This document shows, one piece after another, positions 1-64,000 of a stretch of DNA of 64,000 bases. This DNA comes from Ktedonobacterales bacterium (GTDB lineage Bacteria > Chloroflexota > Ktedonobacteria > Ktedonobacterales > JADMIN01): positions 44,518 through 108,517 of the forward strand of contig JAICVS010000001.1 in the NCBI GenBank assembly GCA_025935195.1, read 5' to 3'. The first letter of the stretch is position 1. Each line of letters starts with the position of its first letter. The notes under the pieces are model-generated. The model was not told the DNA's origin. It saw only the letters and a list, made by a program, of their open reading frames with translations, and ran no database searches. The position numbers and the translations under genes are program-made.

Positions 1-900
1 CGCGCCGATCTGCGCCTTCAACGCCTCGATCCCCTCGAAGCGCCGCTCCTCGCGCAGCCGCGCCACGAATTCCAGCGCGAGCGGCAGGCCGTACAGATCA
101 ACCTCGGCGTCGAGCAGATGCGCCTCGACCAGCAGTCGCGGCTCGCCGCCAAACGTCGGCCGCACACCGATGTTGCAGACGGCAGCGTGCTGGGCCGCGC
201 CCTCGCCCGGCAAGCGCGCGCGCGCGGCGTAGACGCCGTTCGCCGGCAGCGCCTTGCCCGCGTCGGGGCGCAGGTTCGCCGTCGGGAAGCCGAGCAGCCG
301 CCCACGCTGATCGCCGCGCACCACCTCGCCGCCAAGCGTATAGAGCCGGCCCAGCAGTGCCGCCGCCTCTTCCACGCGCCCCTCACGCAGCAGCGCGCGG
401 ATGCGCGAGCTGCTGACACGCTCGCCGGCCGCGTCGCGCACGTCCTTGCTTTCGACGCGGAACCCGCGCCGCGCGCCCAGCTCGCGCAGGTAGGCCATCG
501 TGCCGGCACGGTCGTGGCCGAGCGTGAATCGCTCGCCCTCCACCAGCGCGCGCGGCTCACAGAACCCCGCGACGAGATCGAGAAACGCTTCGGGCGTGCG
601 TTGAGACAGCTCCGGCGTGAACGGGATGACGACGACAGTGTCCAGCGCGCCCAACCCCGCCATGAGCGCCAGCTTCTCATCCAGCGTCGTCAGCAGCGGC
701 GGCGCCTCATCAGGACGCAGGATCGCCGCCGGATGCGGCCAGAAGGTCACGGCGACGGGACGCGAATGCTCACGCTCCGCCAGCTCGGCCACGCGCATGA
801 TCAGCCGCTGGTGGCCGCCGTGTACACCGTCGAAGACGCCGATGGACAGCACCGACGGCCCCAGCGGCGCGATGGCTCCCAGCAGATATTCGACGCGCAT
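1..900 (-). CDS. ribF: Bifunctional riboflavin kinase / FMN adenylyltransferase; the 3' end runs off the window start
   Basis: My own minus-strand translation from the ATG at 898-900 reads MRVEYLLGAIAPLGPSVLSIGVFDGVHGGHQRLI...LLGFPTANL...EAHLLD. It is absent from the ORF track because there is no stop inside the window. The listed ORFs 118..1080(+) and 18..680(-) are antisense or off-frame artefacts. Confidence 0.9.
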   Translation of the reverse strand, partial: MRVEYLLGAIAPLGPSVLSIGVFDGVHGGHQRLIMRVAELAEREHSRPVAVTFWPHPAAILRPDEAPPLLTTLDEKLALMAGLGALDTVVVIPFTPELSQRTPEAFLDLVAGFCEPRALVEGERFTLGHDRAGTMAYLRELGARRGFRVESKDVRDAAGERVSSSRIRALLREGRVEEAAALLGRLYTLGGEVVRGDQRGRLLGFPTANLRPDAGKALPANGVYAARARLPGEGAAQHAAVCNIGVRPTFGGEPRLLVEAHLLDAEVDLYGLPLALEFVARLREERRFEGIEALKAQIGA

Positions 901-1135
901 GACATCCTCATCTCCGGCCATCCGGGCAACCCACTGTCAACCGCCGGTATACTATCACGGCTGAGCGCGCCCCGCAATTTGCGCGGCGGCAGACGCCTGC
1001 GCGGTCCTGGCGGGCATGCCACAGCGCCCCTACCAGTTACGACGTTTGCACAACCCGATCCGGCGCCGCTTTCTCTGTGAAGTGTGCCACATTCCGCCGC
1101 GCATGGGGACGCAAGCCGGCGGATGATGCTCTCTT

Positions 1136-1263
1136 CCCAAGCGAAACGGCGCCTCGCCGCATCTCTCTCCAGTCCGGCTTGGCCGGACTTCGCGGCCAAC
1201 GGCCATCCAGGCGCGAATTCATTCGCCGGCTGGCCCATGCGGCGGTCTGTCCATCGTACATGG
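1136..1263 (+). repeat. Dispersed intergenic repeat family A, copy 1 (~125 nt)
   Basis: Aligns by eye to 2378..2508 and, in reverse, to 61905..62010. The shared core is CTTCGCGGCCAACGGCC..CCAGGCGCGA(A/T)T..ATTCGCCGGC, and it contains the hairpin GCGAAT-TC-ATTCGC at 1213-1226. Confidence 0.7.
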
Positions 1264-1290
1264 TCACACCGCATCTCATACTGGCTTGTT

Positions 1291-1378
1291 CTGAGTTGTT
1301 GTCATTCTCGCGCTTGTCCTGACACCAGGATTACCCCCGGCATTCATGCCGGGGGGCCAGCGAATGACGACAACTCAG
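1291..1378 (+). repeat. Dispersed repeat family B, copy 1: 17-bp perfect inverted repeat enclosing a GC-rich tetraloop hairpin
   Basis: CTGAGTTGTTGTCATTC (1291-1307) pairs with GAATGACGACAACTCAG (1362-1378). The inner hairpin is CCCCGGCA-TTCA-TGCCGGGG. Related copies lie at 4731..4812 and 56243..56329 (reverse). Confidence 0.75.
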
Positions 1379-1420
1379 CCCAAAGGACCATCACACACGC
1401 TGAGGAACGCCGCCCGCTCC

Positions 1421-1449
1421 TTGACGCTGCCACGCGAACTGGCTACACT
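1421..1449 (+). promoter_or_regulatory. Sigma70-like promoter candidate upstream of cysE
   Basis: TTGACG (1421-1426), a 17-nt spacer, then TACACT (1444-1449). This is a pattern match only. Confidence 0.35.
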
Positions 1450-1518
1450 TCCCTTTCGGAACCGTAGATGCGGCTACCGTCGTGTATTGACCGCGAAGCC
1501 GAAAGCCAGCCACATCCC

Positions 1519-2223
1519 ATGCGCCAGCAGGTCAGCCCAACGGACCTCGACATCTTCACCGGACAGCGCGGCGAGCGCGGCGAACCGCGCGAAGACGGCC
1601 TGCGTCCGCCGGATCGCCCTACGACGCCGCGCCAGCGCACGCGCTGGCCCGACGCCATTGACGTGGTGTTCGAGAAGGATCCGGCCGCGCGCAACATCTT
1701 CGAAGCGCTGACCTACCAGGGGCTGCACGCGATCTTCTATCATCGCATCGCGCATGCGCTCTACCTGCGGCGCATCCCCTTCCTGCCCCGCCTCATCTCC
1801 CAATTCGCCCGCCTCGCCACCGGCGGCATCGAGATTCATCCCGGCGCGCGCATCGGCAAGCGCTTCTTCATTGACCACGGCACGGGCGTCGTCATCGGCG
1901 AGACGGCGGAGATCGGCGACAACGTCATGCTGTACCATCAAGTGACGCTGGGCGCCACCGGCTGGTGGAAGCATCGCGGCGACGGTCGCGTCAAGCGCCA
2001 CCCCACCATCGAGGACAGCGTCACCATCGGCGTCGGCGCGTCCATCCTCGGCCCCATCACCATCGGCCACGACAGCAAGATCGGCGCGATGGCCCTCGTG
2101 CTCCAATCGCTGCCCCCCCATTCAGTCGTCGTGGCGCAGCCCGCCCAGTTGGTCCACCGGCAGGGCGAGAAGACCGAGCTGGAAAGCCTCGACGAGGAAG
2201 ACTACCTCGACTATTCCATCTGA
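1519..2223 (+). CDS. cysE: Serine O-acetyltransferase
   Basis: The ORF 1468..2223 contains [26 protein letters not shown] and the hexapeptide-repeat region [34 protein letters not shown]...KRHPTIED. The start is uncertain between 1468 and 1519. Third-position GC rises after 1519, so I chose 1519. Confidence 0.85.
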
Positions 2224-2377
2224 CTGCTGCTCAGGCGGGCTGGCGGGTGCAATCGCGCCGGGATAGCATGCCACCACGGACCTCACCGGCGCGGACTCAT
2301 CTCATACGGAATCCAGCGCGTTCGGTGGCCTTCTCCGGCCTTCAGCCCCCGCTCTATCGTGCGCCGGCCCGAATGCG

Positions 2378-2508
2378 TTTTGACAAAGAGCAGCGGACAC
2401 CGCGCCGCTTCTCCAGCCTGCGCGGGCGGGCTTCGCGGCCAACGGCCCCCAGGCGCGATTGCAATCGCCGGCCGGCTCGCTCGGGTGGCCTGCCCACCGT
2501 ACATTGTA
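2378..2508 (+). repeat. Repeat family A, copy 2
   Basis: Same core as 1136..1263. The hairpin here is GCGATT-GC-AATCGC (2455-2468), a compensatory change relative to copy 1. Confidence 0.7.
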
Positions 2509-2605
2509 AAACTCCATCAGTGCCGCGAGCGCCCATGATCAAACCGGACATGCTATCATGCCAGATGGGCGAGTACCGCCGTGGAATGGGGAGGGGCGAG
2601 CGAGC

Positions 2606-3103
2606 ATGAAGGATGACCGGGACAGTCGGGAGCGCGACAATCAGCCGCGAGAGGCACAGGCGCGCGTCCGCATCGGCGTCTTCGCCGTCATCGAGCGCGA
2701 CGGACGCTATCTGCTGGCACGGCGCCGCGACATCGGCTGGTGGAATCTGGCCGGCGGCGGCATGGAGTATGGCGAGACCGTGGAGGAGGCGCTGGCGCGC
2801 GAGGTGCGCGAAGAGATCGGCTGCGCGATCCAGATCCGCCGGCTGGTCGGCGTCTATTCCAAGCCGCGCAAACGCGAGGTGGTCTTCGCGTTTCTCTGCG
2901 CGCTGGCGCCGGACAGCCCGGAGCCGGAGACGAGCGAGGAGGTCTCAGAGGTGGCATGGTTCGTGCCGCCGGAGTTCCCCGCCGATCTCTTACCCAAGCA
3001 CCGCCAGCGGCTAGAGGATGCGCTGCTGGATCGCGCCGAGACCATCGTGCGCGCGCAGCTCACATCCACCGAGGACGATCAGCGCCGGCCGGCAGGATTG
3101 TAG
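2606..3103 (+). CDS. NUDIX hydrolase
   Basis: NUDIX box GGGMEYGETVEEALAREVREEIGC. I prefer the ATG at 2606, which is preceded by GGGAGGGG, over the ORF-track start at 2558. Confidence 0.85.
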   Translation: MKDDRDSRERDNQPREAQARVRIGVFAVIERDGRYLLARRRDIGWWNLAGGGMEYGETVEEALAREVREEIGCAIQIRRLVGVYSKPRKREVVFAFLCALAPDSPEPETSEEVSEVAWFVPPEFPADLLPKHRQRLEDALLDRAETIVRAQLTSTEDDQRRPAGL

Positions 3104-3269
3104 CGACGAGCGAGCGGCCAGCATTCCGCGTGACGATGGTCCTACCCGACCAGGACCGGCGGCGTCTTGGATGGACGCGCGCGCGTGGCGGCGGATATAG
3201 TGGGAGGTACCCGTCCGGCAGCGTGGCCGCGGCCGGACGGCCAGCGGGAGGGCAGACGGGAGGATCTCC

Positions 3270-4235
3270 ATGGACGCGGTTGCCGCCGGCGCGCCCCCGC
3301 CCACCATCCTTGTGGTCGAGGACGATCCCCGCATCGGCCGGCTCCTGCGGCACACCCTTGAGGCGGAGGGGTTCACCGCGGTGGTCACGCCGACCGGCGA
3401 GGAGGGCATCACCTATGCCCTGCGCGAAGTGCCCCAACTGCTCATCCTCGACATCATGCTCCCAGGCATGGACGGCTTCCAGGTCGTCGAGCACCTGCGC
3501 GCGCACGCCAAGACCGCCCACATCCCCGTCGTCATGCTCAGCGCGCGCCACGACACCGCCGACAAGGTGCGCGCCTTCGAGTCCGAGGTCAACGACTACC
3601 TCACCAAGCCGTTCAACAGCGACGAGCTGCTGGCGCGCATCCGCAACCAGCTCCGCCACGTGCGTGAGACCCTGCTCTCCTCGCTGACCGGCCTCCCCTC
3701 CGGCCTGCGTGTAGAGCGCGCCATCGAGCAGCAGCTCGAATCCCCCGCCCACTGGTCCATCCTCTACGTTGATCTGGACAATTTCAAGGCCTACAACGAC
3801 GTCTACGGCCCCATCCGCGGCAACGACATCATCCAACTGCTCGGCCGCATCACCACCGAAAGCGTGCGCGACGAGGGCAACCTGAGCGACTTCGTGGGCC
3901 ACATCGGCGGCGACGATTTCGTCGTCGTCACCAGCCCCGACCGCGTGGATGGCATCTGCCGCACCCTCATCGCCCACTGGGACACGGAAAGCCTCGCGCT
4001 CTACGATGCCGACGACGTGGCGCGCGGCACGCTGATCGCCAGGGATCGCCAGGGCCAGCCGCAGGTCTATCCGCTCATCGGCGTCTCCATCGGCGTGGTG
4101 ACGAACAGTCACCGGCCAATCGCCACGATGGAAGAGGTCAGCCGCATCGCCGCCGAGGTCAAATACAAGGCCAAGTCGCAGCGCGGCAGCACCTACTACA
4201 TTGACCAGCGCGCCGGCCCCGCCTCCCTCTCCTGA
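3270..4235 (+). CDS. Response regulator (REC) fused to a GGDEF-type nucleotide cyclase domain; the motif reads GGDDF
   Basis: REC motifs: ILVVEDD, DIMLPGMDG, KPF. Palm domain: YVDLDNFKAYNDVYG...VGHIGGDDFVVV. RBS GGGAGGA lies upstream. Confidence 0.85.
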   Translation: MDAVAAGAPPPTILVVEDDPRIGRLLRHTLEAEGFTAVVTPTGEEGITYALREVPQLLILDIMLPGMDGFQVVEHLRAHAKTAHIPVVMLSARHDTADKVRAFESEVNDYLTKPFNSDELLARIRNQLRHVRETLLSSLTGLPSGLRVERAIEQQLESPAHWSILYVDLDNFKAYNDVYGPIRGNDIIQLLGRITTESVRDEGNLSDFVGHIGGDDFVVVTSPDRVDGICRTLIAHWDTESLALYDADDVARGTLIARDRQGQPQVYPLIGVSIGVVTNSHRPIATMEEVSRIAAEVKYKAKSQRGSTYYIDQRAGPASLS

Positions 4236-4292
4236 CGCCCGCTCACCCCCGCGCGCGATCATTCACAAGCCCTGAAGGGTGAAGGTCTCTCC

Positions 4293-4321
4293 TTGACATC
4301 CCCCTCTATTTATGGTAACTT
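4293..4321 (+). promoter_or_regulatory. Sigma70-like promoter candidate ~170 nt upstream of repeat C1
   Basis: TTGACA (4293-4298), a 17-nt spacer, then TAACTT (4316-4321), in a locally AT-rich patch. The -10 match is weak. Confidence 0.3.
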
Positions 4322-4462
4322 AGTTCTATCATCGCGGTGCCACCCCCCGCACCGCCAGCACCTTACCAACTCCATACACCAGGCAAACGCCCAACCCGCA
4401 CCCACTGACTGACGACCAGTCATATTCACATGATGCCGTGGACACCGCCGCACCCCACCACC

Positions 4463-4657
4463 CTTGCCGCTTGTGCCGCCCACCGTGCCATCCGTTGCCA
4501 CTTCATTGCCGTTTCTTGCCGCTTTTGCCACCCATAATACGAAACGTCAAGTTCGTATGGGCCGCAAATCGGCTTGAATGCGGCATTCGAGAGGAGAACG
4601 CCCATGATACAAAATCAAAAAGCGGCAAAAACGGCAATGTTGACCATCCCACTCAAC
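4463..4657 (+). repeat. Repeat family C, copy 1: long-hairpin element with a phased TGCC array on its 5' side
   Basis: The left arm CATTGCCGTTTCTTGCCGCTTTT (from 4504) is complementary to the right arm AAAAGCGGCAAAAACGGCAATG, giving ~22 bp with one bulge. The conserved 3' tail is GTTGACCATCCCACTCAAC. Other copies lie at 26907..27085(-) and 47540..47739(+). Confidence 0.75.
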
Positions 4658-4730
4658 ATTGCCGCGCATGACGATCCCCGCCAAGGGCAACACTGCACCG
4701 GCGACCTGGGATCAGTCGCGCCGCTTTGCT

Positions 4731-4812
4731 CTGAGGTGTCGTCATTGACCAGATCGGCTCGTCACGGGATTACCCCCGGCATTCATGCCGGGAGGCCAAC
4801 GAACGACACCCA
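4731..4812 (+). repeat. Repeat family B, copy 2
   Basis: GGATTACCCCCGGCATTCATGCCGGGAGGCCAACGAACGAC is shared with copies 1 and 3. The flanking arms GAGGTGTCGTCATTG and CAACGAACGACACCC are imperfectly inverted. Confidence 0.7.
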
Positions 4813-4966
4813 TTCAACGCAAATCGGTATGATCCGGCTATGCCGCCCCCATGCGCCCGGCGTGACGGCCGGGCGGCGGCGCGCGGTACAATGCGAATGC
4901 GACAAGCCATCTCCGATCCGCCGCTCGCGCATCAGACAGGCAGCGCCGAGGAGGCACGATAGAGGC

Positions 4967-5482
4967 ATGAGCGAGAAAACGACGAAGGGCGCGACACAAC
5001 GGACGCCGCGGGCCGCTCCGCGTACCGCCCGCACGAGCGGCAAGGCGACGAAAGGTGCCGCGGCGTCGGCAACGCAGCCGGCCAGCGCCACGCCGGAAGT
5101 GCCCCTGTCATTGGACGAGGAGCGCCAGCGGCAGGCCGTGCGCGAGAACGCCAAGCGCGTCATCCGCGAGAGCGGCATCGGCGAGATGCTGCGCACGCTG
5201 AACCACAACGCCCTGCAAGAGCGCGGCTGGTTCGAAGAGTATGATTCCGGCGTGATCATGAAGTGGGGCACGGGCTACACGCGCCGCCACATCTGGGTGG
5301 ACATCACCGGCGACGCACTGCGTTTCCGCCTGCTGCCGCACATCAAATGCGCCGCGCCCATGCCGGCCTGCGACGGCGAGTATCATAGCTTCACCCGCGA
5401 AACCTGGCGCCTGCCCGGCGCGCTGCTGCGCGAGCTACACCGCAACTACGAGCATCCCGTAGCCGAAACCTCGGAGGACTAA
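4967..5482 (+). CDS. Hypothetical protein
   Basis: This is an in-frame ATG within ORF 4574..5482, preceded by GAGGAGGC. The upstream part of that ORF runs through repeats C1 and B2 and is probably not coding. I recognised no family. Confidence 0.5.
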   Translation: MSEKTTKGATQRTPRAAPRTARTSGKATKGAAASATQPASATPEVPLSLDEERQRQAVRENAKRVIRESGIGEMLRTLNHNALQERGWFEEYDSGVIMKWGTGYTRRHIWVDITGDALRFRLLPHIKCAAPMPACDGEYHSFTRETWRLPGALLRELHRNYEHPVAETSED

Positions 5483-5487
5483 GCACC

Positions 5488-7572
5488 ATGTCCAGACCGC
5501 TGACCCCCGACGACCTGTACGCGCTCACGTGGATCGAGGATCCACGTATCTCGCCCGACGGCACACGCATCGCCTTCGTGCGCCTCGAAATTGACCGCGA
5601 GGGCTACGAGTCCAAACGCTCGATCTGGACGATCCCGGCGGCGGGCGGCGCGCCGCGCCAGTTCACCGCCGGCCCGAAAGACAGCGCGCCGCGCTGGTCG
5701 CCGGATGGGCGCACCGTCGCCTTCCTGCGTGCGCCGGCCGGTGAGGTGAAACCCAAGAACAAAGAGGAGCGCGAGCAGGGCGTCGGCCGTCCCCAGCTCT
5801 GGCTGATCCCGGCCGACGGCGGCGAGGCGCGGCAGCTCACGCATCTGCGCCACGGCGCGGGCGCCGCCGTCTGGTCGCCCGACGGCAAGACCATCCTCTT
5901 CAGCGCCAGGACCGGCGAGCCGGACGACGCCGAGGCCGAAGACGCCGCACTCGCCAGCAAGTCGCTGCCCAAGGTCCGCACCATCTCCGAGCTATGGAAC
6001 AAGCTGGACGGCGTCGGCTACATCTACGAGCTGCGCGCGCACCTCTTCACCGTTCCCGCGGAGGGCGGCGAGCCAAACGAACCCAAGCAGCTCACCGACG
6101 GCGACTGGGACGACGGCGAGCCGGCCTGGTCGCCTGACGGCGCGCGCATCGCCTTCACATCCGACCGCAGCGCCGAGCGCTGGCGCTGGCCCGCCGCGCA
6201 GGTCTGGACGGTGGACGCGCACGGCGGCGAGCCGCGCCGGTTGATTGACGAGGCGCTCGGCAGTTCCGCGCCGTCCTGGTCGCCCGACGGCAAGACCGTC
6301 GCCTTCCTCGGCCAGCCGCGGCGCGGCGAGTTCGGCCACACCGATCTGTACGTCGTGGCCGCCGATGGCGAGCCGGGCGGCGCGACGATGCTGACCCAGG
6401 ACTTCGTGCCGGTTTGCGACGACCGCTGCATAGACGATCAGCGCGACCACGCGCCGATCCACCTCGAATGGTCGCCGGACAGCCGCGCCATCTACTTCCT
6501 CGGCTCGCTGCGCGGCACCACCCACGTCTACGCCGCCAAACCCGAAGGCGGCCTGTTGCCGCGCCGTGTCACCGAGGGCGACCGCCACGTCTACGCCTTC
6601 TCGCTGGATCGCGCCGGCCATACGCTGGCGCTCGGCGTCTCCGATCCCGCCATTCCCGGCGACCTCTACGCGCAGTCGCTCGGCGAGAATGGCGCGAACG
6701 GCCAGCAGGGCGGCGAGCAGGGCGGCGAGCAGGGGCCGCGCCGCCTGACCAACCTGAACGAATCGCTGCTGTCTGAGGTCGAGCTGGCGCGGCAGGAGGA
6801 GTTCACCTTCACCGGATCGGACGGCTGGGAGCTGCAAGGCTGGGTGATGCGCCCGCCACGCGCCAAAGCGGCGGAGCTGGCGCCGGCCGTGCTCGAAATC
6901 CACGGCGGCCCGGCCTACATGTACGGCTGCACCTTCTTCCTGGAGTTCCAGTTGCTCGCCGCCAAGGGCTACGCCGTCATCTTCAGCAATCCACGCGGCG
7001 GCACCGGCTACGGCCGCACCTTCACGCACGCGGTCACAGGCGACTGGGGCAACAAAGACTACCAGGACATCATGGCCGGGCTGGACGCGGCCATCGCGCG
7101 CGGCGGCATTGACGCGAACCGCCTGGGCGTGGCCGGCGGCAGCTACGGCGGCTACATGACGAACTGGATCGTCGGCCACACCGATCGCTTCAAGGCGGCG
7201 GTGACGATGCGCTGCGTCTCCAACTTCGCCACCATGTTCGGCATGAGCGACATCGGCTGGGGGCTGGCGGTGGACGAGTGGCAGGCGGCGCCGTGGGAAG
7301 ACCTCAACAAGCTGATGGATCGCTCGCCCATCACTTACGTCGCCAATATCCACACGCCGCTCTTGATCCTGCACAGCGACAACGATCTGCGCTGCCCGCT
7401 TGGTGAGGCACAGCAGCTGTTCTCGGCCCTCAAATACCTGGGTCGTCAGACCAAGCTGGTAGTCTTCGAGGGGCAATCACACGGCCTCTCGCGCGGCGGC
7501 CATCCCCGCTCGCGCGTGCTGCGCCTAAAGGAGATCGAGAACTGGTTCGAAAAGTACATCCCGGTAGGCTGA
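5488..7572 (+). CDS. S9 family serine peptidase (prolyl oligopeptidase / acylaminoacyl-peptidase type) with an N-terminal beta-propeller
   Basis: Repeated WSPDG propeller motifs, the nucleophile elbow GGSYGGYM, and the C-terminal HSDNDLRCP...GQSHG. RBS GGAGGA. Confidence 0.9.
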   Translation: MSRPLTPDDLYALTWIEDPRISPDGTRIAFVRLEIDREGYESKRSIWTIPAAGGAPRQFTAGPKDSAPRWSPDGRTVAFLRAPAGEVKPKNKEEREQGVGRPQLWLIPADGGEARQLTHLRHGAGAAVWSPDGKTILFSARTGEPDDAEAEDAALASKSLPKVRTISELWNKLDGVGYIYELRAHLFTVPAEGGEPNEPKQLTDGDWDDGEPAWSPDGARIAFTSDRSAERWRWPAAQVWTVDAHGGEPRRLIDEALGSSAPSWSPDGKTVAFLGQPRRGEFGHTDLYVVAADGEPGGATMLTQDFVPVCDDRCIDDQRDHAPIHLEWSPDSRAIYFLGSLRGTTHVYAAKPEGGLLPRRVTEGDRHVYAFSLDRAGHTLALGVSDPAIPGDLYAQSLGENGANGQQGGEQGGEQGPRRLTNLNESLLSEVELARQEEFTFTGSDGWELQGWVMRPPRAKAAELAPAVLEIHGGPAYMYGCTFFLEFQLLAAKGYAVIFSNPRGGTGYGRTFTHAVTGDWGNKDYQDIMAGLDAAIARGGIDANRLGVAGGSYGGYMTNWIVGHTDRFKAAVTMRCVSNFATMFGMSDIGWGLAVDEWQAAPWEDLNKLMDRSPITYVANIHTPLLILHSDNDLRCPLGEAQQLFSALKYLGRQTKLVVFEGQSHGLSRGGHPRSRVLRLKEIENWFEKYIPVG

Positions 7573-7588
7573 ACCCGTCCAGCGCCGG

Positions 7589-8893
7589 TTATGCCCGCGC
7601 GGTGACACGCCGCAACGCCGCGCGCACAGCCGAGCCGTAGAGGCTGGGGTGGCGGCCCAGCACGTCGCGCAGCAGGCCGAAGAAGCCGCCATCCATGCTG
7701 ATGATCGGCGTCTCCAGCAGCGTGTGCCGCAAGATGCGCTTGCCTTCTTGGGAACCAAGCAGCGCGTAGAGCGCGGCGACATCCGCGTTCGAACCCATGC
7801 GGTCCAGCGCCCAGCGCAGCCAGTCTTCGATCTGGAGGTACGGGCCGAGCCGGTTCGCGTGCGGCAGGGCGCGCAGATAGGCGCTCACCGCGCCGGACTG
7901 CCCGTTCAGCACCTCGTTCGCCACGGCATGCGCGGCCAGCTTGGCAGCGAGCAACGCCGGGTAGATGCCGCCGCCGGTCGCCGCGCCGCAGTGGCCCGCC
8001 GCGTCGCCCAGCAGCAGCGCCCGCCCGCGCGCGTCGTCGCGGTGGACGTGGCGCAGCCGCCCGCCCGTTGGGATAATGCCGGCCTTGCGCTGGACGACGC
8101 GCATGCCGGAGAGGTCCGCCACATCCGCGAAGGCGGCCTGGGCGCGGCGCAGCGATTCCGCCGGCTTGAAGGCGCGCGCGTGGCCGGCGACGCCGAAGGC
8201 GGCGATCTCGCCGTGCGGCGCGAGCCAGGCGCAGTAGCCGGGCGCCAGCTCGTGATCCATCACCAGATAGAAGGTCTCGCGGTCCACCGCGACGTTCTCG
8301 ACCAGCCATTCGGCCCCGGCCAGAAAACGCTGATTGCGGTCCAGCCCCAGGCACTCGGCCACACGCGAGCGTGCGCCGTCCGCGCCGATCACGATGCGCG
8401 CATGGGCGACCCGCGCCGGTGCGCGCGCCGCCCCGCTGCCCTCACCGTCGGACGGGCCGCCGAGCAGCACGCGCATCAGCCCATTCTCACCCTCGCGGCT
8501 GGCATCCAGCAACGGCGTGCCGCAGCGGATCGTCGCGCCGCGTGCGCATGCCTCGTCCGCCATCCAGCCCAGCATGCCCGGCACGTCCGCCATGAAGAAG
8601 CGATAGGCTCCGGCGGCGATGCTAATCGGCGGCTGCGTGGGCGGGCGCAGCTCCACCTGGCGCACCGAGTTCAGCAGGTAGCGCCGCGGCACATCCACGA
8701 CATCCAGCACCTCGCTGAAGAGTACGCCGGTGGTGCGGACGACGCGGCCGATCGCGGCGTCGCGCTCGACCACCAGCACGCGCATGCCCCGCGCGGCCGC
8801 CGCGCTGGCGAAGCTGAGGCCGGCGAAGCTCGCCCCGACCACAATCGCATCGTAGGGTGCATCGCTCACGCCGCTGGAAAGCGTAGAGGACAT
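7589..8893 (-). CDS. FAD-dependent oxidoreductase (geranylgeranyl-reductase-like family)
   Basis: Dinucleotide fold YDAIVVGASFAGLSFASAAAARGMRVLVVERD. The start is taken at MSSTL (8893), with GGGAGA upstream. Confidence 0.8.
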   Translation of the reverse strand: MSSTLSSGVSDAPYDAIVVGASFAGLSFASAAAARGMRVLVVERDAAIGRVVRTTGVLFSEVLDVVDVPRRYLLNSVRQVELRPPTQPPISIAAGAYRFFMADVPGMLGWMADEACARGATIRCGTPLLDASREGENGLMRVLLGGPSDGEGSGAARAPARVAHARIVIGADGARSRVAECLGLDRNQRFLAGAEWLVENVAVDRETFYLVMDHELAPGYCAWLAPHGEIAAFGVAGHARAFKPAESLRRAQAAFADVADLSGMRVVQRKAGIIPTGGRLRHVHRDDARGRALLLGDAAGHCGAATGGGIYPALLAAKLAAHAVANEVLNGQSGAVSAYLRALPHANRLGPYLQIEDWLRWALDRMGSNADVAALYALLGSQEGKRILRHTLLETPIISMDGGFFGLLRDVLGRHPSLYGSAVRAALRRVTARA

Positions 8894-9062
8894 GGCGCAT
8901 CTCCCGTTCTTCCCAGGAAAGCGGAACGGGGCGGGCACCATTGCCCGCCCCGCTCGCGGGGAACCCATTGTGGCCGCCGCCTCGACGATGAGCCGGTGGA
9001 CGAAGCTACGACGTAGCAAACGCCATGCCGGATGCCGGCCTCAGCCGTACCCCACCGATGCG

Positions 9063-11114
9063 CTACCCGCGTGAGATGATGTGCTGCGCCACGCGGTAGG
9101 CCAGCCCGAAGATCGAGAGCATGGGGTTAGTGCCGGACGCGGTCGGGAAAGCGCTGCCGTCGGCGATGAAGAGGCCGCGCGTGCCGTAGACCTCACCGTA
9201 GGGATCGGCCACCGCTGTCTTGGCGTCGCCGCCGAAGCGGCACGTGCCCATCTGGTGCGCGCTGCCCAAGATCTGCTTGTTCGGCACGATGCCGCGCCGT
9301 GCGATCTCGTCCAGGAATGCCTGCCGCTCCTTTGCCGAAGCGCTGCCCAGCCGCTCGCCGTCCAGGCGCGGCGCATGGGTCATGCCGACGCCCGTCGCGC
9401 CGCCGGCCAACGCGATCTTGACCACCTCTTGCGCGCCCTGGATCAGATGCTGCCGGTCCAGCTCGTTGGGCCAGTAGTGCAGGATGGGGTCGCCCTGCTT
9501 ATCGAGCGTGATATGCCCCTCGCCCGAATCGCGCGTCAGCACGATGTAAGCGGCGCTCTCGCGCAGCATGGTCATGTCGCGTTTGAAAGATCGGGGATCG
9601 CTCCAGGGCGTGCCGAGGCCGAGCAGCCCCGGATGCGCCGGCATCACCTCGATGCGGAAGCCGTACATGCCGGAGACGCGCGCGAAGTGGTCGGAAAGCA
9701 CCGTCTGCAACGAGCCTGCCCACGGCTCGACCGGCTCCGCGTAGCGTCCCAGCAGCGTGATCACCGGGTGCAGGCGCAGGTGCTTGCCGATGTTGGGATT
9801 GGTCAGACCGGAGCGCAGCAGCAGCGCGGGGGATTCGACCGCGCCCGCCGCGACGACCACGATCGGCGCGCGCACCGTCAGCTTGTGGCGCTGGCCCGTC
9901 GCCTCGTCCGTCACCCAGCCCTCGACGCCGACCGCGCGCCCCGCCTCGATCAGCACGCGCGCGGCATTGGCGCGCACCACCGTGCGCGCGCCGCCGTCGC
10001 TGGCATCTTGCAGGTAGGTGAGCATCGTGCCGTGCTTGCGGCCGTAGGGACAGCCGAAGCCGCAGAAGCCGCAGCGCTGGCGGCAGTCCGAGGCGTTGCG
10101 CGGGATGCGCGTCCAGGCATAGCCGAGCGCCTGGCAGCCGCGTTGCAGCGCGGCGTTGTTGGCGTTCGGATCGCTATCCTCAGTGTTGACGTCCAGCCGC
10201 GCCTCGATGGCGTCGAAGCCGCGCTGGTGCTCCGGGCCGGTCAGGTCCGTCACGCCATAGTCGCGCTCCCACTCTTGCAGCACGTCGCCGGGCGTGCGCA
10301 GCGAAGTGCTCCAGTTCACCGTCGTGCCGCCACCGAGCGTGGAGCCGGCCAGGATCACCATGCCCAGGTCGTGCGTCGCCAGCGTGCCGCGGCGCAGATA
10401 GAGCTTGGGCGTCATGTCGGCTTCGAGGCCGTTGAAGTCGGACTCGCTGTAGTAGCCGCCCTTCTCCAGCACCACCACATCCTTGCCCGCCGCCGCGAGC
10501 TGCGCCGCGACCAGCCCACCGCCCGCGCCCGATCCCACCACCACCGCGTCCGCTGTCAGCGTCGTTTCGCCGGTCACGGGCAGCGTGCGGATGCGCTTGG
10601 GCGCCGCTTCGGGCGAAGGCGGCGGCGCTGGCGGCGCGTAGCCAAGCCGCGCCCAGTTGGGGTTCACACCGTCGGCGTTGGGCGCGGCGTAGTAGATGAA
10701 GCCGGCCAGCCGCTTCACCGCCTGGAACCCCTGGCGCAGCTCCGCCAGCGAGCTGGTGGACATCTTGCGCAGCGCCGCCTCACGCGCGGCCGGCGGAAGC
10801 TGCGCGAAGCCGCGCGGCTTGCCGGCGAGCAGCATCCCCATCAACGGCCGATTCAGCGTGTCGAGCAGCTTCTTGAAGTCGGCTTTTGTCTCCGGCGAGG
10901 CCTCGGAGAGCGTCTCAGCCATCTGCCGCGCCACATCCAGGTCACGCGCCGAGCGCGCGTAATAGCCGTCGGCGTCCACCTCACCGGCCGGCGGCGGCGT
11001 GCCCGGCAGGAGCGCATCGCAGATCGCTTCGAGCGTGCGCGTCTGTGCCGCCGTCAGCCAGTCCGCGGCGGTCGCGGTCGCCGCCGCCGCCGCTACATGC
11101 TCTGTAGTTGCCAT
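9063..11114 (-). CDS. GMC family oxidoreductase
   Basis: ADAVVVGSGAGGGLVAAQLAAAGKDVVVLEKGGYY, and the C-terminal GSAHQMGTCRFG...GLFIADGSAFPT. The start is at MATTEH (11114). Confidence 0.85.
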   Translation of the reverse strand: MATTEHVAAAAATATAADWLTAAQTRTLEAICDALLPGTPPPAGEVDADGYYARSARDLDVARQMAETLSEASPETKADFKKLLDTLNRPLMGMLLAGKPRGFAQLPPAAREAALRKMSTSSLAELRQGFQAVKRLAGFIYYAAPNADGVNPNWARLGYAPPAPPPSPEAAPKRIRTLPVTGETTLTADAVVVGSGAGGGLVAAQLAAAGKDVVVLEKGGYYSESDFNGLEADMTPKLYLRRGTLATHDLGMVILAGSTLGGGTTVNWSTSLRTPGDVLQEWERDYGVTDLTGPEHQRGFDAIEARLDVNTEDSDPNANNAALQRGCQALGYAWTRIPRNASDCRQRCGFCGFGCPYGRKHGTMLTYLQDASDGGARTVVRANAARVLIEAGRAVGVEGWVTDEATGQRHKLTVRAPIVVVAAGAVESPALLLRSGLTNPNIGKHLRLHPVITLLGRYAEPVEPWAGSLQTVLSDHFARVSGMYGFRIEVMPAHPGLLGLGTPWSDPRSFKRDMTMLRESAAYIVLTRDSGEGHITLDKQGDPILHYWPNELDRQHLIQGAQEVVKIALAGGATGVGMTHAPRLDGERLGSASAKERQAFLDEIARRGIVPNKQILGSAHQMGTCRFGGDAKTAVADPYGEVYGTRGLFIADGSAFPTASGTNPMLSIFGLAYRVAQHIISRG

Positions 11115-11519
11115 GGAGTCCCATCCCTTCACTTCTCGGATTCGGGCCGTGTCCGTACACTTGATGTGGTCACACGAGGGGAACGCGGGGGAAGGCGTGG
11201 GCGCGCGAAGTGGTACACCGGCCAGCCGCGCGACGGGGACAACGCTGTCGCTGCCGCACATTCTACACCCGTCGCCAGCCACGCGGAAAGGGATGGCAAG
11301 GCCCGGCGGGGCGCGAGAGAGGAGCGAGTCGCTGGTAGCCTATATGGGCCAAATTGCGCACACGCGGCCAGCGCAAGCCTAACGCATGAGCGAGCCGGCG
11401 CGTTATCGGTGAGTGGATGGCCGGGCGCACAGGTATCCACGCGGATGCGCACCGGGCAAGTGGGCGCGGGGCGCGTACCGCGAGTGACGAAAAAAGATGG
11501 GTGAGGGAGAGAATCGCAC

Positions 11520-12284
11520 ATGGCGACAGGTTCAGGGGTCGGAGCCACGGTCCTGACGGCGCTCAAGGCACATTTGGCGGCAGTCGCGATCGGCGCGACA
11601 GTTGTGGTCGGTGGCGGCGCGGCCGCGGCGGCGGTGGCGACTGGCGCGATCCATCCGGCGGCACAGGCGAGCGCGGCGCAGTCCGGCAAGACGCCCGGCG
11701 CGCAGGCCACTCATGCGGCGACGCAGGGCGAGACCGCCCGCGCGAACGCCTGTGACAAGAACGGCGATGCCAAACGCATGGCATCCGTCTACGCCAATAT
11801 GTTCCAATCGGGCGGCGGTGGCACGTCCGCCGAACAGACGGCGCTACACGATATCTGCGCGCTCTTCGTCGGCACAGACGGCCACGCTGTCGGATTCGGT
11901 GAAATCCGCCAGGCGCTGGATATCGCGGCCGCCATCGAGACCCGCACCGCCGCCAATGCCAGCGCTTCAAACTGCCTCACAGCCGGGCGCACGGACGGCA
12001 AGCCGGAGGGCACGCCGGGCGCGAGCCAGTCGGCCAGCGCCGGGCAGCCGTCGTTCACCGCGCCCACCGCCGACGAGGCCACCACGACTGGTCTCGTCAA
12101 GAGCATCTTCGACAAGGTGAGCCACGGCGCTCCTCTGGAGCAGCTCGCCCGCGCCTGCGGCGTCCCATCCGTTCCAGGGACGGCGGGCAGCGGCGGCAGT
12201 GGCGATAACGGCGGCGGGAATGGCAAGCCAACCGGCACTCCCGGCGCGCGGCCAACCGGCACACCTGGTGCCGGCCACCCATAG
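11520..12284 (+). CDS. Hypothetical protein with an N-terminal hydrophobic anchor and a Gly/Pro/Thr-rich tail
   Basis: Single long ORF in a coding-like frame. Hydrophobic N-terminus LAAVAIGATVVVGGG. No family recognised. Confidence 0.5.
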   Translation: MATGSGVGATVLTALKAHLAAVAIGATVVVGGGAAAAAVATGAIHPAAQASAAQSGKTPGAQATHAATQGETARANACDKNGDAKRMASVYANMFQSGGGGTSAEQTALHDICALFVGTDGHAVGFGEIRQALDIAAAIETRTAANASASNCLTAGRTDGKPEGTPGASQSASAGQPSFTAPTADEATTTGLVKSIFDKVSHGAPLEQLARACGVPSVPGTAGSGGSGDNGGGNGKPTGTPGARPTGTPGAGHP

Positions 12285-12365
12285 CGCCATCGCCGCGCGG
12301 CGGCAGCGGCACATGCCTCTCATGTACGGCCTCTCCGGCGCTCGTCCCTGGAGAGGCCGTACCGC

Positions 12366-13181
12366 TTAGATCGGCAGGCGCGGCATCAGCGCGGCCGGCA
12401 CCAAGCGAATCACGCGCATGATCGGTCCCCAGTAGCCGGGAATGTAGGCCACGTCACGGCCGCGCTCGCAGCGGACGGCGATGCGCTTCGCCGCCGCGTC
12501 CGCCGAGATTACCAGCGGCTTCGGCAGCTTCATGCCCGCCGTCATCGCCGTCGCGACGTAGCCCGGCTTTAGAGTGACGACGCGCACCCCCGTTCCATGC
12601 AGCCGGTAGCGCAGCGACTCCAGGTACGTGCTGAGCGCCGCCTTCGAGGCCATATACGCGCTATTTCCCTTGCGCCCCCGGTCGCCCGCCACCGACGAGA
12701 TCGCCGCGATAGTGCCGCGCCCCGCCGTGTGAAACGCCGCCGCCGCCGCGTCTAACCAGGCCATCGCGCCGATGACGTTAACCTCCATCATCGCGCGCTC
12801 ATCCGCGAAGCTCCAGCCGCCGTTCTCGCCGCGTGGCATCACCCCCGCCGCGTACACCACCAGCCGCGGCGCGCCGCCGGATGCCTCCAGGTCACTCCAG
12901 ATGCGCGCGAGCAGGCGCGGCACCTCGTCGTAGTGACGCACGTCGTGGGCATAGGCACGCGCGAGCGGAGCGGCGGGCGCACCTGTCGCATCCGGCCGCG
13001 CGCGGTTGATGTCGCGGTTGATGTCCTGGCTGAGCTGATCCAGCACATCCTGCCGCCGCCCGACCAGCGCCACGAGGTATCCCCGCCGCGCCAGCTCGCG
13101 CGCCAGCGCCGCGCCCATGCCGCTCGATGCGCCGACGACCACCGCGCCCTTGCCCATCCGCGCGTTCCCGTTACCGCTCAT
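12366..13181 (-). CDS. SDR family oxidoreductase
   Basis: VVVGASSGMGAALARELARRG (TGxxxGxG-type motif) and the catalytic YMASKAAL. The start chosen is MSGNGN, with AAGGCAGGA upstream. Confidence 0.85.
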   Translation of the reverse strand: MSGNGNARMGKGAVVVGASSGMGAALARELARRGYLVALVGRRQDVLDQLSQDINRDINRARPDATGAPAAPLARAYAHDVRHYDEVPRLLARIWSDLEASGGAPRLVVYAAGVMPRGENGGWSFADERAMMEVNVIGAMAWLDAAAAAFHTAGRGTIAAISSVAGDRGRKGNSAYMASKAALSTYLESLRYRLHGTGVRVVTLKPGYVATAMTAGMKLPKPLVISADAAAKRIAVRCERGRDVAYIPGYWGPIMRVIRLVPAALMPRLPI

Positions 13182-13442
13182 ATACTGATGTCCTGCCTTG
13201 CTTGATCGCTTCATCTGGGGCCAATGCCGATTCTAACGCCCTGCTGGACCGGCCGTAACCCACATCACCTCATGCGGCGGTTTGGCGGCGCCTCTCCACA
13301 CGCGACGATGACGCGACGATGCGCGGGGCGAGGCGACATTCCCCGCGCCGCGCATCGTATCCCGCGTCTCACGAGAGCGGCTATCTTCTCAGCGCCACGT
13401 TCTCGCGCATGCGCCACACGCACCACACGCACCACACGCGCA

Positions 13443-14303
13443 TCAGGCGTAGCGGCGCTCCTGCTCGCGTGAGCGCACCATCAGCGCCGGCTGACCGTTC
13501 GCGCCGTCCGCCGCTTCAGCACCCCCGCCGGCCCATTCATCCAGCCAGCGATCCAGCGCGCTCGCGCGGAACTGCGCCTTCTCCGATCCTTTGATCTCGT
13601 TGCACTTACGATGCGCCGGCACAAGATTGTACGCGGCGTGCTCGCCGCCGTCGGCCAGCGCCACCACATGGTCAAACGAGAGATCGGCCAGCGTCACCGG
13701 CTCGTGACAGATCGCGCAGCGCCAGCGGCCGTTCTCGTCGGCCGAGCGCGCCAGGATGTGGCCCAGCTCCACCGCGCGCACCGAGCCGCGCACACCGCGC
13801 CGCCGCGCCCCACTGTTCAGGCGTAGCGCGCGCCGCCGCACGATATCCATCATCCAATCGTCGAAATCAGCTGGCCACGCCATATCTAGCAGCGCATGCC
13901 GCGCGGCCAGGCGTTCCGCTCGCTGCGGCGTGCGCGTTGGCGTGCGCGTTGGTCGCGCCAGCTCGCGAATGCGCGTCACCGCCGTCTCGCGCGGCCTGAC
14001 ACTCTGCGGCAGCGGTGCGCGCGTCCGACGCGCGGCGGCATGCGTGCGCGCCACATCCACGGCGCGTGCGGGGGCAGTTGGGGCAAGCGCGAGCGTATCA
14101 GACTTCGCCGGGCGCGGCAACGGCGGCAAAATGGCCGGATGATGGGGCCACGCGCTCCATGCGCCGCTCACATTCACCGGACGAGCCCCGCGTACCGGGC
14201 TCCAGGAAGGATCAGCACTCACAAACCGAACGACAATGCTCTCAGGGGGGGCGGTCATGGTCCCGCTCGGCGCGGGCCACGCGGCCCATTCAGGCACCGA
14301 CAT
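13443..14303 (-). CDS. HNH endonuclease domain protein (start uncertain)
   Basis: The C-terminal half contains CAICHEPV...FDHVVALADGGEHAAYNLVPAHRKCNEIKG. The N-terminal part is Arg/Pro-rich. Alternative starts are at 14345, 14258 and 13883. Confidence 0.65.
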   Translation of the reverse strand: MSVPEWAAWPAPSGTMTAPPESIVVRFVSADPSWSPVRGARPVNVSGAWSAWPHHPAILPPLPRPAKSDTLALAPTAPARAVDVARTHAAARRTRAPLPQSVRPRETAVTRIRELARPTRTPTRTPQRAERLAARHALLDMAWPADFDDWMMDIVRRRALRLNSGARRRGVRGSVRAVELGHILARSADENGRWRCAICHEPVTLADLSFDHVVALADGGEHAAYNLVPAHRKCNEIKGSEKAQFRASALDRWLDEWAGGGAEAADGANGQPALMVRSREQERRYA

Positions 14304-14705
14304 ACTCAAATTGCTCGACTCTCCGCTTCTTCCACACCACCCCAACCGTACTGTTTCCGGGTTGCGCGGTGTTCGTGCGGTCGCGCGTCCTCACTGCGGT
14401 CGCGCGGCTCTTCCTCGCTTTGCGCCGCGCCGGCCGGTCGCGCGCGACCCGCCTCATACACCCTCAGTATGCCCGACAAAGCCGCATTCTGTCAAGCTTT
14501 GCGGCTGAATAGGCCCCTATCACCAGTCATTTACCGGCTCGTCCCGCATCCCACAGCATACCGGACTTTCGTGCGCCGCCCGCCGCGCTGCCGTTTCCGC
14601 TACGCTATACTACGCACCGGGGGCGCCCGCTATCATTAGCGCATCCCCGGCCCATCCGCCGCGTCGGCAGCGCGCAATGGGATTGCCAGGCTGGAGTGTG
14701 CCGCC

Positions 14706-15632
14706 ATGTCCACATCCACAGAGAGCGAGACGGCCGCGACGACCCAACTGCATACGCTGGAAGAGGCGCTGCTACGCACCGCCGGCATCCCCATCGAGCG
14801 GCGGGACGTGGACGCCGGCGGGATGCGGCTGCACTATCTCGCGTGCGGTGAGGGCGAGCCGTTGGTGCTGCTGCATGGGCGGGGCAACGCCGCCGCCCTC
14901 TTCGCGCCGATCCTGCGCCAGCTCGCCGCGCGCCGCCGTGTGCTCGCGTTGGACATGCCCGGCTGGGGCCTTTCCGACAAGCCCCCCTTCACCGGCCACA
15001 CTCCCCAAGACGCGCTGCGCTACTGGATGGATGCTGTGCTCGCCTTTTTGGATAGCCAGAGTCTTGCCCAGGCCGACATCCTCGGCCACTCGCTCGGTGG
15101 CATGACCGCGCTCGGCATCGCCCTCGATCAGCCAGATCGCATCGGCCGGCTGGCGCTGGTGGACCCGGCCGGCCTGGGCCGGCGCATCCAGCTCGACGTG
15201 CGCCTCTACTTCGCGCTCGGCCCCGAGAAGCTGCATCGCCGCTTCGGTAAGCGCTTCACGCGCTTCGTCATGCGCCAGGGGCAGGCGATGGCCGATCCGG
15301 CGGAGTTTGCCTTTTCCCACGCGCTGCTCACCCAGGAAGCCGTCATCCCCAGCGGCGCCCGCGCCTTCAGCCGCATCGTCGATCTCGGCGGCGTACACTT
15401 CGATTTCGTGGACCGCCTCAGCGAGCTGGAGATGCCCGTGCTGATGCTCTGGGGCGACCGCGATCAGGTCATCCCGTACGAGAATGGCCTGGCGGCGATG
15501 CGCCTGCTGCGCGACGGCACGCTCGTCGCGCTCTCGCGCTGCGGCCACTCACCCTACGCCGAGCGACCCGACGACTTCGCCAGTGTGTTGCTCGCCTGGC
15601 TCGACAACCTCTACGTCCGCCCACGAATCTGA
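14706..15632 (+). CDS. Alpha/beta hydrolase
   Basis: LVLLHGRGN...LDMPGWGLSDKP and the nucleophile elbow GHSLGG. C-terminal CGHSPYAE. Confidence 0.85.
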   Translation: MSTSTESETAATTQLHTLEEALLRTAGIPIERRDVDAGGMRLHYLACGEGEPLVLLHGRGNAAALFAPILRQLAARRRVLALDMPGWGLSDKPPFTGHTPQDALRYWMDAVLAFLDSQSLAQADILGHSLGGMTALGIALDQPDRIGRLALVDPAGLGRRIQLDVRLYFALGPEKLHRRFGKRFTRFVMRQGQAMADPAEFAFSHALLTQEAVIPSGARAFSRIVDLGGVHFDFVDRLSELEMPVLMLWGDRDQVIPYENGLAAMRLLRDGTLVALSRCGHSPYAERPDDFASVLLAWLDNLYVRPRI

Positions 15633-15635
15633 GAA

Positions 15636-15675
15636 TTTCACCACAGAGGGCACAGAGGACACAGAGGACGGAGAG
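15636..15675 (+). repeat. Repeat family D (purine-rich CACAGAGGACACGGAGG type), copy 1
   Basis: TTTCACCACAGAGGGCACAGAGGACACAGAGGACGGAGAG. Related to 7 other intergenic copies in this window. Confidence 0.7.
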
Positions 15676-15701
15676 CGAATGAGACGCATTTTGGAGGATA
15701 C

Positions 15702-16595
15702 ATGGCACAGGGCGTGATGCTTCAGACCGATCTTCCGCTCCCGCGCTTCGGCACGGGCAAGGTGCGCGACACCTACGATCTCGGCAACCGCCTGCTGATG
15801 GTGACCACCGACCGCCTCTCCGCCTACGATGTCGTCCTTCCCAACGGCATCCCCAGCAAAGGCGAGGTGCTGACGCGCCTCTCCGCCTTCTGGTTTGCGC
15901 GCACCGGCGACCTCATCCCCAACCATCTGCTCTCCACCGATGTCGCGGATCTGCCGGACGCGGCACAGCCCTTGCGCGATCAGCTCGCCGGACGCTTCAT
16001 GATCGTGCGCAAGGCCAAGCGCATTGACTTCGAGTGCGTCGTGCGCGGCTACCTCGCCGGCAGCGCCTGGGGCGAGTATCGTGAATCCGGCTCTGTCTGC
16101 GGTGTCAGGCTGCCGCCCGGATTGCGCCAGGCCGACGAGCTGCCGGAGCCGATCTTCACCCCCGCCACCAAGGCCGAGAGCGGCCACGACCAGAACATCT
16201 CGCTCGACGAGCTGAAGAACCATGTCGGTGAAGACCTGGGCCAGGCGCTCGCGGACGCCAGCATCGCCGTCTACACCGCCGCCGCCGCCTACGCGCTCGA
16301 CCGCGGCATCATCATCGCCGATACGAAAATGGAGTTCGGCCTGCTTGGCGACCGCCTCATCCTCATTGACGAGCTGCTTACTCCCGACTCGTCGCGCTTC
16401 TGGGCCGTCGGCGACTACCAGCCCGGCGGCTCGCCCCCCAGCTTCGATAAACAGTTCGTGCGCGACTGGCTGGAGCGTAGCGGCTGGAACAAACAGCCCC
16501 CAGCCCCGGCGCTTCCGCCTGATGTCGTCGCCGGCACATCGCAGCGCTACCTCGCGGCGCTCGAATGGCTCACCGGCCAGGCGCTCGCCCTCTGA
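15702..16595 (+). CDS. purC: Phosphoribosylaminoimidazole-succinocarboxamide (SAICAR) synthase
   Basis: GKVRDTYDLGNRLLMVTTDRLSAYDVVLPNGIPSKGEVLT...IIADTKMEFG. RBS GGAGGA. Confidence 0.95.
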   Translation: MAQGVMLQTDLPLPRFGTGKVRDTYDLGNRLLMVTTDRLSAYDVVLPNGIPSKGEVLTRLSAFWFARTGDLIPNHLLSTDVADLPDAAQPLRDQLAGRFMIVRKAKRIDFECVVRGYLAGSAWGEYRESGSVCGVRLPPGLRQADELPEPIFTPATKAESGHDQNISLDELKNHVGEDLGQALADASIAVYTAAAAYALDRGIIIADTKMEFGLLGDRLILIDELLTPDSSRFWAVGDYQPGGSPPSFDKQFVRDWLERSGWNKQPPAPALPPDVVAGTSQRYLAALEWLTGQALAL

Positions 16596-16637
16596 AGCTA
16601 TCGCTTGCCCATCGAGCGCCAGCGTGGCGACGCATGC

Positions 16638-17336
16638 TCACACGCGCGGCTCACTTGTCTGCGGCTCGCTCTCATCCCGCGTTGCCGTGGTCTCGGCTGC
16701 CCGCATCACCGCTGTGCGCGGTTTCCTTCGGCGCCGCACGCTCACGACCACCACCAGCGCCGCGAACACCCCAAGCGCGATGATCCCGCCCGTCCCCAAC
16801 AGCCGCAGCACCGCACCCAGGACCGCGGCATTCCTACCCAGCACGAAGCCCAGCGTGCCGAAGATCGCCGCCCAGAGGATGCCGCCCGCCGCGTTCCAGA
16901 ACAGGAATGGGGGCCAGCGCATCTGGTTGACTCCCGCCAGGAAGGCCGAGTATGCGCGCAGAATTGAGAAGAAACGCCCGAAGAAGACCGTCTTGCCGCC
17001 GTGCCGCGCGAAGTAGCGTTGCGCGTAGGCCAGCGCGCCTTCATCTAGATGCAGCGGGCGCAGTGGCGGCGTCTGGGTGATCCGCCGCAGCAAGGGATAA
17101 CCGCCGTAGTGGCCGATGGCGAAGCCAGCGTTGTCGCCCACAATGGCGCCGGTGGCCGCCGCCACGATCACGCCGATGATGTTGAACTCGTGGCGGGTGC
17201 CGGCGTATACCGAGCCAGCGATCAGCGCGGTCTCGCCTGGAAACGGCACCCCCATGCTCTCCAGCGCCACGGCGATGGCGATCGCGACGTAGCCATACGT
17301 CACAATCGCGTCGTTGAGCCAGGAAGGAACATCCAT
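16638..17336 (-). CDS. DedA family membrane protein
   Basis: YGYVAIAIAVALESMGVPFPGETALIAGSVYAG and multiple TM segments. The start is at MDVPSW. Confidence 0.85.
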   Translation of the reverse strand: MDVPSWLNDAIVTYGYVAIAIAVALESMGVPFPGETALIAGSVYAGTRHEFNIIGVIVAAATGAIVGDNAGFAIGHYGGYPLLRRITQTPPLRPLHLDEGALAYAQRYFARHGGKTVFFGRFFSILRAYSAFLAGVNQMRWPPFLFWNAAGGILWAAIFGTLGFVLGRNAAVLGAVLRLLGTGGIIALGVFAALVVVVSVRRRRKPRTAVMRAAETTATRDESEPQTSEPRV

Positions 17337-17543
17337 CGCCGTCAACCACCGATCCGCGAATGCCTCTTCGGGAAAGATGATGCACCTGCGCGCCCAGCAT
17401 CGCACGCTATCCGTGTACTATACCCTGCCAGCCCGTCATAGGTTTGATGCCGGCGTAGAATGAGGTGCTGAATGGCAGCGCGCCTTCGACGTGCGGCTGG
17501 CACCCTTTCATTCACGTGATCCAGCAGATGAGGACTCCGCGAT

Positions 17544-18290
17544 ATGAGCGACAACCAGCAATTCGCCCAGGCGGTTGAAATCACCACCGCCGCCTACGAC
17601 CGCGCCGCGCGCGACTACGCCGCGCGCAAGGACACGCTCCACTCACTGTGGCGCGAGCGTATGGACCGCTTCGTCGAGCGGCTCGACGCCAACGAGCGCG
17701 ACCGCCCCATTCCGCCGCTCGGCCGGCCCGGCGACGACATCGCGCTCGACGATTACCTGATGTTCTTCCCCGTGCTGGATGCCGGCTGCGGCCCCGGCCG
17801 CGACGCCCGCGCCCTCGCCGCGCACGATCTCCCCATCCTTGGCGTGGACATCTCGCAGGGTATGCTCGACGAAGCCGGTGAGCGCACGGCACGCCGCCTC
17901 TCGCGCGGCGCCATCCGCTACGCGCTGATGGACCTGCGCCGTCTCGACCTGCCCGACGCGTCCTGCCGCGGCGTCTGGTGTTCCGCCTCGCTGCTCCACC
18001 TACCGCGCGCGACCGCGCCACGGGCTATGGCCGAGCTGGCACGTGTCACCCGTCCCGGTGGCCCCATCGCTATCTTCGTCAAGGTCAGGGACGCCGGGGC
18101 TGCCGAGGGCTTCGAGCCGTATCCCATTCCCGGCATCACCGACCTGCCGCGCTTCTTCACCTACTACATTCCGGAGGAGGCCCGCGCGCTGGTGGAGGGC
18201 GCCGGCCTCGACGTGCTGGATGTGGTCGTCGCCCCGGACGGCCGGCCGAACGCGCCGGACTGGATTGCGCTGCTCGCGCGCAAGCCGTGA
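17544..18290 (+). CDS. Class I SAM-dependent methyltransferase
   Basis: Motif I VLDAGCGPGRDARALA and the post-I motif ILGVDIS. Confidence 0.85.
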   Translation: MSDNQQFAQAVEITTAAYDRAARDYAARKDTLHSLWRERMDRFVERLDANERDRPIPPLGRPGDDIALDDYLMFFPVLDAGCGPGRDARALAAHDLPILGVDISQGMLDEAGERTARRLSRGAIRYALMDLRRLDLPDASCRGVWCSASLLHLPRATAPRAMAELARVTRPGGPIAIFVKVRDAGAAEGFEPYPIPGITDLPRFFTYYIPEEARALVEGAGLDVLDVVVAPDGRPNAPDWIALLARKP

Positions 18291-18494
18291 TCGCGTGCAT
18301 CTCGATAGGAGTACCACGATATAATAGATGTGGTATGCCCTCGACCGCGTGCTTCAGTCGCCGCCCACTGCCGCCCACATCTGTCCATATGAGTGAGCCG
18401 CGTGCGATTGCGATATGCTGTCAGCCGGAGTGCTGGGGTGGGGGATTGCCGAACATCTGATCGGGGCGCTTGGACCCCGCGAAAGGAGCTCCGA

Positions 18495-19448
18495 ATGCAT
18501 CCGATGAACGGCCCCGTGCGCTACTTCTTTCTCATCACACATGGCAAGGATGATGTACACAACTGGCCCCCCAAGCTCAATCCGCTGGCGGGGCCGGGTA
18601 ACAAGGTGTGCGCGGCGGTGCGGCTGCATCTGGAGAACATCGGCTGGCGTGCCGAGTGTGGCAACGCGGCCCCCGTTGAATCCGCCGGCACTGACGGCGG
18701 CAATGGCGCGACGAGCCTCGCGCTGCTGCTCACCCGCGACACGGCGCTCGGTCTGCTCAACGACGGCAAACGCGGCCGCGCCGAGGTAGACCTGCTGGGT
18801 GTGCGTGTCGTGAATCTGGACGAGAAGGGCGCCGACTTCGCCACGCACCTCGTGGTCGCGGCGCTGCCCGGCAGCGGGCTTGGCCCGCGCCGCCCTGTCG
18901 TCGTGCCGGTTGACGACATGGTGCTCGGTGAGTATGTCGAGCAGGGTGACCGCGCCGTGGCTGCCCTCGACCTGCGCATCTCCCCGAACGACTACGAGAC
19001 CATGCCGCCCTTCATGGGCGACGAGGCCATCGAGCGCCTCGCCAAAGACACCCTCGCTCGGCGCGTCTTCGCCTCCAACGCCTACAGCTACGGCCAGATC
19101 CGCCATCAGGATATGACCGTTGAGGTGCAGGCCGGACGTGTCTCCCTGCATGGCCGTGCCGCGCTGCGCTCAGAGGGCGAGCAGGCCGTCGCCGCGCTCA
19201 TGCAGACCCCTGGCGTCGTCGAGGTCGCGGATCACCTGCTTTACGTCGAGGATCTGCAGGAGAAGGTCGAAGAGGCGCTCGCGGCGAAGGGATTGGACGA
19301 TCTCACCATCCTTGTCGAGCACGCGCTCGTCAATCTTCGCGGCGAAGTGCCCGACACCAAGACACGCTACCAGGCTGAGGACATTGCCAAGCGTGTGCCC
19401 GGCGTGCGCGGCGTCGTCAACGACATCGTCGTCGCCTCGCCTGTGTAG
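18495..19448 (+). CDS. BON domain-containing protein
   Basis: Two C-terminal BON-like repeats: VEVQAGRVSLHGRA...PGVVEVADHL and VEHALVNLRGEVPD...VPGVRGVVNDI. The ATG at 18495 is preceded by GAAAGGAG. Confidence 0.7.
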   Translation: MHPMNGPVRYFFLITHGKDDVHNWPPKLNPLAGPGNKVCAAVRLHLENIGWRAECGNAAPVESAGTDGGNGATSLALLLTRDTALGLLNDGKRGRAEVDLLGVRVVNLDEKGADFATHLVVAALPGSGLGPRRPVVVPVDDMVLGEYVEQGDRAVAALDLRISPNDYETMPPFMGDEAIERLAKDTLARRVFASNAYSYGQIRHQDMTVEVQAGRVSLHGRAALRSEGEQAVAALMQTPGVVEVADHLLYVEDLQEKVEEALAAKGLDDLTILVEHALVNLRGEVPDTKTRYQAEDIAKRVPGVRGVVNDIVVASPV

Positions 19449-19512
19449 CCAGGGGCTAGCCAATCGCCGGATCGCGACGCGCCACAGGCACGTAGAGGCG
19501 CGGCGGCTCACT

Positions 19513-19905
19513 TCACTTGCCGTTGGGCAGGCGTGCCTCTTGTTGCTTGACCAGACGCAGCAGTTCATCAACGTCGAACGGCTTTTGCACGAAGCTCACG
19601 TGGACACCGTCTTCGGGCTGTCGCTGGAGCTCGCGGAGCGATTGGTGGTCGGCGGTCATGAGGATATAGGCGTGGCGCTCGGCGAGGCGGGGATCCTGTT
19701 TGACCGCGCGCAGCAATCCCCTGCCATCCAGGATCGGCATGAGCAGATCGAACAGGATGATCGCGTGATACGGCGTAGAGCGCAGCATCTCTAGCGCGGC
19801 CTGCCCATCCGGCGCCTCGGCTACGGTATAGCCGTGATCTTCGAGCAGCAGCCGCAGCGTCTCGCACGTCGCCTGATCGTCGTCAACCACCAACACCCAC
19901 GCCAT
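19513..19905 (-). CDS. Single-domain response regulator (CheY-like)
   Basis: VLVVDDD...ILFDLLMPILDG...KPF. The start is at MAWVLVV. Confidence 0.85.
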   Translation of the reverse strand: MAWVLVVDDDQATCETLRLLLEDHGYTVAEAPDGQAALEMLRSTPYHAIILFDLLMPILDGRGLLRAVKQDPRLAERHAYILMTADHQSLRELQRQPEDGVHVSFVQKPFDVDELLRLVKQQEARLPNGK

Positions 19906-20090
19906 ATCCACCCACCCTCGACCCCACAATTGTTCGCGGCTGTTCTCGCGGTTGCCGCGCGTGCTCGCGCCTTGCAGCCCTATGCGCAGTATACCATGCC
20001 TTAGAAGTAGCACGTGGCTTCGTCCATGCCACGGCGCCGCATAGGCTATGCCAAAGGCTAGTGCCATGATGGCGATTTAGGCCATTTGGG

Positions 20091-21041
20091 CTATGCCGTC
20101 GCGGGGCCAGCGGGCTGAGGCGAAGGTGCGGGCGTGGGTTCCGGAGCCGATTCGGTTGGTACAGGGGTAGGTGACGGGTTGGGAAGCGGTGTAGCCGTCG
20201 GCGCAGCGGTCGCCTGGGGTGTTGGTATCGGCTGCGGGGTAGGTTGAGGCGTCGGGACAGGGGTACGCGTCGGATCAGGGGGTGGAGTAGTTGTTGGCGC
20301 CGGGGTGGGTGAGGGTGCTGGGGTGGCCGTCGGCGCCGGGGTGGGTGAGGGTGCTGGAGTAGGCGACGGCGCGGGCGTCGGTGATGGCGCGGCCGTCGGA
20401 GCCGGGGTGGGCGATGGCGCGGGCGTCGGCGCCGGGGTGGATGTCGCGGTCGGAGCAGACGTGGGTGTCGCCACGGGCGTCGCGGTGGGTTGCGGGCGCG
20501 GTGTGCTGGTTGGCGTGGGCCTGGGCGTCACCGTCGGCTGGGGAGTATTCGTCGGACGCGGGCCCGCCTCGACGCCGGGGAAGTGCGTCAGCGACGAGCT
20601 GGAGAACGGCACCAGCCCACTCGTGAGCGCGCCCAGCACAGCGGCGGCGAGCAACACAACGGCGGCGATCGCGCCCGCGGCTGTGCTGAAGCGACGCTCG
20701 TGCGCGGCATCCACAAGCCGTTGCGCCCCGGAACGGCGCTCGCCGGGCCAGTCCGGCTGGGCGCTGGTAGGCCTTCCCACCAACCGCTCGCCAGGATGTC
20801 GCGCCTCGGGCAGCGATGGCAGCACAGGGTCGGGCGCGACATGTTCCGGCTGCGCGGGAGACCCCGGCCATGTCGGCTGATCTTGCCAGTCCGAACTCTC
20901 GTCCGGATACTCCGCCCAGTAGCGCGCGCCGGGCGGCAACGACGACGGCACAGTGCGGTCATCAGGCCACCACGACTGCCCCTGTTCCGATTCCGGCGCT
21001 TCACCTTCCGGCGCTTCACCTGGCTCCGGCCAGCGATCCAT
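20091..21041 (-). CDS. Hypothetical membrane-anchored protein with a long Pro/Thr/Ala-rich C-terminal region
   Basis: One TM segment (AIAAVVLLAAAVLGAL) followed by ~150 aa of TPxPTP-type low complexity. Confidence 0.5.
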   Translation of the reverse strand: MDRWPEPGEAPEGEAPESEQGQSWWPDDRTVPSSLPPGARYWAEYPDESSDWQDQPTWPGSPAQPEHVAPDPVLPSLPEARHPGERLVGRPTSAQPDWPGERRSGAQRLVDAAHERRFSTAAGAIAAVVLLAAAVLGALTSGLVPFSSSSLTHFPGVEAGPRPTNTPQPTVTPRPTPTSTPRPQPTATPVATPTSAPTATSTPAPTPAPSPTPAPTAAPSPTPAPSPTPAPSPTPAPTATPAPSPTPAPTTTPPPDPTRTPVPTPQPTPQPIPTPQATAAPTATPLPNPSPTPVPTESAPEPTPAPSPQPAGPATA

Positions 21042-21247
21042 CGCCTGCCCTCCATGTGTCCTTGGAACATCACAACGCTCTGCCGTAGCTCATTGCAGCA
21101 TGCGGGCCAACATCGCTGTCCCATGTTCTTCGCCAGCGCGTCTATACCTCGCTGGTGATCGGCTGACTGCTCGTGGCATGCCAATCCCGCTGATCGGGTG
21201 ATCGGGCATCTCGCTGGCAGGGAAGGCCCGCGTCCTTGCTCAAGTTC

Positions 21248-22660
21248 CTATGGTTCGTCCAGTGAATCGCCATCATCGGTGGGTGTCGGGGTGGGTGTCG
21301 GCAGGGGGGAAGCTGTGGGCTGATGGTCGGGTGTAGGGGTCGGCTCAGGCTGTGCGGTCGGCGTGGGCGCTGGCGCCGGGGTGGATGTCGGAGCGGGTGG
21401 GGCCGGCGTCGCGGTCGGCTGTGGACGCGGTGTTGCCGTTGGGATAGGCCGGGGCGTCGCGGTGGGGTGCGGTTTGGGCGTCGCGGTGGGGTGCGGTTTG
21501 GGCGTCGCGGTGGGGTGCGGTTTGGGCGTCGCGGTGGGGTGCGGTTTGGGCGTCGGCATTGGATTGGGCGGCATGGTTGTGGGTGACGGCCTGGGCTTCG
21601 GCGTCGCCGTTGGAGCGGGTCTGGGGGTAGCGGTCGGGATGGGCTTCGGCGTCACTATCGGCTGGGGGCGCGGGGTGGCCGTGGGCTGGGGATGAGGCCG
21701 GGGATCGGAGCGCGGGGTCGGGCGCGGAGCCGGTGGGTGATGAACGACGGGTCGCGGCGGAGGTGGGAGGACAACGGGCCGTGGGGTAGGAGTAGCCGCC
21801 GGTGTAGGCTGTGGCGTGGCCGTGGCCGCGATGGTAGGGCGCGGAGTGGCCGTCGCGGTGGGCAGCGTGCGTGAGGCAATGGTCGCGGTCGGTCGCGGCG
21901 CGGCCAGAAGCCCGTCGGCACCAGCCGCATCGGTTGGCGCGACACGGCCGACGAGCACGGCGCTGAGCGCGACGGCCAGCACCAGCAGCGACGCCATCGC
22001 CCGCGCATGAGGTGCCAGCCGGAAGTAAGCGGCGGCCGATCTCCCGCGCTGCCTGCCATGCCTCCGGTTCCGGCCAGAGATGATGGTGACGGAGGCATGG
22101 TAAATGGGCGCGAGTCCAGCCTGCGCAATACGGCGTGGCGCGGTGTTGGGTGAGCGGCGCACGAGCGTGACTGGTGCAGGTGGCGCGATGGATTGTAGTG
22201 GGTAGTGCGCGGCTGGCGCCGCGCGGCGGATGGAGCCAGCAGGGACAGGACGGCTGGCGGGAGCGAACGCGGCCAGGCGGCGTGACATGCTGGACGGCTT
22301 GCCTGGCGGTGAGGGCAGAGAGCGGACGATGGGCAGGTTGAGCAGGCGCGGCATAGCGGTGCGCCCCGCGCCGGGGATGACAGAGGCGGGAACTGGCACG
22401 GCGCCGAGCAGTGCGAGCACCGGGCCGGCCTCACTCCAGGTGACGGGGAAAGCCCGCAACGCCTCACCGTCGGTGGTGCGGATATAGAGGTCATGGCCGG
22501 TGGGAGTGCGGACACAGGCGGCGCCGGCGATGTGGGAGCGGGCCAGCGACCAATGCCGGGCGCGATATGGTCCGAACAGCGGGCTCAGGCTGACGCGGTC
22601 GGCGGTGATGTCGAGCCGGTCGAGTGTGCCGGCGATGCTGAGCTGCACAGGCATTGGCAT
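21248..22660 (-). CDS. Hypothetical protein: globular N-terminal domain, one TM segment, Pro/Thr-rich repetitive C-terminus
   Basis: The start is taken at MPMPVQLSIAG (GGGAGA upstream). The 707-aa track ORF extends upstream across the methyltransferase gene in another frame and is rejected. Confidence 0.5.
   Translation of the reverse strand: MPMPVQLSIAGTLDRLDITADRVSLSPLFGPYRARHWSLARSHIAGAACVRTPTGHDLYIRTTDGEALRAFPVTWSEAGPVLALLGAVPVPASVIPGAGRTAMPRLLNLPIVRSLPSPPGKPSSMSRRLAAFAPASRPVPAGSIRRAAPAAHYPLQSIAPPAPVTLVRRSPNTAPRRIAQAGLAPIYHASVTIISGRNRRHGRQRGRSAAAYFRLAPHARAMASLLVLAVALSAVLVGRVAPTDAAGADGLLAAPRPTATIASRTLPTATATPRPTIAATATPQPTPAATPTPRPVVLPPPPRPVVHHPPAPRPTPRSDPRPHPQPTATPRPQPIVTPKPIPTATPRPAPTATPKPRPSPTTMPPNPMPTPKPHPTATPKPHPTATPKPHPTATPKPHPTATPRPIPTATPRPQPTATPAPPAPTSTPAPAPTPTAQPEPTPTPDHQPTASPLPTPTPTPTDDGDSLDEP
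21453..21554. repeat. Tandem 24-bp repeat, about 4.2 units, inside the PT-rich CDS
   Basis: GGCGTCGCGGTGGGGTGCGGTTTG repeated head to tail. It encodes four (TPKPHPTA) units on the minus strand. Confidence 0.9.
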
Positions 22661-22772
22661 GGCATCGTCTCCCTCTCGCCGCACGCCCTGCGTTCCGGCC
22701 ACTGGACTGACCGGCGCACACAAGATCAAGCACAAACGATGCCGCGGGTACAGGCGGGCGCCAGCGGGATGC

Positions 22773-23534
22773 TCAGACGGCCGGGAGGGCGAAGCGGTGA
22801 ACGACGACGCGCACGCTGTCGCCGTCGGGCGGCCAGGCGCGCTCGTAGACGCTGGGATCGTCGCGCCAGCCGGCGGCCTGGGCAGCGGCGACGAAGGCAC
22901 GCGACACGCGGCGGCCCGGCTCGGCCAGCCAGAAGCGGCCGCCGGGGGCGAGCAGAGCGGGGGCGAGGGCGAGCAGTGGGGCGAGGTCGTCCTGTTCGTA
23001 GAGGACATCGGCGGCGAGGAGCAGGCCGAAGGGGGCGGCGGCGCGGCAGGCATCGCGGCCGGCCTCGGTGCGCCAGTCCAGCAGACGGGTGAGCGGGACG
23101 GCGCAGGCGTTGCGCAGGGCGTTGTGGCGGGTGAAGAGCAGAGCTTCGGCGAAGGTGTCGGCGGCGATGAGATGAGCGCCGCAGGCGAGGGCGGCGGCGG
23201 CGGTGACGCCCAGGCCACAGCCAAGCTCCAGAGCGCGGTGAGCGCGGGCGGCGACGGGATCAGCCAACAGAGCTTCGGCGAGGGCGAGGCCACTGGGCCA
23301 GAGCAGGCCCCAGTAGGGCATGTGGCGGCCGGCGGCGACGGCCTGGCGGGCTGCCGCCGCTGCGTCCGCACCAGATGGGGTGATCAGGGGCGGGCTGGGA
23401 GTGGACGACTTGGGGGGTGCGGCGGCGTAGCGGTCGAGTGGGGCATCGGGGTCGGCGGGGAGGGCGATGACGTAGGGATGGGCGGCACCGGGCAAGGGAA
23501 GCGTGAGGTCGCGCAGGGGATAGCGCGCAGCCAT
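22773..23534 (-). CDS. Class I SAM-dependent methyltransferase (protein-lysine-methyltransferase-like fold)
   Basis: YWGLLWPSGLALAEAL...ALELGCGLGVTAAAALACGA...LLAADVLYE. The start is at MAARYPL. Confidence 0.75.
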   Translation of the reverse strand: MAARYPLRDLTLPLPGAAHPYVIALPADPDAPLDRYAAAPPKSSTPSPPLITPSGADAAAAARQAVAAGRHMPYWGLLWPSGLALAEALLADPVAARAHRALELGCGLGVTAAAALACGAHLIAADTFAEALLFTRHNALRNACAVPLTRLLDWRTEAGRDACRAAAPFGLLLAADVLYEQDDLAPLLALAPALLAPGGRFWLAEPGRRVSRAFVAAAQAAGWRDDPSVYERAWPPDGDSVRVVVHRFALPAV

Positions 23535-23540
23535 ACGACG

Positions 23541-23625
23541 ACGGAGGGGAGCGAGGAGACGAAGAACTACCACGGAGGAAACGGAGGGAGCGGAGGCGAC
23601 ATGGAGGGTGGGAGAGATGGAAGAG
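23541..23625 (+). repeat. Repeat family D, copy 2 (degenerate)
   Basis: ACGGAGGGGAGCGAGGAGACGAAGAACTACCACGGAGGAAACGGAGGGAGCGGAGG, between the histidine kinase stop and the methyltransferase start. Confidence 0.5.
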
Positions 23626-23662
23626 TCAGGAAGATCAGGTGGGTTGGGGGGATGGGGTGGCA

Positions 23663-26635
23663 TCATGGGGCCGTGAGGGGATGTGAGGTGAGGGCTGGCA
23701 GCTCGCCGGAGTCGGCGAGGGGGCCGGAGGCGGCGGGGAGGGCGAAGGCGAAGACGCTGCCGCGGTCGGGGGCGCTGGCGTGGAGCCAGATGTCACCGTC
23801 CATAACACGGATGAGCTGGCGGCAGATGTAGAGGCCGAGGCCGGTGCCGCGGATCTGGCTGATACGGGCGGAGTCGGTGCGGGAAAAGCGGCCGAAGAGG
23901 CGGTCGCGCTCGGCATCAGGAATGCCCAGGCCCTCGTCGCTGACGGTGACGGCGTAGTAGCGGCGCTGGCTGGCGGCGGCGGTGACGGCGGGCAATGGTG
24001 CGGCGGGATCGTTCTCGGGGTCGAGGGCGCCGGCGAGCAGGTGCGGCAGCTCGAGGGTGGGGCGCTCCTCGATGGCGCCGGTTTCTGTGGTGCGTGGCGC
24101 GAGTGGGCCGCCGGGCAGCGTGAAGAGGCCGGGAGCGGTTTCATCGGCCGGAAGAGCGACGGGCTGGCAGCGGACGAGGACGTGGCCGCCATGGGGGCTG
24201 TATTTGACGGCGTTGCCGACGAGGTTATCGAGAACCTCTTTGAGGCGGCCGAGGTCGGCGTGCAGGTAGACATCGGGCGGGATGTCGGCAAGCAGCTCGT
24301 GGGTCCCGCCCTGGGCCTGCCCCAGCTCGCGGTAGGAGCGCAGCACGTCGTCCACGACGCCGGCGAGGCGGACGGGGCCGGCGTGCAGCTCGATGCGGCC
24401 GGAATTGAGGCGCGAGGTCTGGAGGAGACGTTCGGCGATCTCGGCAAGCTCCTGGGCGGAGTCGAATGATTTGCGCAGGAAGTCGAGCGCAAGCTCGCTA
24501 TCACGGGAGCCGGGGAAGTCGAGCAGGAGATCGAGGAAGCCCTGGACGCCGGTGAGGGGTGTGCGTAGCTCGTGGGAAGCCGTGGCGATGAAGTCGTCTT
24601 TGAGGCGGTCAAGCTCGCGCTGCTTTTGGTAGGCGCGCTCCAGCTCGACGTAGGTGCGGGCGTTCTCGATGGCCTGGGCGGCCTGGGCGGCGAAGAGATC
24701 GAGCAGCCAGAGATCGTCATCGCTGAAGACGCGGCGCTCGGCGTCGTCCAGCACATCGAGGACGCCGACGACCTGGCCGTGATGGATGAGGGGGACGGCG
24801 ATGACGGCGCTGAAGGCTTCGTCGTCGTAGATGGCGGCGCGGAAGGGGTAGGCGCGGTAGTCGTCCACGATCAGCCCTTGGGCGGTGGCGGCGACGCGGC
24901 CGGGCAGGCCCTCGCCGACGCGGATGCGGGCGCCGGTGTAGTCGCCGCGCAGGCCCTCACAGACGATCACTTCGAGGTCGTCGTGGCGCGGGTCGCGGGC
25001 GTAGACGGTGCCGGCGCGGGCACTGAGCAGGGCGATGGAGCGACGCAGGATGTCGGCGAGCAGCTCGCGGGGGTCGGCGCCGAGCTGGCTGGCGACGGCG
25101 AGGGAGGTGGCGTGGAGGGTCATCATCTGGCCGATGCGCTCCTGAGCGAGATCGGCGACTTCCTGGGCGCGCTGGCGGGCGATGACCTGGCGGGTGACAT
25201 CCACGGCGGCGACGAGGACGCCGCTGACGCCGTGGGAGCCAAGCAGAGGTGAGGTGGTGACGTTCCAGTAGGTGAGGCCGCGATCCTGCTGGTGGATAGG
25301 CAGCTCGATCATGGCCTGCGGCTCGCCGCTGGTGTAGACGGCGTCCAGCCGGAGGGCGGCGGCGAGGCGGGCGGCGCGGTCGTGTACGATCTCAGACAGG
25401 GGACGGCCGGTGAGGTGGGCATCGCTGGCGAGGCCGAGCAGGACGCTGAAGGCGGGATTGGCGAGGGCGATGAGCTGGTCAGGGCCGGAGAGGACGGCGA
25501 CGGCGACGGGAGTGTGGCGCACGACGGTCTGGGCGAGGGCTTCGTGGCTGCGGGAGTAGCGGAGCTGGCGGTCGCGGTCGGCGGCGAGGGCGGCGAGATC
25601 GCACAGCTCTTCGAGGACGGAGAGGTGGCGCGGGCCGAGGCGGGCGGATGTGGCGGCGGCAAGGACGCCGAGGAATTGGCCGCGGGCGCGCAGGGGGAAG
25701 GCGGCGAGAGTGCCAAGAGCAGAGGTGGCGGCGGGATCGCTGGGGGGAGGCGAATCGGCCAGATCAGCCAGATCGGAGGGAGTACTCGGATCGCTGGTCA
25801 CGTTGGAAGGGATGGCGAGAAGCTCCGGCCAACCGGCGGCGAGGGGATGGCCGGCGGCATCAAAGAGGACGAGGGGCTTGCGCGCGGCGACGACGTCGGC
25901 CAGCAACGGACCGGGGCGAGCGGGGATGGATGGTGAGGCCGGGCTGGCGTACGCCTGATGGGCGGAGGAGGCGAGCGCTGGGATGGAAATGGCGGCTGAA
26001 TCGGCTGCGAGTGCGGCGGGTGAGGGAGGGTACGGGACGGGGACGGCGCGAGTGAGGGCGCGAGCGGTGGCGCGCGGGCGCAGGGTGGGAAGCAGCTCTT
26101 GGCCGCCGGGGCGTGCGGTTTCATCGTCACCGCCGGGGACGGGATCGGCGATCCAGATCTGGACGGCGGCGGGGGCGAGGGCGGCGGCGAGTCCTTCGGC
26201 GACGAGCGGCGCGGCTTCGTCGAACGGGCGGTTGAGCAAGGCCTGGCGCAGGCCGGGAAGCAGGACGGCAAGGGGATCGGGAAGGGCGGCGGGCAGGCGC
26301 GGCTCATATTGGATGCGGGCGCGTTCGCCAAGGCCGGCGATGTTGCTCTCGCGCGGGCGGAGGCGGCTGGGCGCATGGCGGGCGGAGGCGGTGGCGGCGG
26401 ATGGTTCGGCGGGGGAAGTGGCAGCGGGCGCGTTGGTGGCATGGCGGCCGACGCGGGCGCGGGAGTTACGGGAATGGGGCGCGCTGATGGAAACGGGCGC
26501 GGCGAGCGGTTGAGCGGCGGAGGCGTCCTGGCTGGCGACAGCGGCAGGCACGGCAGGCACGCCGGCAGTGGTCGCGGGTGCGACAGCGGCGGGCGTACGG
26601 CGGTGGGTGGGACGCTGGGCTGGCTCGTCGGTCAT
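23663..26635 (-). CDS. Multi-sensor (GAF/PAS) histidine kinase
   Basis: H-box FIATASHELRTPLTGVQGF. ATPase N/G boxes LVGNAVKYSP and VSDEGLGIP...GTGLGLYICR. The start is taken at MTDEPAQ (26635). The track ORF extends to 27157 through repeats D3 and C2. Confidence 0.85.
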   Translation of the reverse strand: MTDEPAQRPTHRRTPAAVAPATTAGVPAVPAAVASQDASAAQPLAAPVSISAPHSRNSRARVGRHATNAPAATSPAEPSAATASARHAPSRLRPRESNIAGLGERARIQYEPRLPAALPDPLAVLLPGLRQALLNRPFDEAAPLVAEGLAAALAPAAVQIWIADPVPGGDDETARPGGQELLPTLRPRATARALTRAVPVPYPPSPAALAADSAAISIPALASSAHQAYASPASPSIPARPGPLLADVVAARKPLVLFDAAGHPLAAGWPELLAIPSNVTSDPSTPSDLADLADSPPPSDPAATSALGTLAAFPLRARGQFLGVLAAATSARLGPRHLSVLEELCDLAALAADRDRQLRYSRSHEALAQTVVRHTPVAVAVLSGPDQLIALANPAFSVLLGLASDAHLTGRPLSEIVHDRAARLAAALRLDAVYTSGEPQAMIELPIHQQDRGLTYWNVTTSPLLGSHGVSGVLVAAVDVTRQVIARQRAQEVADLAQERIGQMMTLHATSLAVASQLGADPRELLADILRRSIALLSARAGTVYARDPRHDDLEVIVCEGLRGDYTGARIRVGEGLPGRVAATAQGLIVDDYRAYPFRAAIYDDEAFSAVIAVPLIHHGQVVGVLDVLDDAERRVFSDDDLWLLDLFAAQAAQAIENARTYVELERAYQKQRELDRLKDDFIATASHELRTPLTGVQGFLDLLLDFPGSRDSELALDFLRKSFDSAQELAEIAERLLQTSRLNSGRIELHAGPVRLAGVVDDVLRSYRELGQAQGGTHELLADIPPDVYLHADLGRLKEVLDNLVGNAVKYSPHGGHVLVRCQPVALPADETAPGLFTLPGGPLAPRTTETGAIEERPTLELPHLLAGALDPENDPAAPLPAVTAAASQRRYYAVTVSDEGLGIPDAERDRLFGRFSRTDSARISQIRGTGLGLYICRQLIRVMDGDIWLHASAPDRGSVFAFALPAASGPLADSGELPALTSHPLTAP

Positions 26636-26736
26636 GCGATCCTCGTCTTCATTCGTGGCAGGCGGCTCCAGATGACAGTGTACATAGACGGGCGGCAGGG
26701 GGTCAACGCGGCTATGACTGGGGAAACGGAGAATGA

Positions 26737-26838
26737 ACCACAGATGACACGGAGGTCGCGGAGGTCGCGGAGGTCGCGGAGGACGAGAACCAACACGGAG
26801 GAACGGAGGCGAGGGAGGTTCACGGAGGAGGGAGGATG
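26737..26838 (+). repeat. Repeat family D, copy 3 (long variant with an internal 10-mer GGAGGTCGCG x3)
   Basis: ACCACAGATGACACGGAGGTCGCGGAGGTCGCGGAGGTCGCGGAGGACGAGAACCAACACGGAGGAACGGAGG. The GACGAGAACCAACAC(G/A)GAGGAACGGAGG block is shared with copies 4 and 8. Confidence 0.7.
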
Positions 26839-26906
26839 GGGCCGTGGAGGACGCCGAAGGCATGGAGGATGAGAGCGGATGGTGGGGGAGGGACGCGGAG
26901 AGAAGT

Positions 26907-27085
26907 TGACTGGGATGGTCACCATTGCCGTTTTTGCCGCTTTTCAGATTTTTATACGGCGAGGATGCGCGTGAGGGCTGAATTGAAGCGGGTTTGCTGG
27001 GATCGGCAACGTGATATGTGGTGGTATAGGTGGCAAAAGCGGCAAGAAACGGCAACATCCCCTTGCCGTTTTTGCCTACTGGGAT
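26907..27085 (-). repeat. Repeat family C, copy 2 (reverse orientation)
   Basis: The reverse complement reads ...GTTGCCGTTTCTTGCCGCTTTTGCCACC...GAAAAGCGGCAAAAACGGCAATGGTGACCATCCCAGTCAAC. ACTGGGATGG occurs at both ends (26908-26917 and 27076-27085). Confidence 0.75.
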
Positions 27086-27203
27086 GGCCGTGACGAGGGC
27101 GGAGAGGATGCCCGTGCAGGGACTGAAACCAGAGACGCCAGGAATCATGATGACCACCTCTCAGGCCGGTGGGATGCGAGCGCGCCACCGACGCCGCAAG
27201 GAT

Positions 27204-27232
27204 ATTATCGAACACTAATTCTGATCACGCAA
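27204..27232 (-). promoter_or_regulatory. Sigma70-like promoter candidate reading toward repeat C2 and the histidine kinase
   Basis: The minus strand reads TTGCGT, a 17-nt spacer, then GATAAT. This is a pattern match only. Confidence 0.35.
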
Positions 27233-27519
27233 GGAGGGAGACGGCAGGGGGGCATGGCTGATGAAGGTGCCTCTAAGCGCAAGTCTGCCCTAGCCGAGCC
27301 GTACTATAAACATGCGCAACATCAGTCGTCATCAGGAGACAACAAGGGCCATCTCTGCTATACTGGCGGCGAGGGAGAGGGAGACGGCGATGCAACTGCC
27401 GAGGCGGCTCGCCGCATACGCCGATCACGAGTCACGAGCTCACGAGAGATCGGCCGCTATGGAAGAGCGATCACGTCACGCATGCCCGTTTTCGAGATAC
27501 GCACAGGGAGGAGATCACG

Positions 27520-29016
27520 ATGCGCGACCACGTTCCCCCAAGCGAGCGTCCGCTACTGGCGACCCATACTACCCCATCCGCTCAGGATCGTCCCTCACAA
27601 GCTGGAGCGGCGGCGGCGATGGACCTGACGGAAGCGAGCGCTGCCGGCGCCGCGCCTGGCGCGTCTGACGTGGATGCGGACCTGGATGTCATCATCATTG
27701 GCGGCGGTCCGGCTGGAAGCGCCTGTGCCCTGACGCTCGCTCGCCAGGGGCGGCGCGTGCTGGTGCTGGAAAAAGCCGCGTTCCCCCGCTTCCACCTTGG
27801 CGAGTCGCTGTTGCCCTATGGGACGACAGTGCTGCGGCGGCTGGGCGTGCTGGATGCCGTGGCGGCCAGTGACGCGGTCGTCAAGCGCGGCGCGGAATTC
27901 TGCTCGACCGACCCCTCCCACTTCCGGCGGGTGGATTTCGTGAGTCGCGATGCCGAGCGCGCGGACTATGCGTTCCAGGTCGAGCGCGCCCAGTTCGACG
28001 CGCTGCTGTTGGAACAGGCCGCGCGAGCGGGCGCCCAGGTGATCCAGCAAGCGCGCGTCACTGACCTCATCCTGGCTGCCGATGGGCGGGTGCGGGGTGT
28101 CGTGTATGTCGCCCATGCTGATCAGGCGCCGCAACGTGTGACCGCCCGCTGGATCGTGGACGCGAGTGGTCGCGCGGGCGTCATCGCCCAGCGGTTCCAG
28201 TTGCGGCAGGCCAATCCGCGCCTGCGCATGGTCGCGCTCTTTCGCCACTATACCGGCTGCGACGAGCGCGCCAACCCTGGCGTCCAGGGGGATATCCAGG
28301 TCGGCTACCACGCGGACGGCTGGGTGTGGGCGATTCCGATCCACGAGACCGTCCTCAGCGTCGGCGTGGTGACCGCGCGCGATGCGCTCCCGGCTCAGAA
28401 TCCCATGACTGGAGCGGACCAGGTGTTCGCCGAACACGTTGGACGGATCCCGCGGATCGCCCAACGGCTCCCGGCCGCGCCGCCGCCGCCCGTGCGGATG
28501 GAGACCGATTTCTGTTACGGCTGCCAACAAGCGTGGGGACCGGGCTTCTTGCTCGTCGGCGATGCGGCGTGCTTCGCCGATCCCGTGTTTTCGGCCGGCG
28601 TCTTCCTGGGGCTGGCGACGGGCGAGCGTGCCGGGCAGACCATCCACGATTTGCTCGACGATCAGGAGGCGACCGCATCGCGGAGTGTCGCGCGGGTCCA
28701 GGCACAGATGGAGCGAGAAGCGGCGGCTTTGCGCGCGTACGACCGCTTTCTCAAGACCGGGTTCGATACCTACTTTCGCATCATCTACGGGTTCTATGCG
28801 GCGGGCTGTGATTTTCGCCAGTATCTCAAGTGGCGGCTCGGCCGTGTCGCGGATGCGAATTATTGGATCACGCGCACCCTGGCGGGCGACTTTTGGACCG
28901 CGGAGAACCCGATTACAACGGATCTGCGGAGCGAACGCGCCTGGGATACCCTTGCGCCGTATGACCCGCTCTATGGCTGCCCGGTCTACGGCGATGCGCC
29001 GCGATCCATGGAATAA
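27520..29016 (+). CDS. FAD-dependent oxidoreductase of the flavin-dependent halogenase family
   Basis: DVIIIGGGPAGSACAL...FPRFHLGESLLP and the WxWxIP motif (GWVWAIPI). Strong RBS GGGAGGAG before 27520. Confidence 0.8.
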   Translation: MRDHVPPSERPLLATHTTPSAQDRPSQAGAAAAMDLTEASAAGAAPGASDVDADLDVIIIGGGPAGSACALTLARQGRRVLVLEKAAFPRFHLGESLLPYGTTVLRRLGVLDAVAASDAVVKRGAEFCSTDPSHFRRVDFVSRDAERADYAFQVERAQFDALLLEQAARAGAQVIQQARVTDLILAADGRVRGVVYVAHADQAPQRVTARWIVDASGRAGVIAQRFQLRQANPRLRMVALFRHYTGCDERANPGVQGDIQVGYHADGWVWAIPIHETVLSVGVVTARDALPAQNPMTGADQVFAEHVGRIPRIAQRLPAAPPPPVRMETDFCYGCQQAWGPGFLLVGDAACFADPVFSAGVFLGLATGERAGQTIHDLLDDQEATASRSVARVQAQMEREAAALRAYDRFLKTGFDTYFRIIYGFYAAGCDFRQYLKWRLGRVADANYWITRTLAGDFWTAENPITTDLRSERAWDTLAPYDPLYGCPVYGDAPRSME

Positions 29017-29067
29017 GCCATGCGCCGCGCGGCGCATGGTCAATGGCATCTCATGGCGTGAAAGTGC

Positions 29068-29496
29068 CTACGGCGTCTCGCTTACCCACTCCTCGCCGTC
29101 TTCCGCGACCTCTTTCTTCCAGATCGGCACGGTCTGTTTGAGGGTGTCAATCGCGTAGCGGCAGGCGTCGAAGGCCTCGCCGCGATGCGGGCAGGCGACC
29201 GCGACCACCACGGCGCAGTCGCCGATGGCGAGGGTGCCGACGCGATGCACGATGGCGACGGCGTCGGTCTGCCAGCGGCGCCGCACCTCGGCGGCGATCT
29301 TCGCCAGCTCCCGCTCCGCCATTTCGGGGTAGGCGTCGTACTCCAGGCGGCGCACGGCCTTGCCCTTCGAGCTGTCGCGCACGACGCCCTGGAAGGTGAC
29401 GATGCCGCCCGCGCCGGAGTGCGAGATGTCGCGCACAATCGCGTTCACCGCCGCCTCGTCCAGCGGCGCGCTTGTGATTTTGACGATGGCCGCCAT
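29068..29496 (-). CDS. moaE: Molybdopterin synthase catalytic subunit
   Basis: GAGGIVTFQGVVRD...LEYDAYPEMAE...VAIVHRVGTLAIGD...VPIWKKE. Confidence 0.9.
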   Translation of the reverse strand: MAAIVKITSAPLDEAAVNAIVRDISHSGAGGIVTFQGVVRDSSKGKAVRRLEYDAYPEMAERELAKIAAEVRRRWQTDAVAIVHRVGTLAIGDCAVVVAVACPHRGEAFDACRYAIDTLKQTVPIWKKEVAEDGEEWVSETP

Positions 29497-29503
29497 AGCG
29501 ATT

Positions 29504-29752
29504 CTATCCTCCCCCGACCGGCGGAATGAACACCAGCTCGTCGCCGTCGCGCAGCGCCGTCTCCGCCGCCACGTAGGCGCGGTTCACCGCCGCCGCGCAG
29601 CGCGGCAGCACGCGCGCCAGCGCGGGATGGCGCTCGGCCAGCAGCGCGCGCACCGCCGCGACATCGGTTCCCGCCGGCAGATCGATCTCCTCGCCCTCGC
29701 GTCCGCCCGCCGCCTCGCGCACGGCGGCGAAGTAGCGCAGCCGCACCCGCAT
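29504..29752 (-). CDS. moaD: Molybdopterin synthase sulfur-carrier subunit
   Basis: MRVRLRYFAAVREAAG...DELVFIPPVGGG, with the C-terminal GG. It sits directly upstream of moaE. Confidence 0.85.
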   Translation of the reverse strand: MRVRLRYFAAVREAAGGREGEEIDLPAGTDVAAVRALLAERHPALARVLPRCAAAVNRAYVAAETALRDGDELVFIPPVGGG

Positions 29753-29780
29753 CGCGTGCCCCTTCCTGTTCCTAGAGATT

Positions 29781-29996
29781 TTACAACGCATCGAACTCGT
29801 CGAGGGACAGACCAGCCTGTCGGATGATACTGCGCAGTGTGCCAACTGGGACCTCACGGTGCTGTGGCACAGTGGCTGTCAGGGTGCCTTGATCGGTGAT
29901 CTTGATGAATTTGACGTGGCTGCCCCTCTGACTGACTACCGCAAAGCCCGCAGCCTCCAGCTTGCGTTTAACTTCCCGATATGGGAGCGGAGCGGC
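29781..29996 (-). CDS. hicA: HicA-like mRNA-interferase toxin with no canonical start codon (possible pseudogene, reinitiation or read-through)
   Basis: My own translation directly after the hicB TAG, in the same frame, reads AAPLPYREVKRKLEAAGFAVVSQRGSHVKFIK...VPQHREVPVGTLRSIIRQAGLSLDEFDAL*. The first in-frame ATG/GTG/TTG is only 26 codons before the stop. It is not in the ORF track. Confidence 0.5.
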   Translation of the reverse strand, partial: AAPLPYREVKRKLEAAGFAVVSQRGSHVKFIKITDQGTLTATVPQHREVPVGTLRSIIRQAGLSLDEFDAL

Positions 29997-30203
29997 CTAA
30001 GCGGCACCTGTATCCACCTCGATGGTGCGCACCTGTGGCGTGATCGTCGCGACCGGCGGCTCGAAGTGCAGTTCCAGCGCCTCGCGCAGATTCGCCAGCG
30101 CCGCCGCTTCCGTCTCGCCCTGGCTGGCAACATCTACGTCGAGGCACTGCGCCACGTACCAATCGCCCTCACGCCAGACGCTCGCACGGAATGTTCGCTT
30201 CAT
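29997..30203 (-). CDS. hicB: HicB family antitoxin
   Basis: MKRTFRASVWREGDWYVAQCLDVDVASQGETEAAALANLREALELHFE. The track ORF extends upstream through repeat D4, so the start is taken at MKRTF. Confidence 0.8.
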   Translation of the reverse strand: MKRTFRASVWREGDWYVAQCLDVDVASQGETEAAALANLREALELHFEPPVATITPQVRTIEVDTGAA

Positions 30204-30271
30204 GTCACCGCCTCCGCTCCACGAATGCGCGGGCGCGGGAGGTAATCGCCCCCGCGCCCCAATCATACCAT

Positions 30272-30375
30272 CCCCTTCTTCCTCTGCGAACCTCCGTTCC
30301 CTCCGTGTTCCTCCGTGTTGGTTCTCGTCCTCTCCTCCCTCTCTCCTCCGTGTTCCTCCGTGTCCTCTGTGGTAA
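30272..30375 (-). repeat. Repeat family D, copy 4 (long variant)
   Basis: The minus strand reads TTACCACAGAGGACACGGAGGAACACGGAGGAGAGAGGGAGGAGAGGACGAGAACCAACACGGAGGAACACGGAGGGAACGGAGG. Confidence 0.75.
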
Positions 30376-30387
30376 AAATCGTATCCC

Positions 30388-31929
30388 CTACCGCGCGCCA
30401 TTCCGCTCGGCCAGCAGCGTGGCGATCTCGGCGAAAGTGCGCACGCCGAAGCCGGTCGCGCCGGAGTCGCCCTCGGCGTCTTTCTTGTCGCGGTCGTTCA
30501 CGCCGGCGATGTCCAGATGCGCCCAGGCCGTCTCGCCAGCGAAGTTGCTCAACACCTTCGCCGCCGCGATGGCGCCGCCCGCGCGCCCGCCCGTCTGCTT
30601 CATGTCCGCCACGTCGCTCTTGATCAGCGCGTCGTACTCCGCGTCCATCGGCATCGGCCAGAACTTCTCGCCGGCGATCTCGGAGGCCGACAGCACCGTG
30701 CGCTGCAACAGGTCGTCGTTGCTGAAGAGGCCGGCGCGCACCTTGCCTAGCGCTACCACAATCGCCCCCGTCAGCGTCGCCGCGTCCACCAGCGGCGCCA
30801 TGCCCTGCTGGACGGCGTAGCTGAGCGCGTCCGCCAGGATCAGCCGTCCCTCGGCGTCGGTGTTGACGATCTCGATGGTCTTGCCGTTGAGCGCACGCAG
30901 GATGTCGCCCGGCCGGTAGGCGTTGCCATCCGGCATGTTCTCCGTCGTCGGCACGATCCCCGTCACGTTGATCGCGGGCTTGAGCCGGGCGATCGCCCGC
31001 ATCGCGCCGATCACCGCCGCCGCGCCGCACATATCCATCTTCATTGCCTGCATACCCTCGGCTGGCTTGATCGAGATGCCGCCAGTGTCGAAGGTGATGC
31101 CCTTGCCCACGAACGCCGGGCCAGGCTCGTTCGCGGGGCCGCCACGGTGCCGCAGGATGATGAAGCGCGGCTCCTGCGCGCTGCCCTGCGCGACACCCAG
31201 CAGCGCGCCCATGCCCAGCGCGCGCATGCGGTCCGGCCCGAAGATTTCGCACTCCAGGCCCACCTCTTGCGCCATGCGTCGCGCGCGCTCGGCCAGCTCG
31301 GTTGGCGTCAGCACGTTCGGCGGCTCGTTGCCTAAATCCCGCGCGAAGTTCGTCGCCTCGGCCATGATCTGCCCGCGCTCCACCGCCTCGCGCAACGCCG
31401 GTTCGCGCCCGCGCCCCAGGATGGTGATGGACTCGATCTGCCGCCGCCGCGCGCCGCCGTCCCGCTCGCCATCCGCGCCGTTGCCGTTCTTGCTGGATTT
31501 ATATTTGGTGAACTCGTACAGCCCCATCAGCGCGCCCTCGGTGGCCGCGCGCGCCACCTGCGCCAGATTCACGCCGAACTCCGCCCCGGCCAGCGCCAGC
31601 CCCACACGCCGCGCGCCCGCCTTGCGCAATGTCCGGCAGGCGATGGCCGCCACCCGGCGCACGCGATCCGGTGTGAACCTGGCACGCGCGCCGAGGCCGA
31701 CCACCACCACCCGCTCCGGCTCGATCTTGCCCAGCGTGTGCAGCAGCGTCACCTCGTCGGCCGCTCCCGTGATCTCGCCGGCCGCGATCAGGCCCGCGAT
31801 CACGCCGGCCATCGCCTCGTCGAGCGCCGCCGCCGGACCTTGCGGCTCCGTGTCGTCCGAGAACACGCCCACAGCGACCGCGTCGCCGTCGAATTGCCGC
31901 ACGTCGCGCGTGCTGACCCGTACGTCCAT
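30388..31929 (-). CDS. pepA: Leucyl aminopeptidase (M17)
   Basis: M17 signature NTDAEGRLILADAL, and VGKGITFDTGGISIKP. Confidence 0.95.
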   Translation of the reverse strand: MDVRVSTRDVRQFDGDAVAVGVFSDDTEPQGPAAALDEAMAGVIAGLIAAGEITGAADEVTLLHTLGKIEPERVVVVGLGARARFTPDRVRRVAAIACRTLRKAGARRVGLALAGAEFGVNLAQVARAATEGALMGLYEFTKYKSSKNGNGADGERDGGARRRQIESITILGRGREPALREAVERGQIMAEATNFARDLGNEPPNVLTPTELAERARRMAQEVGLECEIFGPDRMRALGMGALLGVAQGSAQEPRFIILRHRGGPANEPGPAFVGKGITFDTGGISIKPAEGMQAMKMDMCGAAAVIGAMRAIARLKPAINVTGIVPTTENMPDGNAYRPGDILRALNGKTIEIVNTDAEGRLILADALSYAVQQGMAPLVDAATLTGAIVVALGKVRAGLFSNDDLLQRTVLSASEIAGEKFWPMPMDAEYDALIKSDVADMKQTGGRAGGAIAAAKVLSNFAGETAWAHLDIAGVNDRDKKDAEGDSGATGFGVRTFAEIATLLAERNGAR

Positions 31930-32149
31930 CTTCTCAGCCGCCCCTCATCTCTTTTTGATGCCGCGCCGCCGCGGACGCCCGACGGCCCCAGCCAGGGCAA
32001 CCGGCGAAACCCGCTACAACGCCACGTCCACAACATCGAATGTTATCGGAGCTATCGAACGCCATCACGACCGGCGAGCCGGCGCGGTGTCTGTTCACCA
32101 GTATGCTTGTCTGTTTGTCGCTTGTCTATCTGTCTGCCTGCCTGCCTGC

Positions 32150-32587
32150 CTACTGGATGCCGGCCAGCGCCAGCATCCGCTTCACCATTTCGAGCAACTG
32201 GCCCGGCCCAAACGGCTTCGACAGGTACTCCGTGCAGCCTGCGGAGAGGGCGAGCTCGCGGTCGCCTGGCATCGCGAACCCCGTCACCGCGACGATAGGC
32301 ATGGCCGCCGTCGTCGGACGCGCGCGGATGATCCCCGCCGTCTCGTAGCCATTTAGCACTGGCACGTCGAGGTCGAGCAGGACGACATCCACATGCGCGC
32401 GGTCCAGCACCTCCAGCGCCTCCTGCCCATTGGTGGCTGAGAGGTGCTGATAGCCGGCGAAGCCGAGAATCTGCTCCAGCAGGCGGCGATTGCTCTCATC
32501 ATCCTCGACGACCAGGATGACCCCCACCGGACGGGGGAGCTCACTGTCATCGTGGATCGGGTCGTCTGGCGGCTTGGAGCGGTGCAT
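32150..32587 (-). CDS. Single-domain response regulator
   Basis: ILVVEDDESNRRLL...VLLDLDVPVLNG...SKPF. The start is at MHRSKPP. Confidence 0.85.
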   Translation of the reverse strand: MHRSKPPDDPIHDDSELPRPVGVILVVEDDESNRRLLEQILGFAGYQHLSATNGQEALEVLDRAHVDVVLLDLDVPVLNGYETAGIIRARPTTAAMPIVAVTGFAMPGDRELALSAGCTEYLSKPFGPGQLLEMVKRMLALAGIQ

Positions 32588-33049
32588 GCGTTGGCTGACC
32601 TCCGCTCGCGTGTGGGTGCCGCGCCACACCCTCAGCGAGTGTGGCACAGCTCCTTCAGGGGCGTAGACGGTCCCTTCCAGCACGCTCCCCACCACGCGCG
32701 ACGCACGCCCCGCTCCTGAAGTATTGTACTCGATTTCGATCCCAGATCAAGTTACGTTTGTCACAGCGTGGCTGCGCATTATGTCACAGCACACACCGCT
32801 AGCGCCGTCTCTCAGTGCATCCCCCACGACCGCTCACCTACCTTGAGCCAACCATCACGCCAGAGCCAGGGAAGGTGCCATCCTCTCTGAATGCCATCTC
32901 CATCTGTCGAGACTATCAATCTGCCACAAGATATACCACGTGGCGTATGGCCGCGTCACGGATGGCCGGGGGAGAGCCGCGCGAGAATCCGCGCAGGGTT
33001 TCGCGTGTTCTATGCAACAGGGGAGTGGAAGGGAGAACCGCGATGCACG

Positions 33050-33274
33050 ATGCGCATCCATCCACCGGCGTCGCGCCACCTGGCGGCGATGGCGGAGCCG
33101 GGAGCCACGGCTCCCTCACGCATGCCGATCTGGGCACCGCGGCGTCAGCTTCGGCCCGGTGGATGCGCTGTTCACCGCCGCCGCCTGCTCATCCTGCTCG
33201 CTGGCCTCTACGCCATGCGCAACCCGCGCGGCGTGCGCCTGCGCGATGCGGCGAAAGGGAAAGCGCCGCCGTGA
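33050..33274 (+). CDS. Possible small membrane protein (74 aa), weakly supported
   Basis: The frame has consistently G/C third positions, GGAAGGGAGA lies ~14 nt upstream, and there is one hydrophobic stretch, LLILLAGLYAM. No homology recognised. Confidence 0.25.
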   Translation: MRIHPPASRHLAAMAEPGATAPSRMPIWAPRRQLRPGGCAVHRRRLLILLAGLYAMRNPRGVRLRDAAKGKAPP

Positions 33275-33480
33275 ACCGCCGGCGAACGCGGCGAGGGGCA
33301 TGAATGCCCGCACGGTACGGCGCATGTGTTCAACCGTGACAACTCCCCACGGCTAAAGCCGGGGCTTCTAGGCCGAAGCCAGAGACTGTTGCCCCAGTCT
33401 CAAAATATTCAGGCTCGCGTTGAAATCGCGGTCCAGCACCACGCCACAACAGGGGCAGGTATAGGTCCGGTCGGAAAGGG
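33270..33480 (-). ncRNA. Predicted TnpB omega-RNA (reRNA) scaffold region; boundaries approximate
   Basis: Placed by analogy: in IS200/IS605 elements the guide RNA overlaps the tnpB 3' end and the right end. Local hairpins are GGCTTCGGCC, CCCCGGCTTTAGCCGTGGGG and GGGCATTCATGCCC (minus-strand sense). Confidence 0.35.
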
Positions 33481-34483
33481 AGAGCGTTTGCCGATGGCCA
33501 CACTGCGAGCAATCCTGCGACGTGTAGGCAGGGTTCACGGCGACATAGCTCCGACCGGCCCATGCTGCCTTGTACGAGAGAAGATCCGCGAACTGGCTCC
33601 ACGCCGCGTCATGGATGCTCTTGGCGAGGCAATGGTTATGCACCATCCGATTGACCGCGAGGTCTTCAACGGCGATCAGGTCAAAGCTGTTGACGATGCG
33701 CCGGCTATGCTGGTGCACAAAGTCACCGCGCCGCCAGCGCGTCCGCTCGTAGACACGCGCGACCACGTGACGGCGCTTGGCGCGTTCGGGCGTACCCTTC
33801 TCTGCTTTAGAGAGGCGGCGCTGTGCCTTGGCAAGCGCCTTCTCCTCCTGGCGGAAGAAGCGCGGGTTCGCCACCTCATCGCCAGTCGAGAGCGTGGCGA
33901 ACGTCGTCAAACCGACGTCAATGCCTACCTGCCGCCCGGTCTCCGGCAGCGGGAATGGCTCAGCGCACTCGCACGAAAACGAGACAGACCACTTGCCCGT
34001 GCTGCCGCGGCGGATGGTGGCGGTCTTGGGTGTGCCTTCCAGCGGGCGATGCACGATGATCTTGACCAGCCCGACGTTCATGATGCGCAGGCGCCTGGCC
34101 TCAGCGTCCAGATGGCAACCCACCGGCACCTGTGGGAAGGTGAAGCTGTCGTAGCGCCCCTCACCCCGGAAGCGTGGATAGCCCGGTTCCTTCTCCCCCG
34201 CCTTCACTCGCCGGAAGAATGCCTGGAAGGCCAGGTCAATGCGGACCGCGACATTCTGCAACACCTGCGACTGCACCCCTGCCAGCGAGGGCCGCTCCGC
34301 TTTGAGGGCGGGCAGCGTCGCGTGCTGGTCATAGAGCCGCACCGACTCGCCCCGCTGCTCCCAGGCATCGCGGCGCTCGGCCAGCAGGTGATTGTACAGC
34401 CAGCGGCACTCCTCCAACTGCCGCTCCAGGAGGCGCTGCTGCTGCTTGTTCGGGTACAGGCGGTACGTGAATGTCTTACACAT
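33368..34483 (-). CDS. tnpB: TnpB (IS200/IS605 OrfB) RNA-guided endonuclease
   Basis: N-terminus MCKTFTYRLYPNKQQ. RuvC-I VGIDVGL, RuvC-II IAVEDL, zinc finger CSQCGH...CPCCG, RuvC-III DRDFNASLNIL. The 433-aa track ORF extends upstream through repeat D5, so the start is taken at 34483. Confidence 0.9.
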   Translation of the reverse strand: MCKTFTYRLYPNKQQQRLLERQLEECRWLYNHLLAERRDAWEQRGESVRLYDQHATLPALKAERPSLAGVQSQVLQNVAVRIDLAFQAFFRRVKAGEKEPGYPRFRGEGRYDSFTFPQVPVGCHLDAEARRLRIMNVGLVKIIVHRPLEGTPKTATIRRGSTGKWSVSFSCECAEPFPLPETGRQVGIDVGLTTFATLSTGDEVANPRFFRQEEKALAKAQRRLSKAEKGTPERAKRRHVVARVYERTRWRRGDFVHQHSRRIVNSFDLIAVEDLAVNRMVHNHCLAKSIHDAAWSQFADLLSYKAAWAGRSYVAVNPAYTSQDCSQCGHRQTLSLSDRTYTCPCCGVVLDRDFNASLNILRLGQQSLASA

Positions 34484-34489
34484 GTGTAC

Positions 34490-34518
34490 AGTAGAGCACA
34501 AAGCATACGTGTTCGCAA
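34490..34518 (-). promoter_or_regulatory. Sigma70-like promoter candidate in the tnpB left end
   Basis: The minus strand reads TTGCGA, a 17-nt spacer, then TCTACT, ending 6 nt before the tnpB ATG with no SD in between. This would imply a leaderless or near-leaderless mRNA. Confidence 0.3.
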
Positions 34519-34580
34519 GGCCAGAGGGCCATTCATCCCCAGCCCTAAAGGGCGGGGCCTTCTGGCCCCGTGCGGTAAAT

Positions 34581-34668
34581 GCTATTGTTTCCGTTCTCCC
34601 TCTCTCTCCTCCCTCTCCTCCCTCTCCTCCCTCTCTCCTCCGTGTTCCTCCGTGTCCTCTGTGGCTCA
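34581..34668 (-). repeat. Repeat family D, copy 5
   Basis: The minus strand reads TTGAGCCACAGAGGACACGGAGGAACACGGAGGAGAGAGGGAGGAGAGGGAGGAGAGGGAGG... It abuts the MBL gene stop codon and the tnpB left end. Confidence 0.75.
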
Positions 34669-35439
34669 AGTCTCGTCTGCCCGTAGCAGGATGCTGAATT
34701 CGCCGAACAGGTGCTTGCGCGTGCCGGGGTCCGCCGGGAACTCCACCCAGCGCGAGCGGCCCGCCAGCGCCTCATCCAGCGCCGCCAGCACCCGCCGCGC
34801 CAGCGCCGGCTCGTGCTCCGGCTGCTCGTGGCCGCCGTAGAGCGTGCGCACGCGCGCGTCCGCCGCGATCCGCTCCAGCGAGCGCCGCCATTGATCCAGG
34901 TCCGCATCCGACGTCTGGAACCAGAGCGTGCCCGCGTAGCAGGTGTCCGCGCAGAAGAGCGATTCCGTGGCCGCGTCGAGCAGGCTCACGTGCCCCGGCG
35001 AATGCCCCGGCGTGTGCCAGACGGCCAGCGACCGCCCGCCCAGATCGATCACATCGCCTTCGGCCAGCAACCCCGTCGCTGGCGCCGCGCGGATCGGCCC
35101 CACCTGCTCCACATCGTACGTCTCGCGCAGTCGCTCCGCCTCCGCCGCATGGATGCGCCGATCCGCGAACTGATACGTGCCGCCGACGTGATCCCAATGG
35201 CTGTGCGTGCAGAGGTTGATCAGCGGCTTGTCGGTGAGCCGGCGGCACGCCGCCGCCACATCGCCGATGCCCATCCCCGAATCGATCAGCGCCGCGCGCT
35301 CCGTCCCTTCCACCAGATACAGGTTCACCACCGCTACGTCGTACTCCGGCGCGACGCGCCCAATGGGATCGCGCAGCACCCACACCCCCGGCGCGATTGC
35401 CCGCGTCTCGAACCATTCGTCCGCCATGTCATGCCCCAT
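34666..35439 (-). CDS. MBL-fold metallo-hydrolase
   Basis: HxHxDH motif in LCTHSHWDHVGG, and later HTPGHSPGH. The start MGHDMADEW has GAGGAG 8 nt upstream. Confidence 0.85.
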   Translation of the reverse strand: MGHDMADEWFETRAIAPGVWVLRDPIGRVAPEYDVAVVNLYLVEGTERAALIDSGMGIGDVAAACRRLTDKPLINLCTHSHWDHVGGTYQFADRRIHAAEAERLRETYDVEQVGPIRAAPATGLLAEGDVIDLGGRSLAVWHTPGHSPGHVSLLDAATESLFCADTCYAGTLWFQTSDADLDQWRRSLERIAADARVRTLYGGHEQPEHEPALARRVLAALDEALAGRSRWVEFPADPGTRKHLFGEFSILLRADET

Positions 35440-35460
35440 CTTCATCACTCCTCTCATCTC

Positions 35461-36891
35461 TCATCTTTCATCATCCCTGTCAGCGCCGCACGGGGCGACC
35501 GCCCCCAGTGGCGCTAGCATCCGCTCCGCCGCCTGGCGCAGCCGGCGCGCGTAATCGCGGCCCGCGTCCGCCGGTAAGAAGAGGTGGAGCACCTGGGGAG
35601 AACGCGCCGGCGCGGGCGGCCAGACCAGCGCCTCCGGCCGCCGCTCCGGCGCGAAGGGCGGCAGCGCACGCGCCGCGCCCGACACCAACACCTCTACGAT
35701 CACGTCCCGCGGCGCCAGCCCCACCTCCGCCGCCAGAGCCGCCTCCAGCGCCAGCCGCTCGCGCCAGCGCGCGACCGTCTCCGGGATCGCCCGCGCGCCC
35801 GGCGCGATCTCCGCTTCCCATGCGCAACGGTGCAGCCAGCCATCTCCGGCGCGCACGCGCCGCACCAGCTCCACCGGCCCAGGGTCCAGCGCCAGTTCGA
35901 GCGCGCGCAGCGCGGCGCGATCCGTCAGATCGAAGAAGCCCGGCGGCAACACATTCGTGGCCGCCGCCAGGTCCACCGCCTTGCGCAGCATCGCATGCGC
36001 CGCGAGATTGCGATGTCCCTCATGCAGGAAGCGATAGACCGTCGCCCGGTCCGCCAGCCAGCCGCGCGCATCTCCCCCCGCCTGCTCCACGATGTAGACT
36101 CGCCCGCCGCGCCGCGCATCTTCGGCGCACGCGGACGCATCCCCGGCGCCCAAGACCAGCGCCGGCCGCGCCGCCTGCGCGGGCAGCCCGTTCCCATACA
36201 TCCCGCTCACACTCGCGCCGCGCGGCAGTGGGCGGAGCGCACGCGCCAGCGTTGGCGGATCGTAGCCCGGCGTGCCGAGGCTGGAGGCGCGCAGGAAGCG
36301 CGCCACATTGTCGCAGTTATCGTAATCCAGCCGCCCGTTCAGCAGCGCGCCGCGCCCGTCGCCGCCGCCGCCCATCACCAGCCGCCCCACCTCATCCCAG
36401 TCCAGCCAGCTGAGCAGCCGCTCCGCCCCCGGCGCCAGCCCCGCGCGCACGTCATCCAGCAGCCGGGCCGAGCGTGCCTCGTGATCCGCGCCCAGTCGCT
36501 CGCGCATCAGCGGCTCCGTCAGGTGCGAGAACGGCCCGTGCCCCAGGTCATGCGCCAGCGCCGCGGCTTGCAGCGCCCGGTCGCGCGGCCGCGCCAGGCG
36601 CGCCAGGTGATACACGCCGATAGCGTGATCTAGCCGCGAGGGAAACGGTCGGCCAAAGAGCAGCTCGCCCGGCACATCCGAGAGCGAGACGCCGGCCAGC
36701 CGACGAAACGGCGGCGTCGCCAGCAGCGCCGCCGCCCACGCCGCCACACGGACTGTGCCGTAGAGCGGGTCCGCCAGCGTCAATGGGCGCGGCAATCGTT
36801 CCCCTGTGCCGAACCCACCAGACCCCGCCGCGCGCACCGGATGGGGCATTCGCGCGATCTCAGCCCATTCCCGTGCGCTATCCGCCATCAC
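35461..36891 (-). CDS. HD-domain phosphohydrolase of the SAMHD1-like (dNTP triphosphohydrolase-type) family
   Basis: SRLDHAIGVYHLA...ALAHDLGHGPFSHLTE...GRLDYDNCDNVARF. Confidence 0.8.
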   Translation of the reverse strand: MMADSAREWAEIARMPHPVRAAGSGGFGTGERLPRPLTLADPLYGTVRVAAWAAALLATPPFRRLAGVSLSDVPGELLFGRPFPSRLDHAIGVYHLARLARPRDRALQAAALAHDLGHGPFSHLTEPLMRERLGADHEARSARLLDDVRAGLAPGAERLLSWLDWDEVGRLVMGGGGDGRGALLNGRLDYDNCDNVARFLRASSLGTPGYDPPTLARALRPLPRGASVSGMYGNGLPAQAARPALVLGAGDASACAEDARRGGRVYIVEQAGGDARGWLADRATVYRFLHEGHRNLAAHAMLRKAVDLAAATNVLPPGFFDLTDRAALRALELALDPGPVELVRRVRAGDGWLHRCAWEAEIAPGARAIPETVARWRERLALEAALAAEVGLAPRDVIVEVLVSGAARALPPFAPERRPEALVWPPAPARSPQVLHLFLPADAGRDYARRLRQAAERMLAPLGAVAPCGADRDDER

Positions 36892-37337
36892 GCGGGCGCC
36901 CCCTCGCGCATCGCCGTGCGCGCGCCCGCGCCCGTTAGCACCGGCTCGGCCGGCGGCAGCGTCCGTGCCTCGTCCAGCGGACGTGTCTCGCGCGGATCAT
37001 GCCGCCTCGTCCCATCCCGCCGCTCTTTTTGCCCATGCCCAGGCCCGCGCCCGCGCCGCGCCACGCCGAAGACACCGCTCATGCCGAACGCGAGCGCCGG
37101 CAGTGCTGGCAGCCACAGCAGCGCCGCCAGCGCCAGCACCCAGCCCCACTCGCGCCCCCGCACCACCGCGCGATACATGGCCGTCACGAACGCGACGACC
37201 CAGGCCAGCGCGGCCACGACGGCGAACGCCGCCACCAGCCCCGCCTCAGCCACCGCCCCGCGCGATCCCGGCCGCACGACCAGCGCCAGCAGCCCCAGAT
37301 CACCCAGCCCGAACACGAACGCCAGCATCTTGCCCAT
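36888..37337 (-). CDS. Small hypothetical membrane protein
   Basis: Three hydrophobic segments (MLAFVFGLGDLGLLALVV, LVAAFAVVAALAWVVAFV, WVLALAALLWLPALPALAF). Its stop overlaps the HD gene start by 4 nt. An alternative start is at 37358. Confidence 0.5.
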   Translation of the reverse strand: MGKMLAFVFGLGDLGLLALVVRPGSRGAVAEAGLVAAFAVVAALAWVVAFVTAMYRAVVRGREWGWVLALAALLWLPALPALAFGMSGVFGVARRGRGPGHGQKERRDGTRRHDPRETRPLDEARTLPPAEPVLTGAGARTAMREGAPA

Positions 37338-37606
37338 AATCAGGCGCCTTCTCTCCATCGCCCGGTCGCGCCTCCCACGGGGGAAGCATCCCGATCCGGG
37401 CCTCGCCGCATCTCCGGCGGCTCGCCGCCGCAGTCTATCAGATAGACCCACCAGGCCGCAAATCGTTGCCGCGCCTCCCCTTGTCGCGGCCCTCCGCTTG
37501 TCTATTCTTCCCGGTGGCCTCCGTTGCGGCAGCCTCACTGATATTCCGCGGCACGCGCCTTGCCCATGCCACGCTGGCAGACATCACCCACCGCGAGGAT
37601 CATCGC

Positions 37607-38413
37607 ATGGACGACATCCGCGTCGCGAGTTGGGCTGAGCTCAACGACTGCCTCTATGAAGGTTCCTGGAACCCGCACCTCGCCCGCCACCGCTCGCCCT
37701 GCGCCTTTCGCGGCGTCGGCGACGCCTCCTTCGATCTCACCACCAGCCTCATGCGCCTCGGCGGCGATTACGCCTCCCTCGAAACGCACATCTTGCGCGC
37801 TTTCCGCACCTACGCTCAGGTCGGCGCCCTCCTGCACGGCATGACCTCGGAATGGCACTGGCTCGCCCTCGCCCAGCATCACAGCCTGCCCACCCGTCTG
37901 CTCGACTGGACCTACTCTCCTTTCGTCGCCCTCCACTTCGCCACCGAGCGCCTCGGCCTGTACCACTGCGACGCCGCCGTCTGGTGCGTAGACCTCCACC
38001 ACATCCAGCGCTATCTGCCCGGCCCACTCAAGTCGCTTCTGGACGAGAACGACGCTGACGCCTTCTCTGTCGAGATGCTCGCCACCGCCGCCCCTACCCT
38101 CACAGATTTCGATGCTCTCGCACCTCATCCCTTCGTCGCCTTCCTCGAGCCACCCTCCATAGACGAGCGCATCGTCAACCAGTACGCCCTCTTCTCCCTG
38201 CTCTCCGATCCCCGTGCGCGCATGGATGCCTGGCTTGACGCTCACCCAGACGCCGTGCGCCGCATCCGCATCCCCGCCGCGCTCGAGTGGGAGATTCGCG
38301 ACAAGCTCGACAACGCCAACATCACCGAGCGCGTCCTCTACCCCGGCCTCGACGGCCTCAGCCGCTGGCTCTCCCGCTACTACCTGCCGCGCGCCACGCA
38401 CGCGGGAGCATGA
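37607..38413 (+). CDS. FRG domain-containing protein
   Basis: CAFRGVGD...WHWLALAQHHSLPTRLLDWTYSPFVALHFA matches the FRG-domain signature from memory. The start is at MDDIRV. Confidence 0.7.
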   Translation: MDDIRVASWAELNDCLYEGSWNPHLARHRSPCAFRGVGDASFDLTTSLMRLGGDYASLETHILRAFRTYAQVGALLHGMTSEWHWLALAQHHSLPTRLLDWTYSPFVALHFATERLGLYHCDAAVWCVDLHHIQRYLPGPLKSLLDENDADAFSVEMLATAAPTLTDFDALAPHPFVAFLEPPSIDERIVNQYALFSLLSDPRARMDAWLDAHPDAVRRIRIPAALEWEIRDKLDNANITERVLYPGLDGLSRWLSRYYLPRATHAGA

Positions 38414-38572
38414 CCCGCCTCTCCCTACTTTATCCCTCCTCCCGCCCGTATCCCCTCGGTCGGCGGTAGCGGCCGGCGGTGATATAATCCGGTAGTTACG
38501 CCAGCTATCACTAGCTATAGCCACAGGGGGCGCCGGCAACGGAGCCAGCGCGCCCGCGCCCAAGGAGCCGTT

Positions 38573-39715
38573 ATGGACTTCACGCTCAGCGCCGAGCAGC
38601 AGATGATCCGCGACATGTGCCGCGAGTTCGCCGAGGCCGAGATCAAGCCGCGCGCCGAGGAGATGGATCGCGGCGCCGCCTTCCCCTACGACCTCATCCA
38701 CAAGATGGCCGACCTGGGCCTGCTCGGTCTGCCCTTCCCCGAAGAGTTCGGCGGGGCCGGCGCCGATTTTCTCTCGTATTGCATCGCCCTCGAAGAGATC
38801 GGCCGTGGTGACGCCTCCGTAGGCATCACGATGGAAGCCCATACCTCGCTCGGCGCCACCCCCTTCTTTCTCTATGGCACCGAGGAGCAGAAGCACGAGT
38901 ATCTCGTGCCGCTGGCGCGTGGCGAGCAGCTCTGGGCCTTCGGCCTCACCGAGCCGGGCGCCGGCTCCGACTCCGGCGGCACGCAAACCCATGCCGAGCT
39001 GCGCGGCGGCGCGTGGCACATCAACGGCGCGAAGAACTTCATCACCAACGCCGGCACCGAGATGACCGGCGGCGTCACCATCACCGCCGTCACCGGCATG
39101 CAGGCCGACGGCCACAAAGAGATCACCAACCTGATCGTGCCGAAAGGCACGCCGGGCTACATCATCGGCAATGCCTACCATAAGATGGGCTGGCGGGCGT
39201 CCGACACGCGCCCGCTCTCGTTCGAGGACTGCCGCGTGCCGGAAGGCAACGTGCTGGGCCGGCGCGGCGACGGTTTCCGCCAGTTCATGCACATTCTCGA
39301 CCTGGGCCGCGTCGCCATCGGCGCACTGAGCGTCGGCCTGGCACAGGCCGCCTTCGACGAGGCGCGCACGTACGCCGGCGAGCGCCAGCAGTTCGGCAAG
39401 CCCATCGCCACGTTCCAGGCCATCCAGTTCAAGCTGGCCGATATGGCTATGGAGATTGAACTCGCCCGTCTGATGTATTACAAAGCGGCATGGCTACACA
39501 TGCAAGGCCAACCGTTCACCAAAGAAGCCTCGATGGCGAAGCTCTTCGCCTCCGAGACGGCGAAGCGCGCGGCGGACCAGGCGGTGCAGATCCACGGCGG
39601 CTATGGCTTTATGGACGAATATCCCGTCTCGCGCTTCTGGCGCAACGTCAAGGTGCATGAGATCGGCGAGGGCACCAGCGAGGTGCAGCGCGCGATCATC
39701 GCCAAGCATTTGTAG
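38573..39715 (+). CDS. Acyl-CoA dehydrogenase
   Basis: LTEPGAGSD...WHINGAKNFITN...QIHGGYGFMDEYPVSRFWRNVKVHEIGEGTSEVQR. Confidence 0.95.
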   Translation: MDFTLSAEQQMIRDMCREFAEAEIKPRAEEMDRGAAFPYDLIHKMADLGLLGLPFPEEFGGAGADFLSYCIALEEIGRGDASVGITMEAHTSLGATPFFLYGTEEQKHEYLVPLARGEQLWAFGLTEPGAGSDSGGTQTHAELRGGAWHINGAKNFITNAGTEMTGGVTITAVTGMQADGHKEITNLIVPKGTPGYIIGNAYHKMGWRASDTRPLSFEDCRVPEGNVLGRRGDGFRQFMHILDLGRVAIGALSVGLAQAAFDEARTYAGERQQFGKPIATFQAIQFKLADMAMEIELARLMYYKAAWLHMQGQPFTKEASMAKLFASETAKRAADQAVQIHGGYGFMDEYPVSRFWRNVKVHEIGEGTSEVQRAIIAKHL

Positions 39716-39794
39716 CGCTGTAGCGTGTGACGCGCGACACGCTAAGTGGCGCGGCACGGAGAACGGGATCGTCGCGGTGAAGGGAGCGGGCGGC

Positions 39795-41027
39795 ATGCGG
39801 GCGATTCTTCGCGTCGGACTGGGCGTGGGCGCGGCCGGCTTCCTCGCGCTCTTCGCGTTGGCGCTGGCCGCCGCGCTGGTCGTGCTGCCCGGCCTGCTCA
39901 TCGCCGGGGTGATCGCCGGGCTGGCGATGGCGAAGTGGCTGCCGTGGGCGTGGTACGGCCGCCAGCCGGCCGCGGGCCTGCGCGCCGGGACCATCGCCGC
40001 CGCGCTCGCCGCCTCTGGCGCGCTGATCGCGCTGCTCGGCTTCACCCCGCATGACACCGCCGCGCTCGCCGCGCGCTCGCACCTGCTCGGCCTCGATCTC
40101 AGCGCCGCGCTCGCGCCGTTCGCCGTCCTCGGCTGGCTGGGGCTGGATGCGCTGGGTGTGCTGCTCTGCGGCCTCGCCGCCGTCTGTCTCGCCGTCGCCG
40201 CCACGCAGCTTTTTGCCTGGAGCAAGAGCGCCCGCGCCGTGCGGATCGTGAACCAGGCGCGCGCGCTGGCGCAGGCGCTGCAACGTGGCGAGACCTGGGA
40301 GCCGGTGACCAGCAGCCTGCCGGCGCTGGTGGAGCGCGGCACGCTCTCCGGCATGCTGGGCGAGGTGGGCGCCGCGCTGCTGCCCCCGGCCTACCGCACC
40401 GGCGCACCCGTGCATACCGCGTACAGCGCCGGCGATCTGCCCGCCGCCTTCGCCTCGTTCGCTCCGTCCGCGCCCGCGCTCAGCACCGGCCCTCAGACCC
40501 CGCCGCGCGGCACCAGCGGCATCTGGCCGCCGCCGAACGTGACGCCCGCCTTCGGCGTCAGCCTCACACCGCGCGGTGGCATCCCCATCCCACCTGCCGC
40601 GTCGCCCGTCCCGAAGCCCGCGCCCGCCATGCATACGCGCATCCCTCGGCCCGACCCTGACCCCGACCATGTCGCGTTCCAGCCCACCGCGCCAATGCCG
40701 CCCGCCGCCGAGCCACAGCCGCAACCCGCGCCCGCCGTGCGCGTCGTACGCAAGCGATCATCGAAGCGCCCCGCCGACAAGGAGCTGACCGAGGCGATGC
40801 GTGGTGCGTTGGCCGCCTGGGCGAAGCAGAACGACGGCGCCGAGGACGAGGAAAGCGCGCACGCCGATCTGGATGAGCGGGACGGCATGGACGAGCGGAC
40901 ACCGGAGCCGGCCAAGGCCCCCGCGAAGCGTGCGCCGGTCTCCTCCGCCTACCTCAACAGCGACGCGCCGGCGCCGGCGCCCAAGCGCAACCGCAAGAAG
41001 CAGAACACGCGCGACTGGCTGTGCTAA
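39795..41027 (+). CDS. Hypothetical membrane protein with a Pro-rich cytoplasmic tail
   Basis: The start at MRAILRVGLGV has GAAGGGAG upstream. Several TM segments are followed by a Pro/Ala-rich region. Confidence 0.5.
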   Translation: MRAILRVGLGVGAAGFLALFALALAAALVVLPGLLIAGVIAGLAMAKWLPWAWYGRQPAAGLRAGTIAAALAASGALIALLGFTPHDTAALAARSHLLGLDLSAALAPFAVLGWLGLDALGVLLCGLAAVCLAVAATQLFAWSKSARAVRIVNQARALAQALQRGETWEPVTSSLPALVERGTLSGMLGEVGAALLPPAYRTGAPVHTAYSAGDLPAAFASFAPSAPALSTGPQTPPRGTSGIWPPPNVTPAFGVSLTPRGGIPIPPAASPVPKPAPAMHTRIPRPDPDPDHVAFQPTAPMPPAAEPQPQPAPAVRVVRKRSSKRPADKELTEAMRGALAAWAKQNDGAEDEESAHADLDERDGMDERTPEPAKAPAKRAPVSSAYLNSDAPAPAPKRNRKKQNTRDWLC

Positions 41028-41169
41028 AGAGAGTCCTCACCCCTGGCCCAAGGACATGTGAAGTGTCGTGAGTCGTGAGCGGGGCGACGGGCCGGCGAAT
41101 GCATGCGCGCCTGAATGGCTCGCGGCCGCGACGTCCGCCGGCGCGGACTGAGGAGAGAGCCTGCGCGGA

Positions 41170-43806
41170 TCACATGCCCTTTCCCTCGGTCGCGTCCGCT
41201 GGCGAGATGAGGGGGAGCGGCGCCGCTGTGCTGGCTGCCGTCGCTCCGTTTGCCCCCATGCCTGCCGTGCCGCCGACGGAGCGCTCATAGGCTAGCAGCA
41301 CGTCGCTGCGGCGCAGCAGCCCCAGTGGTGGCGCAGGCAGCGGGCGCTCCACCACCGGCAATTGGCGCAGCCCCGCGTGGCCCATGCGTTGCGCCGCTGT
41401 GCGGAGTGACTCGTCCGGCCGCGCCGTCACCACGTTGCGCACCGCCACCTCGCCCACCGTCGGCTCGCGTCCGCTGCCTGACCCATGCGCTCCATTCTGC
41501 CGGCCCGATTGATCCGGCCGCTCGCGCAGGTCCGCGCGCGTCACAATACCCACCAGCCGGCCCGCACCATCCACCACCATCAGCGCCGCGCCGCGCTCAT
41601 CCAGCAGCGCCCGCGCCCGTGAGACCGGATCGCCCTCACGCAGCAGTCGCGGCGTCGCCAGCATCGCGTCGCGTACACGCAGCCGCGCCAGCGGATCGGC
41701 ATCCGCGCCGGCACCCGCATCCCCCCGCGCATGCGCGCCGTTCCCATTCGGCGCCACGCCTTCCACGTCATCCTCAGCCGCCTCGCCGTCCTCCCCGATG
41801 TGGCCTGAGAGGGCGCTGTATCCAGCAGCCGCCGATCCAGCAGTCGCGCCGCCCAGCGCCAGACCTGGCCGCAGCACCCGCGCGACGCCCTCCATCGTGA
41901 TCATCCCCAACAGCTTACCCGTATCGCCGCGCTCCACGACCGCGAGCTGGCGCAGGCCACGCCGCGACATGCGCAGCCAGGCCGTGTAGAGCGATTCATC
42001 GGGATACGCGCGGATGACGGCGCGCGACATCACCTGCCGCGCCTGGGTGGCGGCAGCCTCCTCTGGCGGCACACGCGCCAGGTCTGACGCTGTCACCAAC
42101 CCGATCAGCCGCCCATCCGCGATGATCGGCACACTGATGACGCGCCGCTCGCGGATGAGCGCCGAGATCGCGTCGAGCGTCACATCCGGCCTCGCCGTCA
42201 CGACCGAGCCGTCGCGCGCCGGCACCATCGCGTCGCGCACCGGCACGTTCTGCAGCAGTGGCAGCGCATAATCGTGCTTGTGCGCCGGCGAGTCCAGCCG
42301 TGTCGGCACCTGGCTCTCGTAGATGCTCGTCTCGCCCGTCACCAGATACGCAACCATCGTCGCCAGCATCGCCGGCGCGATCAGCGAGAATTCGCCGGTC
42401 ATCTCGGCGACCATCAGGATGATTGCCAGCGGCGCCTTGGCGATGCCGCCAAAGAACGCGCCCATCCCCACCACGACGAACGCGCCCGCGTTCGCCCCCG
42501 CCACCAGCCCTGGCGCGAGGGCGTGCAGCCCCGCCCAGAGCGCGCCGCCCAGGAAGCCGCCGATCACCATCCCTGGCCCGAAAACGCCGCCGCTGCCGCC
42601 GCTGCCAATCGTCAGTGAGGTGGCGAGAATCTTGATCAGCACGAGCGCCGCCATCAGCCAGGCCGCGATGTGGGTATAGTCGCTGTTGATGCCAAACTGC
42701 ACGTAGCCGTAGCCCATGCCCAGCGCCTGCGGCACCCAGATGCCGATCAGGCCGACCAGCAGCCCGCCGATGGCCGGCTTGACGTAGCTCGGCAGTCTCA
42801 CGCGGTGAAAGAGATCGCGCAGGCCGTAGAGCGTCTTTGGGTAGAGCAGCCCGACGCCGCCCGCGACCAGGCCCAGGATGAGGTAGCCGCCCAGGCTGAG
42901 CGGATTGGTGAACTGGAACCGCGCCCCCGCGCCGAAGATCGGCGTCCAGCCGGCCCAGGCGCCGTAGATCGTGAAACCGATCACCGACGCGATGAATGAG
43001 GGAAACAGCGCATCCGCCTCGAAGTCGCGCTTGTAGAGAATCTCGGCCGAGAGCAGCGCCCCGCCGAACGGCGCCTTGAAGATCGCGCCGATGCCGGCGC
43101 CGATGCCCGCCGCCTCGGCGATGCGCCGGTCGTGGTCGTCCAGCCGCAGCACACCGCCTAGCCACGAGCCGAAACCCGCCGAGATCTGCGCCGTTGGCCC
43201 CTCGCGTCCCGCACTGCCGCCCGATCCAATCGTGATCGCCGAGGCTACTAGCTTGACCAGCGGGATGCGTGTGCGGATGCGCCCGCCCTTCTCATGGAAC
43301 GCCTGGATGGCCGAGTCCGTGCCGTGTCCCTCCGCCTCCGGCGCGAAGGTGAACACGATCAGCCCAGTGAGCAACCCGCCGAGCGTAGTGACCAGCGGGA
43401 TGAGCCAGCGTCGCGCCGGCGCCGCCAGGTTGAGCGGATTGAGCGCCGTGGCCTCGCCCGCCGGCTGCGGTGGGAAGAAGCCGGCGATCCGCCCCAGCAG
43501 CAGGTTCGTGCAGAACGCGATGGCCGCCGCGAACAGGATCGCGCCGACTCCAGCGACGACGCCGATCAGCGCGCCGATCACCAGCCAGCGGCGGAAGTAG
43601 GCGCGATTGTAGCGTTGGAACGCCGCCAGCGGCCCGCCCTGCTCGTCCGCACGGCCGCCCGCTGACCCGCCGCCCCTGCCGCCGAACGGCCCCCCGGCGC
43701 TCCGTTCGCCGACCAGACGCCTCAGCGCGCGGCGCGCCGTATCCAGCGGACCGGCGCCAGCGGTCTCCACTTCTTCCTCACGCTCCCCAATCGCGGCGAC
43801 ACGCAT
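41170..43806 (-). CDS. ClC-type chloride channel/antiporter with C-terminal CBS domain pairs
   Basis: GSGGSAGREGP, GSGGSGGVFGP and GIAKAPL, followed by repeated CBS-like segments (VRDAM...VVD..GRLVGIVT). RBS GGGAGG. Confidence 0.9.
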   Translation of the reverse strand: MRVAAIGEREEEVETAGAGPLDTARRALRRLVGERSAGGPFGGRGGGSAGGRADEQGGPLAAFQRYNRAYFRRWLVIGALIGVVAGVGAILFAAAIAFCTNLLLGRIAGFFPPQPAGEATALNPLNLAAPARRWLIPLVTTLGGLLTGLIVFTFAPEAEGHGTDSAIQAFHEKGGRIRTRIPLVKLVASAITIGSGGSAGREGPTAQISAGFGSWLGGVLRLDDHDRRIAEAAGIGAGIGAIFKAPFGGALLSAEILYKRDFEADALFPSFIASVIGFTIYGAWAGWTPIFGAGARFQFTNPLSLGGYLILGLVAGGVGLLYPKTLYGLRDLFHRVRLPSYVKPAIGGLLVGLIGIWVPQALGMGYGYVQFGINSDYTHIAAWLMAALVLIKILATSLTIGSGGSGGVFGPGMVIGGFLGGALWAGLHALAPGLVAGANAGAFVVVGMGAFFGGIAKAPLAIILMVAEMTGEFSLIAPAMLATMVAYLVTGETSIYESQVPTRLDSPAHKHDYALPLLQNVPVRDAMVPARDGSVVTARPDVTLDAISALIRERRVISVPIIADGRLIGLVTASDLARVPPEEAAATQARQVMSRAVIRAYPDESLYTAWLRMSRRGLRQLAVVERGDTGKLLGMITMEGVARVLRPGLALGGATAGSAAAGYSALSGHIGEDGEAAEDDVEGVAPNGNGAHARGDAGAGADADPLARLRVRDAMLATPRLLREGDPVSRARALLDERGAALMVVDGAGRLVGIVTRADLRERPDQSGRQNGAHGSGSGREPTVGEVAVRNVVTARPDESLRTAAQRMGHAGLRQLPVVERPLPAPPLGLLRRSDVLLAYERSVGGTAGMGANGATAASTAAPLPLISPADATEGKGM

Positions 43807-44252
43807 GCAACCTCCCGGACGGAACCGTCACGACCGCGCCTCACAAGCGGCCGTACGCGCAAATGCCTATCTAGCTCAGTATATCGCATCGTGAGCGTCC
43901 AGGCGCGGATCGCGTGCCGGCCTCGCGGAGAGACGCGGATATACATGGTCTGGTCGCTTGAAGTCCGCGGTCGCGCACCTGTACGTGGGGACAGACGTCG
44001 CCTGGCTTCCCCATCTGCCACTTGACAGAGCCCACCCCACGCGGGCTATGGTGGTAGCAGGCTGGCGCGCAGTGCGACGCGGCTGGTGGCGCGGCTCCGG
44101 CAATCCCTGGCGATCCGCGGCGCATCCACTCTGGCCCGCGTTATGCTGCCCCGGCATTGGGCCGCCCGGACGGCGACCCCTCGTAGGCAAGCGCGAGCGT
44201 GGACATGGCTCCGGCGCTCGCGCGTCACGCATGGTATGGAGGAACAGATCCC

Positions 44253-44867
44253 ATGGCATTCGAGCTTCCGCCGCTCCCGTACGACTACAAAGCGCTCGAA
44301 CCGACTATTGACGAAGAGACGATGCACCTGCATCACGACAAGCACCACCAGGCGTACGTCACCAACCTCAACAACGCCGTCCAGGGCACCCAGTTCGCGA
44401 ACATGGCCGTCGAGGATCTGATCCGCAACCTCAGCTCCGTGCCGGAGAACATCCGCACGGCGGTGCGCAACAACGGCGGCGGCCACGCCAACCACAGCAT
44501 GTACTGGAAGATCATGGCACCCAACGGCGGCGGCCAGCCCAGCGGCCCCCTCGCCGACGCGATCAACCAGGCGTTCGGCTCCTTCGACCAGTTCAAGACG
44601 CAGTTCAACGACGCCGGCGCGAAACGCTTCGGCTCCGGCTGGGCCTGGCTCGTCGCCGGGCAGAACGGCCAGCTCCAGGTCATCTCCACCGCCAACCAGG
44701 ATAGCCCGCTGATGGACGGCCTGTTCCCGATCATGGGCAACGACGTGTGGGAGCACGCCTACTACCTCAAGTACCAGAACCGCCGTCCCGACTACCTGAA
44801 CGCCTGGTGGAACGTGGTCAACTGGGATGAGGTCGCCCGCCGCTTCCAGCAGGCGCGCGGCGGCTGA
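44253..44867 (+). CDS. sodA: Superoxide dismutase (Mn type)
   Basis: [32 protein letters not shown]...NQDSP...[27 protein letters not shown]. Confidence 0.95.
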
Positions 44868-44927
44868 GACATCCTATAGACACCAGAGCATGCTGAGGAC
44901 TGTGCGAGAGAGGGACGTATTGCCGAC

Positions 44928-44972
44928 CTTCCCTCACTCCTCTGTGAACCTCCCTGTCCTCTGTGGTGAATC
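44928..44972 (-). repeat. Repeat family D, copy 6 (short)
   Basis: The minus strand reads GATTCACCACAGAGGACAGGGAGGTTCACAGAGGAGTGAGGGAAGG. Confidence 0.65.
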
Positions 44973-45047
44973 TCCTGTCGCCCTCCCGCCCCGCCGCATC
45001 GCGGGAACGGAGGGCGATGCTTGCTTGCGTGTGAAAGGCGGCCCGTG

Positions 45048-45941
45048 ATGGAGACCCTGCGCACCCCCGACGAGCGCTTCGCCAACCTGCCCGACTACCC
45101 CTTCGCCCCCCACTACGTCGCGGTGGACGGCCTGCGCATCCATTACGTGGACGAAGGCCCGCCGGGAGCCGCGCCCGTCCTCATGCTGCACGGTGAGCCG
45201 TCGTGGTCGTATCTCTACCGCAAGCTGATCCCCATCCTCACCGCCGCGGGCCAGCGCGCCCTCGCGCCCGACCTCGCCGGCTTCGGCCGCTCCGACAAGC
45301 CCGCCGCCCGTGAAGATTACACCTACCAGCGCCATGTGGACTGGATGGCCGGCCTGCTCACCGACCTCGATCTGCGCGACGTCACGCTCGTCTGCCAGGA
45401 CTGGGGCGGCCTGATCGGCCTGCGCCTCGTCGCCGAGCATCCCGACCGCTTCGCGCGTGTCGTCGCCGCTAACACCTTCCTGCCCACCGGCGACATCCCG
45501 CCCGGCCGCGCCTTCCTCGCCTGGAAGCGTTTCGCCACCCAGTCCGCCGCCTTCCATGCCGGCGGCATTGTCAAGGGCGGCTGCACGACCGAGCTATCCT
45601 CAGAGGTGATCGCCGCCTACGACGCGCCGTTCCCCGATGACCGCTATCTGGCCGGCGCGCGCCAGTTTCCCGTGATCGTTCCCGTCGCGCCCGACGACCC
45701 CGCCAGTGAGCCGAACCGCCGCGCCTGGGCCGTCCTCGGCCAGTGGACCAAGCCCTTCCTCACCGCCTTCAGCGACGGCGACCCGATCACACGCGGCGCG
45801 GATAAATACCTCCAGCAGGCTATCCCCGGCGCCGCCGGCCAGCCCCACACCACCATCACCGGCGCCGGCCACTTCCTCCAAGAAGACAAAGGCGAAGAGC
45901 TAGCCCGCGTCGTCGTGGACTTCATCGCCCGCACATCGTGA
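45048..45941 (+). CDS. Haloalkane dehalogenase (alpha/beta hydrolase)
   Basis: RIHYVDEGP...LMLHGEPSWSYLYRKLIP, the nucleophile motif VCQDWGG, and the C-terminal GAGHFLQEDKG. Confidence 0.85.
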   Translation: METLRTPDERFANLPDYPFAPHYVAVDGLRIHYVDEGPPGAAPVLMLHGEPSWSYLYRKLIPILTAAGQRALAPDLAGFGRSDKPAAREDYTYQRHVDWMAGLLTDLDLRDVTLVCQDWGGLIGLRLVAEHPDRFARVVAANTFLPTGDIPPGRAFLAWKRFATQSAAFHAGGIVKGGCTTELSSEVIAAYDAPFPDDRYLAGARQFPVIVPVAPDDPASEPNRRAWAVLGQWTKPFLTAFSDGDPITRGADKYLQQAIPGAAGQPHTTITGAGHFLQEDKGEELARVVVDFIARTS

Positions 45942-46010
45942 TCTCTCCGTCTCTCCTCCGTCTCTCCTCCGTCTCTCCTCTGTGTCCACTGTGTCCTCTG
46001 TGGTGAATTC
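45941..46010 (-). repeat. Repeat family D, copy 7
   Basis: The minus strand reads GAATTCACCACAGAGGACACAGTGGACACAGAGGAGAGACGGAGGAGAGACGGAGGAGAGACGGAGAGAT, with an internal 11-mer x3. Confidence 0.7.
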
Positions 46011-46102
46011 CCCGTCCTTCCCGCAACCATTCCGCCCACGCCAGCGTACTATTCGCGGAAGGGGACGCGCCCGGCGCGGCGCGACGACGGAGGAGGAGAC
46101 CC

Positions 46103-46453
46103 ATGAACAGCGCAATCCTTGGCTTCATCAGCGTCGGCAACACCACCCTCAACGCCGGCGGCTGCATCTCCTGGGCCGTCGCCGGGCTGCTGGCCGGCTG
46201 GCTTGCCGGACTGCTCGCGCGCGGGCGCGGCTTCGGCTGCCTCGGCGACATCCTGCTCGGCCTCGTCGGCGCCGTCGTCGGCCTCTTCCTGCTCAATCTC
46301 GTCGGCTTCAGCCTGCCACCGGAGCTGGGCTTCTGGGGCACCACACTCGTCGCCTTCGTCGGCGCCTTCATCCTCGCGCTGATCGGCCGGCTACTCGGCG
46401 GTTCCGGCCGGCATCGGAGCTATCCCGACTGGCGCTATCGCCGCCAGCCGTAG
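46103..46453 (+). CDS. GlsB/YeaQ/YmgE family (transglycosylase-associated) small membrane protein
   Basis: GWLAGLLARGRGFGCLGDILLGLVGAVVGLFL is a typical family motif. Confidence 0.8.
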   Translation: MNSAILGFISVGNTTLNAGGCISWAVAGLLAGWLAGLLARGRGFGCLGDILLGLVGAVVGLFLLNLVGFSLPPELGFWGTTLVAFVGAFILALIGRLLGGSGRHRSYPDWRYRRQP

Positions 46454-47213
46454 CGTCCGCCTCCGCTGGCGCGGGCGGCGTTGGCAGCGTCTTGAGCCGC
46501 GCCAGCGTGATCCCCACGCCCGCCAGCCAGAACGCCAGTGCCGCGAAGCTCAACGTCCCCGTCCCCACCTCCACCTGCGCCGGACCGGCCAGGAACAGCA
46601 GCGCCGTGATCGCCAGCAGCAGCGCCGCCAGCAGGCCGAAGGCGCCCAGCAGCGGCGAGATGCGCCTTGACTGGGAGCGGATGCTCGTGATCCCTGTCAG
46701 GGCCAGGAACGCGGCCACCAGCAGTCCGCCCGCCACGTGCGAGAGCAGGTTCTGCGCGCCGAAGGCGAACACGAAGCCGCTTACCGCGCTCGCCTGGCTC
46801 CCCGCCGCGTACGCGCTCGCCGCGCGCAGGTGTGTCGCCGTCCCAATCGCCGTCGCCAGCGCGTAACACGCGAACCCCGCCGCGCCCACGTAGACCGCGA
46901 TCGGCCGCCGCCCGCCCCGCCCATCCGCGCCCACCGGCCGCAACACGCGCCAGAGCGTGAGCGGCAGCGCCAACGCCAGCAAGAACGGCACGATCTCCAC
47001 GATGTGGAACGCGAGGTCCGGCCCCGGATACGTCGCGATCCACGCCAGCAGCGGCGCGAAATCGCCGTGTTGCGCCGCCGCGTCCGCCGCCGTCACGTAG
47101 CCCACCGGCGCCAGGAACGCGCTCTCGAACAGCGGAATCCCGATCACGATCAGCGCGCCCGCGATCACCGCGTAGATGCCCCGCAGCCGCACCCGCGCCA
47201 GCTCGATACTCAC
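46368..47213 (-). CDS. Hypothetical polytopic membrane protein
   Basis: Six or more hydrophobic segments. No family recognised. Its 3' end overlaps the convergent gene by 86 nt. Confidence 0.55.
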   Translation of the reverse strand: MSIELARVRLRGIYAVIAGALIVIGIPLFESAFLAPVGYVTAADAAAQHGDFAPLLAWIATYPGPDLAFHIVEIVPFLLALALPLTLWRVLRPVGADGRGGRRPIAVYVGAAGFACYALATAIGTATHLRAASAYAAGSQASAVSGFVFAFGAQNLLSHVAGGLLVAAFLALTGITSIRSQSRRISPLLGAFGLLAALLLAITALLFLAGPAQVEVGTGTLSFAALAFWLAGVGITLARLKTLPTPPAPAEADATAGGDSASRDSSDAGRNRRVAGRSARG

Positions 47214-47384
47214 CGCGCATCTCCCATCCCATTCGTCGCGTCTGTCCTCCGTAGAGTGTATTATCGTCCGTGCCGCGCGACAACATATCTTCTCTCTCCA
47301 ACCGGCGCAGGCCGGTTTCGTGGCCGCCAGGCCTTCAGGCGCGGTTTCAACCGCCGGCTGGCTGCCCGCACACGTGTCGTTTGC

Positions 47385-47413
47385 TTGACGCCGTGGAAAT
47401 CATGTACTAAAGT
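47385..47413 (+). promoter_or_regulatory. Sigma70-like promoter candidate upstream of repeat C3 and chrA
   Basis: TTGACG (47385-47390), a 17-nt spacer, then TAAAGT (47408-47413). This is a pattern match only. Confidence 0.3.
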
Positions 47414-47539
47414 TAACGGCGCCGAGGGGATGGGAAGATGCGGGACACGTAGGCGGAGGCGGAGGAGCGGCAATGGGAAGCATACTCGTGTGGCGGGCGC
47501 ATGGCCGATGCATGGCGCCATCGCGTCATCGTGGCGCAA

Positions 47540-47739
47540 GTGGCAACGCGAGATCGCCACATATTGCCACTCAGGTTGCCGCCGACCTTGCCACTTCTTG
47601 CCGTTTTTGCCGCCCATAACACGAAATGTCACGTGGCCGCGCGCCACAAAGTCCCTTGAATTCGGCATTCGAGCCGAAGCCGCCTCCGATACATCATCAA
47701 AAAGCGGCAAAAACGGCAATGGTGACCATCCCAGTCAAC
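47540..47739 (+). repeat. Repeat family C, copy 3
   Basis: ...CTTGCCGTTTTTGCCGCCCATAAC...TTGAATTCGGCATTCGAG...TCAAAAAGCGGCAAAAACGGCAATGGTGACCATCCCAGTCAAC, preceded by a phased TGCC array from ~47554. Confidence 0.75.
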
Positions 47740-47794
47740 ATCATCCGCTGACAAACAGTCATCCGGCCGCGCCAGGGACTGGAAGGAGGCTCGT

Positions 47795-49018
47795 ATGAGC
47801 GACGCGAACCCATCCGCTGTCTCACCTACCGCACCGCCACCCCCATCCATGCGCGAGGTCGCCGCGATCTTCACCCGCCTCGGCTTCACCGCCTTCGGCG
47901 GCCCCGCCGCGCACATCGCCATGATGCGCCACGAGCTGGTCGAGCGCCGCCAATGGCTCGACGACCACCGCTTCGCCGATCTGCTCGGCCTCGTCAACCT
48001 CATCCCCGGCCCCAGCTCCACCGAGCTTGCGATCTACCTGGGCTACCTACGCGGCGGCTGGCCCGGCCTGCTGCTCGCCGGCGCCTGCTTCATCCTGCCC
48101 GCCATGCTGATCGTGCTCGCCTTCGCCTGGGCCTACGTCACCTTCGGCTCCACACCCGCCGTCGGCTGGCTGCTCTACGGCATCAAGCCCGTCGTGCTCG
48201 CCATCATCGCCCAGGCCCTCACCGGCCTCAGCCGCACCATCCTACGCGGCTCGCTCGCCGTCGCCTGTGCGCTCGCCGTCCTCGCCCTCTACCTGCTCGG
48301 CGTCAACGTGCTCGCGCTGCTACTGGGCGCCGGCCTGCTCTTCGCCGCCGTTAGCCTCGCCCGGCTCACGCGCGTCAAGCCCGCCACGGCGCTCCCTGTC
48401 GCACTTCCCGGCCCGTTCAGCCCACTCGCCCGTCTCATTCCCGCCTGCCTCGCCGCTCTCGGCGCGACCACCAGCGCCGCGATCCCGTTCAGCCAGCTCA
48501 CCCTCTTCCTTACCTTCCTCAAGATCGGCGCCGTCCTCTACGGCAGCGGCTACGTCCTGCTCGCCTTCCTGCGCACCGACCTCGTGCAAAACCTGCACTG
48601 GCTCACCGATCACCAACTGCTCGACGCCGTCTCCATCGGCCAGTTCACCCCCGGCCCCGTCTTCACCACCGCCACCTTCATCGGCTATCTGGTCGGCGGC
48701 CTCCCCGGCGCGCTGCTGGCGACGCTCGCCATCTTCCTGCCCGCCTTCGCCTTCGTCCCCGCCATCCACCGCCTCGCCGCCCTCATGCGCCGCTCCGCCT
48801 GGGCGCGCGCCATCCTCGCCGGCGTCAACGCCGCCGCCCTCGCGCTCATGGCCGGCGTCACCTTCCAGCTCGCCGGCGCCGCCCTGGTAGATCCCCTCAC
48901 CTGGCTGCTCGCCCTCGCCGCCCTCGCCATCCTGCTGCGCTTCAAGCCCAACTCCGCCTGGCTCATCGCCGCCGGCGCGCTCGCCGGCTTCCTCGCGCAT
49001 AGTATTGGAGCCGTCTGA
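47795..49018 (+). CDS. chrA: Chromate transporter
   Basis: FTRLGFTAFGGPAAHIAMMRHELVERRQWL...LVNLIPGPSSTE, and a duplicated second half with FLKIGAVLYGSGYVLLAFL. RBS GGAAGGAGG. Confidence 0.9.
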   Translation: MSDANPSAVSPTAPPPPSMREVAAIFTRLGFTAFGGPAAHIAMMRHELVERRQWLDDHRFADLLGLVNLIPGPSSTELAIYLGYLRGGWPGLLLAGACFILPAMLIVLAFAWAYVTFGSTPAVGWLLYGIKPVVLAIIAQALTGLSRTILRGSLAVACALAVLALYLLGVNVLALLLGAGLLFAAVSLARLTRVKPATALPVALPGPFSPLARLIPACLAALGATTSAAIPFSQLTLFLTFLKIGAVLYGSGYVLLAFLRTDLVQNLHWLTDHQLLDAVSIGQFTPGPVFTTATFIGYLVGGLPGALLATLAIFLPAFAFVPAIHRLAALMRRSAWARAILAGVNAAALALMAGVTFQLAGAALVDPLTWLLALAALAILLRFKPNSAWLIAAGALAGFLAHSIGAV

Positions 49019-49086
49019 ATGTGGTACAACCGGGCATACCCTTCGCCGGTCATGTAGAGCCGCGATCAGCGCCGGAGGTTCCCACC

Positions 49087-51141
49087 ATGCCCCGCGACCT
49101 GCCCCTCGCCAACGGCCATCTGCTCGTCAACTTCGACGACCGCTATACCCTGCGCGACATCTACTGGCCGCACATCGGCCAGCGCAACCAGACTGAGGGC
49201 CACGTCAACCACTCCGGCGTCTGGGTGGACGGCGCCTTCGCCTGGTTCGAGGCCGACGGCTGGGTGCGCGATCTGCGCTATGAAGACGACACGCTCGTCA
49301 CCCAGGTGACCCTCACCAACGACGCCCTCCAGCTCACCATCGCCTGCACGGATGTCGTGGACTTCCACCGCCACGTGCTCATCCGCCATCTGCGCGTCAC
49401 CAACCGCGCCGACCACGCCCGCGAGGTGCGCCTCTTCTTCCATCACGACTGGCACATCGGCGAGAGCGAAGGCGGCAACACCGTGCTGTATCGGCCCGAA
49501 GTGGAAGCCCTTGTCGCCTATAAAGATCGCTGCTGGATCCTCGCCGGCGGCCTCGTCGGCGGCGACACCGCCGGCGCACCGCCGCCCGCGCGCCAGCAGG
49601 CCAACACCGGCGTCCACCATTGGGCCATCGGCTACAAAGAGGTCAACGGCCAGCAAGGCACCTGGCTCGACGCCGAGGACGGCGAGCTGGGCGGCAACCC
49701 CATCGCCCAGGGATCGGTGGATAGCTGCGCCGGCTTCCATCTGGGCGACATCCAACCCGGCGCCACCCGCTCGTGCTACACCTGGCTCGCCATCGCCGAA
49801 AACTACCCCGGCATCCGCCAGATCCACCAGCTCGTGCTCGACCGCGGCCCCGACGCCCTCATCGAGCGCACGCGCGACTACTGGCGCCTCTGGATCACCA
49901 ACAAGTCCCAGACCCTCGGCGATCTGCCCGCCCCCCTGGTGGACCTCTACAAGCGCAGCCTGCTCATCATCCGCACGCAGATTGACGACGACGGCGCGAT
50001 CATCGCCGCCACCGACGGCGATGTCTGGGCCTTCGCCCGCGACTCCTACGCCTACATGTGGCCGCGCGACGGCGCGCTCGTCGCCAACGCCCTCGCCCAC
50101 TCCGGCTACTCCGACATCACCGGCGCCTTCTTCCACTTCTGCAAAAACGTCATCACCGAGGAGGGCTACCTGCTCCACAAATACACGCCCCAGGGCGCGC
50201 TCGGCAGCAGTTGGCACCCCTGGATTGATCCCAACGGCAACCGCGAGCTGCCCATCCAGGAGGACGAGACCGCACTGGTCGTCTATGCCCTCTGGCAGCA
50301 CTTCACCCTCTTCCGCGAGGTCGAGTTCGTCCGCCCGCTCTATCGCCCGCTCATCAAGGCCGCCGCCGACTTCATGGTCGCCTACCGCGAGCCACACACC
50401 GGGCTACCCGCCGCCTCGTGGGACTTATGGGAGGAGCGCCACGGCATCCACGCCTACACCGTCGCCGCCGTCTACGCCGGCCTCACCGCCGCCGCCGGCT
50501 TCGCCGCCGCCTTCGGTGAGACCGACCGCGCCGCCACCTACACCCAGGCCGCCGAACAGATCAAAGCCGCTACGCGCCAGTATTTATGGAGCGATGAGGC
50601 CGGCCGCTTTCTGCGCCGCATCGAGGTGCTGCCCGACGGCACGATCAAGCCCGACATGACGCTCGACACCGCCATCTCCGGCCTCTATCAGTTCGGCATG
50701 TTCGGAGCCGAGAGCGACGAGATCGCCCGCACCATGGCCGCCATCGAAGCACGGCTGACCGACAAGTCGCCGTCTGGCGGCATCGCCCGCTACGAGAACG
50801 ACTACTACCATCAGGTCAGCCAGGACATCGCCAACATTCCCGGCAACCCCTGGTTCATCTGCTCCTGCTGGCTCGCCGAATACCACATCGCCCGCGCCAC
50901 CACCCTCGACGAGTTGCACGCCGCCCTCCCGCTGCTGCAATGGGTGCGCGACCGCGCGCTGCCGAGCGGTGTGCTGGCCGAGCAGATGAACCCCTATACC
51001 GACGCGCCGCTCTCCGTCTCGCCGCTCACCTGGAGCCACGCCGAGTACGTCTCCGCCGTCCGCTGGTACGCCGGCCGCTATCGCCGCCTCACCGGCCAAG
51101 ACGGCGGCAGCCACGAACCCGCTCATGCGCAAAGCGCCTAA
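49087..51141 (+). CDS. Glycoside hydrolase family 15 (glucoamylase/trehalase-like)
   Basis: DSYAYMWPRDGALVANAL, LPIQEDETALVVYALW and NPWFICSCWLAEY. The start is at MPRDLPLANG. Confidence 0.85.
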   Translation: MPRDLPLANGHLLVNFDDRYTLRDIYWPHIGQRNQTEGHVNHSGVWVDGAFAWFEADGWVRDLRYEDDTLVTQVTLTNDALQLTIACTDVVDFHRHVLIRHLRVTNRADHAREVRLFFHHDWHIGESEGGNTVLYRPEVEALVAYKDRCWILAGGLVGGDTAGAPPPARQQANTGVHHWAIGYKEVNGQQGTWLDAEDGELGGNPIAQGSVDSCAGFHLGDIQPGATRSCYTWLAIAENYPGIRQIHQLVLDRGPDALIERTRDYWRLWITNKSQTLGDLPAPLVDLYKRSLLIIRTQIDDDGAIIAATDGDVWAFARDSYAYMWPRDGALVANALAHSGYSDITGAFFHFCKNVITEEGYLLHKYTPQGALGSSWHPWIDPNGNRELPIQEDETALVVYALWQHFTLFREVEFVRPLYRPLIKAAADFMVAYREPHTGLPAASWDLWEERHGIHAYTVAAVYAGLTAAAGFAAAFGETDRAATYTQAAEQIKAATRQYLWSDEAGRFLRRIEVLPDGTIKPDMTLDTAISGLYQFGMFGAESDEIARTMAAIEARLTDKSPSGGIARYENDYYHQVSQDIANIPGNPWFICSCWLAEYHIARATTLDELHAALPLLQWVRDRALPSGVLAEQMNPYTDAPLSVSPLTWSHAEYVSAVRWYAGRYRRLTGQDGGSHEPAHAQSA

Positions 51142-51214
51142 CCCAGATATTTGAGCGGCCGGCGCGGTGGCGTGGTATAGGGGAGAGCGGGAGAGATAGG
51201 AGCGGGTGAGGGCA

Positions 51215-53299
51215 CTATTCTCGCAGGCCGTCGAGCTGGTAGATGCTGAGGGGTTGAGTCTTGCCCTTGACCTGCATGGGGCCGAGCTCGTGGGCGAGGA
51301 TGTGGGGCGCTACTTCGAGATAGGCGGCGACGCTGAGGAGAATCTGGTTGGCGGTGGCGCTGGATTGCAGCCGCTGCGCGGTGTTGACGGCGTCGCCGAT
51401 GGCAGTGTAGTTTTGCAGGCGCTCCGCCGCGCCGATGTTGCCGACGACGGCCAGCCCCGTATGCACGCCGATACCATACTCGACCGACGCGCCGCTCTGG
51501 GCCAGGGGGCCGGAGTGGCGCTCTAGCGCCTGGCGCATCGCCCACGCGGCGCGCACCGCCCGCCGCGCGTGGTCCGCCTGTGGGAGCGGCGCGTTGAAGA
51601 TCGCCATCAGCGCGTCGCCGATGAACATCGTGACGGTGCCCTCCTCCTGCCAGATCGCCTCAGTCAGGATGTTCAGGTAGGTGTTGAGGATACGCACGAG
51701 CTCGTCGGGCGCGGTGCGCTCGGCCAGGCGTGTGTAGCCACGGATGTCGGCGAAGACGACACTGATCTCGCGCGTCTCGCCGCCCAGATGCACGGCGCTG
51801 GGATCGGCGAGGAGCTGGCGCACCACCGCCGGATGCACGTAGCGTCCGAACAGCCGCTGAATCTCCTCGGCTTGGCGCTGCGAGCGGCGTAGCTCGGTCA
51901 GATCGTCTACCACCATCGCCACGCCCTGGGTGCGGCTGGTGTCCTCGCCGCCATCCATGAGGGGCGAGACGTTGAGGCGCAGGCAGACCTCGCCGCGCCC
52001 CGGCAGCGCGCGCGCCATTTCGTGGCCGAGCGTGATCTCACCCTCCATCACCGCGCGGCGCAGTATCTCCGAGAGGTCGTGATCGCCGATGCCGGCCAGC
52101 ACCTCCGCATACGACCGGCCAACCGCGCGCTCGCCGGGCAGCGCGAAGATGCGCTCGGCGGCGCGATTGAAGGCCGTCACCAGCCCGTGCGTGTCCGCCG
52201 TGACCACGCCGCTGGCAATGGAGGCGAAGATGTTGTCGGTGTAGGCCTTCATGGCGCTGATCTCGGCGATGCGGCGGCGCAGGTCGGCGAAGAGGCGGGC
52301 GTTGTCAATGGCGATGGCGGCCTGATTGCAGAAGGCGGCGAGCAGATCGAGGTGGGCGGCGTCGAAGAGGGCGCTCTGGTTGCGGCTATCCACGTAGACC
52401 ACGCCGACGCCCTTGCCGCGCACGCGCAGCGGCGCGCACATCACCGAGCGGATGCCGTACGCGACCACGCTGGCGCGCGAGGCGAGCCGCTCGTCTTCGC
52501 GCGCGTCCAGCGTCAGCAGGGGTTCCTGGCGCTGCCAGACGCCCTCGACAATGCCCTGGCTGATGTTGAAGTCGCTCTCGGCGAGCGGCCGCCCGTCGGC
52601 GCCGCGCGCGGCGGTGAAGCGCAGTTGAGCCGCCTCCTCGTCCCAGAGCATCAGGAAGCCGCGCTCGGCGCGAACGACCTCGATCAGCTCGGCCATCACG
52701 CGGCCGAGCAGGTGCTCCAGGTCCAGCGCGGAGTTGAGCTCCTGGGCGATCTGGTAGAGGGTGGTCAGCCGCTCGCGCTCGCGCTGGAGGGCATCGAGGT
52801 TGTCCTGCGCGACCTGCACGGAGGAGTTCATGCGCTGCAAGATGCTGCCCAGCCGCGCCAGGTGCAGGTCGGCCTGGCGCGAGACGCTGAGGGTGTGCGA
52901 GAGCATGCGTGTGCGCGGGTCGGCGAGGTCGGTCGAGAAGGAGCCTTCGACAAACCGCTCGAGCCGCGCGGTCTGCTCGTGCATGACGGCGGCGATCTCG
53001 GCGAGGCTCCGGGCGACGGAGGCGATGTCGGCGCGGGCGCGATCCTGCGCGGCGCGCGCGACGGTCGCCACCTGCGCGGCGAGGGCGGGAGCGCCGAGGT
53101 AGGTCGCCAGGCCGCCGTCGGGATCGCTGGTCGGCTTCGCGATCGTCACCGTGGTCGGCGGCTCGAAGGATTGCGATGCACTCGCTCCCGGTACAAACGG
53201 ATCGGCCGGCGCGGAGGCACTGGCCGGGCGCACCGCCGGATGCGCGCCCGCCTCTCCATCTCGCACGCCCTCACCGGGCAGATCCGGCCGCCGCTGCAT
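51215..53299 (-). CDS. Class III adenylate/guanylate cyclase with N-terminal GAF and PAS sensor domains
   Basis: Cyclase core ISVVFADIRGYTRLAE...GDALMAIFNAP...GIGVHTGLAVVGNIG. A GAF-like region with RGKGVGVVYVD lies upstream. The start is taken at MQRRPD (GGGAGTGGAG upstream). Confidence 0.85.
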   Translation of the reverse strand: MQRRPDLPGEGVRDGEAGAHPAVRPASASAPADPFVPGASASQSFEPPTTVTIAKPTSDPDGGLATYLGAPALAAQVATVARAAQDRARADIASVARSLAEIAAVMHEQTARLERFVEGSFSTDLADPRTRMLSHTLSVSRQADLHLARLGSILQRMNSSVQVAQDNLDALQRERERLTTLYQIAQELNSALDLEHLLGRVMAELIEVVRAERGFLMLWDEEAAQLRFTAARGADGRPLAESDFNISQGIVEGVWQRQEPLLTLDAREDERLASRASVVAYGIRSVMCAPLRVRGKGVGVVYVDSRNQSALFDAAHLDLLAAFCNQAAIAIDNARLFADLRRRIAEISAMKAYTDNIFASIASGVVTADTHGLVTAFNRAAERIFALPGERAVGRSYAEVLAGIGDHDLSEILRRAVMEGEITLGHEMARALPGRGEVCLRLNVSPLMDGGEDTSRTQGVAMVVDDLTELRRSQRQAEEIQRLFGRYVHPAVVRQLLADPSAVHLGGETREISVVFADIRGYTRLAERTAPDELVRILNTYLNILTEAIWQEEGTVTMFIGDALMAIFNAPLPQADHARRAVRAAWAMRQALERHSGPLAQSGASVEYGIGVHTGLAVVGNIGAAERLQNYTAIGDAVNTAQRLQSSATANQILLSVAAYLEVAPHILAHELGPMQVKGKTQPLSIYQLDGLRE

Positions 53300-53439
53300 C
53301 GCTCCACTCCCGTCCGGCTTTCGCGCTCGCCCGCCACTCCGTCCACGCTCTCCCCCGCACACGCACCGCGAGTATAGCATGGCTCTATCTGTGCGTATAT
53401 AGGTAGAAACGCTGGTCGCGCGAGGTTCCTCACCCCCGG

Positions 53440-53468
53440 CCTCCTCTCCTCGCGAGGAGAGGGGGAGG
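53440..53468 (-). terminator. GC-rich palindromic hairpin downstream of the DinB-family gene (possible terminator, no U-tract)
   Basis: CCTCCTCTCCTCG/CGAGGAGAGGGGGAGG has a perfect 9-bp core stem. It lies 75 nt past the stop of the minus-strand gene. Confidence 0.3.
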
Positions 53469-53543
53469 CAGAAAGGGACGGCCGCCGCGCGGAGAGGTAG
53501 GCGAGTTGTGCCGGGCGGGCGGCGGTTTCATGAAGAATCCGGA

Positions 53544-54059
53544 CTAAGCCGCCCAGATGGTGGGCAGGTGATACCCGCCCATGCCGACGGCAAGCTCGCC
53601 GCCGTGGTGGATATCATGCCTGAGCACATGCCAGATAATCTCTTGTCGCGTGCTTGGGCCGAAGCTCTGGCGCTCCGCTTCAGTCAAGGTGGCCGGCGGG
53701 TTGAATACGTACCCGAGGTCAGCGACGGTCCAGCGGGCGAGGGCATTTTCAATCATGCCCCAGGTGGCCTCGAGCCCGGCCACCAGCTCGGCGGCCGTAT
53801 GCAAGGACTGCCCCTCTCGCTCCTCCTCCCAGTGCATGAAGGAAGCCGCCTCGGGACTTCCCTCGCCCATCCACACATTGAACCACCAGATGCGGTCGTT
53901 GAGGATATGCTGGACGACCATCCCAATCGGCCAGTGCGTGGGCGCCACGGACAAGGCCAGTTGCTCGGGCGACAGCGGCGCGACGGCCGTGAGCAAGTCG
54001 CGCTGATAGCGATCCCAGCCCTGGTAAACGACGGCAAGTGGAAGCGCATGCTCGGTCAT
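53544..54059 (-). CDS. DinB family protein
   Basis: DinB_2-like four-helix pattern with WPIGMVVQHI...IIWHVLRHDIHHGGEL. The start MTEHAL has GGAGG upstream. Confidence 0.85.
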   Translation of the reverse strand: MTEHALPLAVVYQGWDRYQRDLLTAVAPLSPEQLALSVAPTHWPIGMVVQHILNDRIWWFNVWMGEGSPEAASFMHWEEEREGQSLHTAAELVAGLEATWGMIENALARWTVADLGYVFNPPATLTEAERQSFGPSTRQEIIWHVLRHDIHHGGELAVGMGGYHLPTIWAA

Positions 54060-54253
54060 AGTTGCGGAACCTCCATACACAGGTGATCCGCCAACGTGAC
54101 GGGTCACCTGTGACTTCTCGTTCGGCCCGTGACCAGCGGAAAGATCATGCGGATGGCGCATGGAGCGCGCGATACAACTGCCTCAGCGGCGCGCGATGGC
54201 CTCACGGCGCGAGCGCGGCCCACCCATCGCACGGTTGTCGTGAGGACGCTGCC

Positions 54254-55405
54254 TTAGCGGATCGCCTGGCGGCGGCGCTTGGGCCGCGCCCAGAGCCAGA
54301 CGGCGCCGAAGATCAGCCAGATCAGCGCGAGTGTCAACACGACTTGCGGCGTCCCCAGCGGCAGGTGCGGCAGCGCGTTCGACACGGGGTGGGCCGGCTG
54401 GGCGCGATCCACCACGGCCATTGGGGGGGTGCCGAACGGCGCGAGGCGCATGATCCCCTGGGGGCTGACGCCGAGGTCGTAGTGGACGGTCTCTTCTTTC
54501 GCGTCCAGGCTCAGGTAGGTCAGCCAACTGCCGCGCCAGACCCAACCCATGTTGCGGTCGGTCGAGAGGTCGTGGAAGAGCGTCTCATTCACCGGCTCCT
54601 GGAAGGCGACGCGGAAGCCCGGCGCTCCCGGCAGCTCGGTGCCGACCGCGGATTGGCCGACGACCGCGCCCACGTCGCTGGTGTTGAGGGCCATGTCGGT
54701 GAGCAGGTAGATGTCGGCATGCACGTCCTGCCCGTCCACGGCCAGCACGTCCAGCGGCACCCAGGGATGGGGCGTGCGCATGGTGATCAGCACAGGGGCG
54801 CCGTCGCCCTGGATTTGGCGCCGCGCCCGCGCGGCGGCCGTGTCGTACTTGGCGGCGAGGAAGATCGGGCTGCCCTTGGCGTACGTGAGCAGGTGGCCGC
54901 GCGTCTCGTCGTTGAGCGCGAAGCCGTTCTGGGTACACCAGTCGAGCACGGCCTGGCCGCTGCCGCGCAGCACGGTGATGTTGAGCGCCTCGACTTTCAC
55001 CTGTTGCAAGACCTCGGCTGAATCCGCCGCGCCGGCCGCTGGCGCGGCGCTCTCGAAGATGGCGTTCTTGGGCAGCGGATGTGTCTCGCGGAAGAGGCGC
55101 TGCAAGGACCACGCGCCGCCTTCTTCGATCTTGTCCGGCACGGCGGGCAGCGGCACGATCCAGCCCAGGTTGGCGACATCGCCCTGGTAGGTGAAGCTGG
55201 TCAGGTAGTGCTCGACGCCGTCGTGCCAGGCGACGAGCGTGGTCGCGCGCGAGAGACGGACCGCGCCGTTGGGCGCGACCAGCCCACCACAGGCGAGCGC
55301 CGTCTGTGCCTGCGCGATGAAGAGCGCGAACGCCACGGCCAGCGGCCCCAGCCATTTGAGATGCTTCAGATGTCGCGGATGTCCGCTCAACAACAGTCTG
55401 CCCAT
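54254..55405 (-). CDS. DUF2330-like secreted/membrane protein
   Basis: A signal peptide is followed by ACGGLVAPNGAVRLSRATTLVAWHDGVEHYL, and there is a C-terminal TM segment. Family recalled from memory. Confidence 0.7.
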   Translation of the reverse strand: MGRLLLSGHPRHLKHLKWLGPLAVAFALFIAQAQTALACGGLVAPNGAVRLSRATTLVAWHDGVEHYLTSFTYQGDVANLGWIVPLPAVPDKIEEGGAWSLQRLFRETHPLPKNAIFESAAPAAGAADSAEVLQQVKVEALNITVLRGSGQAVLDWCTQNGFALNDETRGHLLTYAKGSPIFLAAKYDTAAARARRQIQGDGAPVLITMRTPHPWVPLDVLAVDGQDVHADIYLLTDMALNTSDVGAVVGQSAVGTELPGAPGFRVAFQEPVNETLFHDLSTDRNMGWVWRGSWLTYLSLDAKEETVHYDLGVSPQGIMRLAPFGTPPMAVVDRAQPAHPVSNALPHLPLGTPQVVLTLALIWLIFGAVWLWARPKRRRQAIR

Positions 55406-55505
55406 TGTGGATGCTCCTCTCTCCGCGCTCGCGGAGTCTCCCCGCACAGGATCGGCGCCTCATCGTTGCTTTCCACGACGCCGGCCATTGCGGGAAAGTT
55501 CCGCT

Positions 55506-55625
55506 GGAGAGACGAGAACCAACACAGAGGAACGGAGGAAGCGGTGGGTCACGGAGGGGAGAGGGAGAGCTGTGACGGGCGACCGTCGCGCGGAGAGAGG
55601 GAGGGGATAGAGAGACGGGGGAGTG
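55506..55625 (+). repeat. Repeat family D, copy 8 (long variant)
   Basis: GGAGAGACGAGAACCAACACAGAGGAACGGAGGAAGCGGTGGGTCACGGAGGGGAGAGGGAGAG...GGAGAGAGGGAGGGGATAGAGAGACGGGGGAG. Confidence 0.65.
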
Positions 55626-55709
55626 GTATGGTGGCGAGCGAGACACATCAGGCGATGGAGCATAGAAGTCGGAACGCTGCTGCATAGGCACGGGAATGGG
55701 TGGGACGGT

Positions 55710-56228
55710 ATGGAGAACGCGGGTATCATCTCGCTGCGCGAGGTGACGCGGGAGAACTGGCGGGCGACGCTGCGGCTGGCGGTTCACCCTGATCAGCGGC
55801 GTTTCGTGGCCGGTGACGACGCGCCTATCACGGCGATTGCGCTCATCAAGGCGTACGTGCGCACGGGCGGGGTGAGCTGGGCGCCTTACGTGATCGTGGC
55901 GGGCGCGGGGGAGACGGAGAAGATGGTCGGCTTTGTGGCGCTGGCCTACGAGCCGGAGAGCGCGGATGAGTATTGGGTGTTCCACTTCTTCATTGACCGG
56001 CGCTACCAGAGGCGCGGGTATGGCGCGGCGGCGCTGGTGCGGTTGATCGAGCTGGTCAGGCGCGAGCAGCCACGGGCGCGGATGCTGCGATTGGTGGTGC
56101 ATCCAGAGAATCAGCCGGCGCATCGGCTCTACACGCGCGCCGGTTTTCGCGCGACTGGCACCGAGCGGTGGGGCGAGCCGGTCTATCAGTTGACGCTACA
56201 CGCGGACGAGACGAGTGCAAAAGAGTGA
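55710..56228 (+). CDS. GNAT family N-acetyltransferase
   Basis: Acetyl-CoA binding segment FFIDRRYQRRGYGAAAL and ...NQPAHRLYTRAGFRATG. Confidence 0.85.
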   Translation: MENAGIISLREVTRENWRATLRLAVHPDQRRFVAGDDAPITAIALIKAYVRTGGVSWAPYVIVAGAGETEKMVGFVALAYEPESADEYWVFHFFIDRRYQRRGYGAAALVRLIELVRREQPRARMLRLVVHPENQPAHRLYTRAGFRATGTERWGEPVYQLTLHADETSAKE

Positions 56229-56242
56229 AACTACTTTGTGGC

Positions 56243-56329
56243 GAGGTGGTTCGTTCGTTGGCCTCCCAGCATGAATGCCGGGGGTAATCCTGGTCTCATA
56301 GCGGTCACGGTAATGACAACAACCAGAGC
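56243..56329 (-). repeat. Repeat family B, copy 3 (reverse)
   Basis: The reverse complement reads GCTCTGGTTGTTGTCATTACCGTGACCGCTATGAGACCAGGATTACCCCCGGCATTCATGCTGGGAGGCCAACGAACGAACC. Confidence 0.7.
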
Positions 56330-56359
56330 AAATCCGCGTGAAACCTCGCCTGGGAGCGA

Positions 56360-57580
56360 TCACGACGATGCGGCGTCATCGGCGGGGCGCAGGCGGTGGG
56401 CGGCAGCCGCGGCACGCCGCGCCCACCAGTGGACGCGCTGCTGTGCGCGCCGCCGTGCCGCTCCCGGCGGGGCGTCATGCGCCGCACGGCCGAGCGCCTC
56501 GCCGCAGGTCAGGGCGGTGCGCAGGTAGGCGGCGTCTACGAACACGCGCCAGGTCTGGGGGGCAAGTTGGATGCGCCGGGCGGATAGGTGTCGTGCCAGT
56601 CGCGCGCGGTAGGCCGCGAGCACGCGCGGCGGAGAGAGGGCGTGCCACGTGCCGCAGAGCCAGAGGGGGTCATAGGGGGCGGGCCCGGGCGCCGCGAGCG
56701 CCCAATCCAGGAGCAGCACACGTCTTCCTCGCTGGGGGGCGATGCGCGTTGGCGGGAGAAAGCCCAGGTTCGGCCCCCAGACGTCGCCGTGCAGCAGCGT
56801 GCGCGGCAGGCGCGTGATGGCCGCCAGCCACGGCTCCGGCGCGCGCAGCACTGCCCGCAATGTCTCGGCGTCATTCGATGAGGCCAGGCGAAAGAAGGCG
56901 TCCCATCCCGCCATTGCCAGTGGCAGATAGGGATTCGTGTCGCCGCTCGTTTCGATGCGGGCGCGGATGGTGTCGGGCGCCGCGAGCAGCAGGGCTGCCA
57001 CGGGCGGCGTCAGGCCCAGCGCCGGATCGTCCAGCCGGGCATCTTCCCAGAAGCGCGCGTGCGTGCGAGCCATTCCATCCACTATGCCCAGCACGGACGG
57101 GGGCAGTTGGCCTGGCGGGGTTCGCGTTGGGTCGCGGAGGAGCCAGCTAGACACGTCGCGCATGAGCAGCACGGCCGCCCGCGCCGGTGTGTCATGGTCA
57201 CGCTCCGCCGCCGCCAGCACGGCCGTCGCCACCGTGTGGGGCAGGTCCGCCAGCACGCCGCTCGCCCACAGCCGCGCCTCGCGCATCGCCGTGTCACGCG
57301 AGGCCGCGCCCAGCCAGCCACGCTCCGGCGCCAGCCACTTCACCACGCGCTGGCGGTAGGCGGCCGCCGCGCCCGGCGCCTCAGATCGCAACGTCAGGCG
57401 CTGGATGTGCGCGCCGGACAGCCCGCCATCCAGCTCCGCGACGCTGGCGATCTCGTGCGGCTCTACGCCCAACGCGCGCAGCAGCTCGTCACGGCCGGGC
57501 GGCGCCGGTGGCGATAGGGGAGCCGCTACCAACTTCGTCTCCTCTTCTCGCGCGCCGGCTTTGCGCGTCCTCTCGCCCAT
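56360..57580 (-). CDS. Phosphotransferase (aminoglycoside/choline kinase-like, APH fold)
   Basis: Catalytic-loop-like LLHGDVWGPNLGF and LLDWALAAPGPAPYD. Confidence 0.7.
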   Translation of the reverse strand: MGERTRKAGAREEETKLVAAPLSPPAPPGRDELLRALGVEPHEIASVAELDGGLSGAHIQRLTLRSEAPGAAAAYRQRVVKWLAPERGWLGAASRDTAMREARLWASGVLADLPHTVATAVLAAAERDHDTPARAAVLLMRDVSSWLLRDPTRTPPGQLPPSVLGIVDGMARTHARFWEDARLDDPALGLTPPVAALLLAAPDTIRARIETSGDTNPYLPLAMAGWDAFFRLASSNDAETLRAVLRAPEPWLAAITRLPRTLLHGDVWGPNLGFLPPTRIAPQRGRRVLLLDWALAAPGPAPYDPLWLCGTWHALSPPRVLAAYRARLARHLSARRIQLAPQTWRVFVDAAYLRTALTCGEALGRAAHDAPPGAARRRAQQRVHWWARRAAAAAHRLRPADDAASS

Positions 57581-57589
57581 CCGCGCGCC

Positions 57590-58297
57590 CTATCTATCGG
57601 CGTCGCTGTCGCAGTGGGAGCTGGGCGAGCCGGTCAGATGGTCGTCAGCATCGCCATCACCATCGCATGAGCCATTGCCCAACTGGAAATTGTGGAAGAC
57701 GATGGGATCGATCTGGGTTCCGGCGAAGGTGCCGCCGGCGGGATAGGTGGCGGTCTTGCCGTCGGGGTAGACGTTGGTCGTGGTGCCGATTACAGTGCCG
57801 TCCGCACCGAGGGTGAAAGTGGCGCTCTCGGCGCGGCAGGCGCTGCCTCCATTACAGGGGACGAAGCCGGTGAAGGCGGTCGCGCCGGATGGGTTCTCCT
57901 GGAAACCGTCGGCCGCGTTGAAGGTCGGGGTCTCCTGGATGGTATAGGTGACGGTCCCAGACGTGGGCGCTGTCACGATCCAGCTCAGACAGCCAACGGG
58001 AACGGTCTGGCAGTTGCCTCGCTGCGTGGGGCAGGTGCCGCCATGCACCACGGTGACTCGTTTGGTGCCGGAGCCGGGGCCGGCGGCGATCCGCGAGCCG
58101 TCGGGCGCGACTAAGGTAAAGCTCGCACCTGGAAGCCCTTGCCGGCACGAGTCCATAACCTGCACCCAGATCGTCGTCTGCGTGCCGTCGGCACGCGCGG
58201 TGGCCGGGCCTATCGAAAGTGAGAGGGCAGCGAGCGCGGCCAGCGCCAGCGGCCAGTGTCGAGCATGCGCGGACCTGAGCAGGTTTCTGGCGCGCAT
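57590..58297 (-). CDS. Hypothetical secreted protein
   Basis: Signal peptide MRARNLLRSAHARHWPLALAALAALSLSIGPATARA, followed by a Cys-containing beta-rich region. It ends 9 nt before the next gene's start. Confidence 0.55.
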   Translation of the reverse strand: MRARNLLRSAHARHWPLALAALAALSLSIGPATARADGTQTTIWVQVMDSCRQGLPGASFTLVAPDGSRIAAGPGSGTKRVTVVHGGTCPTQRGNCQTVPVGCLSWIVTAPTSGTVTYTIQETPTFNAADGFQENPSGATAFTGFVPCNGGSACRAESATFTLGADGTVIGTTTNVYPDGKTATYPAGGTFAGTQIDPIVFHNFQLGNGSCDGDGDADDHLTGSPSSHCDSDADR

Positions 58298-58711
58298 GCT
58301 GGGAATCCGGGGGATTCGGGAACGGATGCGGAATGAGACGCTACGAGGCGCGACGAATGACTCTAGAGCACGCATGGAGATCCACCCCTATCTCTCTTGA
58401 TCGCTCTCTCCCTACCTCTGACGACTATACGAGCTGTGACCGCTGTCGCGGCGCCTCCTGGAATAGGCTCACCAGGAGACATCGTTGCGGCGCTGACATC
58501 GGGTGGTTGCCTGAGTGGTTGTCTGTGCGAAGGGTAGCCGAATTTTATGATCACTGGCAACAGGAGAAATGAGTATTTTGGAGCGCCATCAGAAATGAGT
58601 AGGCAATATGGCGGGGCGGGGCGCGGCGTATGGGTGGGAAGCTGAGAATTTGCGGAGAGTTTACCGCATCTCATGCTATTTCAATGGTCCATCAGGTATG
58701 CTCTGGGCGAG

Positions 58712-59827
58712 ATGACGACCAGCCAGGGGAGGGTGACGGGCATGCCGCGAACGCTCTGGGACAAGTTCGACCGCGACTGGGGCTGGAACCTGTCGCGCCT
58801 GCTCGCCTACACCTGCATACAGATGCTCTTCGCCGCCGTCGGCTTCGACCTGATCCTGTGCGCGCTCGTCCTGCATGTACTCGCCCCCGCCTCGGAGCAG
58901 GGCGTGGTCGCGCAGATGCTGCGGGTGCTGCCGGATCACGTGACCACTTCCGCCGTCTCGGCGTTCGAGCGCGGCCTGCGCCACGCGCCGCTCTGGCTGC
59001 TGATCGCGGGCCTGCCCGTCACGCTCTGGTATGGCACGCGCTTCTTCGTCGTGCTCGAAAGCGTGCTGGCCGTCGTCTTTCGCCGGCGCCAGCGCGGCTT
59101 CCTGCGGCAGAACCGCGTCGCGTTCGCGATGTTCCCGCTGGTCGGGCTGCTGCTGCCGGTGATCGTGCTGGCCGCGGCTGTGCAGCCGCACCTCGACACG
59201 GTCGCGGATGCCCTCACCGCGCCCGCCCGCGCCGTTGCCGCCTCCACCGCGGGGCCGCAGTGGAATGTGCTCGCGCGGCTGAGCGGCGATCCGACCATCG
59301 TCTTTTTCAGCATCGCCGCCAGTCTGGCCGCCAACTTTTTGCTGTTGCTGCTCAGCTATACGCTGGTGACGCCGGGGCGTGTCTCGGCGCGCGCCGCCTG
59401 GCCCGGCGCGCTGGCCGGCGCCATCCTCGCGCAGATCTATCTGCTGATCTTCCCGCTCTACGCCCGCACGGTGCTCCACCCCGACCAGTTCGGCACCATC
59501 GCTGGCTTCGCGCTGGTCATCCTGGTCTTCTTCTTCGCGTACTCGCTGTTCATCGTGCTCGGCGCGGAGATCGCCTCGCGCCGCGCCGGCTACGCGCCCG
59601 CCGCCCATGATGTCGCGCGCACCCTCGCCGACGCGCACGAAGCGGGTGATAGCGCCACATCCGGCGCTGTCACCCGCCCGCTCTCTCCCATCCCTTTCCG
59701 CCCCATCCCCTGGCCGCGCTCGCGCTTGCGCCCACAGTCGCGGCCACGCACGCGCATCTCGCATCTGCCCGCGCCGGAGCTTGACACCGCCTGGCCGCGT
59801 CCCAATGGCGAGGCGACGCGCGCATAG
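58712..59827 (+). CDS. YihY/BrkB family membrane protein
   Basis: WDKFDRDWGWNLSRLLAYTCIQMLF, multiple TM segments, and ...YSLFIVLGAEIAS. The start is uncertain (58673, 58712 or 58742). Confidence 0.75.
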   Translation: MTTSQGRVTGMPRTLWDKFDRDWGWNLSRLLAYTCIQMLFAAVGFDLILCALVLHVLAPASEQGVVAQMLRVLPDHVTTSAVSAFERGLRHAPLWLLIAGLPVTLWYGTRFFVVLESVLAVVFRRRQRGFLRQNRVAFAMFPLVGLLLPVIVLAAAVQPHLDTVADALTAPARAVAASTAGPQWNVLARLSGDPTIVFFSIAASLAANFLLLLLSYTLVTPGRVSARAAWPGALAGAILAQIYLLIFPLYARTVLHPDQFGTIAGFALVILVFFFAYSLFIVLGAEIASRRAGYAPAAHDVARTLADAHEAGDSATSGAVTRPLSPIPFRPIPWPRSRLRPQSRPRTRISHLPAPELDTAWPRPNGEATRA

Positions 59828-59892
59828 GGGCGCATAGGGTTCCTCCCCCCCGCGGCCCTCGCCGCGCGCGGCGAGGGGGTGCCTGAGAAGCA

Positions 59893-60297
59893 TCAGTCGC
59901 GAGCGCGCGCCTCCTGGACCGCCCAGGCGTTGCCGTCGGGATCGCTAAAGAAGATGAACGAGTTCCAGGCTTCGCCGCGTCCGTCAACCGCGACACCGTC
60001 TTCGAAGTGCTGGACCGGGCTGACCTCGACGCCGCGCTCGACCAGCTCGGCGTGGGCGGCCTCGATGTCGTGTACGACGAGCTGCAAGCCCTTCAGCGAT
60101 CCCGGCGGCATCGAAGGAAGTCCGGTGCCGATGGTGATCGAGCAGGCCGAGCCGGGGGGCGTCATCTGCACGACACGGAACTTTTCGTTCGGCCGGTGGT
60201 CAACGTCCACGACGAAGCCGACCCGCTCGCTGTAGAAACGCTTCGCCCGGTCTACGTCGGAGACGGGAACCACCACTACTTCGAGCTTCCAATCCAT
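59893..60297 (-). CDS. VOC family (glyoxalase/bleomycin-resistance fold) protein
   Basis: MDWKLEVVVVPVSDVDRAKRFYSERVGF...FFSDPDGNAWAVQE. Confidence 0.85.
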   Translation of the reverse strand: MDWKLEVVVVPVSDVDRAKRFYSERVGFVVDVDHRPNEKFRVVQMTPPGSACSITIGTGLPSMPPGSLKGLQLVVHDIEAAHAELVERGVEVSPVQHFEDGVAVDGRGEAWNSFIFFSDPDGNAWAVQEARARD

Positions 60298-60343
60298 CAG
60301 GTATCGTCCTTTCGTACGGTGTGATCCAATCTTCGCGGATACG

Positions 60344-60898
60344 CTAGAGGCGCCAGCGAGTCGCACCATACGGCTCGGCGGTGCCCAAAGCAAACACGGT
60401 CTCTGGCGTGAATGCATAGACCTCCCACGGAGGCGGCCCGGCGCTCGGAGCGCTGTAGTCGGCGGTGAGCGAGGCTCCGCTCTCGCCAACCGAGGCCGGC
60501 CAGCCATCCGCCCGGAACGCCTCGGCGACACGCGCGACCCTGGCCGGATCGCTCACTTTGACGGCATCGCCTTCCAGGACGAGGTCGAAGTCGTGGGTGG
60601 CGACGGTGAAGACACAGTGCGGGCTGTGCGCGAGGTTCCGCGCTTTGCGGGTGGCCGCGCCGGCGGTGAAGTAGAAGGTGTCATCCATCAAGAGGACGCC
60701 CACCGGCATGACGTGCGGCCTGCCGTCCGGTCGCACCGTCGCCAGCCAGCAGGTGTGCCGATCGGGTCCGCCCGCTCCCGGCTCCTGCGGAATGCTCCGG
60801 CTCAGCACGTCGCGCACCTTCTCCCAGGGGATCGTGGGCGCACCATAACGGTCAAGATTCCGCTCAGATGTTGGCTCCCTATGGGTCGTTGCCATCAT
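60344..60898 (-). CDS. Pyridoxamine 5'-phosphate oxidase family protein
   Basis: CWLATVRPDGRPHVMPVGVLLMDDTFYFTAGAATRKARNL. RBS GGAGGG. Confidence 0.8.
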   Translation of the reverse strand: MMATTHREPTSERNLDRYGAPTIPWEKVRDVLSRSIPQEPGAGGPDRHTCWLATVRPDGRPHVMPVGVLLMDDTFYFTAGAATRKARNLAHSPHCVFTVATHDFDLVLEGDAVKVSDPARVARVAEAFRADGWPASVGESGASLTADYSAPSAGPPPWEVYAFTPETVFALGTAEPYGATRWRL

Positions 60899-60906
60899 GT
60901 CCCTCC

Positions 60907-60936
60907 TGTTGGTTCATGTTGGTTCATGTTGGTTCA
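60907..60936. repeat. Perfect tandem 10-mer x3 (TGTTGGTTCA)
   Basis: Seen directly. It lies in the 45-nt spacer between the SRPBCC stop and the PNPOx-family start, immediately 5' of the RBS on the minus strand. Confidence 0.9.
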
Positions 60937-60943
60937 CCTGCCG

Positions 60944-61435
60944 TCAACTCGCCGCGGCCAGCCGGGCAAGCAGCTCGTCCAGTCGCTCCATCCCCTCGTT
61001 GACGCCGCTCTCCATGCCGGATTGGATCATCGCGTCACGGTCCTCGACCGACTGAAAGACGGCGTTGGTGCGCACGAGGGTTTTGCCGTCGCGCTCCTCG
61101 AAGGTGGCCGTCTCCAGCGAGACGTGGCCCGGCGCGCCCTCGTACTCGAAGGTGCGGACCATGTTGTCCGGAGACGGCGTACCGTGAAAGACACCGTGGA
61201 ACCCGGCTTCGGTGCCGTCGCTGTCGCGGTGGATGTAGCGCCAGGTGCCGCCGTCACGGACGTCGAGGCGCTCGACGGTCAGCGTGAGCCGGCGCGGCCC
61301 GAGCCATTGCACGAGCAGCTCCGGATCGGTGTAGGCGCGGTAGACCAGGTCGCGCGGCGCGGCGAATGCGCGGGTGATGACGATCCGCTGCACTCCGGGG
61401 TCCGCGATGATCTGTGTCTTCGCCGTCGTTGCCAT
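60944..61435 (-). CDS. SRPBCC (AHSA1/START-like) domain protein
   Basis: VITRAFAAPRDLVYRAYTDPELLVQWLGP...GTWRY. This is the typical partner of ArsR-family regulators. Confidence 0.85.
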   Translation of the reverse strand: MATTAKTQIIADPGVQRIVITRAFAAPRDLVYRAYTDPELLVQWLGPRRLTLTVERLDVRDGGTWRYIHRDSDGTEAGFHGVFHGTPSPDNMVRTFEYEGAPGHVSLETATFEERDGKTLVRTNAVFQSVEDRDAMIQSGMESGVNEGMERLDELLARLAAAS

Positions 61436-61482
61436 GCTGTGTTCCTTTCCTGAGGAATCGCCGATGGCCGGCCGTGACGCGC

Positions 61483-61854
61483 TCAACCGGTCCGCTCGTC
61501 TTCCTCATCCGGCTCGTCCGGCTCGTCCCGTTTGTCTTGCAGTTCCGCGAGCAGGGCGTCGAGCCGGTCATAACTCTCATCCCAGTACGCGCGGTAGCGG
61601 GCCAGCCACGCGGTCGCCTCGCGGAGCGGCTGCGCTTCGAGATGGCTGAGGCGGGCGGTGGCGCGGCGGCGGCGCGAGATCAGGCCGGCGCGCTCAAGCA
61701 CCTTGAGGTGGCGGGAGATGGCTGGCTGCGACATCTCGAAGGGAGTGGCAAGCTCCGCGACGTTCGCGTCACCTTCGGCCAATCGCGCAAGGATCGCGCG
61801 GCGTGTGGGATCGGCGAGCGCGCCGAACACGGCGCTAAGCTGGTCAGCAGCCAT
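61483..61854 (-). CDS. ArsR/SmtB family transcriptional regulator
   Basis: FGALADPTRRAILARLAEGDANVAELATPFEMSQPAISRHLKVLERAGLI. Confidence 0.9.
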   Translation of the reverse strand: MAADQLSAVFGALADPTRRAILARLAEGDANVAELATPFEMSQPAISRHLKVLERAGLISRRRRATARLSHLEAQPLREATAWLARYRAYWDESYDRLDALLAELQDKRDEPDEPDEEDERTG

Positions 61855-61879
61855 TCATAACCACCTCATTTCATAACTG

Positions 61880-61890
61880 ATATATTATAT
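61880..61890. promoter_or_regulatory. AT-only palindrome ATATA-T-TATAT upstream of the ArsR-family gene (candidate operator or -10 region)
   Basis: A perfect 11-nt palindrome 26 nt upstream of the regulator's start codon. It stands out in a GC-rich genome. Confidence 0.3.
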
Positions 61891-61904
61891 ACTACCCGAT
61901 GTGC

Positions 61905-62010
61905 GCGGCGCTGTCAAGTCAAGCAGATCGGTGATTGCAATCGCGCCTGGATGGCCCGCGCCCGCGACGTCCACCGTCGCGGACTGAGATGCGCGTGTTC
62001 CCAGGCCAAT
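61905..62010 (-). repeat. Repeat family A, copy 3 (reverse, partial)
   Basis: The reverse complement reads ...GCATCTCAGTCCG...GGGCCATCCAGGCGCGATTGCAATCACCGAT..., matching the cores of copies 1 and 2. Confidence 0.6.
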
Positions 62011-62137
62011 GCGTTACAAGCTCGGCCGCCGCCGCGCCGCGCCTTGCCGCTTCCCGCATGCACTGCGATAATGAGCGAACGGGCCGCGCGATCCCTCTGG
62101 TCTCCTCGTCGCGGCGTTGCACGGAGGAAGAGCGCGC

Positions 62138-64000
62138 ATGCGGGCGGATGTGCTGGTGACGCGCGGCAGACAGGAGCTGGCCTCGCCCTCCGCGCTCTAC
62201 ACCTACGCCGTTCCGGACGCCCTGGCCGGCGCGATCGCGGCCGGCCAGCTCGTCGCCGTTCCCTTCGGCGACCGCACCGTTCCCGGCATCGTCTGGGCGC
62301 TCGATGCCAGCGACGATCTGGGTGACGCCGCCGCCTCCTCAGTCGCGGCCATCCGCCCCATCGGGCGCATCCTGCTGGCGGAGCCGCTGATCCTGTCGCA
62401 CCATCGCGCACTGGCCGAGTGGCTTGCCGACCATTACGCCGCGCCGCTCGCCACCGCCGCCCGCCTGATGCTGCCGCCTGGCCTGCTGGCCGGCCTGCGC
62501 ACGGTGGTACGCCCCGCTGGCGGCCCTTCACCCGACAATGCGGCCGGCGATGCCCGCGAGATGGAGTCCGCTCCGCTGCCCGGCGATGGTGAAATCGTGC
62601 TGGCGATGGCGCGCGAGCGTAGCACGCTCACGCTCAACGAGATCGAGCGCACGCTTGGGACGACACGCGCCCGCACCGCCACGCGCGATCTCATCGCGCG
62701 CGGCCAGATCGTCACCGCCGTGGAGCTGCCGCCATCGCAGGCCGGCGCACGGCGCGACCGCATCGTGCGCCTGATCGCCGTGCCAGACGCGCTGGATGCC
62801 TGGCGGACCGCCACACGCGCGCGGCTGGACACGCTCCCGCCCGCGCGGCTCAAGCGTCCTTCCTGGCAACGCGCCGGCAAGGACGAGCGGCAGGCCGAAC
62901 GGCTCCTGCGCCAGCTCGCCGCGCTGGACGCGCTGGCCCAGCCCCCACGCGGCCAGCCGGGCGGCGCCGATCTGCCCGCCTGGCGCTTCGAGGAGCTGGG
63001 CCGCCTCACCCGCGTCACTCCCGCCGCGCTGGACGAGCTTGCTGCCGCCGGATTGATCGTCATCGAGGAGGTCAAGGTGCGCCGCGATCCGCTCGCCGGC
63101 CAGCCCGCCATCGCGCGGAGCGAGCCGCTGCCGCTCACGCCCGCGCAGGCCGCCGCCCGCGATGCTATTCTCGATGCGGCGGATACCCCGTCCGCGCGCC
63201 CGCTACTGCTGCACGGCATCACGGGCAGCGGCAAGACCGAGGTGTATCTCCAGGCGCTGGCCGCGATCATCGCCTGCGGCCGGCGCGGCCTTGTGCTCGT
63301 CCCTGAGATCGCGCTCACGCCGCAGGCGGTCGCGCGCTTCGCCGGGCGCTTTCCCGGTCGCGTCGCGCTGCTGCACAGCGGCCTCACGCCCGCCGAGCGC
63401 CTCGACGAGTGGCGGCGCATCCGCGCCGGGGCGGTGGATGTGGTGGTCGGCTCGCGCTCCGCGCTCTTCGCGCCGCTGGATCGCCTGGGCCTGATCGTGG
63501 TGGATGAGGAGCATGAGACGGCCTACAAAGAGGAGCAGCGCGCCCCCACCTACCATGCGCGCGATACCGCCGTCGCGCTCGGCCGCCTCGCCGGCGCCGC
63601 CGTCGTCCTCGGCAGCGCCACGCCCTCCGTCGAGTCGTATCACTATGCCACCCACGGCGCCTACACGCTGATCGAGCTGAGCGAGCGCGCTCCAGCCCAC
63701 GCCCTCGCCGCTGTCCCTGCCGCTGTCCCTGCCACCGATCATGCTCCAGACGTATCCGCGAGGGCGGTTCCCACTGACCATACGCCGGGACTTACGGGCA
63801 GCGAATCGCCCATGCCGCCCGCGCTGCCCGCCGTGACGCTGATCGACCTGCGGGCCGAGCTGCGCGCCGGCAATACCAGCATCCTCAGCGAGCCACTACG
63901 CATCGCCCTGCAACAGACGCTCGACCGCGGCGAGCAGGCCATCCTCTTTCTCAACCGGCGCGGCACGGCAAGCTGTGTGGTGTGCCGCGAGTGCGGCTAC
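62138..64000 (+). CDS. priA: Primosomal protein N' (replication restart helicase); the 3' end runs off the window
   Basis: My own translation from the ATG at 62138 (GGAGGAAG upstream) reads YTYAVPDAL...VAVPFGDRTVPGIVWAL, Walker A LLLHGITGSGKTEVY, VVDEEHE and LGSATPSVES. It is not in the track because there is no stop in the window. Confidence 0.9.
   Translation, partial: MRADVLVTRGRQELASPSALYTYAVPDALAGAIAAGQLVAVPFGDRTVPGIVWALDASDDLGDAAASSVAAIRPIGRILLAEPLILSHHRALAEWLADHYAAPLATAARLMLPPGLLAGLRTVVRPAGGPSPDNAAGDAREMESAPLPGDGEIVLAMARERSTLTLNEIERTLGTTRARTATRDLIARGQIVTAVELPPSQAGARRDRIVRLIAVPDALDAWRTATRARLDTLPPARLKRPSWQRAGKDERQAERLLRQLAALDALAQPPRGQPGGADLPAWRFEELGRLTRVTPAALDELAAAGLIVIEEVKVRRDPLAGQPAIARSEPLPLTPAQAAARDAILDAADTPSARPLLLHGITGSGKTEVYLQALAAIIACGRRGLVLVPEIALTPQAVARFAGRFPGRVALLHSGLTPAERLDEWRRIRAGAVDVVVGSRSALFAPLDRLGLIVVDEEHETAYKEEQRAPTYHARDTAVALGRLAGAAVVLGSATPSVESYHYATHGAYTLIELSERAPAHALAAVPAAVPATDHAPDVSARAVPTDHTPGLTGSESPMPPALPAVTLIDLRAELRAGNTSILSEPLRIALQQTLDRGEQAILFLNRRGTASCVVCRECGY

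Follow-up and report, generated by a model that had tools for sequence, protein, structure and literature searches.

Family C hairpins of Ktedonobacterales are the 3' parts of a larger dispersed repeat with a predicted promoter

Three similar sequences, each predicted to fold into a long hairpin, lie within a 64,000-nt stretch of a Ktedonobacterales genome (the window). What are these "family C" elements, and what do they do to the genes beside them? The original prediction offered two options: a MITE that prefers leader regions, or a structured cis-regulatory RNA. Something of each survives, as the elements are dispersed and very probably transcribed. But their ends and the lack of a target-site duplication do not fit a plain MITE, and a role as gene-specific cis-regulators is not supported.

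Extent and anatomy of the copies in the window

We refer to the copies in the window as C1 (4291..4665, + strand), C2 (26896..27232, - strand), and C3 (47385..47748, + strand). All three are real: AAAGCGGCAAAAACGGCAA is present exactly at 4619-4637 (+), 26925-26943 (-), and 47701-47719 (+), where shuffled sequences are expected to give 0 matches, and the common 3' tail GGTGACCATCCCAGTCAAC follows every copy with 0-2 mismatches (again, 0 expected). In a three-way alignment, the mean column identity is 74% and the right arm and tail are invariant, which is not explained by chance, as judged by the shuffles. A profile built from 41 copies from outside the window matches exactly three loci within it (4291-4665, 47527-47742, and 27057-26903).

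The proposed anatomy needed more revision. The stem of about 22 bp holds for C1 and C2, with one bulge each, but C3 has 16 perfect base pairs instead. (The z-scores for folding of C1, C2, and C3 are -4.5, -2.3, and -3.9.) C1 had been given a length of 195 bp, but the repeated unit is 375 bp, at 4291-4665. Similarly, a sigma70-like promoter is present, as had been proposed, but rather than lying upstream of the element, C1's TTGACA (4293-4298) and TAACTT (4316-4321) belong inside the repeated unit. In other words, each "long hairpin" makes up the 3' half of a non-coding repeat of about 330-375 bp. The features are:

4291..4665, + strand: C1, a full main-subfamily unit that extends from the promoter to the palindrome (nhmmer E = 1.7e-93, model positions 1-364)
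4293..4321, + strand: C1 promoter, TTGACA, 17-nt spacer, and TAACTT, with TG at 4313-4314 (read directly from the sequence)
4322..4327, + strand: AGTTCT, the putative surviving right half of the GAAC-N4-GTTC operator of the minority subfamilies
4334..4355, + strand: 5' stem-loop P1, GCGGTGC / loop CACCCCCC / GCACCGC
4358..4379, + strand: conserved leader motif, consensus GCACCTGAACAACCGCATAC (from family conservation)
4464..4529, + strand: array of seven (T)TGCC motifs, which contains the left arm as first described, CATTGCCGTTTCTTGCCGCTTTT (4504-4526)
4530..4617, + strand: core between the arms, with CCCATAAY, GTCAAGTT, GGCTTGAAT, and GAGAGGAG (72% pairwise identity in the family)
4618..4639, + strand: right arm AAAAGCGGCAAAAACGGCAATG, exact in C1, C2, and C3
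4632..4664, + strand: 13-7-13 palindrome, CGGCAATGTTGAC / CATCCCA / CTCAACATTGCCG (the tail as first described plus the next TTGCC)
26896..27232, - strand: C2, a unit of the minority "type A" subfamily
27232-27227, 27221-27210, and 27209-27204, - strand: C2 promoter, with TTGCGT, the box GAATTAGTGTTC, and GATAAT, respectively
27060-26896, - strand: C2 3' module, with the right arm at 26944-26923 and the tail at 26923-26905
47385..47748, + strand: C3, a unit in the leader of chrA (ATG at 47795)
47385-47413, + strand: C3 promoter, TTGACG-17-TAAAGT (called by the promoter scan and conserved in the ortholog)
47527-47742, + strand: C3 3' module (nhmmer)
47598-47613, 47700-47721, and 47721-47739, + strand: C3 left arm TTGCCGTTTTTGCCGC, right arm, and tail, respectively

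A scan for strict consensus promoters did not call the promoter of C1. The repeats also give rise to long spurious ORFs: one, at 23663-27157, spans C2 and enters the histidine kinase gene, and another, at 4574-5482, crosses C1. As first noted, the element belongs to no named RNA family: a search of the whole window against Rfam gave no hits at the gathering score, and when 4250-4980 was searched at E <= 10, the five weak matches all fell outside C1. A BLAST search of plasmids and a scan of viral contigs for the palindrome gave no matches, and we found no description in the literature on the arm sequences or on Ktedonobacteria repeats.

The family, its promoter, and the 5' hairpin

In scans for exact 25-mers, soil metagenomes yielded at least 120 additional copies (123 non-redundant copies), and Ktedonobacterales MAGs also gave hits, so this is a dispersed repeat family. 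Similarity begins at cCTTGACA and stops after TTGCC(R). Identity is 32-34% in the flanks, 72% in the promoter, and 99% in the right arm, although the conservation of the right arm is partly due to how the copies were ascertained (by exact 25-mers). Conservation is in blocks of 72-99% identity, and the variable segments between them are near saturation. In 59 of 92 copies, the repeated unit includes the promoter and the 5' domain, and in about 545 kb of retrieved sequence, every detected 5' domain (60 of 60) is followed by the 3' module. Only one copy, which is truncated, overlaps a called gene. Most pairs of copies have 50-80% identity in the core and the only near-identical pairs are orthologs, so nothing points to recent bursts. 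It looks as if the sharply conserved blocks are being maintained at their sites, and an element that is useful to the host would account for this no less well than a selfish one.

On balance, we favor the view that family C is part of a promoter-bearing, transcribed, non-autonomous mobile or duplicative repeat, a "mobile promoter" in the sense of MITEs, BIMEs, or Correia elements; we hold this with moderate confidence. Family C would be the 3' foldback module of a unit of about 330-375 bp that is dispersed in the intergenic DNA of soil Ktedonobacterales. The unit would be a small transcription unit, with a sigma-70-type extended -10 promoter, a 5' stem-loop, a leader motif, and a variable stretch. 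Its 3' part would consist of the phased TGCC array, a core of about 90 nt, two inverted GGCAA that fold back on the array, and the terminal 13-7-13 palindrome. Once landed, such a unit would fire a structured RNA toward whatever is downstream. Since each copy has its own promoter, the unit would be a promoter-plus-leader cassette that is portable, and not a regulatory RNA tied to a specific gene.

A perfect -35 box (TTGACA) is present in 33 of 41 copies, and the -10 box (consensus TAAATT) is TG-extended in 35 of 41, with the TG at -15/-14 and a 17-nt spacer. Among copies outside the main subfamily, 22 of 33 have a promoter match in the same sense, 185-435 nt upstream of the right arm. Because the promoter belongs to the repeated unit, we predict that the units are very probably transcribed, in the sense that was originally proposed.

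Many of the minority promoters also contain an operator-like palindrome. A perfect RAAC-N4-GTTY box is found in 12 of 33 non-main promoter regions and another 7 score 7/8, while the background is 0.8% per shuffled sequence, with one match in the whole 64-kb window; this is an enrichment of more than 40-fold. Of the 27 perfect boxes in the roughly 545 kb of retrieved sequence, 15 sit 150-420 nt upstream of a right arm, and a 16th (at locus L117) is 542 nt upstream of one with no intervening gene. There is no SOS gene in the retrieved sequence, and the genes beside the remaining perfect boxes are not recognizable as SOS genes. Type A copies, including C2, have the box in the promoter spacer, and type B promoters are colinear with the main type but keep the full AGAAC-N4-GTTCT. 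In C1 and the rest of the main subfamily, only the right half is present, and this GTTC half-site is invariant in the main-subfamily alignment. C2's box scores 7/8. C3 has at best GAAATCATGTAC (6/8, as read by eye), and its best-scoring site, also 6/8, is well upstream of the C3 promoter.

The LexA motif used by Chloroflexi is GAAC-N4-GTTC. This palindrome is the Gram-positive-type operator of LexA, the SOS repressor (PMC3323433). As is usual for repressor sites, the same palindrome overlaps the core promoter of the minority subfamilies (the spacer/-10 region or the start site) in 12-19 of 33 minority-type copies. The likeness is weaker in the window, with a half-site in C1, 7/8 in C2, and at best 6/8 in C3, and LexA binding is putative here. 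We suggest that the box of the minority subfamilies is a putative operator for a LexA-like repressor, and that the dominant subfamily would have arisen, de-repressed, by loss of the operator's left half.

The 5' stem-loop P1 comes directly after the predicted start site and shows compensatory changes. A hairpin of at least 5 bp is formed by 41 of 47 copies, using 37 different stem strings. In a gap-free anchored alignment, P1 has a covariation score of 0.230, whereas shuffles give 0.129, with none of 500 as high, and slid controls give 0.066-0.131. Similarly, there are 25 double-change cells, versus 11 expected. Mismatches of the G.U type number 2, versus 8 of the A.C type. By this covariation, P1 reflects a constraint on RNA or on single strands, and it may stabilize the transcript. 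The leader motif that follows has a mean pairwise identity of 74%, versus 44% for the variable stretch after it.

These observations could also be explained if the copies were independent ncRNA genes that are maintained by the host, with a trans-acting role (for example, as a sponge for a UUGCC-binding protein) or a structural one; their dispersal would then be a by-product of old duplications. Conservation is indeed gene-like, as it extends in blocks from the -35 box to the terminal hairpin while the variable segments approach saturation; the promoter is retained across three different architectures; and the 5' hairpin covaries. In an orthologous copy, the arm and the tail have outlasted the neutral flanks, and for one third of the copies, a role as a leader is excluded by a convergent downstream gene (see below). 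However, the copy number (three in 64 kb, plus at least 120 elsewhere) far exceeds that of known sRNA families. Furthermore, the 3' domain does not covary and its end is not terminator-like, copies have been gained or lost among close relatives, and small mobile repeats of other kinds are nested in and beside the copies. We consider the ncRNA-gene explanation unlikely.

The 3' module and tests of mobility

Across the family, TGCC arrays have 1-9 motifs (mostly 3-9) at spacings of 9-12 nt. The mean period per array is 10.24 +/- 0.19 (the standard deviation under the null is 0.51), phase coherence peaks at 10.25-10.5 bp, and adjacent spacings are negatively correlated (-0.37). Much of the spacing pattern is inherited, with 9,12,10,...,11,9 recurring, and descent instead of selection may therefore account for the phasing.

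The long stem, which had been described as common to all copies, is not preserved as such across the family. Usually, only the proximal 12 bp or so are complementary, and the distal half pairs in just 6-17 of about 33-40 copies. Nor did we find covariation in the long hairpin: by pair count, the observed values were at or below those of shuffles, and the same was true for the mid hairpin and the tail. For 41 full units, RNAalifold recovers just the invariant arms and the tail. Among adjacent pairs, transitions in the left arm that would give G.U pairs are about equally frequent on the + and - strands (10 versus 9). Scans of C1, C2, and C3 found no terminator-like end.

The arms of the palindrome are 84-99% identical across the family, and its 7-nt center is 54% identical, with a reverse-complement variant among the centers. 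In orthologous pairs the center is identical; otherwise, it diverges about twice as fast as the core. We considered if this center might be a target-derived or coupling sequence, and rejected this, as it is uncorrelated with the left junction (no better than permuted pairs, with p = 0.49 for the direct comparison and 0.88 for the reverse complement). We also rejected two other candidates. A pseudoknot between the CAUCCCA loop and a downstream GGGAUG fails because GGGAUG is the start of a separate REP-like repeat and is unchanged when the loop varies. A small ORF behind the SD-like GAGAGGAG fails because a start codon is there in a minority of copies (by inspection of the main-subfamily alignment).

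Some of these properties would be expected if the 3' module acts as DNA, with the phased array of TGCC motifs and T-tracts wrapping or bending around a protein, like the gyrase or nucleoid-protein sites in BIME-2 or REP. The palindrome would then be the site for a dimer or a recombinase, and transcription would be incidental. The period per array is kept close to 10.24 despite spacings of 9-12 nt, transitions that produce G.U pairs are about as common on either strand, and the palindrome has near-invariant arms around a free 7-bp center, with helices in the 3' module that lack covariation of the RNA type. But the phasing may be due to descent, the conserved promoter and the covarying 5' hairpin are left with no role, and no binding protein was identified. 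Overall, this explanation seems quite unlikely.

It is decidedly unlikely that the element moves via RNA or depends on transcription for its spread, as a SINE-like or guide-RNA-like element would. Spread would then require the unit's own promoter, originally repressed by the SOS system. A deletion of about 16 nt would have removed half of the operator and de-repressed the promoter, after which the dominant subfamily would have expanded. The right arm and the 13-7-13 palindrome would be the recognition site of a trans-acting enzyme.

Copies differ between relatives, in line with the promoter-bearing repeat that we favor. C1 is absent from the orthologous spacer at locus L140 (92% protein identity, a spacer of 232 nt) and at locus L141 (77%, 63 nt), with the same synteny, and at locus L138 (96%) the site is occupied by a different set of repeats. 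The block inserted at the C1 site is composite, so its exact ends are unreadable. Around C2, synteny is broken in relatives with 90-92% identity. C3 is kept beside an ortholog of chrA (93% identity): its core is from another subfamily, but its arm and tail have changed less than the neutral flanks, with a single difference in the right arm.

There is no target-site duplication, as the flanks share no sequence at the unit's ends, and the left flank has only a weak preference for CC. The ends themselves (cCTTGACA ... TTGCCR) are not inverted repeats; the inverted arms of 16-22 bp bound the 3' module only. When we clustered 297 neighboring proteins, no transposase or recombinase recurred; only paralogous histidine kinases did, as the largest cluster. 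No cognate autonomous IS with the same ends was present in the roughly 545 kb of retrieved sequence. The window's solo TnpB was considered as a source and rejected, as its flanks share nothing with family C.

Could the units be ordinary, functionless MITEs in decay, with upstream promoters that are due to chance or belong to the neighbors? Like MITEs, they are short, non-coding, and dispersed in many intergenic copies, with presence or absence at orthologous sites, and the 3' module has inverted arms of 16-22 bp around a variable core of about 100 nt. However, there is no target-site duplication, the unit includes the promoter and 5' domain in most copies and each 5' domain detected leads into a 3' module (see above), conservation is in blocks instead of decaying uniformly, and the operator-like box is strongly enriched. 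We consider simple decay to be very unlikely.

Neighboring genes and related elements

The original prediction had each copy in the same sense as the next gene, which is so for all three in the window but fails as a rule for the family. Among the 94 copies that could be scored (genes in the metagenome loci were called with a crude codon model trained on six genes from the window), the downstream gene is co-oriented in 62 and convergent in 32, or roughly 66-75% in the same sense. Where both neighbors were called, the configurations are (+,+) 19, (-,+) 17, (+,-) 6, and (-,-) 6. Some of the convergent copies are only 0-60 nt from the gene's stop codon. The proteins downstream of co-oriented copies are unrelated: 54 of them match 68 different Pfam families, and the commonest family has 3 members. 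C2's orientation is uninformative because it lies in a divergent spacer.

Each copy had also been placed in a long 5' leader. This clearly holds only for C3, which lies between a conserved promoter and the start of chrA, with no room for a second promoter. For C1 and C2, there is a further promoter-like block before the gene: at about 4878-4893 for C1, where it is conserved in a relative that lacks C1, and at 26706-26677 (TTGACC-18-TACACT) for C2. The gene upstream of C1 had been taken for a minus-strand ORF; it is actually a GGDEF response regulator on the + strand (3270-4235). If the units are mobile promoters, as we propose, then C3 would serve as the leader of chrA, while other copies would either follow a convergent gene's 3' end or precede a promoter that belongs to the gene itself.

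These data on orientation and gene content largely refute, as a general rule, a structured cis-regulatory leader RNA that controls the downstream gene in the manner of a riboswitch or attenuator: such a leader would suit C3, the excess of co-oriented copies, and the SD-like motif inside the fold, but with a third of the copies facing convergent genes, unrelated genes downstream, promoter-like sites between C1 or C2 and the gene, a long stem that is neither kept in register nor covarying, and a C1 that is dispensable in close relatives, it is extremely improbable.

The promoter-bearing repeat has several known counterparts. Correia elements (CREE/NEMIS, from Neisseria) are 100-155 bp long, with 26-bp terminal inverted repeats and a TA duplication; they are high-copy and intergenic, form hairpins in transcripts, are co-transcribed with their neighbors, and vary between strains. 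Correia elements also carry promoters (PMC3575422). Family C resembles them in being high-copy and intergenic, with inverted arms, promoter elements, and variable presence. Unlike Correia elements, it is 330-375 bp long and lacks inverted repeats at its outer ends and any visible duplication, and a separate 5' module, which also has the covarying hairpin, is dedicated to the promoter. Putative mobile promoters were described by Matus-Garcia, Nijveen and van Passel (2012) as homologous promoter sequences upstream of unrelated genes in one genome, and were defined solely by similarity in the -150 to -50 region, with no common anatomy (PMC3575422). Both they and family C are promoter-bearing homologs near unrelated genes, but family C has a defined 375-bp architecture and also adjoins convergent genes.

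REP units are palindromes of 20-40 bp, BIME-2 binds gyrase, and the BOX elements of Streptococcus pneumoniae have no promoter of their own. Family C is modular in a similar way, with a short internal unit (TGCC here, boxB in BOX) that is repeated a variable number of times, mosaics with other small repeats, and possible protein-wrapping sites, but BIME/REP and BOX lack the promoter/operator module and the 13-7-13 terminal palindrome. Finally, PATEs derived from IS200/IS605 and REPs spread by RAYTs are also free of outer TIRs and target duplications and have hairpins close to both ends; in non-autonomous elements of the IS200/IS605 type, these subterminal hairpins are related to each other and the left flank has a fixed target of 4-5 nt. 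In family C, though, the hairpins at the two ends have no sequence relationship, the left flank offers no more than a weak "CC" as a target, and none of the 123 copies adjoins TnpA, TnpB, or RAYT. (The window that holds C1-C3 does hold a solo TnpB and REP-like hairpin repeats.)

The repeats break metagenome assemblies and create spurious ORFs, and a model of the family would help those who annotate this clade. If our reading is right, there are dozens to hundreds of promoter-plus-leader cassettes in soil Ktedonobacterales, and these would shape the transcription of many unrelated genes, here including chrA. With an extended -10 promoter, a covarying 5' hairpin as a putative stabilizer, an SOS-box-like operator that is lost from the most abundant subfamily, and an invariant terminal palindrome, all of them testable, they would also give "promoter propagation" an example with a defined anatomy.

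Family C copies and the extent of the unit

The original prediction described family C as a long hairpin with three copies in the window. These copies are real, as a 19-mer, the tail, and an alignment all recover them.

Window copies of family C, located by exact matches to the 19-mer AAAGCGGCAAAAACGGCAA
4619-4637, + strand: C1, with a response regulator gene upstream
26925-26943, - strand: C2, on the histidine kinase side
47701-47719, + strand: C3, in the chrA leader

A fourth window match with 3 mismatches (47598-47616, - strand) is the left arm of C3 itself; none are expected in shuffled sequences. The tail GGTGACCATCCCAGTCAAC follows every copy with 0-2 mismatches. When the three copies are aligned, mean column identity is 74% and the right arm and tail are invariant. 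Each copy folds better than its shuffles (z = -4.5, -2.3, and -3.9 for C1, C2, and C3; the window is 68.8% G+C). The predicted flanking genes were confirmed (chrA, a GAF/PAS histidine kinase, and a small hypothetical gene followed by an S9 peptidase), and the gene upstream of C1 is corrected to a GGDEF response regulator (3270-4235, + strand).

An exact family C 21-mer is also found in other Ktedonobacterales MAGs, and the chrA protein is 100% identical to proteins in two Ktedonobacterales MAGs. A 25-mer with two degenerate positions matched at least 120 stretches of soil-metagenome contigs. Among the matches listed there were 123 non-redundant copies, which give no per-genome density because metagenome assemblies break at repeats. 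We found no match to family C in Rfam, in plasmids and viral contigs, or in the searchable literature.

The left end proposed originally is not the element's boundary, as similarity among the aligned outside copies extends further upstream. In 59 of the 92 copies with sufficient upstream sequence, the conserved unit begins at cCTTGACA, ~320 nt before the right arm. C1 is a member of this main subfamily and extends from 4291 to 4665.

Parts of the family C unit, 5' to 3'
1: promoter (TTGACA, 17-nt spacer, TG-extended TAAATT)
2: AGTTCT
3: stem-loop
4: leader motif GCACCTGAACAACCGCATAC
5: variable stretch of about 100 nt
6: TGCC motifs, mostly 3-9
7: core of ~90 nt with CCCATAAY, GTCAAGTT, GGCTTGAAT, and GAGAGGAG
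8: right arm AAAAGCGGCAAAAACGGCAATG
9: 13-7-13 palindrome, CGGCAATGTTGAC-N7-GTCAACATTGCCG

The -35 box is perfect in 33 of 41 copies, and 35 of 41 have the TG extension. Mean pairwise identity is 72% in the promoter and 74% in the leader motif, versus 32-34% in the flanks; it is 72% in the core, versus 44-47% in the variable parts. In the palindrome it is 54% for the N7 and 84% for the distal arm. The 99% identity of the right arm is in part due to ascertainment, as the copies were picked by an exact 25-mer. All 60 of the 5' domains detected in ~545 kb of fetched sequence are followed by the 3' module. The element originally predicted is the foldback module at the 3' end of a non-coding unit that carries a promoter. 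As a side note, the variable part of C1 (4404-4423) and that of one other copy (L084) contain an inserted small palindrome (ACTGACTGAC..GTCAGTCA), which also lies upstream in L123.

Structure, phasing, and promoter types

Compensatory changes support the stem-loop that immediately follows the predicted start site. Of 47 copies, 41 form a hairpin with 5 bp or more, and 37 different stem strings occur. In a gap-free alignment that was anchored on the conserved flanks only, the covariation score was 0.230 versus 0.129 in shuffles, and there were 25 double-change cells versus 11.2 expected; neither value was reached by any of 500 shuffles. Slid controls scored 0.066-0.131.

Both strands of the 3' module give strong folds (z about -5 and -4.5), and we found no covariation in its long stem, mid hairpin, or tail. 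The long "stem" is usually complementary only over the proximal ~12 bp, and its distal half is paired in 6-17 of the roughly 33-40 copies scored. The long hairpin arises because TGCC motifs lie opposite GGCAA motifs, and their register can slip. The palindrome's 7-nt centre is free to vary (CATCCCA is dominant; CGCGCCA, TGCCGCG, and the reverse complement TGGGATG also occur) and showed no relation to the left junction. It is the same in orthologous pairs, diverges at about twice the core's rate, and behaves as an unconstrained loop or spacer.

Within the arrays, TGCC motifs are spaced by 9-12 nt (e.g., 4464-4529 in the window). The mean period per array is 10.24 ± 0.19 (null standard deviation 0.51), phase coherence is highest at 10.25-10.5 bp, and the correlation between adjacent spacings is negative. 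This pattern fits helical phasing of GCC and T-tract segments, that is, bent or wrappable DNA. Much of the spacing is inherited, so the phasing is no proof of a role at the DNA level.

Thirty-three copies lack the main 5' domain; in 22 of these, a promoter match in the same sense is located 185-435 nt ahead of the right arm. In this region a perfect RAAC-N4-GTTY palindrome is present in 12 of the 33, and 7 more match at 7/8 positions; shuffled sequences give a null rate of 0.8% each, and the entire 64-kb window contains a single match. The ~545 kb hold 27 perfect boxes. Fifteen of them are found 150-420 nt upstream of a right arm, and a 16th (L117) is 542 nt upstream of one, with no intervening gene. 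In the type A layout, which includes C2 (GAATTAGTGTTC at 27221-27210), the box is within the spacer and abuts the -10. In type B it is 7-9 nt downstream of a TG-extended TACACT. In the main subfamily, the promoter lines up with that of type B except for ~16 nt with the left half-site, which are absent; an invariant AGTTCT is retained immediately after the -10. GAAC-N4-GTTC is the motif of LexA in Firmicutes and Actinobacteria (PMC3323433). We call the box a LexA-box-like operator, and Chloroflexi may share the motif. The fetched sequence has no SOS gene, and SOS control of the minority promoters is treated as a lead.

Gene context, gain, and loss

Genes were called with a codon model trained on six Pfam-supported window genes, which is crude for metagenome loci. 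None of the complete copies overlaps with a called gene. A co-oriented gene lies downstream of 62 copies and a convergent one downstream of 32; where both neighbours were called, their strands are (+,+) in 19, (-,+) in 17, (+,-) in 6, and (-,-) in 6. Some of the convergent neighbours leave no doubt, e.g., histidine kinases whose ends stand 5 nt from the tail. The co-oriented downstream proteins (n = 54) match 68 Pfam families, including GAPDH, HrcA, MraZ, ThyX, DXR, PBP, and ChrA. Family C is not a gene-specific cis-regulator. No recurrent transposase or recombinase was found among 297 neighbour proteins.

C3 is a true leader, because it has a conserved promoter (47385-47413) on one side and chrA on the other, with 55 nt left over. 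An additional promoter match (26706-26677) separates C2 from the kinase start, and downstream of C1 there is a block (~4878-4893) that a relative without C1 also conserves. In this 69% G+C DNA, long open frames run through the repeats and into or opposite real genes (23663-27157, -; 4574-5482, +; 46737-47798, +; 3060-4262, -). The last (400 amino acids, no Pfam match) is opposite the response regulator gene. Public MAG annotation has a 281-aa gene at 46368-47213 (- strand) with no Pfam match and no support from the codon model.

Relatives retain the synteny of the NUDIX, response regulator, hypothetical, and S9 peptidase genes. In the window, C1 lies in a spacer of 732 nt; the orthologous spacer measures 232 nt in L140 (92% protein identity) and is down to 63 nt in L141 (77%), and C1 is absent from both; L138 (96%) has other repeats at the site. 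The extra block in the window (~4256-4847) is a composite of a short upstream repeat, C1, ~100 nt, and a REP-like hairpin, in which clean insertion ends or a duplication could not be read. A chrA ortholog with 93% identity has C3 at the same place, with promoter, right arm, and tail conserved and a core of a different subfamily, which points to either inter-copy conversion or a second insertion there. Core identity is only 50-80% for most pairs of copies, so family C is old; its conserved blocks look maintained.

Neighbouring repeats and the nature of family C

At least five repeat families form a mosaic in the intergenic DNA of this Ktedonobacterales clade. A REP-like hairpin, GGATTACCCCCGGCATTCATGCCGGGAGG (4767-4806, 56251-56290, and 1295-1367), directly follows the family C tail in L007, L026, L123, and others; it abuts the 3' end, 3-6 nt past ATTGCC, in at least 10 of 115 copies. 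It is once nested in a family C 5' hairpin (L035), and is therefore an independent small mobile repeat. Its core recurs in a hairpin (GGGCATTCATGCCC) in the 3' flank (~33310-33295, - strand) of a solo TnpB gene (33368-34483, ORF to 34669, - strand; OrfB_IS605, Cas12f1-like TNB, and HTH_OrfB_IS605 domains), which has no adjoining TnpA and is next to a gene for a metallo-beta-lactamase-fold protein (34666-35457). Pyrimidine-rich repeats of the CCTCCGTG type, in which CCTCC (anti-SD-like) motifs are frequent (26740-26860, 30307-30372, 34612-34664, 44923-44966, 15637-15668, and 45976-46007) follow 16 of 115 tails; they also occupy the stretch from C2 to the kinase gene and a site immediately upstream of the TnpB gene. 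Window 26600-27330 was compared with relatives of 90-92% identity (L144/L145), in which the halogenase gene has another upstream neighbour; at that position they have neither the histidine kinase nor the CCTCC repeats nor C2, so a rearrangement breakpoint coincides with the repeat cluster. The repeat CCCTnnnAGGGTTGCGGGGT...GGGTGAGGTTC immediately precedes the -35 box of several copies (short form at 4268-4292; L028, L050, L132, L038, and L119) and occurs without family C at the C1 site of L138 (1850-1900). TCTCTCCCCAACCGGCGCAGGCCGGTTTCGTGGCCGCAGGCCTTCAGGCGCGGTTTCAACCGCCGGCTGG lies upstream of the C3 promoter (47285-47360) and downstream of other tails (L020, L023, L027, and L040). Dense 18- and 24-nt tandem repeats (GGCGTCGCGGTGGGGTGCGGTTTG and relatives; 20090-23780) lie within long minus-strand ORFs with no Pfam match, which probably encode a low-complexity repeat protein.

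Because the conserved blocks look as if they are kept in place, two alternatives are live: a ncRNA family maintained by the host, and a binding module that acts at the DNA level. The evidence favours a non-autonomous, duplicative repeat with its own promoter, which would fire toward the unit's 3' side, and a stabilising 5' hairpin. We infer that family C is transcribed, bound by protein, and mobile. A further, improbable proposal is that spread needs the unit's own transcription and that loss of an operator half-site let the main subfamily expand. In behaviour, Correia elements and BIME/BOX mosaics are closest to the favoured repeat, but its size, its ends, and the missing target-site duplication place it outside those families. 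In the class sense, family C would fall among the "mobile promoters" (PMC3575422).

Follow-up and report, generated by a model that had tools for sequence, protein, structure and literature searches.

Results

The locus and its neighbourhood

The element described here lies in an 839-bp spacer between the genes for an MBL-fold hydrolase and a response regulator in a Ktedonobacterales (Chloroflexota) genome; coordinates refer to the window, i.e., the whole 64-kb stretch of DNA that was analysed. The element takes up 1,239 bp (34574..33336, minus strand) and consists of a left end (LE), tnpB and a right end (RE); tnpB accounts for 1,116 bp and is the sole gene present (Table 1). The neighbouring genes encode, besides the MBL-fold hydrolase and the response regulator, an HD-domain protein, an M17 peptidase, MoaE and an FRG protein.

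The first-pass annotation, made by reading the sequence, described a stand-alone, IS1341-like and non-autonomous element. This description holds: tnpA is absent from the element, and no TnpA or serine recombinase is found among the ORFs within 5 kb around tnpB. Scans of the 64-kb window for HUH-Y and serine-recombinase motifs gave no match, these regular-expression tests being weak. The related loci look much the same. A Y1-signature ORF is absent within 3 kb in 78 of 80, and in one of the two exceptions (L013), which was checked, tnpA is part of an adjoining element on the opposite strand.

Table 1. Positions of the features of the element and of the adjacent host sequence in the window
Feature	Position	Strand	Remark
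TTAC, insertion target and predicted TAM	34575..34578	-	host sequence directly 5' of LE; from family flanks and empty site
Left end, 91 nt	34484..34574	-	conserved across family copies
LE subterminal hairpin GCCCCGCCCUUUAGGGCUGGGG	34558-34537	-	nested in GGCC...GGCC outer stem
Promoter-like TTGCGA (34518-34513), N17, TCTACT (34495-34490)	34490..34518	-	ends 6 nt before ATG
tnpB CDS, 371 aa	33368..34483	-	RuvC D189/E273/D353; zinc finger C325/C328/C343/C346
5' stem-loop of predicted omega-RNA scaffold	33528..33604 (-269..-193 from RE end)	-	inside tnpB CDS; covariation
3' module of predicted omega-RNA / right end	33345..33401	-	three hairpins; covariation
Stem 1	33401-33382	-	3' module
Stem 2, GGC-UUCG-GCC	33380-33371	-	3' module
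RE subterminal hairpin, UUUA loop 33357-33354, bulged U33349	33364-33345	-	3' module
RE terminus GUCAC	33336..33340	-	TCAC invariant
Host flank, would-be guide source GGTTGAACACATGCGCCGTA	33316..33335	-	adjoins RE

The TnpB protein

The 371-aa ORF reported earlier is present on the minus strand as stated, and the TnpB motifs that had been read in it by eye are real. The expected domain order (N-terminal HTH/WED-REC, RuvC of the OrfB_IS605 type and zinc-ribbon TNB) was tested and all parts are present, with Pfam matches above the cutoffs for HTH_OrfB_IS605 (PF12323, residues 1-45), OrfB_IS605 (PF01385, 169-282) and Cas12f1-like_TNB (PF07282, 295-360). The NCBIfam model guided_TnpB gives 328.7 bits (cutoff 100) and IS200_TnpB gives 323.7 bits. 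In the phmmer comparison with ISDra2 TnpB (8BF8/8EXA; E=4e-62), residues 3-362 are aligned, and D189 (GIDVG), E273 (AVEDL) and D353 (DRDFN) fall on D191/E278/D361, the catalytic triad of ISDra2 TnpB named in PMC10097598. The RuvC D-E-D register, for which a profile or structure alignment had been suggested, is thus settled. The CxxC...CxxC zinc finger is likewise as described and consists of CSQC (325) and CPCC (343), aligned with the ISDra2 cysteines. The protein agrees with the family consensus at 118 of 118 columns conserved at 95 % or more, the D-E-D residues and the four cysteines included. Judged by these residues, TnpB is catalytically intact.

It could be argued that the protein is no transposon nuclease but a miniature CRISPR effector of type V, similar to Cas12f or V-U; the models C2c8 and Cas12f2, as well as structures of Cas12f, indeed give weak, sub-threshold matches. 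We give this reading hardly any credence. The score is 67 bits for Cas12f2 against a cutoff of 450 and 124 bits for C2c8 against a cutoff of 350, the repeats of the window include no CRISPR-like array, and transposon ends flank the gene, whose absence from the empty-site allele considered below is precise.

The putative left-end promoter

In the family, 59 of 76 copies carry a promoter-like sequence with at least 9 of 12 matches upstream of tnpB, and in 55 of 76 exactly 6 nt separate the end of the -10 element from the start codon. An SD-like motif precedes tnpB in three of the 76 copies, and the window copy has none. From this conserved position and pattern we infer leaderless transcription from the left end; the tnpB mRNA is probably leaderless, as was proposed in the first-pass annotation. 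Its reading of the promoter-like TTGCGA-N17-TCTACT stood as to the location, the 6-nt spacing and the missing SD, with the pattern recurring in most family copies; the window copy, however, scores 8 of 12, and a sigma-70 consensus scan of the element found no site. The window copy lacks the conserved A at position 2 of the -10 box and is weaker than the promoters of the family.

The -10 box and the AUG are covered by a palindrome (34510-34503 / 34485-34478). In the close clade its pairing reaches 82 %, with 0 compensatory changes, and RNAalifold predicts nothing at this place across the wider family; we keep it as a lead only.

Element ends and the target site

The ends and the TAM were fixed by comparison with 80 related loci. 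The alignment of other copies, recommended earlier for this purpose, yields TTAC as the predicted TAM and the ends 34574 and 33336. Immediately upstream of TTAC, the 5' flanks of the copies lose their similarity. Measured from the LE hairpin, TTAC has the expected spacing in 37 of the 56 anchorable copies, compared with 0-1 of 56 in the control windows. At the other end, TCAC closes the RE in 75-76 of 76 copies, and the composition is random from +1 on. The right end had been placed at about 33270/33320, i.e., some 15-65 nt off; positions 33270-33335 are host flank.

The element has no terminal inverted repeats; near each end it carries an imperfect subterminal hairpin, and the two are similar. 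The covariance model of the RE matches the window at a single other notable place, the LE hairpin (14.6 bits, E=0.15, on the same strand), which shows how alike the two are. As read from the sequence, each contains an extra unpaired T/U.

These ends bear on the type of the element. A partial match to the IS607_TnpB model might suggest that the element is of the IS607 type, with a serine recombinase as its mobilising enzyme, and not a Y1 element of the IS200/IS605 group, yet at 127.6 bits the match stays far below the cutoff of that model (350), whereas IS200_TnpB and guided_TnpB give the scores stated above. Insertion at TTAC without duplication, subterminal hairpins and the TCAC terminus are Y1 hallmarks, and IS608 shares the TTAC target (PMC8612924). 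The transposases seen near the family members are Y1 HUH proteins only, and the neighbourhood of the element in the window contains no serine recombinase. We therefore hold an IS607-type origin to be very improbable.

The empty-site allele

Two syntenic contigs from two assemblies (L081 and L082), 99.8-99.95 % identical to the window over 16.4 kb, lack exactly these 1,239 bp. When 33336..34574 is removed from the window, the remainder agrees with contig L081 at every one of the 1,062 nt compared; the same is true of L082. The empty-site allele in both contigs reads ...GCATTTAC|GGTTGAAC, i.e., TTAC|GGTTGAAC, and as the predicted target TTAC|GGTTGAACACATGCGCC; the insertion junction has a 2-nt (AC) ambiguity. 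Since the occupied and empty alleles differ by just the 1,239 bp after TTAC, the element is inserted 3' of TTAC without target duplication.

The element is thus a within-species presence/absence polymorphism and not a relic. Considering that near-identical genomes carry the precise empty site, it has moved on the timescale of strain divergence, and the polymorphism points to recent mobility. The first-pass annotation named a fixed, decaying relic without a conserved non-coding 3' segment as the finding that would speak against its proposal; the empty-site alleles and the sharp conservation boundary at the RE contradict such a relic. In a broader form, the objection is that tnpB is fixed and decaying or domesticated, e.g., regulator-like, and neither moves nor cuts. 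It may draw on the single copy in the 64-kb window, the failure to find any second copy of at least 90 % identity in the protein collection (the protein forms a cluster of one), the promoter weaker than the family consensus and the lack of a nearby tnpA. Set against this are the 118 intact positions, which include the catalytic residues and the cysteines, the completeness of both ends and the precise empty site itself, and we consider the relic explanation improbable.

With no second copy of at least 90 % identity in the protein collection, signs of a recent burst are likewise missing. The family as a whole is a multi-copy lineage in Ktedonobacterales MAGs, each copy having a different flank. 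The closest database relative (P0002, on contig L085; 90 % identity) lacks the left end of the family and is therefore uninformative with regard to the donor copy. Exact-sequence look-ups of TnpB and of the neighbouring MBL-fold protein returned no match, and that of the neighbouring MoaE returned one.

The presence/absence polymorphism is unpolarised, being compatible with insertion and with precise excision.

The predicted omega-RNA

The last ~270 nt of the element are predicted, from the pattern of substitutions among the family copies, to fold into a conserved omega-RNA scaffold. Its 5' stem-loop comprises 19 pairs, which are paired at 85.9 % compared with 30-53 % for slid partners; it shows 153 double-change cells (23-65 in the slid controls), and 0 of 300 shuffles reach the observed values. 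Covariation is found in 10 of its 19 pairs. The entropy of synonymous sites has its minimum at tnpB codons 291-315 (0.23-0.25 vs ~0.65), and this minimum coincides with the stem-loop.

The three hairpins of the 3' module contain 18 pairs, 95.8 % paired (43-49 % when slid), with compensatory changes in 17 of 18 and a covariation score of 0.617 (vs ~0.07), a value reached in 0 of 500 shuffles. The covariance model matches positions 33336-33433 with 104 bits. Between stem 2 and the RE hairpin, tnpB terminates with TAG at 33370-33368; among distant relatives the stop shifts within the 3' motif, and the motif keeps its register. A predicted ISDra2-like pseudoknot would join positions -5..-3 (GUC, 33340-33338) to the GAC at -98..-96 (33433-33431); the pair counts are GC 73, AU 75 and CG 39/UG 21/UA 8, and the covariation support is weak.

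The proposal of a conserved structured RNA over the 3' end of tnpB and the RE is supported by the covariation in both parts together with the synonymous constraint. Folding and a covariance search, the checks advised at that time, give a covarying fold of ~270 nt; a search of Rfam with the whole window at the gathering threshold, and with 32700-34800 at E up to 10, yields no meaningful family. The GC hairpins noticed in 33270-33480 are validated by covariation only; as a single-sequence fold the region (33545-33316) is not significant against its GC-rich background (z=-0.33).

The helices 33526-33499 and 33496-33450 and an outer closing helix are also predicted; they were left out of the scaffold, having no covariation support.

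The 3' hairpins might instead act at the DNA level only, as sites by which TnpA recognises the RE, or as a terminator, there being no functional guide RNA. The likeness of the RE hairpin to the LE hairpin is what one expects of TnpA binding sites, and the unremarkable single-sequence fold energy and the lack of an Rfam match agree with it. On the other hand, the covariation goes far past the RE hairpin and includes stems 1 and 2 as well as a stem-loop lying 190-270 nt inside the CDS, where no TnpA site is known; synonymous sites in the stem-loop region are constrained; the layout mirrors that of the ISDra2 omega-RNA, which was solved together with its protein; and G-U wobble pairs are tolerated on the omega-RNA strand. 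An exclusively DNA-level role thus appears no less improbable to us than decay of the element. The RE hairpin could nevertheless owe its conservation to the binding of TnpA to single-stranded DNA, instead of or besides a role in RNA.

The conservation across the family copies ends exactly at the RE, and the flanks are unrelated from +1. The guide had been expected to be read from below ~33320, in a lower-GC flank; both points need correction, as the guide source starts at 33335 and GC next to the RE is 0.69-0.74 (33100-33399), falling to 0.57-0.61 only at 32700-32999. The guide is presumably ~16 nt long, by analogy with the guide of the ISDra2 reRNA (PMC8612924). TTAC followed by the guide flank is the predicted TnpB target, and it is the empty-site allele. 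The window contains no second close match to the guide flank.

Discussion

We believe that the locus is a complete non-autonomous insertion sequence of the IS200/IS605 group, IS1341 type, with an intact TnpB and a predicted omega-RNA, and would put the probability of this reading as a whole at about 85 %. By definition, an IS1341 element has TnpB as its single protein, and such elements are reported to be measurably mobile (PMC10691335); our element likewise has a single tnpB between IS200/IS605-like ends and no transposase. It does not differ from these elements in kind, being a separate lineage abundant in Ktedonobacterales MAGs; the class is already well known and nothing categorically new is reported. 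An OMEGA system of Ktedonobacter racemifer has already been characterised, with typical TnpBs of 300-450 aa that are infrequently associated with a transposase (PMC10691335). By description, the present element is similar in its bacterial group, in belonging to the "typical TnpB" clade, in protein size and in the rarity of an associated transposase.

The closest mechanistic parallel is ISDra2 of Deinococcus radiodurans (8BF8/8EXA/8H1J). The TnpB proteins are homologous over the full length with the D-E-D triad and the CCCC zinc finger in register; the guide scaffold of ISDra2, like the one predicted here, overlaps the 3' end of tnpB and the RE and takes its guide from the flank. Both share a terminal hairpin whose UUUA loop is at about -20, and the pairing of positions -5..-3 with a segment ~100 nt upstream, predicted here, has its counterpart in the ISDra2 omega-RNA (-103..-105, PMC10097598). 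The differences are that ISDra2 has its own tnpA and the TAM TTGAT, whereas our element has no tnpA and uses TTAC; that its TnpB has 408 aa, compared with 371 aa and a shorter C-terminus here; and that the 5' region of its omega-RNA (-231..-117) is dispensable for cleavage, whereas here the 5' stem-loop (-269..-193) covaries. IS608 of Helicobacter pylori also uses TTAC (PMC8612924), inserts 3' of it without duplication and has subterminal imperfect hairpins at both ends; unlike the present element, with tnpB alone and the RE terminus TCAC, it is autonomous (tnpA and tnpB).

We presume the following course of events. The LE promoter would give a leaderless tnpB mRNA and, from it, TnpB. The scaffold would consist, in this order, of the 5' stem-loop, the pseudoknot-like GAC/GUC pairing, two stems and the RE hairpin with its UUUA loop, and if transcription runs ~16-20 nt past the RE, the flank would contribute the guide GGUUGAACACAUGCGC... 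The precedent of ISDra2 and related TnpBs leads us to predict that TnpB and its omega-RNA form an RNA-guided, TAM-dependent nuclease cutting double-stranded DNA that bears TTAC and the guide sequence; TTAC and, directly after it, GGTTGAACACATGCGC would make up the substrate. Such a target would be the donor joint left once a Y1 TnpA acting in trans excises the element, as in the reRNA and TAM/donor-joint model of ISDra2 (PMC8612924), and repair from the sister copy would reinstate the element, i.e., it would be retained by homing. The similar end hairpins and the TTAC/TCAC cleavage sites are what a Y1 HUH transposase would need for "peel-and-paste" movement.

The value of the element is that of a specimen: a compact 371-aa nuclease with a short predicted TAM, exact ends and a comparative omega-RNA model. 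What is unusual is that genomes nearly identical to this one show the natural target, the empty-site allele; the model of TnpB homing and retention can therefore be tested on native sequences.

It is tempting, on circumstantial grounds, to go further and propose that the element persists in this species as a lone copy lacking a cognate TnpA, that TnpB, acting as an RNA-guided homing endonuclease on TTAC-GGTTGAAC, is itself the main driver of the occupied/empty polymorphism, and that the left-end palindrome may insulate tnpB from host read-through. We regard this as unlikely, though less so than the alternatives weighed above. If the homing part were true, the element would owe its spread to recombination between strains, not to transposition; if the palindrome does insulate tnpB, only the leaderless transcript would be translated.

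Insertion site and ends of the element

Searching for proteins identical in sequence to the neighbouring MoaE led to syntenic contigs from other assemblies. Over 16.4 kb, one of them (L081, GCA_025928755.1) shares 99.8-99.95 % identity with the window, yet its MBL-fold and response-regulator genes enclose no tnpB; its empty site reads ...GCATTTAC|GGTTGAACACATGCGCC.... The window without 34574..33336 matches L081 with 0 mismatches over 1,062 nt, and another contig, L082 (GCA_025936375.1), equals the reconstructed empty site over all 874 nt covered. Since the two alleles differ by exactly this segment, the element was inserted 3' of TTAC with no target-site duplication. Near-identical genomes are polymorphic for its presence, and it has moved recently, whether it was gained in the window lineage or lost elsewhere by precise excision; therefore, the reading of the locus as a fixed, decaying relic is ruled out. 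We consider this native pair of occupied and empty alleles to be the most useful extra result, as it makes the homing model directly testable.

The empty site bears out the ends predicted from the family of related copies, save for a 2-nt AC ambiguity at the junction. Close homologues of the window TnpB number in the thousands (80-90 % identity); those that are named come mostly from Ktedonobacterales MAGs and carry the annotation "RNA-guided endonuclease TnpB family protein". When one genome per species was scanned, 80 related loci were obtained, often several in one genome. In an alignment of 33 close copies the 3' similarity breaks off sharply past ...GGGGAGTTGTCAC; the terminal four bases are TCAC in 75-76 of 76 copies, and the composition is random from +1, the first flank base. 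The right end proposed in the first-pass annotation was moved on this basis (see the table). The 5' similarity starts directly past a TTAC. Among the 56 copies that could be anchored, 37 have TTAC at the expected spacing from the left-end hairpin, whereas each of three control windows gives 0-1; TTAT is a minority variant.

In the closest database relative (contig L085, 1-95; 90 % protein identity), neither the family left end nor the promoter is recognisable. Its sequence upstream of the ATG ends in ...AATAGTCAC, resembling the right-end terminus of another element, and this copy is probably truncated or over-inserted.

Coordinates of the element and of other features in the window
Feature	Position	Strand	Remark
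TTAC; left end	34578-34575; from 34574	-	5' family comparison
TTGCGA-N17-TCTACT	34518-34490	-	ends 6 nt before ATG
Left-end inverted repeat	34478-34510		ACGCATGC...GCATGCGT (family consensus)
tnpB ORF, 371 aa	34483..33368	-	present in the window
5' stem-loop, 19 pairs	33604-33528	-	extended fold; within the region of the entropy dip at codons 291-315
Right end	33336	-	3' alignment and TCAC terminus across the family
Flank hairpin	33296-33309		GGGCATTCATGCCC; 27 nt past the right end
Three-copy repeat, about 100 nt	1295-1384, 4720-4823, 56251-56340		last copy reverse complement
Repeat of about 150 nt	4506-4659, 47588-47741, 26902-27055		last copy inverted; contains TTGCCGTTTTTGCCGCTTTT
Pyrimidine-rich repeats	15637-15668, 26770-26835, 30323-30372, 34595-34664, 44923-44966, 45944-46007		CCTCTCCTCC...GTGTTCCTCCGTGTCCTCTGTGG
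G-rich tandem repeat run	20188-21720		periods 18 and 24 nt (GGCGTCGCGGTGGGGTGCGGTTTG...)

The TnpB protein and its surroundings

The tnpB ORF lies where the first-pass annotation had placed it. Its product has all three canonical Pfam domains (HTH_OrfB_IS605, 1-45; OrfB_IS605, 169-282; Cas12f1-like_TNB, 295-360) and scores 328.7 bits with the NCBIfam model guided_TnpB (cutoff 100); it is far under the cutoffs of the IS607_TnpB, C2c8 and Cas12f2 models. A phmmer search of PDB sequences aligned residues 3-362 with ISDra2 TnpB (8BF8/8EXA/8H1J, E=4e-62), placing D189/E273/D353 on D191/E278/D361, the catalytic centre according to the cryo-EM paper (PMC10097598). The protein agrees with the consensus of 70 family proteins in 118/118 columns conserved at >=95 %, and both CxxC pairs are present. 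Because the catalytic residues are in register, the conserved columns are all kept and the CxxC pairs remain, the protein is intact; the motifs previously picked by eye are in the correct register.

The genes within 5 kb encode an MBL-fold hydrolase, an HD-domain protein, a response regulator, an M17 aminopeptidase, a DUF7387 protein, MoaD/MoaE, a flavin-dependent halogenase-like enzyme and an FRG-domain protein. No transposase is among them, in agreement with the earlier reading that no ORF within about 5 kb looks like a Y1 TnpA, and a motif scan, which is a weak test, found no HUH-Y ORF in the whole window. A Y1-signature ORF occurs within 3 kb in 2 of the 80 related loci; the one examined (L013) is part of an adjacent, opposite-facing tnpA-tnpB' element whose left-end hairpin differs. 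On these grounds the family lineage is overwhelmingly stand-alone (IS1341-type). Y1 transposases do exist in genomes carrying family copies. In L013 (2440-2900) the family copy stands head to head against the autonomous element, and in L017 (1198-1330) another tnpB starts about 25 nt downstream of a family copy's right end, with the elements in tandem.

The GC content is 0.59-0.68 in the element versus 0.69-0.78 in the neighbours; the GC profile does not contain the low-GC flank that had been reported just 3' of the right end.

The predicted omega-RNA

Rfam has no matching family for the guide-RNA region, and its single-sequence fold is no better than shuffles (z=-0.33). The decisive evidence for a structure is comparative. 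In the RNAalifold prediction for 76 copies, three hairpins stand directly upstream of the right-end terminus. Their 18 pairs are paired in 95.8 % of cells versus 43-49 % with slid partners, compensatory changes occur in 17/18 pairs, and the covariation score is 0.617 versus about 0.07; 0/500 shuffles match the observed values. Relatives with 57-69 % protein identity, from several phyla, have the same 3' motif. The position of the stop codon within the motif varies while the motif is kept, so the constraint acts on nucleic acid and not on protein. A covariance model of this 3' module scores 104 bits at 33336-33433; its only other notable match in the 64 kb is the left-end hairpin (34558-34537, same strand).

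Further upstream, codons 291-315 of tnpB show a dip in synonymous-site entropy (30 close copies), to 0.23-0.25 against a baseline of about 0.65; from there to the tnpB end the values are mostly reduced as well (0.39-0.52), except for 0.71 at codons 341-355. The 5' stem-loop is 85.9 % paired versus 30-53 % with slid partners and has 153 double-change cells versus 23-65; 0/300 shuffles reach the observed values. The covariation test of the extended fold gave no support for three further predicted helices. The supported layout is similar to that of the solved ISDra2 omega-RNA (PMC10097598): the UUUA loop of the terminal hairpin is at -22..-19 here and at -20..-17 in ISDra2, and GUC at -5..-3 can pair with GAC at -98..-96, with weak covariation support, where the ISDra2 pseudoknot pairs -5..-3 with -103..-105 (positions counted back from the right end). 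We conclude that the predicted scaffold is about 270-290 nt long, beginning near 33604-33620 and ending at 33336; position 33335 and those below it would be the template for the guide, GGTTGAACACATGCGCCGTA.

The flank hairpin, also present in the empty-site allele, could affect the end point of the omega-RNA transcript. It has a GGCATTCATGCC core in common with the three-copy repeat.

Expression signals

The position of the promoter proposed earlier stands. Of 76 family copies, 59 match the -35/-10 consensus at >=9/12, 55 have exactly 6 nt between the end of the -10 box and the start codon, and 3 carry an SD-like motif; this common spacing and the rarity of SD-like motifs support leaderless tnpB mRNA as a family property. 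The promoter of the window copy is among the weakest in the family: it reaches 8/12, is without an A at -10 position 2 and does not pass a consensus promoter scan.

The left-end inverted repeat flanks the -10 box and takes in the start codon. Its pairing in the close clade is 82 %, with no compensatory changes, and it could mask the AUG in read-through transcripts.

Discussion

The analysis shows an intact TnpB between complete IS200/IS605-type ends, an element that inserted specifically at TTAC with no duplication and has moved recently, and an RNA structure that is conserved and terminates at the right end. By analogy with ISDra2 and related work (PMC8612924, PMC10097598, PMC10691335), the predicted RNA would be bound by TnpB, and its flank-derived 3' segment of about 16 nt would guide cleavage of matching DNA next to TTAC. 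The DNA cleaved would be the donor joint remaining once TnpA excises the element, and repair of the cut joint would put the element back. Mobilisation would require a Y1 TnpA in trans, working on the two similar hairpins.

The element belongs to an already known kind. It qualified as TnpB and as IS200/IS605 (IS1341 type) in every membership test run. Tests for an IS607-type element and for Cas12f were negative. Its TTAC target is also that of IS608, and it has protein and omega-RNA architecture in common with ISDra2; unlike both, it is without tnpA. The overall interpretation of the first-pass annotation is supported, with corrections to the right-end position, promoter strength and flank composition.

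Other repeats in the window

The three-copy repeat has an outer inverted repeat GAGTTGTTGTCATT...AATGACGACAACTC around the hairpin CCCCCGGCATTCATGCCGGGGGG, preceded by GGATTAC. The right-end covariance model matches it weakly (10.6 bits); possible identities are a MITE/PATE-like element and a small RNA. Copies of the 150-nt repeat are 79-98 % identical. The G-rich run is long and degenerate, and its opposite strand probably encodes a repetitive protein. The pyrimidine-rich repeats are strand-asymmetric and occupy at least 6 intergenic sites, one of them 17 nt from the TTAC target of the element; reading through them gives spurious "HRGHGGTRRREGGE" ORF extensions.
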